Origin: Candidatus Latescibacterota bacterium
GTDB taxonomy: Bacteria; Latescibacterota; UBA2968; GCA-2709665
Reading direction: 5' to 3'
Length of the DNA stretch: 64,000 nt
Assembly: GCA_965219455.1 (NCBI GenBank)
Contig: OZ244744.1
Span: forward strand, 5,088,001 to 5,152,000
The translations under genes were made by a program, and so were the position numbers. Below, piece after piece: positions 1-64,000 of this stretch (its first letter is position 1; each line of letters opens with the position of its first letter). The notes below the pieces were generated by a model that did no database searches, was not told where the DNA came from, and saw only the letters and a program-made list of their open reading frames with translations.

Positions 1-268
1 AATCAGTAGTGATTTACATGCATCGAGTAATATTTTTTGGTGAGAGAGACCTCAAGCCAATCGATTGACGTCGGACCCGTGGATGAAATCGTTGGGGTCA
101 CCCTAGTGGTTGCCCAGGTCGCGTGGTGCGGACAACCCCTACCAATAGACGGCCGTGCCATGAAGTTGCGGGCGCTGTAAGGGTACAGCGAGGCTGAGGG
201 GCGACCAGCGGGTAGCTCCAAGGGATACCACGAATCGATCAGCGGACAGCGAACGAAAAGAAACGAAC

Positions 269-771
269 ATGGACCTGGCTTCAACGGCGTTCCGCATTGC
301 GGCGGGATGCCACGACGAGGATGTGCGTACGGTGGTGGATCACCTGGTGGATTCCAATCTGTTCGGGTACGATCCACCGGGCGCCATATTGCCGCTGGGA
401 GGTGACGCGGGTCACAAGGGATACCGGTTGAGCACTATGGTCGAAAATTACTGGGCGGGACGCTGAGCGGCCAGGGGTGCGCGGCGGGCGACCGGGAGAT
501 GATCAGCAACGGCGCCCTGATCAATGCCTACGATATCGAACACTTTACGGATCTGGAGACGTTCTACGACGAAGTGGAGGGGTTGATGCGCCACGTGAAA
601 TCCAGCAGCCTCGCGCCGGGATTCAATGAAATCCTCGCACCGGGCGAGCCGGAATTCCGGACGGCGGAACGCCGCGCCACGGAGGGCATCGAGGTGGACG
701 AGACGACATGGCAGATGGTCTGCGAAATCGGCGAGGAATTTGGGGTGAATCTGGAGGGGGAGGAGAACTGA
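269..771 (+). pseudogene. Ldh_2 (malate/L-lactate dehydrogenase-like) oxidoreductase pseudogene with internal deletion and frameshift
   Basis: The N-terminal motif (VVDHLVDSNLFGYD) is joined directly to the late motif PPGAILPLGGDAGHKGY. After a frameshift near 445 the frame continues LGGTLSGQG...ILAPGEPE...GIEVDETTW, typical of the Ldh_2 C-terminus. Confidence 0.8.
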
Positions 772-1524
772 GTCTGAACATAACCCGGCGGATTATAATA
801 CACCCCGTCAACCGGCGCCCAATGCGTGGACGGATGCGAGCTTAATGACGCAGCGATATCGGTTCTTGCCGGGACCCTAGGCTCTCCTCTCCGCCCAATA
901 TACGACATTAAACTCGGAGGGGAGGTCGTCTCACTCTATATTGGCGCGTAGGGAAACTCATTCATTTGACTACGTAGAAAAGGTAGTACGGGGCAAGTAC
1001 TATTTTGGGGTCGAAAAAGGAGAGGCGTTCAGTCGGCGGCGAAAGCCTCTTGAGCGTCAAGATCGAGGTTGAGATGTTTGCGTAGGGCAGGTCTGAGTGT
1101 GGGAAGGAATCGGCATCCTTTGATTGTCCGCAAACGGGGCTGTATATCCAACAGCGCGGCTGCCAACCACCGATATCGCTGATCGGAGTTGCTCCATCGC
1201 TATACATTCCGTGTGGTCGTCGATTTCGAGTCTAATGTCCCCGCATACGTTGTTGTCCCTGAGTTCGATACGGTCCAATTTTTTTCCAACTGAGATATCG
1301 ATTCGCTGTCTTTTAATGATCGCCGATATGCGGCCACTGCAGGATCGGTTTAATCAGGCCAGTCGAAGATCGTTTCAGTATTCGTCCGAATTACTATTGT
1401 ATCAGCGATAAAGTCGTGAATGGCACGTCGTCGGCGAGCCGCTGGGCAATTTAAGTAATCGAGTAATAGCCCAAGGGCCTCGTTGTGTTACGCGAACACC
1501 TTGTCCTGGTCTCTCTCGACACCT

Positions 1525-2664
1525 TCATTGCGCCCCAACCTCCATGAAGAACCTTCTTTCCCCATCCCGAATAGTCAATATCGCCGTACTCTTGGTCGGA
1601 TGTCGGTTTTCATCATACCGCGCGATCTGAGTCGCTCCCCGGTAATCTTGCGTTGCCGTTAGCTGGTTCCGGACCACCTCTCCCTCAAAACTTCTCGCCC
1701 GTTCTACCGCCTCAGAGAGTACCCATACAGCGTCATAACTAACTGCATCCCCACCGCTGGGGGTACGTTGGTATGCGGCCACGTACGCCTCTACGAACAT
1801 CCTCGCGCCAGGTTCGGTTGACTCCGCGGAGAAGTGTCCGCTAAAGAAACTTCCTTCGACCTCGGCCAGTACCGCATCCAGAAACAACGGATTGTCCCAA
1901 GCATCAGCGCCCAGGAGGACTACAGGTGTGCCCTGGGCGTTCAGCACGGGAGCAGTTCTCGTTTCCCGGACCACGTGGGTCATATCCGAGACCAAGCCCG
2001 AAATAAAGAATACATCCGGTTCGGCTTTGGAGATCCGCCCAAGCTGTTCTGTAAAGGTGGTATCGCCGCCAGAGAAAACCTCGTTTGCGACGACCGTCCC
2101 GCCGAGCTCAGTGAAATGGGAAACAAAGAACATTGAAATACCTTCAGTATATACATCACCCTCTAGGGTCAGGACCGCCGCTACAGACTTACCCAAATCT
2201 TCCCACGCAAAACGGGCGAGAACCGCGCCCTGGAACTGATCAGTAAAAGCTGCCATAAATACGAAGTGACCCGCCCGCGTCACGTTCGGGTTAGTGGCCC
2301 CGGTCGTTATCATAGGAATCTGTGCCTGCTGAGCAACCGGCCCCACGTGAACCGCGTGGGTTGAGCGGTTGGGGCCGAGGATCGCAAAGACCCGATCATT
2401 CTGGATCATCTGTTGAGCGGCCTGGACCGCTACTGAGGCATCCACAATATTGGTTCGTGTTACCAGTTCGACTGTTCTGTCGAGCAGCCCACCGTTCGTG
2501 TTGATCTCGTCTACAGCCAATGAGGCCGCATCTGCATACGAGGAACGATCGCCGGAGACCAGGAAACCGATTCTTATTGTATCGTTGGAGATCGGGTCCT
2601 GGGACTTGGAACAGGAGAGGGACAGCGAGAGGAGACAGGCGATGTAGAAAAATCGGAAACTCAT
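1525..2664 (-). CDS. Branched-chain amino acid-type ABC substrate-binding lipoprotein (LivJ/Peripla_BP_6 family)
   Basis: Lipobox LSLSC; motifs IRIGFL, AVDEINTNGGLL, ATNPNVT, DQFQGAVLARFA, SYDAV. Confidence 0.9.
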   Translation of the reverse strand: MSFRFFYIACLLSLSLSCSKSQDPISNDTIRIGFLVSGDRSSYADAASLAVDEINTNGGLLDRTVELVTRTNIVDASVAVQAAQQMIQNDRVFAILGPNRSTHAVHVGPVAQQAQIPMITTGATNPNVTRAGHFVFMAAFTDQFQGAVLARFAWEDLGKSVAAVLTLEGDVYTEGISMFFVSHFTELGGTVVANEVFSGGDTTFTEQLGRISKAEPDVFFISGLVSDMTHVVRETRTAPVLNAQGTPVVLLGADAWDNPLFLDAVLAEVEGSFFSGHFSAESTEPGARMFVEAYVAAYQRTPSGGDAVSYDAVWVLSEAVERARSFEGEVVRNQLTATQDYRGATQIARYDENRHPTKSTAILTIRDGERRFFMEVGAQ

Positions 2665-2691
2665 TATATTTTCATTCCACCTATGATTAAT

Positions 2692-3273
2692 TCAATTGTG
2701 TCGTGTGCTGTCGCGCAACCTTCTAACCGCCGACCTACCGCCCGCCAGATCAAACTTGAATGTCCAATCAACAAGGTTCTTTATAAAGGCCCTGGGATCT
2801 TTTGGCATTTCTCTCGGAAAAGAACCCAGGTAAACAGAAAGGGTGTGGTACCGGTTTGATTGTATATCTCTCAGTATGCGTTTAGAAAAATTCGCCGGGA
2901 TCAGAATTATATTCCGGCCATTCTTGGTTTCGGTAAATACCTCAGGAACTACACAAACTCGATCTCTACCTTTCTGTTTACCACTCATTCTAAAAGCCAC
3001 GTCTTGTTGAGAGGATTCAGGGCGTTCGCCAGCTAGAAAACGAGTCTTGGGATACTCAATCGCGACAACGGTGGTTAAAAGTAACAGAGAACAATTTACC
3101 GTGTCACTGTGTCCAAAGTGCCAATTGCGATAAGTGGGTGCAATTTCACCCTTCCGCTCTAATACAGTAAAACCCTCAAACGGTGAACGTACTTGACTTA
3201 TCTGCCAAATAGACGAATAACCCGCCGCGCAACTGCCCAGCATTACCATCAAGATGAGAAAAGATTTCCTCAT
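2692..3273 (-). CDS. Hypothetical secreted protein or lipoprotein
   Basis: Open frame in an AT-richer segment. ATG after GAGG gives a signal-like N-terminus, MRKSFLILMVMLGSC. Confidence 0.6.
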   Translation of the reverse strand: MRKSFLILMVMLGSCAAGYSSIWQISQVRSPFEGFTVLERKGEIAPTYRNWHFGHSDTVNCSLLLLTTVVAIEYPKTRFLAGERPESSQQDVAFRMSGKQKGRDRVCVVPEVFTETKNGRNIILIPANFSKRILRDIQSNRYHTLSVYLGSFPREMPKDPRAFIKNLVDWTFKFDLAGGRSAVRRLRDSTRHN

Positions 3274-3300
3274 AACCTCTATCCACAAGTGCGCGAACAC

Positions 3301-4047
3301 TTATCGTGCTCGAATCTTATCAATCGCGTATTGTGCCATACGTCGATTTAGATATTTTCGACCACCGAACCCGGTTAATGTGTCCTTAGTGGCAATTTGT
3401 CTCAAAATAGGTATGGTTGTCGAATCGCCAAACGTAGCCAAGGCAAAACAATATGTGCCCTTATACACATATCGTTCTAAATTCTCCATAAGCATGCGTC
3501 TTATCAACTTTATCTGTGATTCACTAAACAAAGACGGTTTACTCATGTACATTCTGACCAAAGTGTGACCCGCTGTACCACGTGTACGTAATTGATCATA
3601 TTGTAGGTAAGTTATCACACTGTCAACAGCAGAGTCCATTTTAGCCAAGCCAATGTGCGCAGTCCCAATTGACTTTCGAATCGCCCTTAATAGAATCGAC
3701 TTGGATCCAGGGTCTCCAATCTTACCCAAAAACCCCACCAGGCTAAGGGCGTATTCTCCTTCACATTCACCAGAACGTTCTTCTTTGTCCAGAAGCTGTG
3801 TAAGTTTAGCGTGTACGGCAGGAACAGCCACACGAACAGATTCAATACCTTTCTCTTGTAAGACAATATCCAGACGGGCCATCACACGACTCGAAGCCTG
3901 ACAGTCGCCATGCTCTATGGTATAGAGTTCAACTTGTGTAACGGGGGTTATTGGTATGTGTCCAATTACCGGGTCTGAGAAATGATGATCACCGAAAACT
4001 AACGTTGGGACGAATAATAGATACCACATCACGATAAGTAAACGCAT
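3301..4047 (-). CDS. Secreted hypothetical protein with HEAT-like helical repeats
   Basis: Strong RBS (AGGAGGGG) and signal peptide; HEAT-like segments FLGKIGDPGSKSILL and ALATFGDSTTIPIL. Confidence 0.65.
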   Translation of the reverse strand: MRLLIVMWYLLFVPTLVFGDHHFSDPVIGHIPITPVTQVELYTIEHGDCQASSRVMARLDIVLQEKGIESVRVAVPAVHAKLTQLLDKEERSGECEGEYALSLVGFLGKIGDPGSKSILLRAIRKSIGTAHIGLAKMDSAVDSVITYLQYDQLRTRGTAGHTLVRMYMSKPSLFSESQIKLIRRMLMENLERYVYKGTYCFALATFGDSTTIPILRQIATKDTLTGFGGRKYLNRRMAQYAIDKIRAR

Positions 4048-4116
4048 CTCGCCCCTCCTCTTTGCTACCGATTAGCTAACCTCAACACTGGAGTTACCCC
4101 GGTTTAGCGGACGGTT

Positions 4117-4641
4117 TTACTCCACACACTTCCCGTCCGGCTTGTTCACCTTGTTCCACGCGTCGACAAACTGGTCAGCTAGACTGCGCACGGTAGACAT
4201 GACAGAGCCGCTCCTGCCCTCATGTTTCTCAAACGTCCCGATCCGCTAGGTTTGCGCGAAGTTCAACTGCCCGGAAAGGGGTTCGTTAACCCACTTTTTC
4301 AATTCAACGGGAACGCTGAACGCGTCTCCTTTCACATTGACATCCACATATAGGTGCGGGAAGAAAACCACGGACCCCTCGGGGAACCCGAAATAACCGG
4401 ATTGATACAGGCCGGCGGCGCGCAGTCTGGATTCCACCGCGGCGATAATCTCCTTTCTCTTGAGACCTGCTTCCTCCTCATCAAGCGACTTGTGCTCAAC
4501 CACGAGAGCAACGCCCACGCATTTTGTGTACAGTTTGAACTCTTCTATCGAACCCTTGGTCTTGGCACTCTTATCAGACGCCGCACAAACACCTGCAGCG
4601 ATCGCTACCAGCGCAACGACAAACACGACTCGCGCTTTCAT
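4117..4641 (-). pseudogene. Secreted hypothetical protein interrupted by an in-frame TAG at 4246-4248
   Basis: Signal peptide MKARVVFVVALVAIAAGVCAA. After the TAG the frame stays open for 42 more codons (RIGTFEKHEG...LADQFVDAWNKVN...CVE) to TAA at 4117. Confidence 0.6.
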
Positions 4642-4801
4642 ATTCAAATCCCTCTGAAGTCAGATGAAGCAAGTCCTTCCGCGAGAACCGTATAGAATTC
4701 ACGAAGGCAGGGCCAAGAAGCCGCAGGTGAGTAAAACGAAAGGCGTCTGTGCGACAATTGGTGGCGTTTTTTTGGAAGATCGAGAGAAGATGCTTCGGGT
4801 C

Positions 4802-4848
4802 TTAATCAGCTTTTAATCCTGGTCAATCGTGGTCAATCCTGGTCCGGG
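4802..4848. repeat. Intergenic AATC-periodic REP-like repeat, copy 1
   Basis: ttaatcagcttttAATCctggtcAATCgtggtcAATCctggtccggg; same frame as 6229-6273. Confidence 0.55.
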
Positions 4849-4875
4849 TGTTGATGTTGCATCTGGCCGAAACGC

Positions 4876-6081
4876 CTACTCCCGCCCTTCCCGTCTGTCG
4901 ACAATGTCGTGCGCAAGGTTGCCGGATAACTCATTCTCCGCCAATTGGATACGATCCGCTTTTTGTCCAATAAAGATGCCGATTCGCTGTTGACCCGTTG
5001 GTGCATTGCCGATGCGGTTGTTGACGAAGGTCAGGTCGCGGGTTTCTCCCAGGATGCGGATGCCGCAGCCGTCGGCTCCGGTTCCGTTGTCCAGTATTTC
5101 GTTCTTCTCAAAGTAATTCCGATGGCCCGCCATCGGTTCGGATTCGTCGCGGAAGAGGACGCCCTCGTTTCCGTTTCCGATGGCGCGGTTATTGGAGAAG
5201 GTGTTGTCCGTGTCCTTGTGGCCGATGGAGATGCCAGTCTCGCCGTTGTCCAGGAGAGCGTTGTTTTCAAAACGCCCATTCCTGACCCGCCAGCAGAGGA
5301 AAAGGCCGATGCGGCCGTTCCCGATCGACCGGCAGTTGCGGATGGTGGGTGACCCGCTTCCGCTGCCGGGGTGAAGGCCCAGTTGGGTATTCCCATTGCA
5401 GACGCAGTCTTCCACCGACACATCGTTGCTCTGCTGGAAGCTGATCCCGTCGCCGTTGAAGTCTTCAACCGTGCAGCGGGCAATTCGTGCTCCGTGGCTT
5501 CGATACAGGAAGATGCCGGCACCCCTGCAACCGTTGAGGTAGGGGTTGTTTTGTTTGTTGCCCTGAATCGCCAGATGTTCGATTACCGCGCCTTCGACGC
5601 CATAGCCGCTGATGACCGGGAACGTTGTCGCCGCGTGTGCGTTTCGGGAGACGAGGTAGTCGCCCAGCATGGGCTTGTTGGTGCCGAATGTGTTGCCTTG
5701 TGCCCATATCAGTGTGCAGACGGCGGTGTGAAATCCGCCCGAACTGTCGTCCGTAACGCTGACCCCGTAGCCCGGCGCGAACCCGGTGGGGGAGGCAACG
5801 GTGATCTGTTCCTCGCCATAGTCGCCATCCAGGACAAGCGGACTCTCGGCGGCGTCTGCCTTAAAAAGAACGGATTCTTTCCCGCGCCCGCGGATTGTGA
5901 CACAGTCTCTCAGGTGGAGCGAGTTCCGCATCGTGTAGGTTCCGGGGCCGACCTCTACGGTGCCGCCGCCCAGACCCGCGATATAATCGACGGCAGCCTG
6001 AAGGGCCGTGTTGTCACTGCCGATAATATCGGCTGCGGCATGACCGACGGTGACGCTGGGAGTACGACGTTGGAAAGCCAT
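4876..6081 (-). CDS. Right-handed parallel beta-helix (pectin lyase fold) protein
   Basis: N-terminal DNTALQAAVD..GGGTVEVGPGTY, followed by Asn/Gly-rich beta-helix repeats. Confidence 0.85.
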   Translation of the reverse strand: MAFQRRTPSVTVGHAAADIIGSDNTALQAAVDYIAGLGGGTVEVGPGTYTMRNSLHLRDCVTIRGRGKESVLFKADAAESPLVLDGDYGEEQITVASPTGFAPGYGVSVTDDSSGGFHTAVCTLIWAQGNTFGTNKPMLGDYLVSRNAHAATTFPVISGYGVEGAVIEHLAIQGNKQNNPYLNGCRGAGIFLYRSHGARIARCTVEDFNGDGISFQQSNDVSVEDCVCNGNTQLGLHPGSGSGSPTIRNCRSIGNGRIGLFLCWRVRNGRFENNALLDNGETGISIGHKDTDNTFSNNRAIGNGNEGVLFRDESEPMAGHRNYFEKNEILDNGTGADGCGIRILGETRDLTFVNNRIGNAPTGQQRIGIFIGQKADRIQLAENELSGNLAHDIVDRREGRE

Positions 6082-6228
6082 CGCGATGCCTCTGCTGTTT
6101 TTGGTTGGGTTGATCCGATCCTCGAAACCGATCGGGCTTATTCAAGATGAACACCCCATCTCATCAAGTCGCCCTCACTCACTTAAGGCCTTCCCCAAAA
6201 TCACATCAAACAAGGTCTCTCTATGGCA

Positions 6229-6273
6229 TTTAATCAGCCTTTAATCACACCAATCACACGAATCACAGTCCGG
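6229..6273. repeat. Intergenic AATC-periodic REP-like repeat, copy 2
   Basis: ttaatcagcctttAATCacaccAATCacacgAATCacagtccggg. Confidence 0.55.
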
Positions 6274-6291
6274 GCTGGGTGGCGATGTCGA

Positions 6292-7326
6292 TTACCGGAT
6301 CCTGATATCGTATTTCCCGGGTACGGTAACCGGAAGATCCTGGTTGTCGATCATCCGATGCAGCGGTGAGGGTCCCGATGCGAGCGGAAAGGTAACCGTG
6401 TCGCGGATGCGGGCGGATTCATAGATGGCCATGAGTATCTCAATGACGGTGCGGTTCTTGCGGATGGCGCAACGGTGCTCGCTGACGCGGCCTTCCATCC
6501 AGTCCACGAGTTCCACCGCCTGTGCGACGCCCACGTCGATGGAATCGGTCGAATCGAGGTCCTGCGATCCTTCGCCATTGAGCAATTGCGCCTTCCGAGG
6601 TCCGACGACGAGGGTGCCCTCCGTTCCGTGCAGTGCCATCGCGCCATAGGGGGGAGCCGGCTCGGGCGCATCGCTTTCAATCAGGATGCGCGCGCCGTTT
6701 TTAAGCGCGACGATTCCCGCGCAGAGATCTTCGATAGGTTCGTGGCGTTCGTGGCGGTCGGTGTGTCGCGCCACCTGGCCGATCGCCCAGACGGGTGCGG
6801 GATCATCCATCAGGTATTGCGCGATGTCGACAAGGTGGCTGCCGTTGTTGAGCAGGCCGCCCGTCGTGTTTCCGTGAAAGAGTCCGGGCTGCCCGATAGC
6901 GCCTCCCGACACCAGTTCCCGGCCCTTCTCGCATGCGCCGCGGAACCGCTGGTGATGACCCACGGCGACGCGGGTGCCGGCTCTTTCTGCGGCGTACAGG
7001 ATGCGGTCGACTTCCTCGAGGCTGCCGGCCAGCGGTTTTTCACACAGGATGCCGCCAATGCCGGCCTCCGCCGCGGAGACGGCGATTTCCGCGTGGGTAT
7101 TCATCCACGTACAGATGCTGATAATGTCGAGATTGCCCTTGCTGAACATGTCCGGATAACGGGTATACCGGTTCCGGATGCCGAATTCATCCGCACGGCT
7201 GTTCGCGGCCTGTTCGCTGATGTCCGCGATGCAGGTCAGGTCGACGTCGGGATGGGCCTGCCATGCGTTGATGTGTCTGCGGGAAATACTTCCGGCGCCC
7301 ACCACACCGGCACGAAGAGATGCCAT
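6292..7326 (-). CDS. Gfo/Idh/MocA family oxidoreductase
   Basis: GVVGAGSIS Rossmann motif, LCEKPLA, GGLLNNGSH. RBS AAGGA precedes ATG 7326. Confidence 0.92.
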   Translation of the reverse strand: MASLRAGVVGAGSISRRHINAWQAHPDVDLTCIADISEQAANSRADEFGIRNRYTRYPDMFSKGNLDIISICTWMNTHAEIAVSAAEAGIGGILCEKPLAGSLEEVDRILYAAERAGTRVAVGHHQRFRGACEKGRELVSGGAIGQPGLFHGNTTGGLLNNGSHLVDIAQYLMDDPAPVWAIGQVARHTDRHERHEPIEDLCAGIVALKNGARILIESDAPEPAPPYGAMALHGTEGTLVVGPRKAQLLNGEGSQDLDSTDSIDVGVAQAVELVDWMEGRVSEHRCAIRKNRTVIEILMAIYESARIRDTVTFPLASGPSPLHRMIDNQDLPVTVPGKYDIRIR

Positions 7327-7381
7327 AGCGTTCCTTTCAGTTTTGTCGTACACGAATTAGAATCACAGACCGCCAATTCGC

Positions 7382-7411
7382 TTGACGGGCCGCCTCCGGC
7401 GCTGTTATCAT
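7382..7411 (+). promoter_or_regulatory. Sigma70-type promoter upstream of the M24 peptidase
   Basis: TTGACG-N18-TATCAT with extended -10 TG. Confidence 0.55.
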
Positions 7412-7450
7412 ACGACAGAAACCGAATTCTGAACAGAAAAACAACCCGGC

Positions 7451-7509
7451 TAACATTCCGTTGATAAAGTTGCTCCGCAGACCGGATGGACTTTTTCAAC
7501 GGGATGCTA
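7451..7509. mobile_element. MITE-like element family A, short copy
   Basis: Imperfect TIRs taacattccgttgataaag / ctttttcaacgggatgcta. Both ends match 48996-49128 in reverse orientation. Confidence 0.7.
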
Positions 7510-7674
7510 ATGTTCTGTCCCGAAAATAGGTTGCCTAAATTCGGCCGACGAGTCGCCCGTCTCGCAAGGCGCCTGAGCGCAGCCGACCTGCGTAAGGTCT
7601 GCGAGCGAAGGAAACGCAGCGAGTCGGGATGAATCGGCGGGAGAATGGTGAGATATTTTTGGGACAGAACACTA
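7508..7674. mobile_element. MITE-like element family B, long copy
   Basis: TIRs tgttctgtcccgaaaata / tatttttgggacagaaca (17/18), flanked by TA. Ends match 52902-52997. Confidence 0.75.
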
Positions 7675-7692
7675 CGGAAAGGAGTCCCTATC

Positions 7693-8832
7693 ATGTTGAC
7701 ACCGGAAGGCTGCAGGCACCGGCAGAACAGGCTGCGCGCAAAACTGAACGCAGATCGAATTGACGCAATCGTGTTTTCGGATCATATCGAAATCTACTAT
7801 CTGACGGGACTGCTGCTGTCAGGTTATCCCGCGTTCTATTTCCCGGCCTTCCTGTTCCTCGAGACGAATGGCGGTTCCTGGCTGGCGGCGCATACGGAGG
7901 AGGGCGACGCGCTGGTGGACGACCGGATCACCTACGAATGGCACCGTATGAGTACGATGAATCCCGATCCCCTCCGTCTGCTCAACAGGGTCGTGGCGGC
8001 GAGACTGAGCGGCGGGAAGCCGGTCTCCCGCATCGGGTGGCAACAGGAGGGCCTTGAGAGGCTGCTGGCGGAGACGGTGGACGCTACGCTGTTTCCCGAT
8101 ACCTGGGTGCCCGTTGATGATTTGCTGGCGGACCTGCACAAGCGGAAAGAATCCGACGAAGTCTCATTGTTGCGGAAGAGCATCGAGGTCGATCTGGCGG
8201 CGTATACGCGGGCACAGGAAGTGATTGAACCGGGGGTTAGCGAACTGGACGTGCTGGCCGAGGCGCAGCAGGCGGCGATGAGGGCCGCGGGGGAGGTGGT
8301 CTACCACGGGGGCGACTATCAGGCCGGCGTCATTGGCGGGACGGCGAGGGATCGGAAGATAGAGGCGGGCGAACTTTACATCATCGACGCCCAGTCCACA
8401 TATCGCGGATACTGGTCGGATCTGGCGCGGACCTTTGCGGTCGGCGGGGAGCCCACGGATCTGCAGATGTCGGTCTACGAGCACCTTGCTGGAATCCTGG
8501 AGGAAGTTTCAGGTCTGGTCCGCCCGGGGGGAAGCGCCACGGCGCTCTGGAACACGATCGACGCGCGCATTCGTGAACACGCTCACCTGGCGGATATCGG
8601 GTTGATCCACCATGGCGGCCACGGCGTGGGGCTGCGGCCCCATGAAGCGCCGGACATCAATCGCGACCGCGACGCGATTTTCGAAGTTGGAGACGTGTTT
8701 TCCTGCGAGCCCGGGGCATACAGTAACGACCTGCGTTCGGGAATCCGCCTGGAGAACACCTTCGTGATTAGGCCCTCAGGCGTGGAAACGCTGTCTGAGT
8801 ATCCCTTGAATCTCGTACCGGTCAAGGTGTAA
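7693..8832 (+). CDS. M24 Xaa-Pro aminopeptidase family protein
   Basis: IIDAQ, GYWSDLART, HHGGHGVGLRPHEAP, EPGAY and GIRLE motifs; RBS AAGGAG. Confidence 0.92.
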   Translation: MLTPEGCRHRQNRLRAKLNADRIDAIVFSDHIEIYYLTGLLLSGYPAFYFPAFLFLETNGGSWLAAHTEEGDALVDDRITYEWHRMSTMNPDPLRLLNRVVAARLSGGKPVSRIGWQQEGLERLLAETVDATLFPDTWVPVDDLLADLHKRKESDEVSLLRKSIEVDLAAYTRAQEVIEPGVSELDVLAEAQQAAMRAAGEVVYHGGDYQAGVIGGTARDRKIEAGELYIIDAQSTYRGYWSDLARTFAVGGEPTDLQMSVYEHLAGILEEVSGLVRPGGSATALWNTIDARIREHAHLADIGLIHHGGHGVGLRPHEAPDINRDRDAIFEVGDVFSCEPGAYSNDLRSGIRLENTFVIRPSGVETLSEYPLNLVPVKV

Positions 8833-9024
8833 TGTGCTTGGCGATAGGACCTTACGGACGAGGACCAGGGAAATGGAGGTCCAGGGCCGGTCGCGTGCAA
8901 TTTCAGTTGACTTCCGTACGTCGACCGGCCTAATTCTAACGGGGCCGTTGATTGCCTCGGCTCCGCCTATTGCAAGCCAGAACGTGGGTTACAACTGCGG
9001 CGTTTCAGATCGCCGGGGGCTACC

Positions 9025-10182
9025 GTGGCCATCATTGTAGATAGCGGAAGGCGCATTCCGTTCCTGAGAGGAATGCTCACGCACTATCTGCTGGAGCAGG
9101 GATTCTCCTTCCGGGAGGCATACCAGGTCGCAGACCGGGTCAGAAGTTCCATCCAGAAGCAGAAAAAGGTACCCGCTGGCAAGATGATCGATCTGGTACA
9201 TACCCACGCGCGTGAGCTTTTCGCCGACCGTCCGGTGGGAGACGGTGTTTTCTGGGCGCCCAGGTCCCGGCAGATACTCGTCGAAGACGACCTGGGAACC
9301 CGCCCTTTTTCAAAGGACCATCTCTCCGACTCCCTGGCGATAACCGGCGTTGACGAAAGCCAGGCCTATCGTATCGCCGAGCGAATCGAGGGCGATTTCA
9401 TCCGGAACGACCGCACGGTCGTTACCCGTGACGACATCCTGCAAGCGACGTTGAACATACTTCGAAAAGATTCCGGCGATGTGTTTGCCGAACGGTACGG
9501 CATCTGGAACCAGTTTCGCAAAGGCGGGCAGACAACACCCCTGATCGTCCTGATCGGCGGGGGAACGGGCGTCGGCAAGACAACGGTAGGCGTGGCGCTC
9601 GCCAATCTTCTGCGGGTGTCGCGGGTGGCGTCCACCGACGGGATCCGGCAGGTTATGCGGTTGATGATCGCGTCGGACCTCATGCCCGCATTGCAGGTCT
9701 CATCTTATGCGGCCTGGGAGGTGATCCCCGTACCGACCGTCGAGGCGCCCGATCCCGTGGTCTACGGTTTTCGCGAGCAGGCGGCCCGGGTCTGTGTCGG
9801 CGTACGGGCAACCATTGAACGGGCGATTGACGAAAACGTCAGCCTGATCGTGGACGGTGTTCACCTGATGCCCGACCTGCTCGAACTGGAAGTGTATGCC
9901 AAAAATGCGCTTTTTATCCATTTGAATCTATATCTTACTGATCTGCAGCAATTTGCGGATCGTTTTGAAAGTCGGGGAAAAGGCGCCGCGGGTCGAACGC
10001 GGCATCGGTATATCAAATATCTGGACCAGATAATGAAGATCCAGCAGCATATTCTGGACGTCGGCGATGGCGCCGAGGTACCGGCATTTGAGAACTCGGA
10101 TCTGGATGAGACCGTACAGTCGATTTCGCTACTCATCATGGATACACTGCGGAAGGTTCCGAAAGGCGGGGAAGGCAGGTAG
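9025..10182 (+). CDS. 2-phosphoglycerate kinase-like P-loop kinase with two ATP-cone-like N-terminal segments
   Basis: IPFLRGML and RPFSKDHL cone-like starts; LIGGGTGVGKTT, STDGIRQVMR, IERAIDENVSLIVDGVHL. Confidence 0.8.
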   Translation: MAIIVDSGRRIPFLRGMLTHYLLEQGFSFREAYQVADRVRSSIQKQKKVPAGKMIDLVHTHARELFADRPVGDGVFWAPRSRQILVEDDLGTRPFSKDHLSDSLAITGVDESQAYRIAERIEGDFIRNDRTVVTRDDILQATLNILRKDSGDVFAERYGIWNQFRKGGQTTPLIVLIGGGTGVGKTTVGVALANLLRVSRVASTDGIRQVMRLMIASDLMPALQVSSYAAWEVIPVPTVEAPDPVVYGFREQAARVCVGVRATIERAIDENVSLIVDGVHLMPDLLELEVYAKNALFIHLNLYLTDLQQFADRFESRGKGAAGRTRHRYIKYLDQIMKIQQHILDVGDGAEVPAFENSDLDETVQSISLLIMDTLRKVPKGGEGR

Positions 10183-10249
10183 AAATCCGGGAAACGGGTT
10201 TTCGAGACAGAGATATGGATGTAATTCTCTTTAATGTGGAGCGAGGGAA

Positions 10250-11071
10250 ATGATCGACACACATGTTCATCTGGGGCAACTCCTGTTTGACAACCCGGGA
10301 TTGACACCCTCCAAACTGCTTCGGTGGATGGATCGGCACGGGATCGAAAAGGCGGTGGTGATGGCGGTGGAGGTGCCGGAAGAGCTGGATTTCTTTGTGA
10401 CAACAAAGGAATTGCTGAGAATGACGCGTCCCCATCGCGACCGATTGAAGCCTCTATGCGCCGTGGATCCCCGTCATCGCTATCCGGGGCGGTTTGAGCC
10501 GTACCCGATCATCGCGAGTTACATGGATCAGGGCTGTGTCGGATACGGAGAGAATCTGTGCGGATTGCCCGTGGACGATCCGATGCAGCAACGGGTCTAC
10601 GAGGCGTGCGACCGGTTGAATATTGCCATTGTTATGCATTTCGATTCTTGGATTAATCGGGATAAACCAGGGCTCACCGGGTTTGAACGAATGCTGAAGA
10701 CCTACCGAAACGTAGAGTTCATCGGGCATTCACCCCATTTCTGGCGCGAGATATCAGGAAACGTGGACGCAGGGGCGGGGTATCCCGGTGGAAAGGTGGC
10801 GCCAGGCGGCAGGGTTGAAGCGCTGTTTCGAATGTACCCGAATCTGTTCGCGGACCTTTCCGCTGGATCCGGGTACGGGGCCATTACGCGGGACCCGGAA
10901 TTCGGGCTGAAATTCCTGAAGCGATGGAAACACCGATTGATGTTCGCTACCGACTATCTGCGCGTGGGACAGGAAACGCCAATTATCGACTACATCAGAA
11001 ATGCGCCGCTCTCGAAAGATGCGTTCGAACGAATTACGCGGAAAAATGCCGAGAAATTATTCCGGCTCTAA
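10250..11071 (+). CDS. Amidohydrolase family protein (Amidohydro_2), paralog 1
   Basis: MIDTHVH, GYGE, VMH, IGH, ADLSA and LMFATD motifs. Confidence 0.9.
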   Translation: MIDTHVHLGQLLFDNPGLTPSKLLRWMDRHGIEKAVVMAVEVPEELDFFVTTKELLRMTRPHRDRLKPLCAVDPRHRYPGRFEPYPIIASYMDQGCVGYGENLCGLPVDDPMQQRVYEACDRLNIAIVMHFDSWINRDKPGLTGFERMLKTYRNVEFIGHSPHFWREISGNVDAGAGYPGGKVAPGGRVEALFRMYPNLFADLSAGSGYGAITRDPEFGLKFLKRWKHRLMFATDYLRVGQETPIIDYIRNAPLSKDAFERITRKNAEKLFRL

Positions 11072-11133
11072 CGGGTTTGCGATGGCCTGAAAGTGTCACT
11101 TATTTGTGGAGACGGGATACCAGGGAGTCGACA

Positions 11134-11982
11134 ATGATTGATACCCATTTACATCTCGGACAGCTTGTGAGGGAGGATCCCGGCCTGACCCCCGCCAGAC
11201 TGTTGCGCTGGATGGACCGTCACGGGATCGAGAAGGGGATCGTGATGGCGGTGGAAGTGCCCGAGGAGCTTGACTTTTACATGACGACGAAAGAGTTGTT
11301 GAGGTTGACTCGATCGCACCGGGACCGGTTGCTGCCGCTGTGCGCCGTGGATCCGAGGCATCGATACCCCGGCAGATTCAATCCCTACCCGATCATCGAG
11401 CATTATATGGATCGGGGATGCGTGGGATATGGGGAGAATCTGTGCGGCCTCCCGGTGGACGATCCGATGCAGCAGCGCGTCTATGAGGCCTGCGACCGGC
11501 TGGGTCTGGCGGTTGTTATGCATATTGACCACTGGATCAACCGGGACGACACCGGATTGCCCGGTTTTGAGCGGATGGTGAAGACGTACCGGAATGTGAA
11601 TTGGGTGGGCCACGCGCAATATTTCTGGCGGGAGATCTCAGGGGAGATCAGGCCGGGCGAGCGCTATCCGCAGGGACCGGTGGCGCCTGGCGGACGTCTG
11701 GACGCATTGTTTCGGAAACATTCGAACCTGTACGCGGACCTTTCGGCGCAGTCGGGTTATGGGGCCATAACGCGGGATCCGGCATTCGGACTGAAGTTCC
11801 TGAAGCGCTGGAAGCATCGGTTGATGTTCGCTACAGATACCATCCACACGCGGCCGATGCCCGCATGTTCGATCGTTGGCACCCCGCCCCTGCTGGACTA
11901 TATCCGGAAAGCCGATCTGTCCAAAGATGCCCACGAACGCATAACGGCGAAAAACGCGGAATCGGTGTTCCGGATATCGTGA
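11134..11982 (+). CDS. Amidohydrolase family protein (Amidohydro_2), paralog 2
   Basis: MIDTHLH...LMFATD; long stretches identical to paralog 1; RBS GGGAG. Confidence 0.9.
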   Translation: MIDTHLHLGQLVREDPGLTPARLLRWMDRHGIEKGIVMAVEVPEELDFYMTTKELLRLTRSHRDRLLPLCAVDPRHRYPGRFNPYPIIEHYMDRGCVGYGENLCGLPVDDPMQQRVYEACDRLGLAVVMHIDHWINRDDTGLPGFERMVKTYRNVNWVGHAQYFWREISGEIRPGERYPQGPVAPGGRLDALFRKHSNLYADLSAQSGYGAITRDPAFGLKFLKRWKHRLMFATDTIHTRPMPACSIVGTPPLLDYIRKADLSKDAHERITAKNAESVFRIS

Positions 11983-12099
11983 ATCCACCTCGCCTCCTGC
12001 GATTGGAATCCGCATGCGTACGTAGGCCCCGGCTCTAACGCGCGTATCCGATCTCCTCGTCCGAATCCGCTTTTCAATGACCCAACGTGATGGAGAAGG

Positions 12100-12489
12100 A
12101 TGGAAATGGATTTTCCCCGGATGTTTCCGTTGCGGCAGACGTTTGCCGCGGAGAGTCTGGCGGATCCTGTCGGGCAGACACGCCGGTGTGTCATGAACTC
12201 ATCGCTGGGCGAACGCATTTCCGGGGGTGAACGGGTCGCGATAACAGCCGGCAGCAGGGGTATTCACCGGATCGCGCAGTTGACCCGGACGATCGTGGAC
12301 TGCGTCCGGGAACTGGGGGGCAGTCCATTCATTCTGGCGTCAATGGGCAGTCACGGCGGGGCTACGGCCGACGGGCAGAAGGCGATTCTGACCTCATATG
12401 AGATTGACGAATCGGCGATGGGAGCGCCGGTCGACATGCACTTCGACGGAGAAGGCAATCTATCCGCGTCCGGATCGCGATCCGGATAA
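12100..12489 (+). pseudogene. Lactate racemase (LarA N-terminal/DUF362-like) family remnant with large internal deletion
   Basis: VAITAGSRGI and MGSHGGATADGQ are N-terminal family motifs. They are fused directly to an apparent terminal motif, MHFDGEGNL; total length only 129 aa. Confidence 0.7.
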
Positions 12490-12568
12490 TGGCCGAAGGC
12501 TTATAATCACTTCCGTGCGTATTGAGTGTCCCTCATCGGAGCGAGGGAGTCAGACCGAGTCGCAGGAC

Positions 12569-13519
12569 TCACAGCACCCCGGTTTTCCTTAACAGGTTTC
12601 GAACCCTGGAGCGGTCTTCCGCCGAGAGAACATCGCCGGACGGGGCTCCGGTCACTTGCGCTTGCGGCGTGTCCCTCATGGGCCCGCCGGCAAGCCCCAT
12701 CATTTCCAGCCCGGCCTTGAGCATGGGCGTTCCGAGTTCGCCCCTCAAGGAAGCCAGCGGCTCGAAATAGTCGCGCAGTTCCATTGCTGTTTTCCATCGC
12801 CGCCGAATACCGGCGTTGTGCATGCTGATGGACATGGGCAGGGTGAGGTTGGCCATTCCCGTTGTGAAACCCCTGGCGCCCGCGAGATAGTAGTAGGGCG
12901 CCATATTTTCGCCACCCCCGGTGATGATGGGTACGCTGTGTCCCACGGCCCTGCAACCGGTGCGCACCCAGTCGACGGCATTGCTTTCCTCCTTTATGGC
13001 GACGACGTTCTCGAGTCTTGAAAACCGCTTCACAAGATCTATTGAAAGAAGCTGCCGGGGTGCCCGGAAGGGGATAATTCCGATATCCACGGATTGCCCG
13101 ATTGCACGATGATGTCGCCAGATCGCCCCCTCCCCACGGGCGACGACCGGGTCGTGCGGCATCACGAGCAGGGCGTCGCAGCCGACGTCCTGGGCGTTTT
13201 CTGCCATCTTCACGGCTTTTTTTGCGCTCCAGCCGACACCGCATACAATCTTGCACTTCCCCTGGGCACCCGCAACCGCGGCGGCGGACAGATCTCTGAC
13301 TTCGGATGTCGACAAGGCGTAGAATTCACCCGATCCGCCGCAGATCACGAGGGTTTTCCGGCCATTGATCCCCGCAAAATAACGCGCGTTTTTCTCCATG
13401 CCCGCCGTATCGATCCGGTATCTGCCCTGCCGATTCAGGGCGGTCTTCATGGGTGTCATCACAAAGACGTATACCCCACGCGCGTTCATTGATTCTCGAA
13501 GTTTGCCGCAGTCGCTCAT
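12569..13519 (-). CDS. Dihydrodipicolinate synthase family class I aldolase/dehydratase
   Basis: GGSGEFYALS, NVVAIKEE (Schiff-base Lys), LKAGLEMMG; RBS GGAGG. Confidence 0.88.
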   Translation of the reverse strand: MSDCGKLRESMNARGVYVFVMTPMKTALNRQGRYRIDTAGMEKNARYFAGINGRKTLVICGGSGEFYALSTSEVRDLSAAAVAGAQGKCKIVCGVGWSAKKAVKMAENAQDVGCDALLVMPHDPVVARGEGAIWRHHRAIGQSVDIGIIPFRAPRQLLSIDLVKRFSRLENVVAIKEESNAVDWVRTGCRAVGHSVPIITGGGENMAPYYYLAGARGFTTGMANLTLPMSISMHNAGIRRRWKTAMELRDYFEPLASLRGELGTPMLKAGLEMMGLAGGPMRDTPQAQVTGAPSGDVLSAEDRSRVRNLLRKTGVL

Positions 13520-13601
13520 GATGGACGTCCTCCGCGGGATGAATCGGCGCCTCACGCACGCAGACAGGCGGAAGAATGGTGACACATTTCAGGAAAGGAC
13601 A

Positions 13602-14369
13602 CTAGGTTCTGTGGGTGTCGAATGCCGCCGCGATGTTCTGCATGCCAGCCGCGACAAGACCACCGTCGGATCCAAGCGCAACAAAGGTAAACCCATCCCT
13701 TACCGTGGAATCGACATGATTGGGATCCAGCAGCAGGATTCCCGCGGCTTTGCCCGCCCGCCTCGCGGCTTCCGAGACCCTGGCCCTGGCATCCAGAAAC
13801 CTGGGATGGTCGAATTGCTGCGGAATACCCAGGTTGACGCTGAGATCGAGGGGGCCGATAAACAGAACGTCCACACCGTCTACCGAGGCGATATCGTCAA
13901 TGCAGTTCACGGCTTCCGGGGTTTCGATCTGTACGACGGTGAGCAGGAGGTCGTGGGACGTTTCGAAATATTCATCGAAATCCCGGCCGAACTCGCTGCC
14001 CCGGTTCAACTTGGCAACACCCCGAATACCCCGGGGGGGATAACGGATCGAGGCCACCGCCTGCTCGGCTTCGGCCATTGTGCTCACGTAGGGTACCATG
14101 ACTCCCGATGCGCCCATATCCAGCACGCGTTTGAAGCGGGGGGGTTCATTGGCCGCAATACGGACAATGGGCACCGCCTGTGTACCGGAAACGACCTGAA
14201 GCTGGATTCGCAGTGTCTCCAGGTCTGACGCGCCGTGTTCGATGTCGATCAGAACCCAATCGAGACCGCTTTTACCGGCGATTTCGGCCGTGACAGCGGA
14301 ACCCAGGTTCAAAAACGTTCCTGCCACAAATTCCCGGTCCAGCGCGCGGCGTCGGATACTCTTTACCAT
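13602..14369 (-). CDS. HpcH/HpaI family aldolase
   Basis: DWVLIDIEHG, KRVLDMGA, RYPPRGIRG, VQIET, LFIGPLDLS. Confidence 0.92.
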   Translation of the reverse strand: MVKSIRRRALDREFVAGTFLNLGSAVTAEIAGKSGLDWVLIDIEHGASDLETLRIQLQVVSGTQAVPIVRIAANEPPRFKRVLDMGASGVMVPYVSTMAEAEQAVASIRYPPRGIRGVAKLNRGSEFGRDFDEYFETSHDLLLTVVQIETPEAVNCIDDIASVDGVDVLFIGPLDLSVNLGIPQQFDHPRFLDARARVSEAARRAGKAAGILLLDPNHVDSTVRDGFTFVALGSDGGLVAAGMQNIAAAFDTHRT

Positions 14370-14516
14370 GGCGAAGCCTTTCTGCATTGCGGAAGGGATG
14401 CGTCGGGCGCAGCCGGGGTCGGGTCGGTCGGCTCGGGAATCCGCGAGGCCCGCGCGGTCAAGGGCCCTCGGGTTGAAATCCGGATCCGTGGAACAACCCT
14501 CAGCGCATACCGGCGA

Positions 14517-14765
14517 CTATGTATCGTCGTCGCAGTCGGGGCGGCGCGGGTCCTCAATAACGATACCGTTCCGGAGGTATTCGAGCGCCTTTGTATAACT
14601 TCTGTTTTGCAGGAAGTGATTCAACTGTGGGGACGTGACGGGGGCAAGTTTCTTTTGGAGTCTGGACAAATGAAGCAGGTGGTCCGTGATCGGTTCCCTT
14701 TTTTCGATGCTATCCATCAGGTTTTCCAGGGCGTTTTGTAGCGGTGCGGCCTGTTCCGACGTCAC
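14517..14765 (-). CDS. Small hypothetical protein
   Basis: RBS AAGGAGG with GTG start; helical LNHFLQNRSYTKALEYL segment. Confidence 0.65.
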   Translation of the reverse strand: MTSEQAAPLQNALENLMDSIEKREPITDHLLHLSRLQKKLAPVTSPQLNHFLQNRSYTKALEYLRNGIVIEDPRRPDCDDDT

Positions 14766-14860
14766 GACAACCTCCTTTGCTTTCCTGGTTGCGGTCAGTG
14801 TGTCCGGAGTGCCCACCGCGTAAACGTCGCCGGGCAGGCGGCGGCGGTTCACGTTTTTGC

Positions 14861-15655
14861 CTATTTGAAATAGGCCCCGGGCGTGCGTTCAACTTCAGCA
14901 ACAAGGGTATCGACGTACGACCTTATCGAGAAGAGCCGGCCTTCGGCATCGCCCACCCGTCCCCGGCTGAGCTTGCCGTTCTCTTCCCAGAACGCGCCCA
15001 GTGCAGTCCGGTTGATCCAGGCATATCTGGCGCGTGGATCGCTTTCGATGCGCCGGTGCCAGCAGAGGACTTCAACGAGGTGAATGTACGTTGAAGACTC
15101 GTAGGTCACGCCCAGCATCACAAGTTTGGCGTCCGACTCATATGCTCTGACCATCGGTGAGTTGTCTCCGTAGGTTTTTCCCCACGGATCGAGGTCCCAG
15201 GGTGAAGAACGCCCTTTTCCGTCGCGATGGCTGTCAACAAACGCCCCGGCGTCTCTGCCTCGGGCGGCGACGGAATGGGAATAGTGGTCGGAGCGATACG
15301 TGTCAGGCATGGTGCGAAAAAACTCGGTGAGCCAACCCACCGTGGACGGGGTTGTTTCCGGGTCCCACGTCTGGGCGCGCAACCGGGTATTGTCCAGGAG
15401 GTTGAACGAGGGCATCAGGATGAGTCCATCCGGATTCGCGGCTTCCTCCAGGGCCCGGACAACCGCGGAAGCACCGCCTTCGACCTGGCCGAGGCTTCTG
15501 AACGAAGAGTGTATGAAAAGGGTATCGCCTGAATCGATACCTAGGTTTCTCAGGTCCCGGCTCAGTGTACCGACCGTGTGCGACCGCAACACGAGATCTT
15601 TCCCTGCGGATGTCAATTCGCCGATTGTTCCCTTGATTATGCAAAATTCTCCCAT
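14861..15655 (-). CDS. AAC(3)/YokD family N-acetyltransferase
   Basis: LGIDSGDTLFIHSS, ILMPSF, RSDHYSHSVAARG, LGVTYESSTYIH. The start codon is uncertain. Confidence 0.88.
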   Translation of the reverse strand: MGEFCIIKGTIGELTSAGKDLVLRSHTVGTLSRDLRNLGIDSGDTLFIHSSFRSLGQVEGGASAVVRALEEAANPDGLILMPSFNLLDNTRLRAQTWDPETTPSTVGWLTEFFRTMPDTYRSDHYSHSVAARGRDAGAFVDSHRDGKGRSSPWDLDPWGKTYGDNSPMVRAYESDAKLVMLGVTYESSTYIHLVEVLCWHRRIESDPRARYAWINRTALGAFWEENGKLSRGRVGDAEGRLFSIRSYVDTLVAEVERTPGAYFK

Positions 15656-15695
15656 GACACGCCGTTCAGGGAGAATTTTGGGATCGAGAACCGGT

Positions 15696-16241
15696 TCAGG
15701 TACGCGTTTCCGCCGGGAACACGGCGGTCTGTACAATTTTGTCGTGCAGCGCCTGTCTGGCGGCGCCAAGGGCGAGGAAGCATCCGATAACGACGATGAC
15801 GCCACCCGCCAAACCGACCACCGTCAGCAGCTGGCTCCCTGTCAGCGCAACAAGGAACGTCGCAACAACCTTGACCTGCTTTACAACCATGCGCAGGATA
15901 AGCGTACCAGTGGCCGCCACCGCGCCGTTTGCGTCTCGGATCTGCATCTTGAGAATCATCTTGCCGGGTGAAGCGCCGGTGAGACCCTCGATCAGACAGT
16001 AGAGGAGTTGAAGAGTGGATACGACCACGCCCACACCCGCCATCAGGCGGGTCAGATCGGAAAGATGGTGCAGGCTCGATCGATCCGAGGTTCCTTTCTC
16101 TCCGGTGATATATTCTGAGATGGACGTCAGGATCCAGATGATGATGAGGTCGATCGCAAATGCCCCGAGCCGTCTGCTGAATCCGATTCTACCGGCTGTG
16201 GCGTCAACCGGGTGGATCTCCGCGGAATAGTCGTCTGCCAT
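15696..16241 (-). CDS. RDD family membrane protein
   Basis: RRLGAFAID, GASPGK, RQALHDKI. Confidence 0.9.
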   Translation of the reverse strand: MADDYSAEIHPVDATAGRIGFSRRLGAFAIDLIIIWILTSISEYITGEKGTSDRSSLHHLSDLTRLMAGVGVVVSTLQLLYCLIEGLTGASPGKMILKMQIRDANGAVAATGTLILRMVVKQVKVVATFLVALTGSQLLTVVGLAGGVIVVIGCFLALGAARQALHDKIVQTAVFPAETRT

Positions 16242-16292
16242 GGGCGTTTCCCTTCCTGCTCTGCCGCGAGTTTCGAATCGGGGTTATCGCTG

Positions 16293-16321
16293 AAGCTAAG
16301 GTCAAGCAAGCGCATTGTCAA
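16293..16321 (-). promoter_or_regulatory. Sigma70-type promoter of the RDD gene
   Basis: TTGACA-N17-TAGCTT on the minus strand. Confidence 0.55.
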
Positions 16322-16377
16322 CAAGAAAGTAGATGAACCCGGGTCGGTTGGCCGATGGCGTCGGGGGGACGTCAGGG

Positions 16378-16410
16378 AAAAAAAAAACCGGCTATTCGCC
16401 GAAAATCCGG
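16378..16410 (-). terminator. Intrinsic terminator downstream of the speD-speE fusion
   Basis: Imperfect hairpin ccgg...ccgg followed by a T10 run on the minus strand. Confidence 0.6.
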
Positions 16411-16438
16411 ATGCAGCTCCCGCGAGACGACGTGAAGC

Positions 16439-17746
16439 TCACCCGTGGATCTCTCGGCGTTTGGAACACTCCGGCGATGGTGTTTCGTCTCGCAGAAGAC
16501 GTCTGATAAAGGTGGGGAGGACAAAAGCAGCTTTGTGAATTTCGTCGTTGTAGTATTGCAGGCCGTGTGCTTCCGAGAATTGGCGGGCGTTCATCGGGTC
16601 GAGGGCGTTCAGCGGATCCACGCACCCCTTTGCGGCATAGGAAAAGCTGAGCAACCCGGTCGTATTCGTGGGGATGCAGGCGAGGTAGCAGTGTACGTTT
16701 GCCAGGCCGAAGACCGACTCCTGGCGCCTGTATATTGTCGCGAAGGTCCGGCTGTTGAGCGTGGGTGGTTCGGTTTGCGCTACCATGACGCCCGCGGGAC
16801 AGAGGCTCTCCAGAACGCGCCGGTAGAATGGTTCCGAGAAAAGGTGCCCGGACCGGCCGGAGGGATTTGCGACGTCGACGATAACGAGATCGAAGGATTC
16901 GGCGGGACAGGTTTGCAGGAAGGCGAAACCGTCGTCAATCTGAAGCGAGAGTCTGGGATCGTCGAAAGCCGGCGCAAGGGCCGGGAAGTACTGCCTGCAG
17001 GCTTTGACAACCGTGGCGTCGAGTTCAACGACGACAACCTGCTCGATCCGCTCGTAACGCATCAATTCCCGGACGGCCCCGCCGTCGCCGCCCCCGATGA
17101 CCAGGGCCCGCTTCGCATCGGGGCGGGTTTGCATGGGTACGTGGACGATCATCTCATGGTAGATGTACTCGTCTTGTTCCGTGCAGGTAACGGCCCCGTC
17201 GATCACCAGCATCTTACCGTATCCGTAGGTGTCGAGGACTTCGATCTTCTGATGGGGCGACTGCTGCTGAAAAAGCGCGCCGGCGTGTCTGAGCGAGAGG
17301 GCGATCTGTTCTTCCCTCCTGGTAAACCAGAGATTGCGGATGTGTACGGAAGGCGCTTCCGAGGCTGCCTGCGCCGGCATTGCGGCGGACTGAGCCTGGG
17401 CGTTGAGGTGTCCGCGGTCAATTTCGCGGGTTGTGCCGTGAGTGGCCTTCAGGTCCGACTTCAGAACTTCGTACGCCGTCCACGGGTTGATCGTGTCGCC
17501 GCAGGTGAACAGGTCGACGGCGGCGAAACCATGCTCGGGCCAGGTGTGGATGGACAGGTGGCTCTCGTGGATGACAACGACGCCGGAGACGCCGTAGGGC
17601 GAGAAACGGTGGAAGGAGGTGTTGATAACTGTGGCGTTCGCCGCGCGAGCCGCGCGAACCATGCACGCTTCAATGCGGATGACGTCGTCCAGTACGGATG
17701 CGGGAGACCCGTAAAGCTCCACCAGAATGTGTCTCCCAAGCGGCAC
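16439..17746 (-). CDS. speD-speE: Fused S-adenosylmethionine decarboxylase (class 1b) and spermidine synthase
   Basis: N-terminal [30 protein letters not shown] (ES autocleavage site). C-terminal [40 protein letters not shown]. Confidence 0.93.
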
Positions 17747-17838
17747 TGTTTACGGCCTCCGCTGTACGTGCGTGCATCTTCGCGCCGGGCGAGGGGCTGC
17801 GGGGGACGCCGGGGGAGAGTAGAGGGGGCGGGTTCGCA

Positions 17839-20800
17839 TCAGACGCTCTCCCCGGCGGACTGCAGAGTCGACGCCTGGCCCTTCTCGATCAGGACACTGC
17901 CGTCGTTCCTGTATTGAAGCTGGCTTTCTTCCGGGATGGTACGCCAGATGAGAAACTGTTTTCGGATCTGGTTCATAAAGCGCTGGTTGCATCGTTTCCA
18001 CGAGGCAAGGTCGCCCGACAGCCTGTCAATGGTGATTTCGAGGGCGTGGATGCCGAAGGCGCCCGTAGGCGTGGACGACAGGCGGATGGTCTGGCTGACG
18101 CCAAGGTCGAAAGGCGCCAGCCAGATGGTCGTGTCAATCCGATACCCCCGTTCCGTTTCCGCGTCATAGGTGGACAGGTTGGCCCCGTGGGTAAAGAAAG
18201 TGCCCATCGAACTTTCTGTATGAAAGTCGAAGTATTTGGTGAGAAACGTAAACAGCCCCAGGACCTCGTTGCCGGAAATGGTGAACGGAAATTCGAAATG
18301 CCAGCGGTCCGCGTCCGGATCGGGGAGTTTCCAGCGCCGTGTGACATCCGGAACCGCCAGCTGGGAAGCCCGCCGGGCGGGGTAAACGGTGGACAGGATC
18401 ACGACGACCATGACAAGCGTGGAGGATGCCACGGCCGACACGGAGGAATAGTTAACTGTAATGCCCTCCAGAAGCCCCTGCCAGAGAAGAAATTTTGACA
18501 CGCCCTGTGCGAGGAGATAACCGGACACCGCGCCAAGCACCGCGTACACGCAGGACTCGGCCAGGAACAGGAAGGCAATATGTACGGGCGCCAGGCCGAC
18601 CGAGGAATAAATGCCGATTTCCCGGAATCGTTCGTACACCGAACCCATCATCGTGTTCAACACGATGAGGGCCGCAATGGCGATGGGAACAAACAGGTTG
18701 CTCAGGCCCTGCGCCGACGCGTGTCCGAACGAAGAGTAGACGGAAACAGAAATGCGCCCGATCTTTCCCTCCGGCGAGACTTCCGGTATCCCCGCAAAGA
18801 GGACAACGGAGAGCCGCGAGACAAAGCTCTCCACCCGTTCCTTGACCACTGTTGGATCCCGAAACCGCACGGCGACCGCCTGAAGCGGGCTGCTTACCTC
18901 CCTGAGGGTCTGGTATGGGACCACCATAACGTTTGCCGGGTCGAGGTGTTCAAATTCCATGATTTCGACATCGGTCTCTTCCAGGCCGGCTTTCTCCCGC
19001 TTTTCCTGTTGGGCCATCTGCATAAACACGTTCTCATCGGTCAGGACAAAATCCGCGGGCGTGACGGGCTCGCCGTCGAGGTCTTCGAGATCTTTCATGC
19101 GCTCGGCGTCAATCAGTCCGACCACCTTGAAACGCTCTCCAAAAAGGCGTACCTCAGCCTTTCCGACATCGGATTCGCTGATCTTCAGGAGTTCGGCCAT
19201 TGCCTGGGGCAACACGGCGACGTTTCGTTCACCCGGCTGAAACCATCGACCAGCGGACAGGCAGTTTTGAATCCCGATCACTTCGGTCTCCTGCGCGGTC
19301 AGTCCGACAATGCCGAGCGCGTTGGCCGATGCGCTGTCCGATACGACCTGGATGGCCTTTTTCTCCTTGGAAGCGTACCAGCTGCGCGCCGCCACAACGG
19401 CTTCCTTTCCGAAGTTGGCGCGAGCGTAGTCCAGAACCGATTCCTCAAGCGGCGCCCAGTATTTGCTGCGGATAAGCATTCCCGGGTATGTGCCCAGATT
19501 GTCTCGTTTGATCTGGTGATAGCTGAGCTGGGATTTGATCGAGGAGAACGACAACACGGTGAAGGTGAGGAGGACGAGCGTGGAGAAGGTGAGCAGCGTT
19601 CTGAGTTTACGCCTTTTCATATTGGCAATACCCAGATGAAAGGCTGCCAGCGAGGCGGAAATCCGGCCCACGTCCACGTCGTGGATAATGGCGGCCTCCG
19701 TTCGGAGGTTGCGCATCTGACTGTTGAAGCGGGAGAAAACCAGGGTGATGACGAAGGTGGCCAGCGACAGGAGCACAAAGGCGAGGAGAATGACGAAAGG
19801 ATTGGACAGGTCGAATGCAGGATGAACGATGGACAGGAAGATCCAGATGACCAGAAAAATTCCGGCGAAACCGACAGTCTGCCATCGGATGTCCACCGAC
19901 GTAAAAATGAGCCGCTCGCTAAAAAACGCACAGGGAAGAACCAGCGCCATAAAGAAGATGATGCCATGGATCACGTCGTTCTGTGTCCCTTTCACATCCG
20001 GATACGCGCGTGACTCGAGGCCAAGCGCGGCCCGGGAATGCCTCACGAAATCGTCCCATCGCAATTGTTGCCGGGCCGCGTCCGCCCGGTCCAGATGTTC
20101 CCTCGCCCTTTGGTGCAGATCGGTAAGGCGGTCGTTTTCGATTCCGTAGACCTGAAGTTCACGCATCCTGGCGTGGTCCAGGATCCACATGTCTTTAGCG
20201 GCCTGGTAAGCGGTATGCGTGATTGCACCGTGCGTGGAGGCCACAAACCCGCTCTTGCGTGCGGCTTCAACGCTGGTCGTATCGGTTGCATTCAGCAGCA
20301 GGTAGCGGATACCGATACCACGTGTATGCATGGTGATTTTGAGTTTGACGCCGGGGCGTGTGAAAACCACGCCGACCGGTTCGTTGGGGCCGTAACCCAG
20401 GGAATAGCCATATTCCTGCGGGGCGGTGTTCCCGTCGCCGTACAGGGAGAGATTGGGGAGCTTGGTGAGGTAACGCGGATCCACGGTTTCGTAGAAGTCT
20501 GTTGAAACACAGGGAAACATGATGCGCGTGGCGCGGGTAATCCACCAGTCCATTCCGAATTCGGGTTTGTAGATCCGGGCGCTCTGCCCGCGATCCGACG
20601 CGTAGGTGATTTCGCCGCTTTCCGGGTCCAGGTGATACGCGTCCAGGCCGACCCAGCGCACGGCGAGACCGGGAACGTGGAACTCGCCGTTCTCGTCGGC
20701 CTTATCGTAGAATATGGCGCGCACGCCCTTGACGGACTTTTCGTAAGACATTCGCAATACCGCCACCGCTCCCTTGCGCGGCCGGTCCGGGGTCATGCTG

Positions 20801-22377
20801 CGCCGCGGATAGGTGAGCAGGCGCCCTTTCAGGGCGCGCATCCGATCTTTCATCTTGACGCGATAGTCGGGCAGGAACGTCGGCTCGTCGAGCGCTTTGC
20901 TGAGCACCGCGGTAAGCAACCGTATCTGGTTCGTCAGGTTGGTCAGATTGACTTGCTCCACGGTGTCATGGGGTGTATCCACTCTGAAGCGCGCATCGTT
21001 GATGGTCACGAAAGCGAGTGTCGGCATGCCCGCGGTAAGTACGACCTGCGAATCGGTCTTTAATTTTCCGCCCGGAATGAACATGCGCCAACTCATTCCC
21101 GACGGTGGGTTGATACCGTCAACGAGCGACCGCTTTGCGTCCATGCCGAACGCCGGCGCCAGGTCCGCGCCGAGGTTGCTGAAGCGTTTCCCAAACGGCG
21201 TAAAAAAACGCTGGTAGTAGAACGCAGTGGAACCATTCCAGACGGCCATCTGGTCGGTCTGCGAGGAGAGATCCAGGGAAATCCAGAGCCGGATATCGAT
21301 CGGGTCCGTCATCAGGGCCGCGAAGTGTTCCTCTTTTCGGGCATGCCTTCCGAGAAAGTCGCAGACGCCACGAAAACCGAGATGGTGGGCCGACGTGGCC
21401 AGGAAAAGGACGGTGTGAGCGGGCGGATGCGCTTTGAAGTATTCGGCCATTTCAAGCAGGGCGACGATGCCGGATGCCTGCTCGGCGCCGGGGGCGAGCG
21501 CGGGGACCACTGACATGGCGTCGTAATAGGCGTCCACGAGAACCACGCGTTCCCGAAGCTGCGGATCCGTGCCCGTAATCCAGCCAATGATGTTTCGCGT
21601 CGGGTGCGTTTCCCAGTCCATCCGCGCCTTCAATTCCACTTCGATCCGCTCGCCCGCGGCCAGGCGCCGCCGGAGGCGTTCCCCGTCGGACCTGCCGATC
21701 CAGAAACGGGGCGCGTTGAGCGGAACCTGGAAGAACTTCTGTTCTGCTTCGGCCGTTGTGGTGGAGTCCGGAGCGACGAAGATGATTGCCCTGGTGCCCA
21801 GCATGGCGGCATTCATCCAGCGATTCCAGGAGTTGAAATCCATCAGAATGACGCTGCCTTCGGGTTCCTTGCCGTTGAGATCCGCGAAATTGCCGGCGCC
21901 CGCGTCAATAAGCGGGGCTCGCAGTCCGGCGCCCGGCAGCGTGGACGTACGGACCAGGTTGGGCCAGACCGCATGAATAGGTACAATACCGGGTTCGCCC
22001 AGGATGCGGAGGCCGCCGCCCTTGTCTACCGGCGACGTGACGTCGTAGGTTTCCACGGAGACGTTTTCCAGACCCACACGTTTGAACTCTTCTTCTATAT
22101 AGAGAGATGCGGACCTGTGGCCCGGATAGCCCACCACCCGCGAACCCGATCCGCTGAGTCGGAGCAAACGCGATTCGATTTCGGCCGGCGTTATCTCTTC
22201 TCGGATGGTGTCCGCCAGTTCCTGTTGGCCGGTGGCCACCCTGGTGGGCGGCAATTCGGGATAACGGATGTTGAACCAGTCGAACAGGAGGTCGGTGAGC
22301 GCCTGCGGAGAAAAGAGGGTCAAACTGAGAAAAGCAATCAGGATGACCAGGCCGAGGGTGATGTTGTTTGTTTTCAC
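17839..22377 (-). CDS. 1512-aa PA-domain/M28 peptidase-fold ectodomain fused to an FtsX/MacB-like permease
   Basis: N-terminal TM, SRVVGYPG, PA domain, degenerate M28 motifs (AYYD, GAEQASG, SAHH), TM cluster, MKRRKLRTLLT, and the FtsX signature VYERFREIGIYSSVGL...FLAE...YPARRAS. Confidence 0.88.
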   Translation of the reverse strand: MKTNNITLGLVILIAFLSLTLFSPQALTDLLFDWFNIRYPELPPTRVATGQQELADTIREEITPAEIESRLLRLSGSGSRVVGYPGHRSASLYIEEEFKRVGLENVSVETYDVTSPVDKGGGLRILGEPGIVPIHAVWPNLVRTSTLPGAGLRAPLIDAGAGNFADLNGKEPEGSVILMDFNSWNRWMNAAMLGTRAIIFVAPDSTTTAEAEQKFFQVPLNAPRFWIGRSDGERLRRRLAAGERIEVELKARMDWETHPTRNIIGWITGTDPQLRERVVLVDAYYDAMSVVPALAPGAEQASGIVALLEMAEYFKAHPPAHTVLFLATSAHHLGFRGVCDFLGRHARKEEHFAALMTDPIDIRLWISLDLSSQTDQMAVWNGSTAFYYQRFFTPFGKRFSNLGADLAPAFGMDAKRSLVDGINPPSGMSWRMFIPGGKLKTDSQVVLTAGMPTLAFVTINDARFRVDTPHDTVEQVNLTNLTNQIRLLTAVLSKALDEPTFLPDYRVKMKDRMRALKGRLLTYPRRSMTPDRPRKGAVAVLRMSYEKSVKGVRAIFYDKADENGEFHVPGLAVRWVGLDAYHLDPESGEITYASDRGQSARIYKPEFGMDWWITRATRIMFPCVSTDFYETVDPRYLTKLPNLSLYGDGNTAPQEYGYSLGYGPNEPVGVVFTRPGVKLKITMHTRGIGIRYLLLNATDTTSVEAARKSGFVASTHGAITHTAYQAAKDMWILDHARMRELQVYGIENDRLTDLHQRAREHLDRADAARQQLRWDDFVRHSRAALGLESRAYPDVKGTQNDVIHGIIFFMALVLPCAFFSERLIFTSVDIRWQTVGFAGIFLVIWIFLSIVHPAFDLSNPFVILLAFVLLSLATFVITLVFSRFNSQMRNLRTEAAIIHDVDVGRISASLAAFHLGIANMKRRKLRTLLTFSTLVLLTFTVLSFSSIKSQLSYHQIKRDNLGTYPGMLIRSKYWAPLEESVLDYARANFGKEAVVAARSWYASKEKKAIQVVSDSASANALGIVGLTAQETEVIGIQNCLSAGRWFQPGERNVAVLPQAMAELLKISESDVGKAEVRLFGERFKVVGLIDAERMKDLEDLDGEPVTPADFVLTDENVFMQMAQQEKREKAGLEETDVEIMEFEHLDPANVMVVPYQTLREVSSPLQAVAVRFRDPTVVKERVESFVSRLSVVLFAGIPEVSPEGKIGRISVSVYSSFGHASAQGLSNLFVPIAIAALIVLNTMMGSVYERFREIGIYSSVGLAPVHIAFLFLAESCVYAVLGAVSGYLLAQGVSKFLLWQGLLEGITVNYSSVSAVASSTLVMVVVILSTVYPARRASQLAVPDVTRRWKLPDPDADRWHFEFPFTISGNEVLGLFTFLTKYFDFHTESSMGTFFTHGANLSTYDAETERGYRIDTTIWLAPFDLGVSQTIRLSSTPTGAFGIHALEITIDRLSGDLASWKRCNQRFMNQIRKQFLIWRTIPEESQLQYRNDGSVLIEKGQASTLQSAGESV

Positions 22378-22442
22378 AATGAGCCCTGCATCAGGATAAG
22401 GATTTTGGGCGAATCGTTATTTCGACGCCGCGGCGCAGAACG

Positions 22443-24494
22443 TCAGTACCATTTATGAACCACGTGCCCGTCCGGCTGGAACCAGATGGCGTCCACGACA
22501 ACGCCGGCGGCGACGGACAGAATGTAACCCACCAGCATGCCGATGAAGAATGGTCTCGATTTCCGGTAAAAGGCGGCGCCGGCAAGCCTGATCATGGTCA
22601 GTTTGACCAGCCACGCGACAAATATGGTCGCGCTGGTGAGCCGCGAAAGCGCCGTGCCGGACAGGGCGAACCCGATCGGATGGAGCGGCCACCTGACGAA
22701 GCGATACCGCATCAGATTCAAGAAAGCCATGGCGCCGGCGCCGGCAAAAAAGAACCAGTAGTTGACCGGTTCGATGGGGCTGTTGACGGCCTTGATGGAA
22801 TTGGCGATGCCGCGTACCTGCCCGATCCCCGCGCGGATAATCAGCCAGTTGGGTTGTACATTGTACCCGCCAATGGTATAACCGAGCCACACGGTATAAA
22901 GCGTGGAGGTGACCATCCCCACCACGAATGCGGCGGAGATCGCCCAGAACAGTCGCCGTTTGCCCTTTGGCAGGAATTCCGCCAGTCGATTGATATGGGC
23001 CATCGTACCCATGGAGAGGCCCCGATAGTGGTTTACGGCCCGAGAGGAAAGTCCGAGCGCCATTTTGGTGGGCGCGGTATACGTGTGGGAACCACCCAGA
23101 AACCGGCTGACAAGGCCCCACGCCGACGTGGGCGGGTTCAGGTAGACAATACCCGAGTCCGCGAGGATTTTTGCAACGGTGGCATAGACGACGAGCATAC
23201 ACAGGATAAGCAGGACGATCACCTTGACCTGCATGCCGATCCAACCCAGCCACAGCGCCATGTAAAGACATCCCACGACAAGCCCCAACACGGCATGCCG
23301 GCACGATAGTAATTCCTGGCTGTCGTCCGGAGTCGATCGATCCGGGTTGAGGGCCTTCCGGAAGACGTCAAGCAGGTGATGTCTCGCGATCCAGATCGCC
23401 CAGAGAGCAAGGACCGTGAACCCCCCGGCCGTCTGCCAGATGTAACGGCCTCGACCATAGTAGGGTGAGATGGCCGAGACGCCCAATCCGCTCAGGATTC
23501 CGCCCTCGAGAATGAACAAAGCGTCGAAAAACCAGAGGCTGAAGAGGATCTCGAGGCTCGCGAAGTACGAAAAGCAGATGACGACCGCACTCAAAAAGAA
23601 AAAAGCGGGCGGGTAATCGGGAGAGAAAAAGATCCAGCGGGCGGAAGCCGTGGGAAACCGGGGGAACTGGGGATAGAACCATGCAATCATGTTCCAGCCG
23701 AAAACGAACGTGGTGAGCATGAATCCGGCCCAGAACGCCTTGCCTTTCATGAATTCGGGCAACCAGCGTCTGCCGGTTCCGGCCTGCGTGGTGAATTCTA
23801 TGATGGGTTCCATTGCCGGGAAGACGAGGCGCTCGTTTTCGGACCATTGCTTGCGGAAGATGATGGACAGGCAGGCTGCGGCCAGAGCGACGGCGCAGAG
23901 AAACGTGAACCACCAGAAGAGAGGCACGGCCCAGACGCCCCATGGAATGGATGCGCCATGGGGCAGGCCCTCGTAGAACCACGCCATCGCATTGCCTTCG
24001 TTGTCCGGAATCAGCCACCCGGGGAGATACGGGTGAAGGTATCTGGCCCATTCGTTCTCCATGGTGGCGAAATAATGGGGCGCGACCATAACACCCACGA
24101 GGTAACCACTGATCCCGTAGGTGGGCCCCAGAGAACTGATGAAACCCATGCAGAAAATGGTGATCCATTCCGAAGACGAGAAGATAAACCGCCGGCCGAA
24201 CTTGTAGGCAAGCATCGAACAGAGGATGATGGAGACCAGGCTGAGGATCAGATTGCCCATGGGCATATGGCTGTACGCCATAAACGACGCGTGGAGGACG
24301 TAGCGCACCGTGTCGCCCAGAATACCGATGGATACCGAAAGGAAAAGCCCGCAGACGATGGACCTGAAGGTCACGCCGCGATTCCGGATAGTATCCGAAC
24401 CGGAGGACGTGTCGACATCAGATTCCGTCGAGTTCGTGGATCGTATTGACATGGATTGCCGATTTCCCGAAACACGGTTGCGTATGCCCGACAT
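22443..24494 (-). CDS. DUF6785/DUF6784-type polytopic membrane protein (putative transporter)
   Basis: Many TM helices; GVTFRSIVCGL, W..PLFWW, RKQWSENERLVFP, RYRFVRWPLHPIGF, YRKSRPFFIG, recalled as family features. Confidence 0.8.
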   Translation of the reverse strand: MSGIRNRVSGNRQSMSIRSTNSTESDVDTSSGSDTIRNRGVTFRSIVCGLFLSVSIGILGDTVRYVLHASFMAYSHMPMGNLILSLVSIILCSMLAYKFGRRFIFSSSEWITIFCMGFISSLGPTYGISGYLVGVMVAPHYFATMENEWARYLHPYLPGWLIPDNEGNAMAWFYEGLPHGASIPWGVWAVPLFWWFTFLCAVALAAACLSIIFRKQWSENERLVFPAMEPIIEFTTQAGTGRRWLPEFMKGKAFWAGFMLTTFVFGWNMIAWFYPQFPRFPTASARWIFFSPDYPPAFFFLSAVVICFSYFASLEILFSLWFFDALFILEGGILSGLGVSAISPYYGRGRYIWQTAGGFTVLALWAIWIARHHLLDVFRKALNPDRSTPDDSQELLSCRHAVLGLVVGCLYMALWLGWIGMQVKVIVLLILCMLVVYATVAKILADSGIVYLNPPTSAWGLVSRFLGGSHTYTAPTKMALGLSSRAVNHYRGLSMGTMAHINRLAEFLPKGKRRLFWAISAAFVVGMVTSTLYTVWLGYTIGGYNVQPNWLIIRAGIGQVRGIANSIKAVNSPIEPVNYWFFFAGAGAMAFLNLMRYRFVRWPLHPIGFALSGTALSRLTSATIFVAWLVKLTMIRLAGAAFYRKSRPFFIGMLVGYILSVAAGVVVDAIWFQPDGHVVHKWY

Positions 24495-24551
24495 TCAGCG
24501 CGCGGAAAGAGGGCGCCAATCTGTCAGATGAAAGCCCCGGAACCGGTCAGC

Positions 24552-25562
24552 TCAGAAGCGATCAGTTCCCATCACTTCCAGGGGGGCGGTGACCAGAGGG
24601 TTCAGCGCCGTCGCCCTCTGCAGGCACGCGGCGGCCAGGCTGTCTTTCCCCGCCAGACTGTAGAAGTGCGACAGGGTCTGATAGCGTTCCGCCGTCGGGT
24701 TCTCCGCGGCGGTCAGTTCCAGAAAGCGAATACGTCCGGCCAACCTGCTCTGGCGTTCGAAAACATTCAGGTGCCCTTCGGCTTCCAGCTCCTGCCCGAG
24801 AGCCAGCAGGGTTTGTCCCAGCAGATATCGTGTGCGAGGATGAAAGGGATCCAGCGCGACCGCGCGACGGAGGTGGCGTACCCCCAGGTTTGCTCGTTTC
24901 CTCCGGAGTTCGTTCCGGGCGATGTCGCAGAGTAAATCGATATCTTCCCGGTTCTCTTGAAGGGCCTGCCGGAAGCAGGCCGCAGCCGAGTCGAGTTCGC
25001 CGCGGCTGAAGTGAATGCGCCCCAGGCCGGCGTAAATTCCGCCCCGTGCGCCGCCTAGCGATGCGGCGCGCCCGTAATGGCGTTCGGCGTTATCGAGGTT
25101 CCCGGCCGCCACGTAAAGCTCGGCCAACGCCAGGGAAGGCCCGGGATTGTCCGGCATTTCCTCGGCGGCTCTCAAAAAGGCAGCTTCGGCCCGCTCGTCC
25201 GCCCGGGCATCTCGAAGGGCGCGCGCGTATTCCATCCATTCTCGGGGGCCCGACACGAGGGGCGAAATCGCCATCAGGGTTTCCGTCGCTTCGGCAAACC
25301 GTCGGCGTCCGGTCAGGAGGGCCGCCAGACCAAACCGGGCACGGACGGATTCAGGGTGAACGGCGATGGCTTCACGGTAGGACGCCATTGCAGATTCGTC
25401 GTCTCCGTGTCTCAACGCGGTCTCGGCGCCGTCGCACAGATTGACCGCCCGCTGTTCCGGCGTCCCGGATGCCGGCCGGAAACAGACGACTGCCAGCGCC
25501 ACCAGAAGGAACGCGGCAAGCGGCCTATAGTTTCGTACCACAGTGTCGACAATAGTTCGCAT
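24552..25562 (-). CDS. Secreted tetratricopeptide repeat protein
   Basis: Signal-like N-terminus and multiple TPRs (YREAIAVHP, LGRIHFSRGELDSA, RRAVALDP). Confidence 0.85.
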   Translation of the reverse strand: MRTIVDTVVRNYRPLAAFLLVALAVVCFRPASGTPEQRAVNLCDGAETALRHGDDESAMASYREAIAVHPESVRARFGLAALLTGRRRFAEATETLMAISPLVSGPREWMEYARALRDARADERAEAAFLRAAEEMPDNPGPSLALAELYVAAGNLDNAERHYGRAASLGGARGGIYAGLGRIHFSRGELDSAAACFRQALQENREDIDLLCDIARNELRRKRANLGVRHLRRAVALDPFHPRTRYLLGQTLLALGQELEAEGHLNVFERQSRLAGRIRFLELTAAENPTAERYQTLSHFYSLAGKDSLAAACLQRATALNPLVTAPLEVMGTDRF

Positions 25563-26355
25563 CGGCCTCCAGGGTCTCGGCGTTGCATCCTGAACAGGAC
25601 CGGGTGGCGACCCGGTCTTTCATGGCCTGCGAGATTTCGACCGAAAGGATGCCCGTGGGCACGGCGATGATGCTGTACCCCAGCATCATGACAACGACCG
25701 CAAGAGCCTGGCCAGGCGCGGTTTTGGGAGAAATATCGCCGTATCCCACGGTCGTGAGGGTGACGACGGCCCAGTAGATGCTGCGGGGGATGCTGGTAAA
25801 GCCGTTTTCGGGTTTTTCTATCACGTACATCAGTGAGCCCAGGATGACAACGGCAGTCATCACGGTGACCGTGAAAACCGCGATTTTTCGGTGGCTCGAC
25901 CGGATCGCCCGGACCATAATTCGGGCCGCTCGGAGGTACTGCACCAGTTTAAGTATGCGAAACACGCGCAGTACACGGAGGATACGGATGACCACGAGGT
26001 ACTGGCTGCCCGGCAGGAGCAGACTGATATACGTGGGAATGATGGCAAGCAGGTCCACGATGCCGAAGAAGGAAGACGCATAACGCAGGGGGCGGCCGAC
26101 GCATATCAGCCGCATGATGTACTCGATGGTGAAGAGGAGCGTAAAAAACCATTCGAGACCGTACAACAGGTCGCCGTGGGTCTCCCGCACAGCGGCGATG
26201 CTGTCCAGCATCACGGTCAGTACACTCAGAATGATGCTGGCAATAAGCAGGACGTCGAACCTGTTGCCCGCCGGAGTGTCTGATTCAAATATGATATTCC
26301 GAAGACGCCGACGCCATCCTGAAACCGGATGAGCGCTTCTTTTTCCGTAGGCCAT
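25525..26355 (-). CDS. Voltage-gated potassium channel (ion transporter) with C-terminal zinc ribbon
   Basis: S4 RILRVLRVFRILK, pore TTVGYGD, CxxC..CxxC tail. Confidence 0.93.
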   Translation of the reverse strand: MAYGKRSAHPVSGWRRRLRNIIFESDTPAGNRFDVLLIASIILSVLTVMLDSIAAVRETHGDLLYGLEWFFTLLFTIEYIMRLICVGRPLRYASSFFGIVDLLAIIPTYISLLLPGSQYLVVIRILRVLRVFRILKLVQYLRAARIMVRAIRSSHRKIAVFTVTVMTAVVILGSLMYVIEKPENGFTSIPRSIYWAVVTLTTVGYGDISPKTAPGQALAVVVMMLGYSIIAVPTGILSVEISQAMKDRVATRSCSGCNAETLEADANYCRHCGTKL

Positions 26356-26505
26356 ATGCAATTGAGGATCTATTGCCCCGTGATTGCCGCCGGACTCGCA
26401 AATCTTACGCCGCAACCGGAACCTTATCCGCAGGCAGGTATGTCCGGTATCCGGCTTGCGGGCGACCGTGGTCGCAGGCGGGCTCACCCGGGAGGTCGCG
26501 CTCTG

Positions 26506-27297
26506 TCAGTAGCGGGTATCCACAAGCCATGCTTCCCCGGGATGGGTTTCCCAGCGTTTTCTCAGGGCTGTCTCGTTGGGGCAGAACTTTCCGCCGTAAG
26601 ATATGCCGCCGTGCGAGATGTTTACACTCACGGCGACGCTGTCACCCGCAGGCACCCAATGGGGGGTGAGTATCTGATTCCAGAGCAGGTCGCCCTTTTC
26701 CATCTTGTATGAGAGAACGTCGTCCGGTTCGTGGTCGGGAGGGCCGTAAGGCCTTCTGAGTGTCTCGCGGTTGTTGACGGCGACGTCGAGGGGTGCATAT
26801 TTGTAGGGGTTTTTGAATGCATTGAAGTATTTTACGCCCCAGATCTGCCAGGCCACGACATGCGACGTATCCATGTGGTAGGAGGAGTGGCAATGCTTCC
26901 CGGAAATGAAAATGATGGGATAACAGCGTTGCCACGTAAATCCATTGGACGCCAGAAAGCTGCGCCACGGAATCATGACCTTTCGCTGGAAGTCCTTCAG
27001 AAATTGCCCCTCGCCGTAGAAGTTCTGCAAGTGAAAGTGGGCCAGCGAGAAGGGCCGGTCGATAACGTCCGCGACGGGAAACGTTTTGAATTCCGCAATC
27101 CTCTGTTTTTTTTCATCTTCCGGGAGGTCGCCGGGAATGTTGATCCGTGCCTGGCTGTCCTTTCGAAGGATGTCCACGATTTCTTCCGCGGAAGGGAACG
27201 CCATGTCGAAACCGAAGTACTCCGGGTCGAAGAGAAAGTTCTGAAGGCCCTTCCAGCGATCCATGAGTTCGTCTTCGTTACGGACAATGATCTGCAT
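26506..27297 (-). CDS. JmjC/cupin-like Fe(II)/2-oxoglutarate oxygenase-like protein
   Basis: IFISG..SYHMD..WQIWGVKYF...GDLLW..TPHWV (HxD...H triad); RBS GGAGG. Confidence 0.7.
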   Translation of the reverse strand: MQIIVRNEDELMDRWKGLQNFLFDPEYFGFDMAFPSAEEIVDILRKDSQARINIPGDLPEDEKKQRIAEFKTFPVADVIDRPFSLAHFHLQNFYGEGQFLKDFQRKVMIPWRSFLASNGFTWQRCYPIIFISGKHCHSSYHMDTSHVVAWQIWGVKYFNAFKNPYKYAPLDVAVNNRETLRRPYGPPDHEPDDVLSYKMEKGDLLWNQILTPHWVPAGDSVAVSVNISHGGISYGGKFCPNETALRKRWETHPGEAWLVDTRY

Positions 27298-27325
27298 GGT
27301 TCCTCCGTCGTTTTGGGCGCGGGAC

Positions 27326-27868
27326 TCAGTTGGCGCAGGCCTCGCAGACGAGACTGAAGCGCATCCGACCGCCATCCGGGATTTCGGTTTCAAAGTCGGT
27401 CTTTACAAATACATCAGTTGAACCGCAGAAGTCACATCTGCCGCATTCGGTGTATTGGGTTCTCGCTGCCGCTTCCAGCGCGAAATCCGCATGTCCCCGG
27501 CGGGCTTTCAGATAGGCGGCAGCCTGGCGCCGGATCCCTTTGTCGGAATCGCCTTGCGCCGCGCGTTCAAATATGGCATCCAGAGCGGGGTCGTCCGGTC
27601 GTCCACCGTCTTCAAGGGTGTGCCACGCGGCTTTGCGCACGCCGTGGTCAGGATCTTCGAGCATGCGGTAGAGCGCGCGCCAGGCTTCCTCCACGCGGCG
27701 GCGGAGGTGACAGGGGCACAGGAAATCGGCGGCGGTTTTGCGATCTTCCGGGTCCCGACTGCGAGAGAGTTCTATAAGTCTCGAGATGTTCTCGCCATTG
27801 ACGCGCGCTTCCCCGATTCCGAATGCTCTTTTCTGATATCTGTTGAGTCCGATCCTCTTCCGACTCAC
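27326..27868 (-). CDS. HEAT-repeat protein with C-terminal Cys4 zinc finger
   Basis: DPEDRKTAA and LEDPDHGVRKAA HEAT units; LCPCH; CDFC...CEAC. Confidence 0.7.
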   Translation of the reverse strand: MSRKRIGLNRYQKRAFGIGEARVNGENISRLIELSRSRDPEDRKTAADFLCPCHLRRRVEEAWRALYRMLEDPDHGVRKAAWHTLEDGGRPDDPALDAIFERAAQGDSDKGIRRQAAAYLKARRGHADFALEAAARTQYTECGRCDFCGSTDVFVKTDFETEIPDGGRMRFSLVCEACAN

Positions 27869-28191
27869 GATGACTCCAGCGCGAAGTTTCCGGGTCGAAT
27901 CTCTTCTTTTTCGATGCCTGCCGACTGTTGCGCCCAGTGAGGACGATGATCGGCATTGTCGTCTGCAATATAACATATGGCAGTGCAATATCAAAATCCT
28001 AGTCGCCCGGTCAACACCGGAGAGATTCTTACCTGGACATACCGGCAATACCGAAAAACGCGGTTTTCAATTCTGAGATTGCCTCGGCTCCTGCGCCGCC
28101 CCTGGAAGCGCCGGGAACCGGGCCGCCGGAATCCCATCGACCACTGGCCTGCGGGCAGTCGTCATTACACCTTGAAAGGGAGCATGGTACA

Positions 28192-29490
28192 ATGGAAAGA
28201 GTTCAGGAGGATGTTCGGTTAGACTTGCTGCTTAAAAGCGGGTACGTCATCGATCCCGTGAATGGAGTGGACGGAATTCGGGACGTGGGCATTCGGGACG
28301 GAGAGATCGCCGAGGTTTCCGACGCGATCGCCGGGGAACGGGCGGCGCGCGTTATCGACGTTTCCGGCCTGTTGGTCACGCCGGGGCTGGTGGACATTCA
28401 CGTCCACGCCTACGACAGTCGGCTGGACCCGGCGCCGGACAAATTTACGGGCAGTCTGAACGCGGATGCGCATTTTTTGAGCGACGGGGTGACGACCTGC
28501 GTGGATACCGGGACTGCAGGTTGCGGCGAGATTTCGCATTTCAGACAGACCGTGATGGAAAAAAAGACCTGCCGGATTCTGGCTTACGTCAATATCTCGG
28601 CGCCGGGGATGGGAAATTCGGAACAAGATATCCGTACCTTCGACGCGGCGGGCGCGGCGTCGGCCGCGATGGATCACAGGGACGTGGTCGTGGGCATCAA
28701 GACGGCCCATTACTGGCCAAATAAGCCGTTTGACACCGACCATCCCCCATGGGCGTCCGTCGAACGGGCGGTGGAGGCGGGTAACCTGTGCGGGATGCCG
28801 GTGATGGTCGACTTCTGGCCACGGCCGCCGGAGCGGTCCTACCCGGATCTGATTCTGCAAAAGCTGCGTCCCGGCGACATTCACACGCACGTGTTCGCCC
28901 GGCAGTTTCCCGTCATCGATGGGAATGGGCGGGTCCGGGACTACATGTTCAAAGCCAGGGAACGTGGTGTCTGGTTCGATCTGGGCCACGGCGCGGCGAG
29001 TTTCTGGTACCGCAATGGCGTGCGTGCCATAGCGGACGGGTTTCCGCCGGACTCGATCAGTACGGACCTGCATACCGGAAACATCCACGGGTCCGTGGTC
29101 AGCATGACCGACACGATGTCCAAGTGCCTGTTGATGGGAATGCCTTTGCGGGAAGTGATCTACCGGTCGACGGCGGCGCCGGCGCAGGCGATTCGCCGGC
29201 CGGACCTGGGCACGCTCGGGGTGGGGACGGAGGCCGACGTCGCGGTGCTGGCCCGCCTCGAGGGAGCGTTTTCCTTCCGGGATTGCGGATGGGGACGGAT
29301 GGACGGGTCCGAGCGCCTGGTGTGCAAACTGACGCTCCGGAAGGGCGAGGTGGTATGGGATCGGGACGCCCTGACCGTCGCTGCGTGGCAGGATCTGCCC
29401 GACGACTACTGGCAGACGACGGTGGTGCCCGTACCGATTCGCCGGCATTGGCGGGAGATCGACAAGGACACGGGGACGGCTGGCGTGTGA
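28192..29490 (+). CDS. Dihydroorotase-like amidohydrolase/deacetylase family metallohydrolase
   Basis: PGLVDIHVH, GVTTCVDTGTAG, GIK, LRPGDIHTH, FDLGHG, ISTDLH. Confidence 0.9.
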   Translation: MERVQEDVRLDLLLKSGYVIDPVNGVDGIRDVGIRDGEIAEVSDAIAGERAARVIDVSGLLVTPGLVDIHVHAYDSRLDPAPDKFTGSLNADAHFLSDGVTTCVDTGTAGCGEISHFRQTVMEKKTCRILAYVNISAPGMGNSEQDIRTFDAAGAASAAMDHRDVVVGIKTAHYWPNKPFDTDHPPWASVERAVEAGNLCGMPVMVDFWPRPPERSYPDLILQKLRPGDIHTHVFARQFPVIDGNGRVRDYMFKARERGVWFDLGHGAASFWYRNGVRAIADGFPPDSISTDLHTGNIHGSVVSMTDTMSKCLLMGMPLREVIYRSTAAPAQAIRRPDLGTLGVGTEADVAVLARLEGAFSFRDCGWGRMDGSERLVCKLTLRKGEVVWDRDALTVAAWQDLPDDYWQTTVVPVPIRRHWREIDKDTGTAGV

Positions 29491-29520
29491 TTCGTCGTTA
29501 GCGGGATGGAGGAAGCACCC

Positions 29521-30663
29521 CTACCAGTCGGCCACGCTCCCGTCGGACTCGTAGTGATATTCGCCGCCGAGTTCCTCTCCGTAGTCACTCTTTTTCTGGA
29601 CTTCACGCTCGTCGAGTTCAATGCCGAGGCCGGGTTCGGTGGGGAGCAGGATGTGTCCGTCATTCACCTGCCAGGGATTCGTCAGCAGTCCTTCTCCAAG
29701 ACACGAGTCGACCTGCTCCTGAATCAGAAAGTTGGGTACGGCGGCGTCGACGTGGAGGCATGACGTGAAGGCGACAGGTCCGATGGCGCAATGAGGCATG
29801 ATGTGCAGGTAGTAGACTTCGGCCATGTTGGCGATCTTGAGGGTTTCCGTAATGCCTCCGGCGTGCGAAACGTCCGGCTGGATATAGGCCGCGGCCTGAT
29901 TTTCAAAGATCCGCCGGAATTCCCATCTGCTCAGCAGCCGCTCACCGGTGGCGATAGGAAAGGGAACCCGGTCGGAGACATGCTTGAGGGCATCCACGTT
30001 TTCCTGTGGAACGGGTTCTTCCACAAACATCGGGCGCATGCCTTTGAGTTCGTGGCAGACTTCAACTGCCAACGCCGGTGTCATTTTTCCATGAAAATCG
30101 AAACAGAGTTCGACGTCGGGCCCGACCCACTCCCGCATCAGGTACGCCCGGCGGACGAATTCATCGATGACGGCGGGAGGTTCGTGCGCCCGCCACTTGC
30201 CCCCGGGCCCGGTCTTGAAGGCCTTATAGCCGCCCGTCTTCCGGAGGCTGTCGAGGCGTTGTCTTGAAGCGGCCTTCTCCTCTTCCGTAAGCCCCCCGAT
30301 GCCCCAGTGGGCGTAAACCCGAATCCGGTCCCTGAGGGGTCCACCGAGCAACCGGTACACGGGCACGCCATAATGCTTGCCCGCGATGTCCCAGAGCGCC
30401 TGGTCGATGCCCGACAGGGCGGTCATGAGGACGGCGCCGCCACGGTAGAACGTCGAACGGTAGATATGCTGCCAATGGTGCTGGATTCGGAGTGGGTCCT
30501 TGCCGGTGAGATAGGCTGACAGTTCCTCGACGGCGGCCACGGTGCTTCGGGGTCTGCCTTCCAGGGTGGTTTCTCCCCAGCCCACCAGGCCGTTATCGGT
30601 TGTGATTTTCAGCAGGCGGGTACGCGGCCGCGGAAAAAATTGTTCAATGCGGGCAATTCTCAT
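29521..30663 (-). CDS. dgoD: Galactonate dehydratase-like enolase superfamily enzyme
   Basis: GWGE, FYRGG, SGIDQALWDI, DFHG, FVEEP, ATGERL, QPDVSHAGGITE, PHC, DGSVADW. Confidence 0.85.
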   Translation of the reverse strand: MRIARIEQFFPRPRTRLLKITTDNGLVGWGETTLEGRPRSTVAAVEELSAYLTGKDPLRIQHHWQHIYRSTFYRGGAVLMTALSGIDQALWDIAGKHYGVPVYRLLGGPLRDRIRVYAHWGIGGLTEEEKAASRQRLDSLRKTGGYKAFKTGPGGKWRAHEPPAVIDEFVRRAYLMREWVGPDVELCFDFHGKMTPALAVEVCHELKGMRPMFVEEPVPQENVDALKHVSDRVPFPIATGERLLSRWEFRRIFENQAAAYIQPDVSHAGGITETLKIANMAEVYYLHIMPHCAIGPVAFTSCLHVDAAVPNFLIQEQVDSCLGEGLLTNPWQVNDGHILLPTEPGLGIELDEREVQKKSDYGEELGGEYHYESDGSVADW

Positions 30664-30714
30664 CCGGTTTTCCTTGGAAAGCGGGTTTGCCCCCTGGCCT
30701 TTCAGTCCAGCCCG

Positions 30715-31401
30715 TTACACGAGGCAGCCGAGGGTTGAGAGGCAGGCGCGGGTGTTAGGAATGGGGTCGGTCAGTCCCGCCTGGAGGTGCGTGCGTGTTT
30801 GGTCAATGAGATGGTCCAGTTGTTCCGGCGTGTCCACGTCGTACCAGGACGGTAACACGCCAACGGTGAGACCGACGGCCTCGGCCCTTTCAAGTGTCTG
30901 AGCGAATACGTGCTCGGTGCTCCACGAGATGTTATCGAAGATCTCGCGGACCGGTCTTGAGAGGCCGACGAGATAATAACCGCCGTCCACGCTGGGCCCG
31001 AGCACGATCTCCTTCAGTACGAGGAGTTCGAATGCCCGATCGATGTGGCGGGGTGGCAGCGATGGAACGTCGGTACCCAGAATCACCACGCGTCCGGCGC
31101 CCAGATCGAAGCAGTGGCAGGCCGCTCGGTACATACGTTGGCCCAGGTCGGCGGAGACCTGCGGAAAAAGGACCCAATCCGCCCCGGCCAGATCGGCGAG
31201 TTCGACTTCCGCCCCAGGTGGATCGCAGGCCACACAGCGCCGGTCCACGTCGGCTTGCGTCGCTGTGTTCACGGTATCCAGGATGAAGGCGCGGTAGATT
31301 GCCGCCGCCTGTTTCGGCGTGTACCGGGAATGAAGACGGGTCTTGACCGCGCCGGGTACGGGGTTCCTGGCGAAGATGACGAGATAGGTGCTCGCGGCCA
31401 T
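30715..31401 (-). CDS. DUF2064/TIGR04282 family glycosyltransferase-like protein
   Basis: FARNPVPGAVKTRL, DLGQRM, GTDVP, LGPSVDGGYYL, WYDVDT. Confidence 0.9.
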   Translation of the reverse strand: MAASTYLVIFARNPVPGAVKTRLHSRYTPKQAAAIYRAFILDTVNTATQADVDRRCVACDPPGAEVELADLAGADWVLFPQVSADLGQRMYRAACHCFDLGAGRVVILGTDVPSLPPRHIDRAFELLVLKEIVLGPSVDGGYYLVGLSRPVREIFDNISWSTEHVFAQTLERAEAVGLTVGVLPSWYDVDTPEQLDHLIDQTRTHLQAGLTDPIPNTRACLSTLGCLV

Positions 31402-31483
31402 TTGCGTTGGAAGACCTGTTCAATGCCGGGCGAGGGTAAGAGCAACGGGCTGCTAGAGTCGGTTGTCCCGTTCGGGGGCCGAT

Positions 31484-32950
31484 TCAGCCCTGGGTGGTTC
31501 CATCCTCCAGCTTCTGGCGCAACAGCTGGTTTGCCACTTTGGGGTTCGCCTGGCCTCTTGTGGCCTTCATGATCTGCCCCATAAAGAAGCCCAGCAGTTT
31601 CCTGTCGCCTCTCCTGTATCTATCGACTGCGTCGGGGTGTTCCGAAATCACCCGTTCGATCAGCCCCTCGATTTGGGACGAATCGCTTATCTGAGCGAGT
31701 CCCTTCTGTTCGACGACGGTTTGGGGGGAGGCGCCGGTTTCGGCCATCCGGGCGAATACGGTCCGGGCGATGTTCGCGCTGATGGTGCCGGCTTCGATCA
31801 ATTCGAGCAGCGCCGCGAGGTTTTCCGGGGTCGTCTTGAGTTCATCTATGTCAATTTTGCGCTCGTTGAGCGTGCGAAGGACGTCGCCCTGAACCCAGTT
31901 TGCGGCCGTTATGGGCGCTGCCCCGGCCGACACGGCAGCTTCATAATAGTCGGCCACTTTCCGGTCGGCAATCAGGGTCTCGACCTGGTCTGTCCTGAGG
32001 CCGTAGGCAGACTCGAAACGAGCGCGTTTCGCTTGGGGCAACTCGGGAACGGTGGGTTTGACCCGTTCTATCCATTCCCTGTCTACGACGACCGGAACCA
32101 GATCCGGCTCGGGGAAATAGCGATAGTCGTCGGAGGACTCCTTATCTCGCATGGGTCGCAACCGGTTGCGATCCGGATCGTAGAGCAGGGTTTCCTGTGC
32201 GATTTCGCCGCCTGTCTCCAACGTGTCGATCTGGCGCAGGATTTCGGCTTCGAGAGCCCGCCGGCAGTTGCGTATGGAATTCATGTTCTTGATCTCAACC
32301 TTGGTGCCGAGTCCGGTTGCCCCGGCCGGTCGTATCGATACGTTGGCGTCGATGCGGATATGGCCCTTTTCCATGTCCCCTTCCGAAACCCCCGTATAGA
32401 TCAGTATCTGCCGCAGGCGGGACACGAAATGGGATGCTTCTTCCGGCGAATCAATATCCGGTTCGCTAACGAGTTCGATGAGCGGGACCCCGCAGCGGTT
32501 GACGTCCACCAGAGATTCGCCGGCGGCCACAAACGCCTCGTCATGGATGCTCTTGCCTGCGTCTTCTTCCATATGTATGCGAATGAGACGCACGGTCTTT
32601 ATGCCGCTACCGGAAGGGATTTCGATAAAGCCGCCCATGGCCAGGGGCATCTCGTCGTTGGACTGGAACTGGGAAATCTGATACCCCTTCGGCAGATCAG
32701 GATAAAAATAGTTCTTCCTCAGGAAACGGCTTCGCCGCTGGACGGTGCAACCAACCGCCAGGGCAATACGTATGGTTTGCTCTACGGCCTCCCGGTTCAG
32801 CACGGGCAGTGCGCCGGGCAACCCCAGGCAGACCGGACAGGTGCGCGAATTGGCCTCGGCGCCGTAAGACACGCCGCAACCGCAAAAAATCTTGGTCTGC
32901 GTGGCAAGCTGGGCGTGGACCTCCAGACCGATGACGGATTCGTACCTCAT
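31484..32950 (-). CDS. gatB: Asp/Glu-tRNA amidotransferase subunit B
   Basis: [34 protein letters not shown]. Confidence 0.98.
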
Positions 32951-34407
32951 CCGGTCAACTCCTGTTCGACCACGTAGGCGGCCCTGAGCAGATTTTCTTC
33001 TTTGAACGCCGGCGCCAGCAGTTGCAGCCCAATGGGCAAGCCCTCCGTCGAAACGCCACAGGGGACCGAGATACCCGGAATTCCGGCCAGGTTGACCGAG
33101 ACGGTGTAAATGTCGGAGAGGTACATCTGGAGGGGGTCATCGATCTTTGCGCCAATGCGGAATGCCGGTGTCGGCGAAACGGGCGCGGCGAGCAGGTCGC
33201 AGGTTTCGAAGGCCCGGTCGAAATCTCGCTTGATAAGTGTGCGCACCTGTTGGGCCTTGAGGTAATAGGCATCGTAATAGCCGGCGCTCAGGGCATAGGT
33301 GCCCAGCATAATTCGGCGTTTGACCTCCGCACCGAAGCCGGCGCTGCGGGTCCGGCAATACATATCGATCAGATCAGCGCCTTCTGCTCGCCTACCGTAC
33401 TTGATGCCGTCATACCGGGAGAGGTTCGAGGATGCTTCTCCGGTGGCGATGATGTAGTAGGCGGCTATGGAGTAGGCCGGGTGGCAGGCTACGGGGAGGT
33501 CGATCTTTCGGATATCCGCTCCGGCGTCTTTCAGGATTTCAACGCTTTCAATAATCGATTCCCGTACTTCGTCGTCCAGTCCCTCGCCGAAATATCCCGC
33601 CGGAAGACCGATGGTCAGGCCGGCGACTCCGGCTTCCAGTCCCGCCGTGTAGTCAGGTACGGGCAGATCTACTGACGTGGAGTCTCGCGGGTCGTGCCCG
33701 GCAATGACGTTTAAAAGGAGGGCGGCATCCGTCACGTTCCGTGCCACGGGACCAATCTGGTCCAGCGAGGACGCGTAGGCAACGAGGCCGTAACGGGAGA
33801 CCCGGCCATAGGTGGGCTTGAGACCGACCACGCCACAGAAGGAGGCGGGCAGGCGGATGGAGCCACCTGTGTCCGTACCCAGGGCAAGCACGGTTTGATT
33901 GGCAGCTACACTGGCGGCGCTGGCGCCGCTGGAACCGCCGGGCACGCGCGTGGGATTGTGTGGATTTCGCACGGGACCGAACGCCGAGTTTTCGTTGGAG
34001 GAACCCATGGCAAACTCGTCCATGTTGAGTTTGCCGACGATAACAGCGTCGGCTTCGCGCAGACGCGCGACGGAAGTCGCGTCGTAGGGGGGAATGAAGT
34101 TCTCGAGTATGCGGGAACCGGCGGTGGTGAGCAATTCACGGGTACAAAGCAGGTCCTTGAGGGCAACCGGAATGCCGGCCAGTGGCCCGACAGGATCGCC
34201 GGCCGATACCCTGGAGTCTACTTCCTCCGCTTTGCGGATCGCCTCGGTTTCATTCAGGGTGATGTAGGCGTTGATCGAGGGGTTCGTCGTGTGTATACAA
34301 ACAAAAACGGCCTCGACGAGCTGTCTGGATGTAATCTCACCCGACAGAATCGACGCCGTCAGTTCGTGGGCGGGCCGTTCGTTCAGCGGCTTCCCGGAGA
34401 CTGCCAC
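32947..34407 (-). CDS. gatA: Asp/Glu-tRNA amidotransferase subunit A
   Basis: Amidase signature [26 protein letters not shown]. Confidence 0.98.
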
Positions 34408-34419
34408 CTTGCCTCCCAG

Positions 34420-34644
34420 CTACGGTTTGGCGGTTTTTTCCGTATCCGATGTCTTACCGTCGTTTTTGGAGGGTTGATCCACTCCGGTCTCGATTTCATC
34501 CTGGATGTCCCGAAGGCCTCTTTTGAATTCCGTAACCCCTTTGCCCACGCTCTTGGCGATATCGGGAATGCGTTTGGCCCCGAACAGCAGCAGGATGACC
34601 AGGAAGATCAGGAGAATTTCCCACGTTCCGATTCCACCCAGCAT
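34420..34644 (-). CDS. tatA: Twin-arginine translocase TatA/TatE
   Basis: LLLFGAKRIPDIAKSVGKGVTEFK. Confidence 0.95.
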   Translation of the reverse strand: MLGGIGTWEILLIFLVILLLFGAKRIPDIAKSVGKGVTEFKRGLRDIQDEIETGVDQPSKNDGKTSDTEKTAKP

Positions 34645-34799
34645 GAGTCACCTCGTATTTGTGAAGAACGGCCGTCCACGCTTCCGGCAACGCCGGTCGG
34701 CGATGACGATGCGGGTGCCGATTTCCGGTGGGCGCCCGAGCGAGCCGTATCGCGCAACAGCGCGGTTCGACCTCGGATTCGAGCCAATACGGCGTTCAA

Positions 34800-35081
34800 T
34801 CAGTAGGAATACTTGACGTAATAGTATGCCGTTCCAATGCCGATCAGGCTGAGTACGTTGAAATCGAGAGAAAAGCCCAGAGTGAGCGTCATCACCATCA
34901 GATTGAGGCGCATCGGGTAGAATTCGTAGGCGACCAGAGGATCTACGAGTACCTTGGACACCATGTTGTCTTCCAGGCCGAGGCTGCCGAAGACCAGGTT
35001 CAAAACCGCGCCGAAGACCTGGCTTGCAAGGATGCACAGGAAGATCGTTACAATCAATAGACCGATGCTTTTGTCCTTCAT
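34800..35081 (-). CDS. Small membrane protein (DUF4321-like)
   Basis: Hydrophobic 93 aa; LNLMVMTLTLGFSLDFNVLSLIG pattern; RBS GAGGGGAG. Confidence 0.75.
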   Translation of the reverse strand: MKDKSIGLLIVTIFLCILASQVFGAVLNLVFGSLGLEDNMVSKVLVDPLVAYEFYPMRLNLMVMTLTLGFSLDFNVLSLIGIGTAYYYVKYSY

Positions 35082-35114
35082 CGACTTCCGCTCCCCTCAG
35101 GTTCCATGTCGTAA

Positions 35115-35831
35115 TCAGATATCGGCCACTTCCCGATGTACAATCAGGTGCGACAGCCACCGAACGGCGCCTGAGATTGAAAATGCAAACGCGATGGGGA
35201 AAAAGGCTTCGTCCGGGAAAAGCGCGACAGGGATAAACGCGGTAAAAGCGATACCCAGTCTCCAGCGGTCCCTCCGCGTTTCAATGCTGAATCGGGGAAA
35301 GGCGGGATATCCGAACTGACTGATCATCAGCAGGCCCAGAACAACGCACAACAGAAGGGCGACATGGGGTTCGCGGGTACTCTGCCAGACACGTTCGGCA
35401 AAGACGATATAAGCGGCCATTGTTGCGGCGGCCGAGGGAATGGGCAGGCCGACAAAGTCGTCTTTCTCGTCTCCCTTTTTCTGGACGTTGAACCTCGCCA
35501 GACGCAGCGCGCCGCACAGCAGGAACAGAAAGCAGGCTGCGAACGGCATCCACACGACATCCAGCAGACCCTGGAAGTACTGGAACATCAGAACGGCCGG
35601 GGCCACGCCGAACGAGCAGACATCGGCCAGCGAGTCGAACTGAACCCCGAAGTTGCTGGGCGAATCGATCAGCCGGGCGAGTTTGCCGTCGAAGGCATCG
35701 AGAAAGCCCGCGATAACAATCAACCATGCGGCCGGGACCAGCTTTCCGTCCATGGCATAGGCGATCGAAAGGAAACCACAGCAGAGGTTGCAAAGCGTTA
35801 CCATGTTCGGGACGGCGGCCCTCTTTCTCAT
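35115..35831 (-). CDS. pssA: CDP-diacylglycerol--serine O-phosphatidyltransferase
   Basis: PNMVT, DAFDGKLAR..FGVQFDSLAD..SFGVAP, LRLARFN. Confidence 0.93.
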   Translation of the reverse strand: MRKRAAVPNMVTLCNLCCGFLSIAYAMDGKLVPAAWLIVIAGFLDAFDGKLARLIDSPSNFGVQFDSLADVCSFGVAPAVLMFQYFQGLLDVVWMPFAACFLFLLCGALRLARFNVQKKGDEKDDFVGLPIPSAAATMAAYIVFAERVWQSTREPHVALLLCVVLGLLMISQFGYPAFPRFSIETRRDRWRLGIAFTAFIPVALFPDEAFFPIAFAFSISGAVRWLSHLIVHREVADI

Positions 35832-35877
35832 GGCGAAATGGCTCCGGAAATTTGGGGCTTCTGTTTGATTAAAGGAT

Positions 35878-37023
35878 TTACTGTTTGCCGGTAGGCATCC
35901 GTTCCGGTTGCAAACGGGTTGTAAAGCTCAGCCTGCCGCGTAGAATATTCATATTGAGCGTGTCCCCGACACGTGCATCTTCAAAAAATCTGTCCACGTC
36001 ATCGGCGCTTCGTACGGCGTGGCCGTTTACCGAGATGATCAGGTCGCCAGGATTCAGCCTTGCACGAGAAGCCGGGCTGTTGTCTGTCACACGCGTAATC
36101 AGGGCGCCCCGATGCGTGAATAATCCCAACGCGTTCGCCAGCCCGCGCGTCAGGTTCGGGTGCAACTCGAAACCGGTCCAGAACTCCTGAACTCCCCCGG
36201 CCATCAGCCTGTCGGCGATTTTTTTTGCATGGTTGATGGGGAGTGCGAAACCGATACCGAGGGAACCCCCGCTTTTTGTGAAGATGAAGGTGTTGATGCC
36301 GATGACCTGGCCGACGCCGTTAACCAGGGGACCTCCACTGTTCCCCGGATTGATGGACGCGTCGGTCTGGATCATATTGCTATAAGAATGGCCGCCCTCA
36401 TCCTGTTGCAGTCTCAGATTGCGGTTAACCGCACTTACGACGCCGACGGTGACGGTCGGTTCGGGATCTTCAATGAGCAGCCCAAAGGGGTTGCCGATGG
36501 CGATTGCCCATTCGCCGATGATGACGTCTTTGGAATCTCCCAGTTCCGGAACCGGGAGATCTTTACCGTTCACGTGGATAACCGCGAGATCGGCGCTGCG
36601 GTCGACCATCACGTCTTTGCGCGGATCCAGAACCTTGAAGCTCCGGCCATCCGAGAACGTGACGGTGATTTCCCGTGCGCCTTCGACCACATGGTAGTTG
36701 GTCAGAATGTACCCGTCGGATCGGATCACAACGCCGGATCCGATCCCCGGCCGATCTTTGTGAACGGTTCCGGGAAAAGAGAAGAAATCGAAAAATGGAT
36801 GTACGTACCGGACTTCGTATCGTTCGAGGGTAACGGTCGTTACCCCCACGACCGAGGGTGCTACCCTTTCGACGGCCCGGACGATGGCGTTTTTTCTGGA
36901 GGCGTCAATTTCGGGACCCGCGGCGGAGACCGGAGAGGCCCCTTCCGGTTGACCTTCGGCGGTAAAAGTCAGAATCAACGCCGCAAAGACGCTTTTAGTT
37001 ACGATCCAAACCGCTCGCCGCAC
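35878..37023 (-). CDS. HtrA/DegQ-like serine protease with one PDZ domain
   Basis: LTNYHVV, DLAV, IQTDASINPGNSGGPL; C-terminal PDZ. Confidence 0.95.
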   Translation of the reverse strand: MRRAVWIVTKSVFAALILTFTAEGQPEGASPVSAAGPEIDASRKNAIVRAVERVAPSVVGVTTVTLERYEVRYVHPFFDFFSFPGTVHKDRPGIGSGVVIRSDGYILTNYHVVEGAREITVTFSDGRSFKVLDPRKDVMVDRSADLAVIHVNGKDLPVPELGDSKDVIIGEWAIAIGNPFGLLIEDPEPTVTVGVVSAVNRNLRLQQDEGGHSYSNMIQTDASINPGNSGGPLVNGVGQVIGINTFIFTKSGGSLGIGFALPINHAKKIADRLMAGGVQEFWTGFELHPNLTRGLANALGLFTHRGALITRVTDNSPASRARLNPGDLIISVNGHAVRSADDVDRFFEDARVGDTLNMNILRGRLSFTTRLQPERMPTGKQ

Positions 37024-37026
37024 GTC

Positions 37027-37773
37027 CTATTCTTCCGGGTATTCGTAAGAAACTTTTTTTAAAAAAAGGCCCTGGGGTGGGGCGTTGGGCCCCGCAAACT
37101 GCCTGTCTCGGGCCTGCAGAATCGTGTCCATCGCGTCCGGTGCACGCCTGCCTCTTCCCACCTGAACCAGGGTGCCGACAATTCCACGCACCATAGACCG
37201 CAAAAAGCGGTCGGCCGAAATCTCCACGTGGACGGCGTCGTCGATGCACGCCAGAATGCACTCGAAGACGCGACAGTTCCGGTTCTCTTTCTCGGACGAA
37301 GCCACGCAGAACGACGTGAAGTCGTGATAACCTAACGTGCGGGTCGCCGCGGATCGCATCGCGTCTATATTCAGCCTGTTGCGCATGTGCCACGCCTGTC
37401 CACGGCCAATAGCTCGGCGCCGGTAATCGATGCGGTACAGGTACGTTCGACGCCTCGCACTGCGCCTTGCATGGAACGCAGGCGGAACTTCGTCTACGCC
37501 GAAAACGACAACATCGGGCGGCAGCGTGCCATTTAGCGCGGCCCCGATCCGTTGCAGTGGCAGCGGATTGAACGTGGAGAAATTGGCCACCTGCTCCAGG
37601 GCGTGAACTCCTGCATCCGTGCGCCCTGCGCCGATGGCGCGGACGGGGTGGCCCATCAACGTAGCCAGACACGTTTCCAGGGTTCCCTGGACCGTGCGTT
37701 GATCGGGCTGAATCTGCCAGCCCTTGAAATCTGTACCGTCGTATTCCAACCGGAGCTGAATATTGCGTTGCAT
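37027..37773 (-). CDS. truA: tRNA pseudouridine(38-40) synthase
   Basis: YDGTDFKGWQ, AGRTDAGVHA, FHAR, FLRSMVR. Confidence 0.97.
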   Translation of the reverse strand: MQRNIQLRLEYDGTDFKGWQIQPDQRTVQGTLETCLATLMGHPVRAIGAGRTDAGVHALEQVANFSTFNPLPLQRIGAALNGTLPPDVVVFGVDEVPPAFHARRSARRRTYLYRIDYRRRAIGRGQAWHMRNRLNIDAMRSAATRTLGYHDFTSFCVASSEKENRNCRVFECILACIDDAVHVEISADRFLRSMVRGIVGTLVQVGRGRRAPDAMDTILQARDRQFAGPNAPPQGLFLKKVSYEYPEE

Positions 37774-37869
37774 TAAAAGCTGGATCGGCTTGAAATGTCG
37801 GGGGACGCCGCGGGAGAGGGCCTCGTGTTTGTCGAACAAGCAGACCGGGGACCGATGGAGTTTTTACAA

Positions 37870-37898
37870 AATATAGCATCTAAATCGGGGAATGTCAA
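37870..37898 (-). promoter_or_regulatory. Sigma70-type promoter of the truA operon
   Basis: TTGACA-N17-TATATT with extended -10 TG on the minus strand. Confidence 0.7.
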
Positions 37899-38076
37899 TT
37901 GATTGTTCGGGTGTCGTTCTGCCCGGGGGACGGGGCACCGGTGAACGTTTCGAAGCATCACGTGAACGGATTGTTCCATATGGCAACGCGAAAACCGGAA
38001 GATCCGGCGTCATTTGAAACGGCACGAAATTTGCCGCTGCGTCCAGGGATCTCGGCGCGAAAAGGAGGGCGCGGTG

Positions 38077-40443
38077 ATGCAACGACCGGCGTTGCTGTCT
38101 GGGGCATTTTTCGCCGCGGGAGTACTCGTGGCGCATCGATGGGAGTTGCCGGTCTGGGCGTTGTGGACCGGGGGTCTCGCACTCTGGATCGTGTTACTGG
38201 TACGCTGGAAAGGGCGTTCCGCGTGGCCGGGAGCCCTCCTGCTTGTTCTGGGGGCAATGAGATATGAAAGCGTTATGGGAGGGTTGCCCGAAGACCATAT
38301 CGCTCATTTTTCCGGGGGGGACGAACCTGTGTTGCTGGACGGGCGCGTGGCTGAGGAACCTGAATGGATGGAAGACGGTTTGCGTCTTCGGCTGTTTGCG
38401 GAGCGGGTAACCGTTCGGGATACGGTGTTTTCAGTTCGAGGGATGGTTCTCGTACGGTTCCGTAAATTTCGGCCGGACGCGGACTACGGAGACCGTCTGG
38501 TCGCTCGGCTCCATCTTCGCCGGCCACAGCCGGCCAGAAATCCGGGCGCGTTCGATTACCGTGCCTATCTGGAACGGAAGGGTATTCATGCGATGGGTTC
38601 CGTATCCAGAAGTGGACAGATTCTTGAGACCCACAGGGGCAAGGGAGGGTGGCTGTGGACGTACGTCGTGTTGCCCGTGCGCCGGGGCGTCCGCCGGGGC
38701 GTGGCCTGCAATTTGTCCGGAGGACCGGCAGGATTGCTGAATGGGATATTGCTGGGTGAGAAACGTGGGGTGCCCGACCATGTGCGTACTGCGTTCACCC
38801 GAGCCGGCGTCAACCACGTGCTGGCGGTTTCGGGCTTACACGTGGGTCTGATTGCCGCCGTGGTGTTTTTCGGCCTCGGCGCGTTCGGATGCGGCAGGAG
38901 AACAACAGCCTGGGCAACCGTATGCGCCGTGCTGCTCTATGCCCTGGTTACGGGGCTGCCGCCGTCGGTTGTCAGGGCCTCCATGATGTGTGCGATTACC
39001 ATTTGGGGTCGCCTGGGAAACACACAGGGAGATGGATTGAATTCGCTCGGGCTGGCAGGCTTTCTCATACTGATGTTCAGGCCTCAGGACCTGTTCGACG
39101 TGGGCTTTCAACTCTCTTTTTCCGCCACCGGGGGAATCCTGTTGTTCTATAGACCGATCCGGGCCTGGCTTCCTGGAGGTGGTGGGAGTGGCGTGGGTCA
39201 ATGGGTATGGACGCCACTTGCCGTGTCGGTGGCCGCGCAGGTGGGTACGCTACCCTTTGTTCTGGCATATTTCGGGTTTCTGTCGGTTGTCTCGGTTCTC
39301 GCCAATCTGGTGGTCGTGCCCTTAATGGCGGCTGCCGTCGCGCTGGGGCTGGTTGGCGTGGTTGTTTTTCACGTGTGGTCACCGATCGCGGCGTTGTTGA
39401 ACGGCGCAAACTGGATCGTCTTGAAGGGTGCCATTCAAGCCGCAGCCTGGTTCGCCGAGCCCGCATGGGCTGCCGTGGAGGTACCAAGACCCGGGTGGAC
39501 TGTCGTAGGGTTGTATCTCTGTGCGGCACTCCTGATCCTGCCCGGAACGAGGTCGCATCGATGGGGCCGCCGGCTTGTGCTTGTGGGGTTGTCCCTGGCG
39601 AATCTCTGGGTCTGGTCGGGCATCTGGCAGCGGCCATCGGGCCTGCGGATGTTGGTGCTGGACGTGGGACAGGGTGACGGAATTTTTCTAAGGTTTCCGA
39701 ACGGGAGGACCATGCTGGTTGACGGCGGTTTGCGCGCAGCGAACATCGATATGGGGGAACGGGTACTGATCCCGTTTCTGAAGGCCGAGGGTATCAATCG
39801 TATTGACGCCGTGGTCGCGTCTCATCCGCACAGCGATCATATTGGCGGATTCGTGACGCTGTTGGAGAGGGTAGAGGTTGGTTGGTACCTGGATGCCGGA
39901 CAAAATTACGATTCCTGGACAGCCCGTCGGGTTCGAACTCTGATCCAGGAAAGGGGAATACGCTATGCGGCAGTCGAGGCGGGGGACCGGCTTGCAGGGT
40001 TGGGTGGCGTGGACGCCCTGGTGCTGCACCCGACGCCGGATTATGTTTCGGAGCAAGGCCCGGCCCCACTGGGTCTCAACAACGGTTCCGTGGTCATCCG
40101 ATTGACGTACGGAAGTTCCACCCTTTTGCTTACGGGTGACATTGAACACGAAACCGACGCGGATCTCCTGCGGTGGGGGGACCGGCTTCGCGCCAAGGTG
40201 CTCAAGGCGGCGCACCACGGATCCCGCACCTCGTCCACCGCCGCGTTTCTGAGCGCGGTGCGTCCGGAGCTTGTGGCGGTCTCGTGTGGGATCAGGAACA
40301 AATTCCGCCATCCGTCCCGTGAGGTGATCCAGCGTTACGAGGCAATGGGAATTTCAATTTACCGGACCGATCTGATGGGCGCGGTAGAGATCCGAATCGA
40401 TGAGCAGGGGATTGACGCACGCGGATGGCTTGAGGTGCCGTGA
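38077..40443 (+). CDS. comEC: DNA internalization competence protein ComEC/Rec2
   Basis: NPGAFDY, HVLAVSGLHV, GFQLSF, LDVGQGD, SHPHSDH, HHGS. Confidence 0.96.
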   Translation: MQRPALLSGAFFAAGVLVAHRWELPVWALWTGGLALWIVLLVRWKGRSAWPGALLLVLGAMRYESVMGGLPEDHIAHFSGGDEPVLLDGRVAEEPEWMEDGLRLRLFAERVTVRDTVFSVRGMVLVRFRKFRPDADYGDRLVARLHLRRPQPARNPGAFDYRAYLERKGIHAMGSVSRSGQILETHRGKGGWLWTYVVLPVRRGVRRGVACNLSGGPAGLLNGILLGEKRGVPDHVRTAFTRAGVNHVLAVSGLHVGLIAAVVFFGLGAFGCGRRTTAWATVCAVLLYALVTGLPPSVVRASMMCAITIWGRLGNTQGDGLNSLGLAGFLILMFRPQDLFDVGFQLSFSATGGILLFYRPIRAWLPGGGGSGVGQWVWTPLAVSVAAQVGTLPFVLAYFGFLSVVSVLANLVVVPLMAAAVALGLVGVVVFHVWSPIAALLNGANWIVLKGAIQAAAWFAEPAWAAVEVPRPGWTVVGLYLCAALLILPGTRSHRWGRRLVLVGLSLANLWVWSGIWQRPSGLRMLVLDVGQGDGIFLRFPNGRTMLVDGGLRAANIDMGERVLIPFLKAEGINRIDAVVASHPHSDHIGGFVTLLERVEVGWYLDAGQNYDSWTARRVRTLIQERGIRYAAVEAGDRLAGLGGVDALVLHPTPDYVSEQGPAPLGLNNGSVVIRLTYGSSTLLLTGDIEHETDADLLRWGDRLRAKVLKAAHHGSRTSSTAAFLSAVRPELVAVSCGIRNKFRHPSREVIQRYEAMGISIYRTDLMGAVEIRIDEQGIDARGWLEVP

Positions 40444-40669
40444 CGGGACGACCGGGACCGTCGACGGCGCCACTGGAGCGGTGTCGGAAAAGGGCGTGGC
40501 ACGACGGGTGCGGAGCCGCCGAAAGGTCGTTGCACACGCCAAATTCTCCGTCTGGCGGGGGGCCCGCCGCAGAGAGCGGTCCAATTCACCACAAAGCGTA
40601 ACCGCGGGCCAGGAAAAAATGGGCGGATGGCCGTAATGGAATACCGTATCAGCACAGAGCCACGATGCA

Positions 40670-41056
40670 TAAGAAGAAAAGCAGCCGATCTACGTGATCG
40701 GTATAGCTGGCAGTATTATCTCCCCCAATAAGACTGCCGCCAACCAAAGAATCGATGCTTTCAACTTCCCCCAGGCTGGATCAAGTGCCGAAGCGCATTC
40801 CGGTAACGACCATACCGCCCATTAAGACGAACACTGATTGGAGAACGAGGTGCCGGCAACGCCCAATTCCCGCGCTCGCGAATCTCTATTGCGCGGGCTT
40901 CGGCCCAACATCAAAACGAACCGCGGCAAGCCCCCGGTTCCGTCCCGAATCCTGGCGTCTTCCCCGTGAGACACCTCTGGAAAAGGCACACGGATCCGTT
41001 GCTTTAACTTGCTCCAAGACAAAGGTTTATGAGAAAGCAGTCTCTTCGCAAGAACG
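40670..41056 (-). ncRNA. Candidate structured non-coding RNA or long leader (unassigned)
   Basis: Lies downstream of a near-consensus promoter, has several hairpins and no long credible ORF, and ends in a hairpin plus U-rich tract. Confidence 0.3.
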
Positions 41057-41062
41057 TGCCAA

Positions 41063-41091
41063 AATATATACTCTGAATAGGGTGTCGTCAA
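41063..41091 (-). promoter_or_regulatory. Sigma70-type promoter firing into the comEC-accA intergenic region
   Basis: TTGACG-N17-TATATT with AT-rich upstream DNA. Confidence 0.6.
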
Positions 41092-41393
41092 GGGATAATT
41101 TCAGAAAAAGGAGAGGCAAATCGCGTGATTGGGACATAAGATATTGAAACACAATTGGCTGGACGTTTTGGTTTTTTTTTTTGACGGGCGGGCAGTGTCC
41201 GCGAGGTCACTTTGACTCACAAACTTCCTCAGATGTGGGCAAAATACGGGACGTCTCACGTAAACAGCAGGTTAGTGAATTCCTGCGATTGAAAGACACG
41301 AATTTAAAAAAATTGGACAACTAATGGCCCATTTTTTGCTGATTTTGATATTTGGTAGAGATGCGGATCGGGTACCCCCGCGGCAAGTTCGGG

Positions 41394-42359
41394 TCACTCG
41401 TCCCAGACCCCCATCCGACCGAATTTTTCGACCCTCTCGCGAACAAGGTCATCGGGGCGTATGCGTCTGAGATTCTGGAGTTCGTCCTGCAAAATCCGCT
41501 TCAGGTTTTGACCTGCCGTTTCAGGATCTCTGTGTGCGCCGCCAAAGGGCTCAGGTACGATTCTATCGACGATCCCGAGGGGGACCAGGTCCGGCGCGGT
41601 GATCTTCAGCGCCTCGGCGGCTTCTTCTCTCTTGTCGCGATTCCGCCAGAGAATGAGAGAACAGGATTGGGGATTGATCACGGAATACCAGGCGTTTTCC
41701 AACATCAGGATTCGGTCGCCAACACCGATGCCGAGTGCACCGCCGCTCGCGCCCTCGCCGATAATGACCACGATGATGGGAACCGGAAGCCGGAAAATTT
41801 CGAAAAGATTCCTGGCGATAGCTTCCGAAACACTCCGTTCCTCCGATCCGATGCCAGGGTAAGCGCCGGGCGTATCGATCAGACAGAGGACGGGTCGATT
41901 GAATTTGGCGGCCAGTTTCATTACGCGAAGGGCTTTTCGATACCCCTCCGGGTGGGCCATGCCAAAGTTTCGATGGATATTCTCCTTCGTGTTGCGTCCT
42001 TTCTGCGTACCCAGGACCAGAATGGGTTGTCGGTCGAGCCGGGCAAAGCCGCTTACCAACGCGGGATCGTCTCTATAGGTCCGGTCTCCGTGGAGTTCGA
42101 TAAAGTCGGTGAGCATTAATTGAATGTAATCCAGCGTGTGAGGGCGCTGGGGGTGCCCCGCCACCTGGTATATTTGCCACCGGCTCATGTCCGTGTAGAT
42201 TTCCGTTTCCAGCCTTTGAAGCCGTTTTTCCAGGGTGGACAGTTCGGTGGACATGTTGATGTTTTCAGTCTCGGCGCGAGTTTTAAGGTCTTCGATTTTC
42301 TTATCCAGTGCCGCAATGGGACGCTCGAAATCCAGGTATATTTTCTTCTTGTCCTTCAT
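41394..42359 (-). CDS. accA: Acetyl-CoA carboxylase carboxyltransferase alpha
   Basis: [38 protein letters not shown]. Confidence 0.98.
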
Positions 42360-42392
42360 GGTCAGGTGTCCTTTCCGACAGGATCCGGGCGT

Positions 42393-43586
42393 TTAGATTC
42401 GCCTGATGGCGGCCTCGACTCGGTCCATGGCCTCGTGAATCCTTGGTAGAGACGCGGCATATGAAAAACGAAGGTGGTCCCCGGAACCGAAGCCGCTGCC
42501 GGGTACGCAGCCCGTGCCGGCCTCTTCCAGCAGGTAGTTGGCGAGGTCGATGTCGTTCTTGAGACGCCCGCCATATAGGGCGGACACGTTTGGAAAGGCG
42601 TAAAAAGCACCCCGGGGAAGGCGACACGAAACGCACGGCATGCGGTTCAGGCGGCCAACAATCACATTACGGCGTTCCTGGAATGCGGTTCGCATCGTTT
42701 CTACGCTCTCCTGGGTTCCATTTAGCGCTTCGATGGCCGCATACTGGGAAATCGTGCACGTGTTCGTGGTTTCCTGGCTCTGGACTTTGGCGATCAGTTT
42801 CATCAGATCCGGAGGACCGGCGCCATAGCCCACTCGCCAGCCCGTCATCGCATAGGCCTTGGAGAAGCCGTTGACAACCAGGGTTCTGCATTTGATTTCC
42901 GGATGCGCAGCGGCAATTGAGACGTGCTCGGCGCCGTCATAGATGATTTTTTCATAGATTTCGTCCGAGATCACGTAGATGCCGGCCTCTGCGATGACGT
43001 CTGCCAGGGCGCTCATCTCATCGGGCGTATAGACTTCACCGGTTGGATTGCACGGACTGTTCAGGAGTACGAACTTGGAACGCGGCGTGATCGCATCCGA
43101 AAGCATTGGTGGGCTGAGCCGGAAATCCGTCTCCTCGGTTGTTTTCAGAATGACCGGACGGCCGCCCATCAGTCTGACCTGGTCGGCGTAGCTAACCCAG
43201 TACGGAGAGGGAATAATGGCTTCGTCTCCGGGGTTGATCAGCGCGACGACCGCGTCGAAGATAACCTGCTTGGCGCCGCAGGTAACGACAATCTGCGACG
43301 GGTCGTAGACCAGGTTGTTTTCTTTATCCAGTTTTTTCGCGATTGCCTGTTTGAGTTCGGGCAGACCCGATGCGGGCGCAGTGTATTTGGTGTACCCATT
43401 CACGATAGCCCGGATCCCGGCGTCCTTGATGTTTTGCGGGGTGTCAAAATCGGGTTCACCCGCAACCAGGGAAATGAGATCCACACCCCGGCGTTCCAAT
43501 TCACCCATTCTGGCAAAGGTGGCGACGGTAAGCGATTCGTCGACGTTGAGCACGCGATTGGAAAATGACGAGACGGTCTTGTCCAT
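42393..43586 (-). CDS. aspC: Aspartate aminotransferase (class I PLP)
   Basis: GEPDFDTP, NSPCNPTG, SDEIY, SKAYAMTGWR. Confidence 0.88.
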   Translation of the reverse strand: MDKTVSSFSNRVLNVDESLTVATFARMGELERRGVDLISLVAGEPDFDTPQNIKDAGIRAIVNGYTKYTAPASGLPELKQAIAKKLDKENNLVYDPSQIVVTCGAKQVIFDAVVALINPGDEAIIPSPYWVSYADQVRLMGGRPVILKTTEETDFRLSPPMLSDAITPRSKFVLLNSPCNPTGEVYTPDEMSALADVIAEAGIYVISDEIYEKIIYDGAEHVSIAAAHPEIKCRTLVVNGFSKAYAMTGWRVGYGAGPPDLMKLIAKVQSQETTNTCTISQYAAIEALNGTQESVETMRTAFQERRNVIVGRLNRMPCVSCRLPRGAFYAFPNVSALYGGRLKNDIDLANYLLEEAGTGCVPGSGFGSGDHLRFSYAASLPRIHEAMDRVEAAIRRI

Positions 43587-43688
43587 GATTCGGGTCGAAT
43601 TCGATATTCGCGCGGTTCGGGAAACGGCAAACCGCGTCGGCGTGGACCGCCCGGCGGTTCCGTTTCAACAATCACGCACATCGTCCTT

Positions 43689-44882
43689 TCAGGTGGTATA
43701 TTCGGCGTTGATCCTGACGTAGTCGTATGTCAGGTCGCAGGTGTAAATCGTGGCGTTTTCCTCTCCCTGATCGAGGTTGATTTCGATATCCACATCCGTC
43801 CCCGACAAAGCCCGTATGGCTTCCTCGGAATCGAATGGCAGGCCGCCTCCGTTGCCGTAGATGGGAATGCCGGCCATCGAAACGGAGATTTTGTACGGTT
43901 CTACCGGCACGCCGGCATACCCGATCGCGCAAAGGATACGGCCCCAATTCGGATCTCTGCCGAAGACGGCGGTCTTGACAAGGTTCGAATTGCCCACGGA
44001 CAGACCGATGGTTCGGGCGTCTCGTGTGGACGCGGCTCCGGCGACCCGAATGGTGATGAGCTTGGTCGCGCCTTCACCGTCGCGGGCGATCTGCCTCGCC
44101 AGGCTGCCGCAGACGGCGTTCAGTCCCTTTTGAAAGGACTCGATCTCGCCGCCCGAGAGCGGGCGTTCGCAAGCGGCGCCGTTGGCCAGCAGGAGCACCG
44201 TGTCGTTCGTGCTTCTGTCGCCGTCCACCGTAATGCAATTGAAAGACCGGTCCGTGGCCACGCGAAGACACGTTTCCAGCCGTCCTGGATCTACAGCGGC
44301 GTCCGTGGCGACAAAGCCGAGCATGGTGGCCATGTCGGGTGCGATCATTCCGGCCCCCTTCGCGATTCCGCAGATGGTGACCTCGCGTCCGTCAAGCCGG
44401 AATTGCGCCGATGCCAGCTTCGGCACCGTATCGGTGGTCATAATTGCAGCCGAGGCGTCCACCCAGCCATCATCGCGCAGGTCCCGGACTGCCGCCGGGA
44501 TGCCCGCGCGGATATTTTCCATGGGAAGCGGCACGCCGATCACACCCGTCGAGTTGACCAACACGTTTTCCGGCGCGATGTCGAGTTCACGCGCCACTTC
44601 ACGTGCCGTCTGCCGGGCGTCGGCCAACCCCCGTTCTCCCGTGCAGGCATTGGCATTCTTGCTGTTGATGACAATGGCCTGGGCGGTATTGTCCGCCAGG
44701 TGTTCCCGGTTTACCTGGATCGGGGCCGCCTGCACCTGGTTGGTTGTGAACACACCCGTCGCCACGGCAGGTCTGCTGGATGCGATGAGGGCCAGATCCT
44801 TGCCGTCTGGCTTGAGGCCGCAGGCGACTCCGGCTGCGCGGAACCCCTCGGGGCGGATACAATTGCCTTCGGTGATTTTCAA
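43689..44882 (-). CDS. argJ: Glutamate N-acetyltransferase (ornithine acetyltransferase)
   Basis: STGVIG, IMTTDT, KGAGMIAPDMATML, DGEGATK, NAEYTT. Confidence 0.97.
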   Translation of the reverse strand: MKITEGNCIRPEGFRAAGVACGLKPDGKDLALIASSRPAVATGVFTTNQVQAAPIQVNREHLADNTAQAIVINSKNANACTGERGLADARQTAREVARELDIAPENVLVNSTGVIGVPLPMENIRAGIPAAVRDLRDDGWVDASAAIMTTDTVPKLASAQFRLDGREVTICGIAKGAGMIAPDMATMLGFVATDAAVDPGRLETCLRVATDRSFNCITVDGDRSTNDTVLLLANGAACERPLSGGEIESFQKGLNAVCGSLARQIARDGEGATKLITIRVAGAASTRDARTIGLSVGNSNLVKTAVFGRDPNWGRILCAIGYAGVPVEPYKISVSMAGIPIYGNGGGLPFDSEEAIRALSGTDVDIEINLDQGEENATIYTCDLTYDYVRINAEYTT

Positions 44883-44893
44883 AGCCGATCCCC

Positions 44894-46066
44894 TCAGAAG
44901 AATGCCCGCTTGATGTTTCTGACGGCCTGGCGGATGCGGTGCTCGTTTTCGACGAGAGAAATACGCACGTAACCCTCGCCCATGTCGCCGAAGCCGATTC
45001 CGGGAGAAACGGCGACTTCCGCTTCCTCCATCATTTTGAGGGCAAATCTCATTGAGCCCAGATAGCGGTATTTGTCGGGGATCTGCGTCCAGATAAACAT
45101 CGATGCTTTGGGTTTGAAAACGGGCCAGCCGATCCGGTTAAGTCCCTCGACAAGAACATCGCGCCTGGATCGATAGATTTCAGCCGCCTGGGCAACACAG
45201 TCCTGAGGACCGTCCAGGGCAGCGATGGCGGCGACCTGTATGGGCGTGAAAATACCGTAGTCGTAGTAATGCTTAATGGTTTTCAGCGCTTCGATGACTT
45301 CCGGATTGCCCAGGCAGAAACCGACCCGCCAGCCGGCCATGTTGTAGGTTTTGGACATCGTGTAGAATTCCACGCCCACTTCCTTAGCCCCTTTCACCTG
45401 GAGCAGGCTGGGTGCACGGTAGCCATCGAAGACGATATCGGAGTACGCCATGTCGTGAATGATGACGATTTCCTGTCGCCTGGCGAAGTCCACGATTTCT
45501 TCAAAAAAAGCGGAGTCCACCGTCGCGGTGGTGGGGTTGTTCGGGAAGTTGAAGATCATCATTTTCGGTTTTGGCCACAGTTCCCGCGCCACCATCTGGA
45601 TTTCGGGGATGAACTCTTTTTCCGGCCGGAGAGGCAGACTCAGAACATTGCCGTTCGCGATGGCGACGCCGTAGAGATGCAGAGGGTACGCTGGGTTGGG
45701 CACGATGGCGAGATCGCCGGGATCCAGGAGGGCCAGGCAGATGTGGGCGAGACCCTCCTTGGACCCAATCGTGACAAGGGCTTCCGTGTCGGGGTCCAGA
45801 TCGACGCCGAAGCGCCGCCTGTAATGCCGGCAGATGGCCGCGCGCAACGCGGCGATGCCCTGTGAAGGCGCATAGCGGTGTGTCTTCGGATCACCTGCAA
45901 CTTCGATGAGTTTGTCTACAATATGTGCGGGGGTGGGCTGGTCCGGGTTTCCCATGCCCAGATCGATAATGTCCACACCCTGCCGGCGCAGGCGCATCTT
46001 GTGCGCGTTGACGTCAGCAAACACATACGGCGGAAGGCGTTCGATTCTGCGGGAGGTGATTTTCAT
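44894..46066 (-). CDS. alaC: AlaC/LL-DAP-type class I/II aminotransferase
   Basis: RIERLPPYVF, IDLGMGNPD, GSKEG, SKTYNMAGWR, YYDYGIFTPIQ. Confidence 0.8.
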   Translation of the reverse strand: MKITSRRIERLPPYVFADVNAHKMRLRRQGVDIIDLGMGNPDQPTPAHIVDKLIEVAGDPKTHRYAPSQGIAALRAAICRHYRRRFGVDLDPDTEALVTIGSKEGLAHICLALLDPGDLAIVPNPAYPLHLYGVAIANGNVLSLPLRPEKEFIPEIQMVARELWPKPKMMIFNFPNNPTTATVDSAFFEEIVDFARRQEIVIIHDMAYSDIVFDGYRAPSLLQVKGAKEVGVEFYTMSKTYNMAGWRVGFCLGNPEVIEALKTIKHYYDYGIFTPIQVAAIAALDGPQDCVAQAAEIYRSRRDVLVEGLNRIGWPVFKPKASMFIWTQIPDKYRYLGSMRFALKMMEEAEVAVSPGIGFGDMGEGYVRISLVENEHRIRQAVRNIKRAFF

Positions 46067-46118
46067 GTTCGCAACCTGAAAGGAGACCCGGCCCCGTTCG
46101 GCCCCGGTCGGCAGGAGC

Positions 46119-47726
46119 TTATGCAAGCGTTTCCTGCCGGATCGGTTCGCTGTTCGTGAGGAAGCCCTCTCTGAGCAACTTGTAGCTGAGGCTGTCGACC
46201 AGAGCGATCCAGCTGGCTTCAATGATGTTTTCAGACACACCGATCGTGTTCCAGACCCTGTGGCTGTCGGAGGACTCAATGAGTACGCGCACCCTTGCGG
46301 CAGTGCCGTCCTGGGCGGATAGGACACGCACCTTGTAGTCTTCGAGGTGGACTTCCCTGAGAATGGGATACACCGGCTCCAGCCCCTGCCGGAGCGCCGC
46401 GTCCAGCGCGTTCACCGGCCCGTCTCCGTCGGCCACTGTGTGATAGATCCGGCCATCCACCTCAACCTTGACGATCGCTTCGGCTTCGGTCCCTTCCGCA
46501 GATTTCCGGTTGATTGTGCGGAATCCGACTAACCGGAACGGGTCGGAAATGGCGCCAAGCGCCTTGCGGGCCAGGATTTCGAAGGATGCTTCGGCGGCTT
46601 CAAAGACGTACCCCTCGTGTTCGAGTTGCTTGATCTGTCGAAGAAGGCGCTGAACCGCCGGATGTTTTTTGTCAAGTCCGGGAATGAGATGGTTCAGCTT
46701 GGCGGCGATGGTGGCGCTTCCGGACTGCTCGGACAACAGAAAGCGCCGTTCGTTGCCCACGTGTTCGGGCTCGCAGTGTTCGTACGTAGCGGGTTGCTTG
46801 ACCATGGCGTCGATGTGAACCCCGCCCTTGTGCGCAAATGCGCTTTCTCCCACATATGGCTGGCGGTGATCGTGATAGACGTTTGCGATTTCGCTCAGGA
46901 AACGGGAGAAGTCCTTCAGCCCTGCGAGTTTTTCAGGACCTATGCTGGATTTATCGAGTTTCAGTTCGAGGCTCGGAATGATGGAGCACAGATTGGCATT
47001 GCCGCAGCGCTCCCCGTACCCGTTGAATGTGCCCTGAACCTGAGCGGCACCCATTTCGACGGCCACAAGCGCGTTGGCGACTCCAACGCCCGCGTCGTTG
47101 TGGGTGTGGATCCCGAAGGGCAGGTTGATCTTCTGCTTTACGTTTCCGATGATTTCCGGCAGTTCGGAGGGCAGGGTGCCGCCGTTGGTGTCACAGAGGA
47201 CCAGGATGCCGGCGCCGCCTTCCTGTGCGGCCAGGAGGGTCGCGATGGCGTATTGAGGATCGTCCTTGTAGCCGTCGAAGAAGTGTTCCGCGTCGTAAAC
47301 GACCTCCCGTCCGTTCCATCCGATAAACGCAACGGAGTCCTGGATGAGTCTCAGGTTCTCGTCGCGAGTGGTGCGAAGGACGCGCGTGACGTGCAGTTCC
47401 CAAGACTTGCCGAAAAGGGTGACCACATCGGTGCCTGCCTGGAGCAGGGTGTTGAGGATGGCGTCATCCTCCGGGTGGTTGTTCGCCCGACGGGTGCTGC
47501 CGAAGGCGGCAACCTTCGCATTTTCAAACGGGAGTTCGCTGATGCGATTGAAAAATTCCATATCTTTGGGATTGGTGGGATTTGGCCACCCGCCTTCGAT
47601 ATAGTGGACGCCGAGGGCGTCCAGGCGCTGCGCGATCATGAGCTTGTCATCCAGCGAGAATGCAATCCCTTCGGCCTGCGCGCCGTCCCGAAGGGTGGAA
47701 TCGTATATCTGTACACGGTTGGACAT
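46119..47726 (-). CDS. cimA: Citramalate synthase
   Basis: YDSTLRDGAQAEG, DAEHFFDG, CDTNGG, GYGERCGNA, AFAHKGG. Confidence 0.93.
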   Translation of the reverse strand: MSNRVQIYDSTLRDGAQAEGIAFSLDDKLMIAQRLDALGVHYIEGGWPNPTNPKDMEFFNRISELPFENAKVAAFGSTRRANNHPEDDAILNTLLQAGTDVVTLFGKSWELHVTRVLRTTRDENLRLIQDSVAFIGWNGREVVYDAEHFFDGYKDDPQYAIATLLAAQEGGAGILVLCDTNGGTLPSELPEIIGNVKQKINLPFGIHTHNDAGVGVANALVAVEMGAAQVQGTFNGYGERCGNANLCSIIPSLELKLDKSSIGPEKLAGLKDFSRFLSEIANVYHDHRQPYVGESAFAHKGGVHIDAMVKQPATYEHCEPEHVGNERRFLLSEQSGSATIAAKLNHLIPGLDKKHPAVQRLLRQIKQLEHEGYVFEAAEASFEILARKALGAISDPFRLVGFRTINRKSAEGTEAEAIVKVEVDGRIYHTVADGDGPVNALDAALRQGLEPVYPILREVHLEDYKVRVLSAQDGTAARVRVLIESSDSHRVWNTIGVSENIIEASWIALVDSLSYKLLREGFLTNSEPIRQETLA

Positions 47727-47912
47727 TAAAGGCTCCTTTTGCATTGGATCGGAGATTCAGGAATATGGAACAGACGCGCCCAGTCGGCTCGACGGTCCCG
47801 TCCACGCGTTCAACAATCCGCCGTTCCAATGCGACCCGGGCGGTGGTGGCAGCCCGGGTGATTCCACTTCCTTTCCGCTGGATTTACGAGCGTCATCCGG
47901 AGGTGCTCCCTG

Positions 47913-48977
47913 CTATGTGCGTGCGACCTCGTCGGCGATGAGGTCGCCTACCTCGGAGGTGTTGTAACCCATTTTTCCGGCGCCCATGCCTTTGAGTCTG
48001 GTGCCGACGACATGGATGATGGCGTCCTCCAGGATCCTTGCGCCTTCGGTCTCGCCCAGGACCTCGATCATCATTTGGGCGGCGGCGATGCCGGCGACAG
48101 GATTAATGACACCCATGCCGGTATATTTGGGCGCCGATCCGCCAATGGGTTCGAACATGGAAACGCCCTCGGGGTTGATATTGCCCCCCGCCGCAACACC
48201 CATACCGCCCTGAATCATGGCGCCCAGGTCGGTGATGATGTCGCCGAACATGTTGTCGGTGACAATCACGTCGAACCATTCCGGGTTTTTCACCATCCAC
48301 ATCGTAATGGCGTCAACGTGGGCATAGTCCCGCTTGACGTCGGCGTAATCGGCGTTTCCGATTTCGTTGAACGTACGTTCCCACAGGTCGAAGGCATAGG
48401 TGAGCACGTTGGTCTTGCCGCAGAGGGTGAGCGTGTTTTCGCGCTTGCGCCTGCGTGTGTATTCGAAGGCATACCTCAGGCAGCGCTCTACTCCCTTTCG
48501 GGTATTGATGGATTCCTGGACGGCGACCTCGTCGGGAGTACCCTTCTTCAGGAATCCGCCGGCGCCGGAATAGAGGCCTTCGGTGTTTTCGCGCACGACA
48601 ACAAAGTCGACGTCTGCGGGGCCCTTGTCTTTGAGCGGGCAGTCCACGTTGGGGTAAAGCTTGACCGGGCGCAGGTTGATGTACTGGTCCAGTTCAAAGC
48701 GGGTTCGCAGGAGAATGCCCTTCTCCAGGATCCCGGGCCGGACATCGGGATGGCCAATGGCGCCCAGGTAGATGGCGTCGAATCCCTCGAGTTCTTCAAG
48801 GGCCGAGTCCGGCAGGGTTTCGCCGGTTCTCAGGTACCGTTCGCCGCCGAAGTCGAAGGTAACGGTTTCATAGGCGAAACCGCTTGTCCGGGCAACGGCG
48901 TTTACACATTTCAGGCCTTCCGCGACAACCTCCGGACCCGTGCCGTCGCCGGGGATGACCGCGATCTTGTAAGACAA
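47913..48977 (-). CDS. leuB: 3-isopropylmalate dehydrogenase
   Basis: [33 protein letters not shown]; TTG start after GGAGG. Confidence 0.93.
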
Positions 48978-48995
48978 TGGGCGCCTCCATTGGGT

Positions 48996-49128
48996 TAGCA
49001 GCCCGATGAAAAAGCCCATCCGGACTGCGGGCGGCTCTTGTGGCCGAATTACTGCGTTGCGCTCCCTCCCCGAATCCCCCGATTCGGCTCGGTCTCGCCT
49101 GCAGAGCAACTTTTTCAACGGACTGTTA
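48996..49128. mobile_element. MITE-like element family A, long copy between leuD and leuB
   Basis: TIRs tagcagcccgatgaaaaag / ctttttcaacggactgtta. One end coincides with the leuD TAA. Internal GCGTT..hairpin..CGCCTG core. Confidence 0.7.
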
Positions 49129-49722
49129 GAATCCTGAGATATAGGGGAGATTCCGCGCAACGGAACGAACGCTTTCACGACCCTCCAAAAGCATTCCCGT
49201 GGCGTCCCACGCCCCTTCCAGGAGCTGAATGCGGTCTCCGTCCGGGATCCGGATGTCGACCGTCAGATCGCCGCATGCCAGGGTCTTTTCTTCCAGGTCG
49301 ACCGTGATCTCCCGTGTCGGATCGGATTCGACGGCGTCCATCAATGTCTGAATATTCCCGGTTGAGGCCGTGACGCACGGCAAACCCATTGCGGTGCAAT
49401 TGCCCTGGAATATCTCCCCAAACGACTCCCCGACGATGGCCCTGATGCCCCAACGCATAATGGCCTGAGGCGCATGTTCCCGGGAGGATCCGCATCCGAA
49501 GTTGGCATTGACCAACAGAATCGACGCCCCGCGGTACCGGGCGTCGTCGAAAGGATGGTCTACGGACTTCCGGTCGTCTTCGAAGACGAATTCCCCCAGG
49601 CCCTCGAAGGTGATGTTTCGCAGATACCTCGCGGGAATGATCCGGTCGGTATCGATGTCGTTGCCCCGGACCGGAATGCCTCGACCGGCCGCGCGGGTGA
49701 CTGTGGATGATGCACCGTTCAT
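49126..49722 (-). CDS. leuD: 3-isopropylmalate dehydratase small subunit
   Basis: DIDTDRIIP, NFGCGSSREHA. Confidence 0.97.
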   Translation of the reverse strand: MNGASSTVTRAAGRGIPVRGNDIDTDRIIPARYLRNITFEGLGEFVFEDDRKSVDHPFDDARYRGASILLVNANFGCGSSREHAPQAIMRWGIRAIVGESFGEIFQGNCTAMGLPCVTASTGNIQTLMDAVESDPTREITVDLEEKTLACGDLTVDIRIPDGDRIQLLEGAWDATGMLLEGRESVRSVARNLPYISGF

Positions 49723-49734
49723 CGGGTGATCCTT

Positions 49735-51138
49735 TCACGTCAACATGGTACGGACGTCTGTTACTTCACCGGAAACGGCCGCGGCGGCGACCATCGCCGG
49801 ACTCATCAGCAGGGTGCGGCCGGTGGGGCTGCCCTGCCGGCCCTTGAAATTCCGGTTGCTGGAGGAGGCGCACACCTGGCGGTGCTGCAGCTTGTCCGGG
49901 TTCATAGCCAGACACATGGAACAACCTGCCTCCCTCCATTCAAACCCGGCTTCGAGGAAAATCTCATGCAGGCCCTCGACTTCCGCATTCCTGCGCACGG
50001 CTGCCGAGCCGGGTACCACGAGGGCCTTGACATTGCCAGACACTCTGTTTCCCTTTGCGACATCGGCGGCTTCTCGAAGGTCGGAAATCCGGCCATTGGT
50101 GCAGGAACCGATGAACGCGACGTCGATGGGAGTACCCGCAATCGGGCTTCCGGCGTCGAAATCCATATACTTGTAGGCTTCGGCGGCGACATCTCGTTCT
50201 TCTTCACGAAGATCCCGCAGGGTGGGGATTTTTTCGGACACGTAAACGCCCTGGCCCGGCGTAATGCCCCATGTGACGGTGGGCTCGAGCGCCGCCCCGT
50301 CCAACTCGAAGACGTCGTCGTAGTGAGCGTCGGCATCAGAGGCCAGGGACTCCCACCAGTCTACCGCCCGGTCGAACGCGGCATTGGAAGGCGAATATGC
50401 CCGCCCCTTGAGATAGTCGAATGTGGTCCGGTCCGGGTTGACGTATCCCGCGCGCGCCCCGCCCTCGATGGACATGTTGCAGATGGACATGCGTTCTTCC
50501 ATGCCAAACCCGTTGATAACCGGCCCGGCGTATTCATAAGCGTAACCGACGCCGCCATTTACGCCGAGGCGGCGGATGATGTTGAGTATCACGTCTTTAG
50601 CGTAAACGCCCTTGGAGAGGCTGCCGGTCACTTCGATGCGTCTGACCTTGAGCGGGTGCATCGCCAGGCACTGCGAGGCGAGAACGTCGCGTACCTGAGA
50701 GGTCCCGATGCCGAAGGCAATGGCGCCAAACGCCCCGTGCGTCGACGTGTGGCTGTCGCCGCAGGCGATGGTCATGCCAGGCTGCGTAAGCCCGAGTTCC
50801 GGACCGATGATATGGACGATGCCCTGACGGTCATCGTGGAGGTTGAAGAGCGGTATATCAAACTCCTGCGTGTTTTCCTCGATCGCTCCGAGCATCTCTT
50901 CAGCCATGGAATCCATCAGCGGACGGGTGCGGATATCGGTGGGAACAATATGGTCAACCGTGGCATACGTGCGATCGGGGTAGGCCACTTTGAGGCCGCG
51001 TTCACGCATCATCTGAAACGCCTGGGGGCTGGTTACTTCGTGAATCAGGTGCAGGCCAATAAATAGTTGGGTCTGGCCCGATGGAAGCTCGCGAACGGCG
51101 TGTGCATCCCACACCTTGCAAAACAGACTCTTGCCCAT
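49735..51138 (-). CDS. leuC: 3-isopropylmalate dehydratase large subunit
   Basis: [30 protein letters not shown]. Confidence 0.98.
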
Positions 51139-51209
51139 GGGTGGTGTCAACCTCCGGAAAATGCCGTTTGACGACGGGATTCGGCATCGGGTCGCTTAGA
51201 ACCCCGTGC

Positions 51210-52754
51210 CTATACGGCCTCTGTTCGATGCCGGCGGACACCCGCGCGAACGGCCAAATGGTTCAGGGCATCGATGTAAGCTTTCGCGCTGGCCTGAATG
51301 ATGTCCGTCGACGCGCCCCTACCCGTGGCGCCGTCTCCTTGCTGGCTGACCTTTACGGTCACTTCCCCCATCGCCTCGGCGCCGTGGGTGACGGAACGGA
51401 TGTGGTATTCGTCGACCTGGACGACAGTCGACGTGGCCTGCGCGATGGCTTTGTAGGTGGCATCGACCGGACCGTCGCCCCAGGCGGACTCCTGGATTTC
51501 TTTTTCGCCCTCAATGCAAATCCGCACGGTGGCGGAGGGGATGGTGCCGGTGCCGCTGGTGGTGTGCATGTACAGGAGTTGGTATTTCTCGGGAATATCC
51601 CGGATCTCGTCATCCACAATGGCCATCAGGTCCTCGTCGTACACCTCTTTTTTCTTGTCGGCCACTTTCAGGAATCGCTTGTACGCCTTGTTCAGGTCGT
51701 TCTGTTCAAGGTGGTATCCCAGTTCTTCCAGGCGGTGCCGGAGGGCGTGTCGTCCCGATCTTGCGGTGAGCACGATGCTCGTGGCTTCGAGGCCCACGTC
51801 TTTCGGGTCGATGATTTCAAAGTTCGCCCGGTTTTTCAAGACGCCGTCCTGGTGTATGCCGGAACTGTGCGCAAAGGCGTTTGCGCCCACAATAGCCTTA
51901 TTGGGGGCGACGGGTATACCCATCAGGCGGCTCACGAGCCGGCTCGTGGGACAGATTTCCTTTGAGTCTATATTTGTATATAGCCGGTAATAATCACCCC
52001 GGGTGCGGATTGCCATCACAATTTCCTCGAGCGAGGCATTGCCGGCGCGTTCGCCGAGGCCGTTAACGGTACATTCCGCCTGCCGCGCCCCGTTCAGGAT
52101 GGCTGTGAGGCTGTTGATGACCGCCATGCCGAGGTCGTCGTGACAGTGTACGCTGATCACGGCCTGATCTATATTGGATACATTCTCACGGATTTTGCGG
52201 ATGAGGCCGCCGAACTGTTCGGGCACCGCATAACCCACGGTATCGGGAATATTCACCGTGGAGGCACCGGCTTCAATGGTGGCCTCTATAACTGCATATA
52301 GGTAACCCGGTTCGGTACGGGCGGCGTCCATGGGCGAGAATTCCACGTCGTCGACATACGCCCTGGCCCTTTTAACGGCTTTCACGGCCATGCCGAGCAC
52401 TTCGTCGGCGGATTTTCCGACCATGGTGATATGGTTCGGCGACGTGCCGATGAAGGTGTGGATTCTGGGTTTGGCTGCACCCCTGAGCGCTTCGCCGGCC
52501 CGGTCGATATCCTTCATCACGGCCCTGGAGAGGCCGCACACGGTTGGACCTTCGACTTCCTGTCCGATTCGCCGTACCGCTTCAAAGTCCTCGTCCGAGG
52601 AGATCGGGAAGCCGGCTTCAATGACGTCTACGTTCAGCCTGCCGAGTTGGTGCGCGATTTCGATTTTCTCGCGTACCGAAAGTTTCGCGCCGGGTGTCTG
52701 TTCGGCGTCGCGCAATGTGGTGTCGAAAATGACGACGCGGTCTCGATTATCCAT
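51210..52754 (-). CDS. leuA: 2-isopropylmalate synthase
   Basis: FDTTLRD, HCHDDLG, GERAGN, HSSGIHQDG. Confidence 0.97.
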   Translation of the reverse strand: MDNRDRVVIFDTTLRDAEQTPGAKLSVREKIEIAHQLGRLNVDVIEAGFPISSDEDFEAVRRIGQEVEGPTVCGLSRAVMKDIDRAGEALRGAAKPRIHTFIGTSPNHITMVGKSADEVLGMAVKAVKRARAYVDDVEFSPMDAARTEPGYLYAVIEATIEAGASTVNIPDTVGYAVPEQFGGLIRKIRENVSNIDQAVISVHCHDDLGMAVINSLTAILNGARQAECTVNGLGERAGNASLEEIVMAIRTRGDYYRLYTNIDSKEICPTSRLVSRLMGIPVAPNKAIVGANAFAHSSGIHQDGVLKNRANFEIIDPKDVGLEATSIVLTARSGRHALRHRLEELGYHLEQNDLNKAYKRFLKVADKKKEVYDEDLMAIVDDEIRDIPEKYQLLYMHTTSGTGTIPSATVRICIEGEKEIQESAWGDGPVDATYKAIAQATSTVVQVDEYHIRSVTHGAEAMGEVTVKVSQQGDGATGRGASTDIIQASAKAYIDALNHLAVRAGVRRHRTEAV

Positions 52755-52901
52755 GGGGTGCTATCGCCTCCTTCGTCCTAAGCAGGCTTCTGGTAACCGC
52801 GGGTGCCAGGCGTGGCCCGGGTTTGTCCGAATCGAGATGAGAGGGGAATCCGTTCCGGCGTAACCTCGGTTGAAGTTTGGCCGGTTGGCGGGTCGCCATG
52901 C

Positions 52902-52997
52902 TAGTGTTTTGTCCCTGAAATAGATTGCCTGAATTCTACTGCCGAGACGGGATGAACCGGCAGTAGAATGGTGACATATTTCTGAGACGAGACACTA
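52902..52997. mobile_element. MITE-like element family B, short copy downstream of ilvN
   Basis: Ends tagtgttttgtccctgaaatagattgcctgaattc / gggatgaaccggcagtagaatggtgacatatttctgagacgagacacta match 7508-7674. Perfect 12-bp internal inverted repeat at 52933-52969. One end coincides with the ilvN TAG. Confidence 0.75.
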
Positions 52998-53507
52998 ATT
53001 CCCATCCTCGGCATCTCTCTTCATTTGGGAGTCGCGCAGAAGCGCGACCGTGCCGGTCCTGGCGATTTCGTTGATCCCGTAGTCCCGCAGCATGTTGATC
53101 ATGGCTGCGATTTTATCCTCTTTTCCGGTGACTTCGATGGTCATGGAGGTGGTACTGACATCCACGACGCCGGCCCGGAATATTTCCGCAATCTGGATGA
53201 TCTCGGAACGCGTGTCGGTTCGGGTCTTCACGTTAATGAGCGCCAGTTCGCGTTCGACGAATTCTCCCTGGGTGATGTCTATGACCCGGATGACGTCCAC
53301 AAGTCGGTTGAGTTGTTTGACCACCTGCTCCAGCACGCGGTCGTCGCCCCGCACGACAATGGTCATGCGGGAAATGGTGGCATCTTCGGTTTCCCCGACC
53401 GAGAGACTGTCGATGTTGAACCCTCGGCTGGAAAAGAGGCCGGATATGCGACATAGAACACCGAAGTGGTTTTCGACCATCGCGGAAATGGTGTGTCTTA
53501 TTGGCAT
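52995..53507 (-). CDS. ilvN: Acetolactate synthase small (regulatory) subunit
   Basis: RHTIS..VEN..GVL.RISGLFSSRGFNIDSL, ERELAL, EIARTG. Confidence 0.97.
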   Translation of the reverse strand: MPIRHTISAMVENHFGVLCRISGLFSSRGFNIDSLSVGETEDATISRMTIVVRGDDRVLEQVVKQLNRLVDVIRVIDITQGEFVERELALINVKTRTDTRSEIIQIAEIFRAGVVDVSTTSMTIEVTGKEDKIAAMINMLRDYGINEIARTGTVALLRDSQMKRDAEDGN

Positions 53508-53515
53508 TGTTCGTT

Positions 53516-53793
53516 CCTCTTGGCAGAGTTATGGCACGGCAAGAACCTATCGATTGCCCGAGAGGCTCATTCCGGGATCGGCGTTTTTTTATTTTTCAGG
53601 GGATTCGACGTGGAAGAGAGCCTCTTTTGTGCGTTCAATTGTCCAGAAGGATGGCGGACAATAAGAGGCTTGAGGATGCGGGGAGGATAAAAATACCCGT
53701 ACGTGCGACTGTGGCCGCCATGGAAGGGTGCGGGACCGGGAAGGGGCTGGCACCGGAGGACGCCGGCGCATAGGGTGAAGCATAAGGATTCAT
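53516..53793 (-). promoter_or_regulatory. Putative branched-chain amino acid attenuator with leader peptide (ORF 53635-53793, or from 53721)
   Basis: The leader ends GIFILPASSSLLLSAILLDN. Four mutually complementary segments are present, and the last overlaps the ilvN RBS. Confidence 0.65.
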
Positions 53794-53841
53794 CGTCGCA
53801 CTCTCCGGTAAGGATCCGATCATCCTGATCTTAAAGTACGA

Positions 53842-53870
53842 AAAATACAGGATTTGTAATATCGTGTCAA
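53842..53870 (-). promoter_or_regulatory. Sigma70-type promoter of the ilvN-leu operon
   Basis: TTGACA-N17-TATTTT on the minus strand. Confidence 0.65.
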
Positions 53871-53997
53871 GGAAAATCAAGCGATGTCACTAATTCGTCG
53901 TCGCGCTGGCGGATCAGCGGGTTGCGGCGGCAGCGAGCACGGCATCCCCGCGTGCAGGACAGAGGAGGGGGCAAGTGAGTTTTTTTTACACTGGGGC

Positions 53998-54027
53998 TTG
54001 ACAGGATCCACTTTTTTTTATTAATTT
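53998..54027 (+). promoter_or_regulatory. Divergent sigma70-type promoter of the ABC operon
   Basis: TTGACA-N18-TAATTT. Confidence 0.45.
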
Positions 54028-54089
54028 TCTGGTCGAATTTAAATGCGCCAAGTGTTTTCCTGGCACCAGGGGTTGAAGGAGGACCGTGC

Positions 54090-55034
54090 ATGATCCGTGT
54101 GGAAAATCTTGTCAAGGATTACGGTGACGTCCGGGCCGTTCGGGATATCAGTTTCCAGGTTAACGATGGAGAGATTCTGGGATTTCTGGGCGAGAACGGG
54201 GCTGGTAAGTCAACCACGCTGAAGGTGATGACGGGGTATCTATCGGCAACCGCCGGCAACGTGTTCGTGGACGACATGAACATTGTGGACGATTCCCTGG
54301 AGATCCGCAAGCGGGTGGGGTACCTGCCCGAATTGAATCCGCTCTACGGTGAAATGATCGTTTACGACCTGTTTTCGTTTATTGCGACGATCAGACGCAT
54401 GGAAGGGCGGGCGTTCCGTCAGGCGTTGGAGCGGGTTGTCGAGCAGTGCGGGCTTGCCGGCGTGGTTCACAGGGCGGTGCAGGAGTGTTCCAAGGGGTAT
54501 AAACAGCGGATCGGCCTGGCAACGGCCATGCTGCACGATCCGGATATCCTGATTCTGGACGAACCGGTGACGGGGCTGGATCCCAACCAGATTGTGGAGA
54601 TCCGCGAGTTGATCCGGTCTCTCGGGCGTGAGAAGACACTGATCATGTCAAGCCACATCCTGCAGGAAATTGAAGCGACGGTGGACCGAATCATCATCAT
54701 TCACAATGGACAGATTGTGGCGGACGGCCTGCGGGAGGAGCTGATGTCCAGCTTCCGGGGACAGACGCAGTTGACGCTGGAGGTCAAACGGGCCGAAGAC
54801 GAGAGCGTGCAGGGGCTGCCCGAACAGTTGCAGGGGGTCGCGCTTTCCGGCATGGCCGAGAACAATGGGTCCCGAACGCTCTTACTGGAATACGACCGCG
54901 ACACGGATCCCCGGGAGCGCATTTTTCAATATGCCAGGGACCAGGGATGGGTGATTCTGGAAATGAGCCAGGCTCGGGTTCAGCTGGAGGACGTATTCAG
55001 GAATCTCACCGGGGAGGGGACGTCCGATGCGTAA
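54090..55034 (+). CDS. ABC transporter ATP-binding protein (GldA-like)
   Basis: GENGAGKST, SKGYKQR, ILDEP..GLDPNQI, SSHIL. Confidence 0.95.
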   Translation: MIRVENLVKDYGDVRAVRDISFQVNDGEILGFLGENGAGKSTTLKVMTGYLSATAGNVFVDDMNIVDDSLEIRKRVGYLPELNPLYGEMIVYDLFSFIATIRRMEGRAFRQALERVVEQCGLAGVVHRAVQECSKGYKQRIGLATAMLHDPDILILDEPVTGLDPNQIVEIRELIRSLGREKTLIMSSHILQEIEATVDRIIIIHNGQIVADGLREELMSSFRGQTQLTLEVKRAEDESVQGLPEQLQGVALSGMAENNGSRTLLLEYDRDTDPRERIFQYARDQGWVILEMSQARVQLEDVFRNLTGEGTSDA

Positions 55035-55740
55035 TGTGAAGGCGATCTATCTGAAAGAACTGCGTTCCTATTTCAATAGCCCTATGGCCTACATTTTTCT
55101 GGTGATTTTCGCGGTCTTGAGCGGATACTTTTTCACGAGTACATTCTTCCTTATCGGACAGTCCGATATGCGCGCCCTGTTTAACATCGTACCGCTGGTC
55201 TACCTGTTTTTCGTGCCGGCCATTTCCATGGGACTGATCGCGAAGGAGAAGAACCTGGGAACCATGGAAGTGTTGTCTACCATGCCCATCCGGGACGTCG
55301 AATTCGTCGCGGGCAAATACCTGGCGGCGGTAAGCCTGATCGTGGTGGGGCTGCTCTTTACGTTCGTGCATTTTCTCACGCTCCTGGCCGTGGGCACTCA
55401 CGTGGATATCGGCGCGGTGATAACGGGATACGTGGGCCTCGTCCTCGTGGGCGCATTTTACGCGGCCGTGGGTACGTTTGCCAGCAGCCTGACGGAAAAC
55501 CAGGTGGTTTCATTGATTGTCGCGATCGCAATTGTCATGGTGTTTTTCCTGCTGGACAAGCTGCTGCTCTTCATACCCGCGGGGCTGTCGGCAATTGCGC
55601 AATATATCAGTGTGGACTACCACCTGTCGAATATTGCACGGGGCGTCGTGGATTCCAGGAATCTTATCTATTTCGCGGGGATGATCTGGTTGTTTCTGGC
55701 GCTCACCCTGCGGGTTCTGGAGATGAGAAAGTGGAGGTAG
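55027..55740 (+). CDS. ABC-2 type permease (GldF-like)
   Basis: KELRSYFNSPMAY, EKNLGTME, SSLTENQ; 6 TM. Confidence 0.92.
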   Translation: MRNVKAIYLKELRSYFNSPMAYIFLVIFAVLSGYFFTSTFFLIGQSDMRALFNIVPLVYLFFVPAISMGLIAKEKNLGTMEVLSTMPIRDVEFVAGKYLAAVSLIVVGLLFTFVHFLTLLAVGTHVDIGAVITGYVGLVLVGAFYAAVGTFASSLTENQVVSLIVAIAIVMVFFLLDKLLLFIPAGLSAIAQYISVDYHLSNIARGVVDSRNLIYFAGMIWLFLALTLRVLEMRKWR

Positions 55741-55743
55741 TCG

Positions 55744-57246
55744 ATGTTTGCGGTTCACAATAAACGGTCGTTCATCATCTATCTGCTATTGGCGGTCGTC
55801 ATCGTCGCGGCCCTGAATTTCGTGTCCAGAGAGTTGTTTTTTCGGTTGGATCTGACTGCGAACGGAATCTATTCGCTTTCCGGGTCCAGCAAACGGGTGG
55901 TGGACCAGGTAGAAGATTTATTGACGATGAAGGTCTATTTTACGGACAATTTGCCGGGTCAGTACGGCAACAACCGGCGCTACCTGCAGGATATACTCGA
56001 AGAATACGAAGCGTTCGGCGGGGGTCGCGTGCGGTTTGAGTTTTTCCGGCCCGAAGACGATCAGACGCTGCCGGACGAAGCGCGGAAATACGGAATTCAC
56101 CCGGTGCAGCTCCAGGTGGTTGAAAACGACAAGCTGGAAGTGAAGCGGGTCTACATGGGGATGGTGTTTCTTTACGGGGACGGTCGGGAAGTGATTCCGG
56201 TGATTGAGAGCACAACCGGCCTCGAGTACGAAATCACCACACAGATCAAGAAGCTGCTGGATACGGATAAACAGGCAGTCGCTTTCGCGATCATCGGCGC
56301 ACAGCCGCCCCGTGTCCGGAACATTTCAGCAGTGCTCCAGCAGTCGTACCTCGTTCGAAACATCAGGCTGGCTTCCCCGGTGCCCGACGACATCGGCCTG
56401 TTGATAATCAGCGGGGTGACGGATTCGTTAAGCGAGGATGAACTCGGAAACCTGGAGGCGTTTGCGAATCGGGGAGGCAATCTGTTTATCGGACAGGGGC
56501 GGGTCGCCGGCGACTTGAGCGGTCAGCGCGGCACGCCGGTAACGTCAAATCTATTCGACTTTCTGGAAACATCGGGCTTGCAGGTGAAGGAAAATCTGGT
56601 GCTGGATCAGCGATGCAGCGCGATCACGATAAGCCAGCGCCACGGATTTCTACAAATGAGTTCACAGATACAGTATCCGTTTTTCCCCGTGATACAACGC
56701 TTCGGCAAGCACCTGACGGTGGACGGACTCGAGCAGGTGCGCCTGCTTTTCAGCAGCGAGATTTCGCTGGCCGATTCGGTTGCGGGTGCTGCGCAGACAA
56801 AGCCATTGATGTATACGTCTGACAGGTCCGGGGTCATGACCGGATTCTTCAATCTACGGCCAATGGAGAATCCGTTCTTCAACACGTTGAATCAATCGGG
56901 GAAGGTCGTGGGCGCGCTGGCGCGGCGGGAAGGCGCGCAGGGAATGAGCCAGGTGGTTCTGGTGGGCGATTCCGGGTTGTTCGATGACGAATCCGGAGGC
57001 GGTTTTCAGGAGAATTTCGTCTTTGTTGCCAATGTCGTCGATTTCCTGATGGGCGATAGCGATCTGGTGGCGCTCCGCTCCAGGGAGATTACAACGCGGC
57101 CTCTGATGGAAGTCGACGACGCGGCGAAGGCGCGTTGGAAGTGGTTGAATGTATTGCTGCCGCCGGTTCTGATCATTGCGTACGGTTTGCTGAGATGGCG
57201 GCGGGAAGCCGGGCGTGCAAGGATGTTGGAGGAGCAATATGGCTAA
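55744..57246 (+). CDS. GldG-like ABC auxiliary component
   Basis: RLDLT...YSLS, LEYEIT, VLVGDS, N..FVANVVD; N- and C-terminal TMs. Confidence 0.9.
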   Translation: MFAVHNKRSFIIYLLLAVVIVAALNFVSRELFFRLDLTANGIYSLSGSSKRVVDQVEDLLTMKVYFTDNLPGQYGNNRRYLQDILEEYEAFGGGRVRFEFFRPEDDQTLPDEARKYGIHPVQLQVVENDKLEVKRVYMGMVFLYGDGREVIPVIESTTGLEYEITTQIKKLLDTDKQAVAFAIIGAQPPRVRNISAVLQQSYLVRNIRLASPVPDDIGLLIISGVTDSLSEDELGNLEAFANRGGNLFIGQGRVAGDLSGQRGTPVTSNLFDFLETSGLQVKENLVLDQRCSAITISQRHGFLQMSSQIQYPFFPVIQRFGKHLTVDGLEQVRLLFSSEISLADSVAGAAQTKPLMYTSDRSGVMTGFFNLRPMENPFFNTLNQSGKVVGALARREGAQGMSQVVLVGDSGLFDDESGGGFQENFVFVANVVDFLMGDSDLVALRSREITTRPLMEVDDAAKARWKWLNVLLPPVLIIAYGLLRWRREAGRARMLEEQYG

Positions 57247-57925
57247 ACGGGCGCGAGTATGGCTGATTGTGATTCTGGCGCTGGCCGCCGGCGTCGCTTA
57301 CGTTCAATTCTCGAAAACAGGATATACGATTGCGGGTACGCCGATTTTTGAAGGAAGCCGTGAAGATGTTCAGCAGGTCGTGATCGAACGCGGGGGGGAA
57401 CGCGTTGAATTGCGCCTCGACGGTGAGGTGTGGCGACTCGTGGGCCACGATTCCCTTGAGGTTCGAGAGGCGCCGATTGACAATTTACTCGACAAGGTAT
57501 TGGCGGTCCGGAGTACAACCCTGATGACAAGGCGCGCCGATCGTTGGGACGTGTATTCGGTTGACGATTCAACCGGCATTCGGTTGTCCGTCAGGAACGC
57601 GGGGGGCGCGGAACTGGCCGCGTTTGTATTTGGCCAGTCCAGGCGGGATTGGAGCAAGAATTACGTGCGTCTGGCGTCCGAAGACGCGGTATATCTGACC
57701 GACAACAACATCACCTACTATCTGAATGCCACGCCAGACTTCTGGGGTCGGAAGCCGGAACCGGCGGCAGCGGACAGTACGGGACCGGACATCGATGTGG
57801 GTGCGGCTGCCCCGTCCGTCATACCTCCCGCGGCGCCGGTTCTGATCGATGCGAAGCGAGATACGTCGGGCCCGCTGAAGCTGGATCTGGACGTCGCGGC
57901 GGACACCGCAAGAACGAAAGAGTAA
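57239..57925 (+). CDS. DUF4340-like domain protein
   Basis: N-terminal TM, NYVRLASEDAVY, and the usual position after GldG. Confidence 0.75.
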   Translation: MAKRARVWLIVILALAAGVAYVQFSKTGYTIAGTPIFEGSREDVQQVVIERGGERVELRLDGEVWRLVGHDSLEVREAPIDNLLDKVLAVRSTTLMTRRADRWDVYSVDDSTGIRLSVRNAGGAELAAFVFGQSRRDWSKNYVRLASEDAVYLTDNNITYYLNATPDFWGRKPEPAAADSTGPDIDVGAAAPSVIPPAAPVLIDAKRDTSGPLKLDLDVAADTARTKE

Positions 57926-58143
57926 ACGCACAGGCGTCTGATCCGCTTCCTTCCGCCGTGCTGCCCGAGGGGATTTCATTACGTTTTGGCGCGGGAATTC
58001 GATTCTCGCGCTTTTTTTCGTGTCCAGAATCCGGTTGCGTTGGCCCCCCAGGATATTATCTTTCGAGTTGAAGGCGCCCGGAGGCACGACCCAACAACGG
58101 AGGCCGGCCTACCTATTTGTGCCCGGATGCCATCGGAGGGACG

Positions 58144-59538
58144 ATGAGCCACGAGATCGAACAGCGCCCGTTGGAGCAGATTTTCGGGTCGTCGGAAGCG
58201 CATCAGAATCTTCTGGTTCTGTCGGACGACATCGGGTCGCGCCTGGCTGGATCGGAGAATGAGATCCGGGCCAGGGATTTTCTGGTGGATGCATTGTCCC
58301 GCTACGGATTGAACGATGTACACGTCGAGGAATTTCAGCACCGGGCGTGGACGCCTGTAAAGGAACAACTGACCGTTACCGCGCCCGTCGAACGGGAAAT
58401 CGCCTGTCGGTGCGGCGGCCTGTCCCCGTCGACGCCGGACGGAGGTATCCAGGCCCGCGTCGTGTTCCTGGAACGGGGCGACCGCGAGGAATTCGAGGCT
58501 CGAAGGGCGGACGTGGCCGGCCGTTTCGTGGCGGCGCCCTATTATCCGATCGCGCGGCAGATGAAAACTCCGCTTGCCGCGGAATACGGTGCGGCGGGGC
58601 TGATTGAATGGCGGACCTATCCCGGCGGACTTCAACCGGCGCGCACGTGCGCATTCGCCCGTGTAGCTTCGATTCCAGTGGCTTCGATCAGCAAGGAGGA
58701 TGCGGCATATTTAATGCGTTTGGAGCGGCGGAGGGGTAGGGTCCGGATCAGGTTGACCCTGGACAGTCGCGTGGAGGTCAAGCCATCCTGGAACGTCGTC
58801 GGAGATTTGGGCGGCGACCGGGGTGAGGCCGAGTACCTGGTTGTGGGAGGGCACTACGACTCCTGGCACGTGGGGCCCGGCGCCATCGACAATGCGGCGG
58901 GGGTGGTCGCCGTGCTGGAGGCGGCGAGAGGCCTGGCAGGCTATCAGCAACATCTGAGGCGGAGGGTGCGGTTTGTTCTGTTCGGCGTGGAAGAATCCGG
59001 GCTCGTGGGATCCTGGTCGTACACGCGGGACCATGAAGACGAGTTGGACGATCTGATATTGATGATCAACAACGACGTCGGCGGCCGCCCCTCTGGCATT
59101 CATATTGCAGGCTACGACGACTGGCAGCCGGCGCTGACCCCGGTGGCGAAACGAGTGCGGGTGGACGGCGATGGCCTGCCGCCGTTTGAGGCCAGTGTGG
59201 GCGGCCCGGGATGGGGCTCGGATCACTTTCCGTTTCTCGCTCACGGCGTGCATACCGTCGGGATCGGCACCACACCGGTGGACCCTCTGGACGGCCTCTG
59301 GGGTCATACCCGCGCCGACACGCCGGATAAGGTTTACGTCCAGGGCCTTACGGAGTGCGCTGCGATCAATGCGCAGGTTATTCTGCACGCGTCCAACCTG
59401 CCGGAGCGTCCGGCCATCAGAAAGACGTCCGACGAGGTGGAGGCGATGTTCCGAAGTTACGGTTTCATCGAGACCCTGGATTTGCTCGATGTCTGGCCAC
59501 CTGAACACGCAAAAAAGCGGTACTTCACGTTTGAGTGA
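58144..59538 (+). CDS. M28 family metallopeptidase with PA domain (carboxypeptidase Q-like)
   Basis: Intact GGHYDSW, GAIDNAAG, VEESG, NND, SDH, GHTRADT. Confidence 0.92.
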   Translation: MSHEIEQRPLEQIFGSSEAHQNLLVLSDDIGSRLAGSENEIRARDFLVDALSRYGLNDVHVEEFQHRAWTPVKEQLTVTAPVEREIACRCGGLSPSTPDGGIQARVVFLERGDREEFEARRADVAGRFVAAPYYPIARQMKTPLAAEYGAAGLIEWRTYPGGLQPARTCAFARVASIPVASISKEDAAYLMRLERRRGRVRIRLTLDSRVEVKPSWNVVGDLGGDRGEAEYLVVGGHYDSWHVGPGAIDNAAGVVAVLEAARGLAGYQQHLRRRVRFVLFGVEESGLVGSWSYTRDHEDELDDLILMINNDVGGRPSGIHIAGYDDWQPALTPVAKRVRVDGDGLPPFEASVGGPGWGSDHFPFLAHGVHTVGIGTTPVDPLDGLWGHTRADTPDKVYVQGLTECAAINAQVILHASNLPERPAIRKTSDEVEAMFRSYGFIETLDLLDVWPPEHAKKRYFTFE

Positions 59539-59619
59539 TCTCTTCGCGCTGCCTCTTGACGCCGGTCGGAGAGGCGGCCGGTTGCGAAGAGACACCTCGA
59601 TTCGAAGCCAGTTTGGCCG

Positions 59620-60549
59620 GTGAACCCGTGGATCGCGCCCGGTGAGATCCACCGGCCGGAACACGACGCGATTTTTTGGAGGACGGCTGTGCGGATTGCC
59701 TGGAGCGACCTGCCTCAGTGTTACGAGTTCGATACCGGCGACATAATGGGCGGTATTCAACCCTATATGAATTACCACGGCATCTGCGGGTTGATGCATC
59801 GAGACTACAAGGTCGGGGTGGTTCGGCATTATAAGGCGTTCTTGAATGCCGAATATTACCTCAGGCCGGGTTCGGGGATGGTGATGTACCCTCGGAGGCT
59901 CTCCCAGGCGAGGAAGGTGACGCACGGGTTGTCGCAGGACGGAGTAGCCATCCACTTCCCGGCGGAGCCCGATTTCGGGTTGGAAATGGATCTCTTTTAT
60001 CGGCCGCACGGCGACGCGGTGGATCTGAAGACGACAATCCGGCCGTCGGTGGAGATTCAACGCTTTGAGATCTTTTTCGCCTCGTACATTGCTGAAGTTT
60101 TCAATGAGACCTGGGCGCCTTTAGCCAATCCTGATGGGTCTCGAGCCTGGACGAGGCTGAACAACCGGGTGGAAATCAATCGGACGTTCGGCGTTGTCAG
60201 AGACGAGCTGTCGCGCGAAATGCTTCAGGATGGACGTTTCGGTGATCCGACCAGGGGGTTGCATCGGGATCTGGAAGACCGGGACTTCAGCCTGCCCATT
60301 TTGGCTGCCCGGAATTCGTCCAACGGGTTCACGCTGGTGTTCCTGTGCGACCCCGTTCTCACAACCTACCTGACCGGTCAGTACCACGCATGGGATACCG
60401 CGCACGACTGGTGCTATGGCCGGGACCTGGCGGCGGGCGCCGAGATGGTGGCACACACGAGGATGGTTTATCGCTGTTTTCCGGATGTACGGGAGATGGG
60501 CAAGGGTATCGATGAATTGTGGACAGCCTTTGCCGGCCCAATATCCTAA
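59620..60549 (+). CDS. Hypothetical protein
   Basis: 309-aa frame with natural, aromatic and beta-rich composition; co-oriented with its neighbours. The start is uncertain. Confidence 0.7.
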   Translation: MNPWIAPGEIHRPEHDAIFWRTAVRIAWSDLPQCYEFDTGDIMGGIQPYMNYHGICGLMHRDYKVGVVRHYKAFLNAEYYLRPGSGMVMYPRRLSQARKVTHGLSQDGVAIHFPAEPDFGLEMDLFYRPHGDAVDLKTTIRPSVEIQRFEIFFASYIAEVFNETWAPLANPDGSRAWTRLNNRVEINRTFGVVRDELSREMLQDGRFGDPTRGLHRDLEDRDFSLPILAARNSSNGFTLVFLCDPVLTTYLTGQYHAWDTAHDWCYGRDLAAGAEMVAHTRMVYRCFPDVREMGKGIDELWTAFAGPIS

Positions 60550-60712
60550 GAAGCTGTCTCAAAATCCCCAGCGGTCTTCGCGCGGCTGCAAACGCGCCGG
60601 TCGGCGTTGGTCAAATCCACCCGTATCTGTAGGATATGGGCGGATTCTCCCGCCTTGACCGCCACTTTTTCGCTCGCGCTCGGGAACTCGCCGGGAATTT
60701 TAAAACAGCTTC
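60550..60712. mobile_element. MITE-like element family C
   Basis: Imperfect 20-bp TIRs gaagctgtctcaaaatcccc / gggaattttaaaacagcttc. Starts immediately after a TAA stop. GCGTT..hairpin..CGCCTTG core. Confidence 0.65.
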
Positions 60713-60737
60713 CAACAAACTTCAGGAGGCAAGAGGT

Positions 60738-61976
60738 ATGCTGGCGATCGATGGCGGTGAAAAGGTCCGTACCGTGCCGATGCCCGCGCGGCGTCTTTTC
60801 GGCGAGGAGGAGAAGCTGGCGGTGATGGCTCTTTTCGACGAAAGTATCCGGTCGGGCAACGCGTTCGGGTACGATGGACCGGAGGAACGCGCGTACGAAC
60901 GGGACTTTGCGGATTTCATGGGCGGCGGGTACGCTGACCTGGTGAATTCGGGCACGACGTCTCTGTACTCGGCGCTTGGGGCCCTCGAACTGGAGGTCCC
61001 GGGCGAGGTGGTGGTGCCGCCAATTACCGATCCGGGGGGGGTGATGCCCGTGGCGCTTTTGAACCTGGTACCGGTGGTTTCTGATGCGGCCCCCGGCACG
61101 TTCAACGCCGGCGCGGAACAGATCGAAGCCGTACTCACCGAGCATTCGCGTGCGATCATCGTTGCGCATATCGCCGGGGAACCCGCGGACCTGGACCCGA
61201 TTCTGGAGCTTGCCGATTCGCGCGGGTTGCCCGTGATCGAAGATTGCGCGCAGGCGCACGGCGCCAGGTACAGGGGAAGGATTGTGGGCGGCATGGGGGC
61301 GATGGGGACTTTTTCAACGATGAGCGGCAAGCATCACGCCACCGGGTCGCAAGGCGGGGTGGTCTTCGTGAAGGATCAGGATCTCTATTGGCGGGTGAAG
61401 CGTTTTTCGGATCGGGGCAAACCCTTGAATCTGGAGGGAAGCGGACTTTCCAACGTGAGGGCGAGCCTGAATATGAACGGGAACGACCTGGCCGCGGCGA
61501 TCGGCCGGGTGCAGTTGCGCCGGTTGGGGGAGATTGCGGATAACCGGCGCAGGGCGGGAGATGCAATACGGGACGGTATCGAACATCTGCAGGCGGTATC
61601 GATGGGCAGGCAGGTGCCGGGTACCGAGTGCGTGTACTGGTTCCTTCGGTTCCACCTGGATACACCCGGACTGAGCGTGGACAAGGCAGGCTTCGTCAAG
61701 GCGCTGGCGGCTGAAGGCATTCCGGCGTCGGTATCCTACAGGCATATCCCGTCCGAGGCGACCTGGTTCAAGGAACGCAGAGTTTTCGGAAACAGCGACT
61801 ATCCCTGGGGACTCCCCGACTATCGTGGAGATCGCAATGCCACGTTCCCGTGCCCCAACGCCGTCGCGGCCGCCGAGAGCCACTTTACGATGCCGATCCA
61901 CGAGAACTACGGGGAGCAGGAGGTTTACGACATCGTGGCCGCTCTCGAGAAGGTGGAGAACGCCTATCTGAAATAG
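60738..61976 (+). CDS. DegT/DnrJ/EryC1/StrS family PLP aminotransferase
   Basis: NSGTTSL, IEDCAQAHGA, FSTMSGKH..QGG. Confidence 0.92.
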   Translation: MLAIDGGEKVRTVPMPARRLFGEEEKLAVMALFDESIRSGNAFGYDGPEERAYERDFADFMGGGYADLVNSGTTSLYSALGALELEVPGEVVVPPITDPGGVMPVALLNLVPVVSDAAPGTFNAGAEQIEAVLTEHSRAIIVAHIAGEPADLDPILELADSRGLPVIEDCAQAHGARYRGRIVGGMGAMGTFSTMSGKHHATGSQGGVVFVKDQDLYWRVKRFSDRGKPLNLEGSGLSNVRASLNMNGNDLAAAIGRVQLRRLGEIADNRRRAGDAIRDGIEHLQAVSMGRQVPGTECVYWFLRFHLDTPGLSVDKAGFVKALAAEGIPASVSYRHIPSEATWFKERRVFGNSDYPWGLPDYRGDRNATFPCPNAVAAAESHFTMPIHENYGEQEVYDIVAALEKVENAYLK

Positions 61977-62158
61977 GCGGTCATTCAACGTCGACGCAAC
62001 GGTGCGACGGCTGTTGCCGGGAATACCCTGCGAAATGTCCTGGGCGGCGGCTGCGAACTTCCTGGTGCCATCGGATCGTGGTTTTGAGTCACTGTCCGGT
62101 ATCGATGTCGTCCAGGGCAGAAGGCCGCGCCCGCGCTTGAATCGACAGAGGTCGGAAA

Positions 62159-64000
62159 ATGGCTGTGGAGGCGTTCAGGCAGGTTCAAAACCTTTGTCCC
62201 GCCGAGGAGATCTACCGTGCCGCGGAACTTACCAATCTCTGGATGGGCAAAGAGGATGAGGGTATCCGTCTCTTCAGAGGTTCGGTGGTGGAGAACGACA
62301 GCCCCGGCGTCGGACGGTCGGACGACCTGGACGAGGATCCGTTTGTGGAGGTTTCAGGCCCGTCGGCGCTGAAAAAAGCACTGACGTTGCCCCGAAGTCC
62401 TTCCGTCAGGACGCAGTTGGCTTTTATCGCGCGGGAGCGGAGGGGTCATTCGGCCACGTTGCGATTCAACGTCAACGGGCAGGAGGTGCTGCGGCCGCCG
62501 TCCCCGCTGGCTACCCCCGATGCCAGGCAGTACTGGGAGTTGGCGCCCGATGACGGCGCGTGGAGCTGGAGTCGATGGTATTACGTGGATCTCCCGGTGG
62601 GGTGTCTTCGACAGGGTGAAAACCATATCGTTGCAGATGTCGTCGAGGGGCGGGTGGGATGGAGTCTGATGGTCGCGGATTATCGGGATTATGAAAAGGG
62701 GATGACGGATCCGATCGTGCTGCCGGCCTCGAGTTTTGTACGCCGAAATTGTGAGTGGGAGTCCGAACGCGGCGAATATGTGATCAGGCTGATCGTAGAC
62801 GGGTACCGTGGGGGCGGGCTTGTCGTGTCAACGGTTATGGATGCCGTGGGGGAACGGGAGGGCGTGAAGCGGCGCCATGCCGTTCGTGGACTGCGTTTGG
62901 ATTGGGACGTCGTGGCCCCCGCCGGTACCGCCGTCCACTGCGACGTGCGCACCGGAACGGATCCCGTGGTGAATGCGGCGGGCTGGAGCGACTGGCAACC
63001 GTGTGAATGCGGATCGCCGGTGGGGGTGGTTGAAGGGCGTTACCTGCAATGGCGCATGAGGTTTGAGACGGTGGATCCGGCATACACGCCCGTTCTGAAG
63101 GCAATGCGGATCCTTGCCGAGGCGTGCCCGGCCCGGGAGCCGCCGCCGCGGGTCGTCAGGTCGGACAACCCGGCCATCCGCCGGTCTTCGTACTGGATCG
63201 CAGACGAGGACTACAGGCACGGCATGTTACGGGAACTGCGCGAGCGGTTCGAACTGGATGCCGTTGTTGCCGGGGCGCAGACGGAATTTGAAGCCATTGA
63301 GCGTCTGATGGCGTGGGCGTATGCCGTTCCGCTGGGACCGTGCCGGCACTATCCCTGGGACGTCCTGGAATGGCTGTTGCTCCAGCGGGACCCATCGGGT
63401 GCGATTGTGATGAACCGGTACCGGGAGCGACGGCGCGACAAGATGTGTCTGTATCCCAACGTGGCCCTGGTGGCCGCCTGCCTGAGTTTCGGTTTTCCGG
63501 CACGGCACGTGAACTTTCACAGCGAAGGCATGACGGGCCACGAGATCGCCGAGGTCTGGTCGAACGATTATTGCAAGTGGGTCCACCTGGACGCAACGCG
63601 GGATTTCTATTGGTACGATCCGAAGACGCGTGTGCCGCTGGATACGCTCGAGGTACACCGGGTGCTGGCGGACAGACTTCAGGAAGTCGAACGCTGGGAT
63701 CGTCCGTATCTGTTCCGGCAGGATCTCGAATCCCTCGTTCGTGACCTGCCGATTGCAATTCGAGACGGGAGCCACGAGTTTTCCACGACGGAAGGGGCGC
63801 ATTTTCTGTTCCGGTCGTTTTGTCACTTCCGGATAGTCCCGCGGAACAACATGTTCAGCCAGCCGCGTCCGCTGCCCGTGAGTCAGGGTACGGAGGTGTG
63901 GGCCTGGGACGGGTATCTCAACTGGGCTGACGAAAAGGTGCCGCCACTGTCCCACTTTACGAATCACACGAACCGTCGCTCGGATTTTTATCCCACGATG
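62159..64000 (+). CDS. Transglutaminase-like domain protein (3' end beyond the window; absent from the ORF track)
   Basis: Open from ATG 62159 (RBS GAGG) to the edge: MAVEAFRQ... with a Cys-His-Asp triad in KMCLYPN...GHEIAEVWSNDYCKWVHLD. Confidence 0.85.
   Translation, partial: MAVEAFRQVQNLCPAEEIYRAAELTNLWMGKEDEGIRLFRGSVVENDSPGVGRSDDLDEDPFVEVSGPSALKKALTLPRSPSVRTQLAFIARERRGHSATLRFNVNGQEVLRPPSPLATPDARQYWELAPDDGAWSWSRWYYVDLPVGCLRQGENHIVADVVEGRVGWSLMVADYRDYEKGMTDPIVLPASSFVRRNCEWESERGEYVIRLIVDGYRGGGLVVSTVMDAVGEREGVKRRHAVRGLRLDWDVVAPAGTAVHCDVRTGTDPVVNAAGWSDWQPCECGSPVGVVEGRYLQWRMRFETVDPAYTPVLKAMRILAEACPAREPPPRVVRSDNPAIRRSSYWIADEDYRHGMLRELRERFELDAVVAGAQTEFEAIERLMAWAYAVPLGPCRHYPWDVLEWLLLQRDPSGAIVMNRYRERRRDKMCLYPNVALVAACLSFGFPARHVNFHSEGMTGHEIAEVWSNDYCKWVHLDATRDFYWYDPKTRVPLDTLEVHRVLADRLQEVERWDRPYLFRQDLESLVRDLPIAIRDGSHEFSTTEGAHFLFRSFCHFRIVPRNNMFSQPRPLPVSQGTEVWAWDGYLNWADEKVPPLSHFTNHTNRRSDFYPTM

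Follow-up and report, generated by a model that had tools for sequence, protein, structure and literature searches.

A giant FtsX-type protein, a predicted OPT-fold transporter and a TPR protein in a Latescibacterota genome: one copy of an unstudied membrane system whose ABC ATPase is most likely encoded elsewhere

Permeases of the FtsX/MacB type are normally driven by a cognate ABC ATPase, and the known type VII ABC systems mostly carry out export or extraction, not import. FtsEX, together with EnvC or PcsB, places a hydrolase under ATP control. The transporters of the OPT/YSL family (TC 2.A.67, PF03169), for which barley Yellow Stripe 1 (HvYS1, PDB 7wsr/7wst) provides structures, are importers that couple the uptake of oligopeptides or metal chelates to protons. 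PqqD-like domains are peptide-binding parts of peptide-maturation pathways. Here we describe three genes of a Candidatus Latescibacterota bacterium that encode one version of an unstudied bacterial membrane machine present in several copies. No description of the system was found in the literature, and none under its Pfam names.

The window, i.e., the whole 64-kb stretch of DNA that was analysed, carries the genes for a TPR protein, a DUF6785 protein and a giant FtsX protein as three minus-strand ORFs separated by gaps of 57 nt and 65 nt. A sequence-only reading of the window had described three co-oriented genes with gaps of about 60 nt, encoding a secreted TPR protein, a 683-aa protein with many TM segments and a 1512-aa M28/PA-FtsX protein. 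The ORFs were found exactly at the coordinates it gave, and its account of the two large proteins agreed with the ORFs, Pfam, hydropathy and AF2 models; the Pfam search matched DUF6785/DUF6784, Peptidase_M28, FtsX and TPR families. It had also assigned the only ABC ATPase of the window to a Gld-like operon. Genome-wide there were 73 matches to PF00005, and the single one within the window was GldA-like (4.3e-101), followed by GldF- and GldG-like genes; the same scan found no MacB-type ATPase in the 64 kb. Both runs recorded as RNA that contain a portion of this stretch bear the label sponge metagenome.

The giant (17839..22377, minus strand, GTG start) consists of an N-terminal TM anchor, a PA/M28-like head, an ecto-region, a 3-TM bundle, a MacB-type FtsX module and a cytoplasmic C-tail. 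The N-terminal TM, the bundle (~800-890) and the FtsX TMs were seen by hydropathy, and the latter two also in an AF2 model of residues 780-1512. The ecto-region (residues ~501-795; 19993..20877, minus strand) lies between the head and the bundle and had no match in Pfam or the PDB. The bundle (residues ~796-890; 19708..19992, minus strand; AF2 helices 16-45, 51-72 and 81-112 in the numbering of the C-half model) brings the chain back to the cytoplasm before the FtsX module. The C-tail domain (residues 1343-1512; 17842..18351, minus strand) was modelled by AF2 as a beta-sheet with two long helices. It had no match in the Atlas. At E <= 0.001 it was found in 1422 cluster representatives, in most cases as the C-terminal part of proteins of ~1450-1900 aa. 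The C-tail is a marker of the giant family.

The permease module (18352..19707, minus strand) contains the single FtsX domain of the protein (PF02687, 6.2e-14, above cut-off, residues 1230-1339). It is arranged as an amphipathic N-helix, TM1, a MacB-like periplasmic domain, TM2, the coupling-helix motif YERFREIGIYSSVGLAP, TM3 and TM4. Sequence matches in the PDB were YtrF, MacB, LolC and LolF. When the C-half model was compared by Foldseek, it matched MacB (best 2.5e-12), LolC/E and LolCDE, YtrF and YtrEF, HrtB and HrtBA, YbbAP and BceAB, as well as the isolated MacB-type periplasmic domains 3ftj (TM 0.56 on target), 5c59, 5udf and 5f9q. PF12704 was detected in the relatives P0128 and P0066. 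The coupling-helix motif (E-R-x-x-E-I-G...G-L-x-P) and the N-helix residues, at which we take type VII permeases to dock their ATPase, were invariant in 34 of 34 diverse giants, including types not linked to an ATPase, and the motif aligned with the same stretch in YtrF and MacB. The giant shares with type VII ABC systems (MacB, LolCDE, FtsEX, YtrEF, HrtBA, YbbAP, BceAB) the 4-TM FtsX module, the ER-x-REIG motif of the coupling helix and a periplasmic domain that separates TM1 from TM2. It differs from them in the ~790-aa PA/M28-like head and the 3-TM bundle placed before the FtsX module, and in the 170-aa cytoplasmic tail after it.

The head (residues ~60-500; 20878..22200, minus strand) was recognized as Peptidase_M28 (PF04389, 2.7e-10, residues 262-486) and aligned with 2ek8, YwaD 6hc6, leucyl aminopeptidase and Nicalin. 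The best sequence matches were active PA-M28 aminopeptidases (Aneurinibacillus 2ek8, B. subtilis YwaD 6hc6, Vibrio leucyl aminopeptidase 1amp), with 2ek8 matched at 1.1e-13 (profile positions 70-352 of alignment A1) and the PA insert included. The M28 fold and the PA insert are kept, but the ligand and catalytic set of an active di-zinc M28 enzyme was absent at the mapped positions. In M28 alignments covering five positions of the zinc site, the fourth ligand (Asp) being left out, His is replaced by Tyr285, the bridging Asp by Glu299, the catalytic Glu by His331 and a ligand Glu by His332; the last zinc His maps less securely to Asp467, through a non-significant second alignment stretch. Position 332 is His, Phe or Gln across paralogues, whereas Tyr285, Asp286, Glu299, His331 and Asp467 are invariant in all four paralogues of the genome. 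The alignments suggest a dead-looking peptidase, catalytically remodelled into a putative receptor; the sequence-only reading had likewise called the protein receptor-like. The replacing residues (Tyr, Glu, His, Asp) do not themselves vary, so the site may have been remodelled for binding. Nicalin and the transferrin receptor likewise carry, on a membrane protein, an M28-like domain with replaced metal and catalytic residues, and four extra residues, not found in active aminopeptidases, follow the (A/Y)YDA motif in Nicalin as in the giants. Both, however, are eukaryotic and lack an FtsX module, and the similarity to Nicalin is weak (E 0.0019-0.0056). Some relatives' heads bear LysM or Ig-like domains.

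The 683-aa polytopic protein (22443..24494, minus strand) is a predicted secondary transporter. Pfam gave DUF6785 (3.2e-98, 329.9 bits against a cut-off of 25 bits, residues 42-542) and DUF6784 (9.8e-20, 71.1 bits against 26.4 bits, residues 580-670) alone, with no match to the OPT model PF03169, and a profile of 17 members had no PDB sequence match at E <= 10. The AF2 model (pLDDT 82.2, pTM 0.85) matched by Foldseek at E <= 0.001 solely HvYS1 7wst (2.4e-8) and 7wsr (5.3e-8), with prob 1.0 and TM 0.57-0.67. By this model the protein has the OPT/YSL fold, which bears out the OPT-like transporter of the sequence-only reading. DUF6785/DUF6784 nevertheless form a Pfam pair separate from OPT/YSL, and they are genetically tied to an FtsX-type protein; we know of no characterised OPT member with such a tie. 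Among the loci that could be evaluated, a DUF6785 gene immediately precedes the giant in 57 of 75 from genomes and in 19 of 51 from metagenomes, the adjacency recurs in distant lineages (39-60% identity) with varied surroundings, and in one natural fusion protein, P0128, the order is FtsX, tail, DUF6785, DUF6784. The earlier suggestion that the transporter is coupled to the giant gains support from these observations. The genome encodes 23 DUF6785 paralogues. Others among them adjoin catabolic genes (heparinase II/III-like, amidohydrolases, GH-like, gamma-glutamyltranspeptidase, S8 subtilase), which fits nutrient import.

The third protein (336 aa; 24552..25562, minus strand) matched many TPR families (TPR_19, 6.8e-20) and has one hydrophobic segment, at its N-terminus. 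The TPR assignment of the sequence-only reading stood, and secretion is a prediction from this one segment, by which the protein may be exported or membrane-anchored. A TPR homologue occurs directly upstream of the DUF6785-giant pair in 17 genome loci, plus L120 and L124; in a sister clade (L021, L065) it is found downstream of Partner2, a further partner gene described below. The TPR protein is specific to the window's sub-family of loci.

The sequence-only reading had described a machine for uptake, export or sensing with no ATPase nearby. As far as the locus itself is concerned this was upheld: none of the 17 orthologous TPR-DUF6785-giant loci has, in the flanks examined, an ABC ATPase, a small FtsX, Partner2, a PqqD-like protein or the ~300-aa protein here called Y300. 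For the family, the absence of an ATPase was not supported. Relatives' giant operons carry a small FtsX and an ATPase of the LolD/FtsE/MacB group, the full order being (DUF6785)-giant-Partner2-Y300-PqqD-smallFtsX-ATPase. The series giant-Partner2-[Y300-PqqD]-smallFtsX-ATPase was seen in 10 of 34 evaluable metagenome loci (those with at least 6.5 kb downstream), and full-type operons in L087 and L090, plus L174 and L175 (Latescibacterota genomes, single match to the giant query). A small FtsX gene was present in 12 of 80 metagenome loci, and of the 30 evaluable metagenome loci that have Partner2, 20 had no motor genes nearby. Partner2 shows modest kinship to DUF6785 (hhalign 68.6%, E 4.6e-5), and its nearest Atlas clusters are partly annotated OPT, which serves as a lead. 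Some homologous loci do, then, include an ABC ATPase, but they are not ordinary MacAB systems: in L174 and L175, whose operons are complete, the genes for the giant, Partner2, Y300, PqqD, the small FtsX and the ATPase take up all the space and leave none for a MacA/HlyD-type adaptor gene. In place of a MacA adaptor, LolA-type carrier or peptidoglycan hydrolase, the giant is accompanied by OPT-fold permeases, a PqqD-like and a ~300-aa protein. The window locus further differs from type VII systems in having no ATPase or second FtsX gene nearby.

The missing motor and helper genes are present elsewhere in the same genome. A 4-TM small FtsX (g3268) with a LolD/FtsE-type ATPase (g3269; L092:7138-8649) and Y300 with the PqqD-like protein (L173:5634-7139) all occur as single copies, alongside four giant paralogues. 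The orthologues of g3268 and g3269 in L087/L090 show 47-51% identity (small FtsX) and 76-77% identity (ATPase). A paralogous ATPase of LolD/FtsE/MacB type, g437 (7.2e-68; L009:3579-4367), has g3269 as its closest paralogue and lies 2.8 kb upstream of the closest giant paralogue, with no other FtsX gene nearby. Of 79 genome loci, 16 have an orthologue of g437 preceding the giant. A tRNA-Phe on the opposite strand stands between g437 and the DUF6785-giant pair, and they do not form one transcript. Most likely, the ATPase of the window system is encoded elsewhere in this genome.

The phyletic pattern was examined in 168 Latescibacterota genomes. The giant C-half was found in 154 of them, which is not chance, and the small FtsX in 148, with one copy each; Y300 was found in 116 of the 125 genomes that are at least 90% complete. 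In the family f10 the giant (0/13), the small FtsX (0/13) and Y300 (0/8) are all absent, and the small FtsX/ATPase pair is missing from exactly the one Latescibacterota family without giants. Completeness is 57-89% in the eight genomes that are discordant. The giant, the small FtsX and Y300 follow one phyletic pattern, which amounts effectively to one loss or gain (f10), related genomes not being independent. Giant relatives also occur in many metagenomes. The midpoint-rooted tree has ATPase-linked loci on either side of its root and places the window-type clade inside clades of the DUF6785-giant-Partner2 type.

We modelled the FtsX part of the giant with the small FtsX. The ipSAE was 0.39 (runs 0.36-0.39) against 0.00 for the best of three controls, the contacts agreed to at least 79% and the partner pLDDT was at least 67. 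This passes a mark that 58 of 80 solved complexes attained, as did 2 of 110 mismatched pairs, but at ipSAE <= 0.60 there are just 7 of those 80 solved complexes, plus both passing mismatches. The pass may reflect a resemblance to the LolCE and MacB dimers, whose structures are solved. The model is weak support for a pairing of the giant with the small FtsX, which would resemble the LolC/LolE heterodimer. One small FtsX for four giants would require either shared use or giant homodimers.

The explanation we favour, though with no more than even confidence, is that the three genes represent a derived paralogue within a widespread envelope system, at whose centre stands a type VII (MacB/LolCDE/FtsEX-like) ABC mechanotransmission motor; they would supply a head and permease module to a shared motor encoded in trans. 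The full system would comprise a giant FtsX with a remodelled PA/M28 receptor head, a small 4-TM FtsX, one or more LolD/FtsE-type ATPases, one or two OPT/YSL-fold permeases (DUF6785, Partner2) and two cytoplasmic helpers, Y300 and the PqqD-like protein. Here the motor and helper genes are single-copy and distant, the giants would have multiplied to four and DUF6785 to 23, and the window copy would have lost Partner2 and gained the TPR protein. The window giant would pair with the small FtsX in the membrane, and ATP hydrolysis by the trans-encoded ATPases would act through the conserved coupling helices on its MacB-like periplasmic domain and head, putting a hydrolase-like ecto-domain under ATP control much as in FtsEX with EnvC or PcsB. 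Outside the cytoplasm the head would capture or release an oligomer (a peptide, a fragment of a glycan or a metal chelate), which the adjacent OPT-fold permease would then move across the membrane, and every pairing of a giant with a permease would equip the common motor with a head for a particular substrate. A stronger version, possible but rather doubtful, is a hitherto undescribed kind of hybrid primary/secondary transporter, in which interchangeable giants, each with its (sometimes fused) OPT-fold permease, share the motor, the ATP-driven head gates or loads proton-driven oligomer uptake, and the invariant Tyr/Glu/His/Asp form a ligand- or metal-chelate pocket.

The same ABC complex might instead work outward, exporting, extracting or maturing a peptide or envelope component, with the PqqD-like protein binding cytoplasmic peptide cargo, the OPT-fold protein as conduit and the head handing on or anchoring the product. 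The export habit of type VII systems and the peptide role of PqqD fit export as well as import: the solved relatives MacB, LolCDE, HrtBA, BceAB and YbbAP are exporters or extractors, a PqqD-family protein (PF05402, 9.5e-10 and 2.8e-13) belongs to the full operon, and the LysM/Ig-like domains on some heads point to envelope contact. We consider this direction unlikely, however, as the complete operons, filled by seven known parts, hold no precursor-peptide or modifying-enzyme gene, OPT/YSL proteins are importers and other DUF6785 paralogues sit in catabolic loci. Of similarly low probability is a truly ATPase-independent module, with the giant as a passive receptor or scaffold for the OPT-fold transporter, the TPR protein replacing lost parts and the proton gradient alone supplying energy. 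The ATPase-free flanks of all 17 orthologous loci, the derived clade with its loss of Partner2, the excess of four giants over one small FtsX gene and the head without canonical catalytic residues would agree with it. Yet the presumed docking residues of the coupling helix and N-helix are as invariant here as in ATPase-linked clades, the complete FtsX module and C-tail are kept at 89-91% identity among orthologues, and the motor genes are in the genome and co-distributed with giants.

A BceAB-like flux sensor, in which the giant would signal the presence of an extracytoplasmic ligand, or the activity of a transporter, to a regulator and move no substrate, would suit the receptor-like head, the conserved cytoplasmic tail and the BceAB structural match; it is very improbable, the recurring partners being permease-like and eight models having found no recurring histidine kinase or regulator across 159 loci. 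That the three genes are neighbours by synteny alone is hardly credible. The whole nine-gene co-directional block (unknown-HEAT-unknown-ion channel-TPR-DUF6785-giant-SpeDE-acetyltransferase) is indeed syntenic in close relatives, and for this reason local conservation alone says little, but the DUF6785-giant pairing returns in distant lineages in different surroundings, once as the fusion P0128.

If the trans-encoded motor is real, a MacB/FtsX-type motor would work with OPT-fold secondary transporters, two classes so far studied separately, and one motor would serve several paralogous, substrate-specific partners encoded far away. For annotation, the locus is a caution that "no ATPase nearby" does not equal "no ATPase". 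The family is large and unstudied, with its 1422 tail-domain cluster representatives and its presence in 154 of 168 Latescibacterota genomes, and the 23 DUF6785 permeases may represent a main route of nutrient uptake in such uncultured bacteria.

The sequence-only reading had described three co-oriented genes with gaps of about 60 nt, and this arrangement was matched by the ORFs, called with a greedy longest-ORF script, and by Pfam. All three lie on the minus strand. The first encodes a 336-aa protein with Pfam TPR repeats (24552–25562), the second a 683-aa protein with DUF6785 (3.2e-98) and DUF6784 (9.8e-20) domains (22443–24494), and the third a 1512-aa protein with a GTG start (17839–22377; referred to simply as the giant), which matched Peptidase_M28 (2.7e-10, residues 262–486) and FtsX (6.2e-14, residues 1230–1339). 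The ORF map gave intergenic gaps of 57 and 65 nt. Hydropathy of the giant showed one N-terminal TM segment, a TM cluster at about 800–890 and the FtsX TM segments. The sole ABC ATPase of the window was GldA-like (54090–55034) with GldF- and GldG-like genes 3′ of it, in agreement with the claim that the only such ATPase belongs to a Gld-like operon. Taken together, the ORFs, Pfam matches, hydropathy and lone GldA-like ATPase show that the original description was accurate. The three genes of this ABC-2 operon (54090–57246, plus strand) all scored below the NCBIfam equivalog cut-offs.

The surroundings of the locus were also inspected. Immediately 3′ of the giant, a single 435-aa ORF (16439–17746, minus strand) encodes S-adenosylmethionine decarboxylase (AdoMet_dc) fused to spermidine synthase; this SpeDE fusion is syntenic in all window-type orthologues, and a terminator-like hairpin (16402–16388) lies 3′ of it. 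A scan for promoters and terminators gave nothing decisive, with no terminator-like site between the three genes. Upstream of the TPR gene, in the window and in orthologues, is a gene for an ion channel protein of the voltage-gated type (25525–26487, minus strand; Ion_trans and Ion_trans_2, with a C-terminal zinc-ribbon), the 3′ end of which shares 38 nt with the start of the TPR gene; the two are possibly co-transcribed. An aminoglycoside 3-N-acetyltransferase-family protein (14861–15805, minus strand; Antibiotic_NAT 6.1e-41) is likewise syntenic in relatives. Since a nine-gene block around the locus is syntenic in close relatives, local synteny adds little. Elsewhere in the window, the G+C content of 2001–4000 was 0.473, compared with about 0.56–0.62 for the rest.

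The genome is a single contig of 5.84 Mb and contains four full-length giants (100, 58, 39 and 38% identity). On the ORF map, the window locus is TPR–DUF6785–giant; the locus L009 has an ATPase gene, then a tRNA-Phe on the opposite strand, then DUF6785–giant–Partner2, Partner2 being a second permease-like gene 3′ of the giant; L010 is DUF6785–giant–DUF6785; and L011 is giant–Partner2. The order TPR–DUF6785–giant was found at 17 genome loci with giant identities of 73–91%, two of them extended to TPR–DUF6785–giant–DUF6785–giant. None of the 17 had an ABC ATPase, Partner2 or a small FtsX gene in the flanks examined.

The L009 ATPase, g437 (L009:3579–4367), is of the LolD/FtsE/MacB type (LolD 7.2e-68), and a g437-type ATPase was located 1.9–7.4 kb upstream of a giant in 16 genome loci other than these 17. 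Co-transcription of g437 with the DUF6785–giant operon was ruled out by the intervening opposite-strand tRNA-Phe (L009:4872–4947, minus strand), where naive calling predicts two spurious ORFs (89 and 80 aa). The closest paralogue of g437 in the genome is g3269 (4.1e-95). It adjoins g3268, a 238-aa FtsX protein with four TM segments (the small FtsX; the pair lies at L092:7138–8649, with the small FtsX at 7138–7854 and the ATPase at 7921–8649), which was the only non-giant match to the giant within the genome. A gene for an S41 C-terminal processing peptidase (Ctp) is immediately upstream of this pair (L092:5359–8649; G000:C1:3848359–3851649), and the same order occurs in another family of the phylum (G070, locus L179); a link between Ctp and the small FtsX–ATPase motor is possible.

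In distant relatives, counterparts of these genes lie in an operon with a giant. At L087 and L090 (45–46% identity), the latter from a phylum sample of nine closely related genomes that are not independent, the operon runs giant–Partner2–small FtsX–ATPase, with two further genes after Partner2 in L087; the small FtsX is 47–51% identical to g3268 and the ATPase 76–77% to g3269. Metagenomes were scanned with nine diverse giants as seeds, using HMMs built from few of the present sequences; many loci were truncated, and the best-80 lists carry a bias toward the query sequences. Within these bounds, the gene immediately 3′ of the giant was Partner2 in 50 of 57 evaluable loci, and the small FtsX and ATPase were downstream in 10 of the 34 loci whose 3′ flank extended to 6.5 kb or more (across all 80 loci, 12 had the small FtsX gene). 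Between Partner2 and the small FtsX there were usually two more genes, one for a protein of about 300 aa that matched no Pfam family (Y300; orthologue in the present genome at L173:5634–6674) and one for a PqqD-family protein (L173:6714–7139; PF05402 9.5e-10). The complete operon, giant–Partner2–Y300–PqqD–small FtsX–ATPase, was present in two Latescibacterota genomes (L174 and L175, in G008 and G026), each of which had a single match to the giant C-half. Identity of the small FtsX and ATPase with the cell-division pair FtsEX was not favoured, as FtsX models scored far below their cut-offs, the periplasmic loop of the small FtsX spans just some 45 residues, and a whole family of the phylum lacks the pair.

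That family, f10, also lacked matches to the giant and Y300. The giant C-half was detected in 154 of 168 genomes, the small FtsX, always as one copy, in 148 of 168, and Y300 in 116 of the 125 genomes at least 90% complete; the corresponding numbers for f10 were 0/13, 0/13 and 0/8. Giant and small FtsX were found together in 147 genomes, the giant only in seven (60–89% complete) and the small FtsX without a giant in one (57% complete); the 13 genomes with neither all belong to f10. In effect the pattern reflects roughly one evolutionary event; a link between giant and motor is compatible with it, but the statistics are not strong. In family f4 (e.g., G106, G101 and G133), Y300 is found about 2.5 kb 3′ of a giant, and in G008, G026 and G030 it adjoins the gene for the small FtsX, so the parts are tied together by a chain of linkages.

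Does the giant of the window use this motor? A tree of 163 giant C-halves was built with FastTree and midpoint-rooted, leaving out giants below 1300 aa or 1400 bits. Motor-linked loci fell on both sides of the root, and the window-type clade was nested in DUF6785–giant–Partner2 clades; its sister group keeps Partner2, with the TPR gene downstream (L021 and L065). This nested position and the sister group with Partner2 indicate that the window locus is a derived form from which Partner2 was lost. A coupling-helix motif (YERFREIGIYSSVGLAP), together with N-helix residues, was invariant in 34/34 diverse aligned giants, and the small FtsX carries a matching motif. The predicted complex of the FtsX part of the giant with the small FtsX had an ipSAE of 0.39 (runs 0.36–0.39), compared with 0.00 for the best of three controls; contacts agreed by at least 79% and the partner pLDDT was at least 67. 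In calibration, the mark was reached by 58/80 solved complexes and 2/110 mismatched pairs, and scores up to 0.60 comprised only 7 of the 80 solved complexes and both of the mismatches that passed. The prediction thus lends weak support to binding between the two, and its pass may be due to likeness to the solved LolCE and MacB dimers.

A profile of four paralogous giants, compared with the PDB, matched the PA-containing aminopeptidase 2ek8 in the head (1.1e-13, profile positions 70–352), and also YtrF, MacB, LolC, LolF and, weakly, Nicalin. The positions that we take to be zinc ligands or catalytic residues in M28 enzymes are substituted in the alignments: the first His by Tyr285, the bridging Asp by Glu299, the catalytic Glu by His331, the ligand Glu by His332 (Phe or Gln in paralogues) and the last His by Asp467, the last being mapped from a non-significant stretch. 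Apart from His332, the substituted residues are invariant among the four giants. Hence, the head is not a canonical aminopeptidase, although a remodelled binding site may persist in it. Three relatives of 2100–2800 aa (P0009, P0066 and P0112) have extra N-terminal Big_5 or LysM domains; going by these domain matches, the head is decorated differently across lineages.

An AF2 model of the C-half (residues 780–1512; 34 sequences, pLDDT 75.2, pTM 0.49) matched MacB (2.5e-12), Spr0694-0695, LolCDE, HrtBA, YtrEF, YbbAP and BceAB in structure comparison, as well as the isolated periplasmic domains of MacB and LolE. The C-tail, i.e., the last 170 residues, was modelled as a beta-sheet with helices. 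An Atlas look-up of the tail gave no usable match. The tail is the mark of a large family: 1422 cluster representatives carried it at E ≤ 0.001, 998 of them at ≤ 1e-10, and in most it ended a protein of about 1450–1900 aa.

Of the 75 genome loci that could be evaluated, 57 have DUF6785 adjoining the giant; in metagenomes, it is immediately 5′ of the giant in 19 of the 51 evaluable loci. The C-tail search also yielded P0128, a natural protein of 2120 aa having MacB_PCD, FtsX, the tail, DUF6785 and DUF6784 in one chain; its topology fits, a cytoplasmic tail being joined to a permease N-terminus that is presumably cytoplasmic. P0128 did not come from the search for longer DUF6785 proteins, whose sole result was P0004 (1329 aa, DUF6785 and DUF6784, no giant part). 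The AF2 model of DUF6785 (17 sequences, pLDDT 82.2, pTM 0.85) had no structural match at E ≤ 0.001 other than barley Yellow Stripe 1 (7wst 2.4e-8, 7wsr 5.3e-8; TM 0.57–0.67). A PDB sequence search with the 17-member profile returned no match at E ≤ 10; the OPT link required fold comparison. Partner2, a polytopic protein of 684–806 aa that matched no Pfam family, showed distant kinship to DUF6785 (hhalign 68.6%, E 4.6e-5, 310 columns), and part of the annotation of the Atlas clusters closest to it is OPT (score 0.98; PF03169 in 15–33% of members), which serves as a lead only.

Full-text literature searches returned no paper for DUF6785 or for DUF6784, PF20581 or PF20580, and nothing relevant for any two of FtsX, PqqD and M28. 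Two Latescibacterota genome papers, as far as their accessible parts go, make no mention of FtsX, MacB or OPT (PMC12993501, whose supplementary transporter table may list them, and PMC4454575). Twenty sequencing-run rows contain the window or part of it. Two of these, on record as RNA and labelled sponge metagenome, gave contigs that cover portions of the giant gene and the TPR gene, in some cases with 0 mismatches; contigs from two runs whose assignment to RNA is a guess fell on the DUF6785 gene as well. None of the listed contig pieces bridged a gene junction, and DNA carry-over is possible; the contigs place the sequence in RNA libraries, which falls short of proof that it is transcribed.

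On the best-supported reading, the system would be a type VII ABC mechanotransmission complex with its motor supplied in trans; the receptor head, a pseudo-peptidase, would form the substrate-specific module together with the OPT-fold permease. DUF6785/DUF6784 genes number 23 in the genome, with products of about 654–703 aa (e.g., L001–L008 and L181–L200), most of them away from giants. When 20 genes neighbouring other DUF6785 paralogues were scanned, most encoded catabolic or binding proteins: two heparinase II/III-like proteins, amidohydrolases, GHL10- and GH130-like proteins, a solute-binding protein, a gamma-glutamyltranspeptidase, an S8 subtilase, oxidoreductases and FG-GAP proteins. Behind one paralogue (L012:4735–7546; G000:C1:5761735–5764546), after a gap of 10 nt, comes a gene for an ABC ATPase with no permease gene evident beside it; being of the nitrate/taurine/SaoA importer type, this ATPase was rejected as the missing motor. 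We infer the direction of transport, uptake or export, and the substrate only from the catabolic neighbourhoods in which the paralogues lie and from how OPT and type VII families behave. The DUF6785 paralogues are perhaps one of the chief families for nutrient uptake in this lineage.
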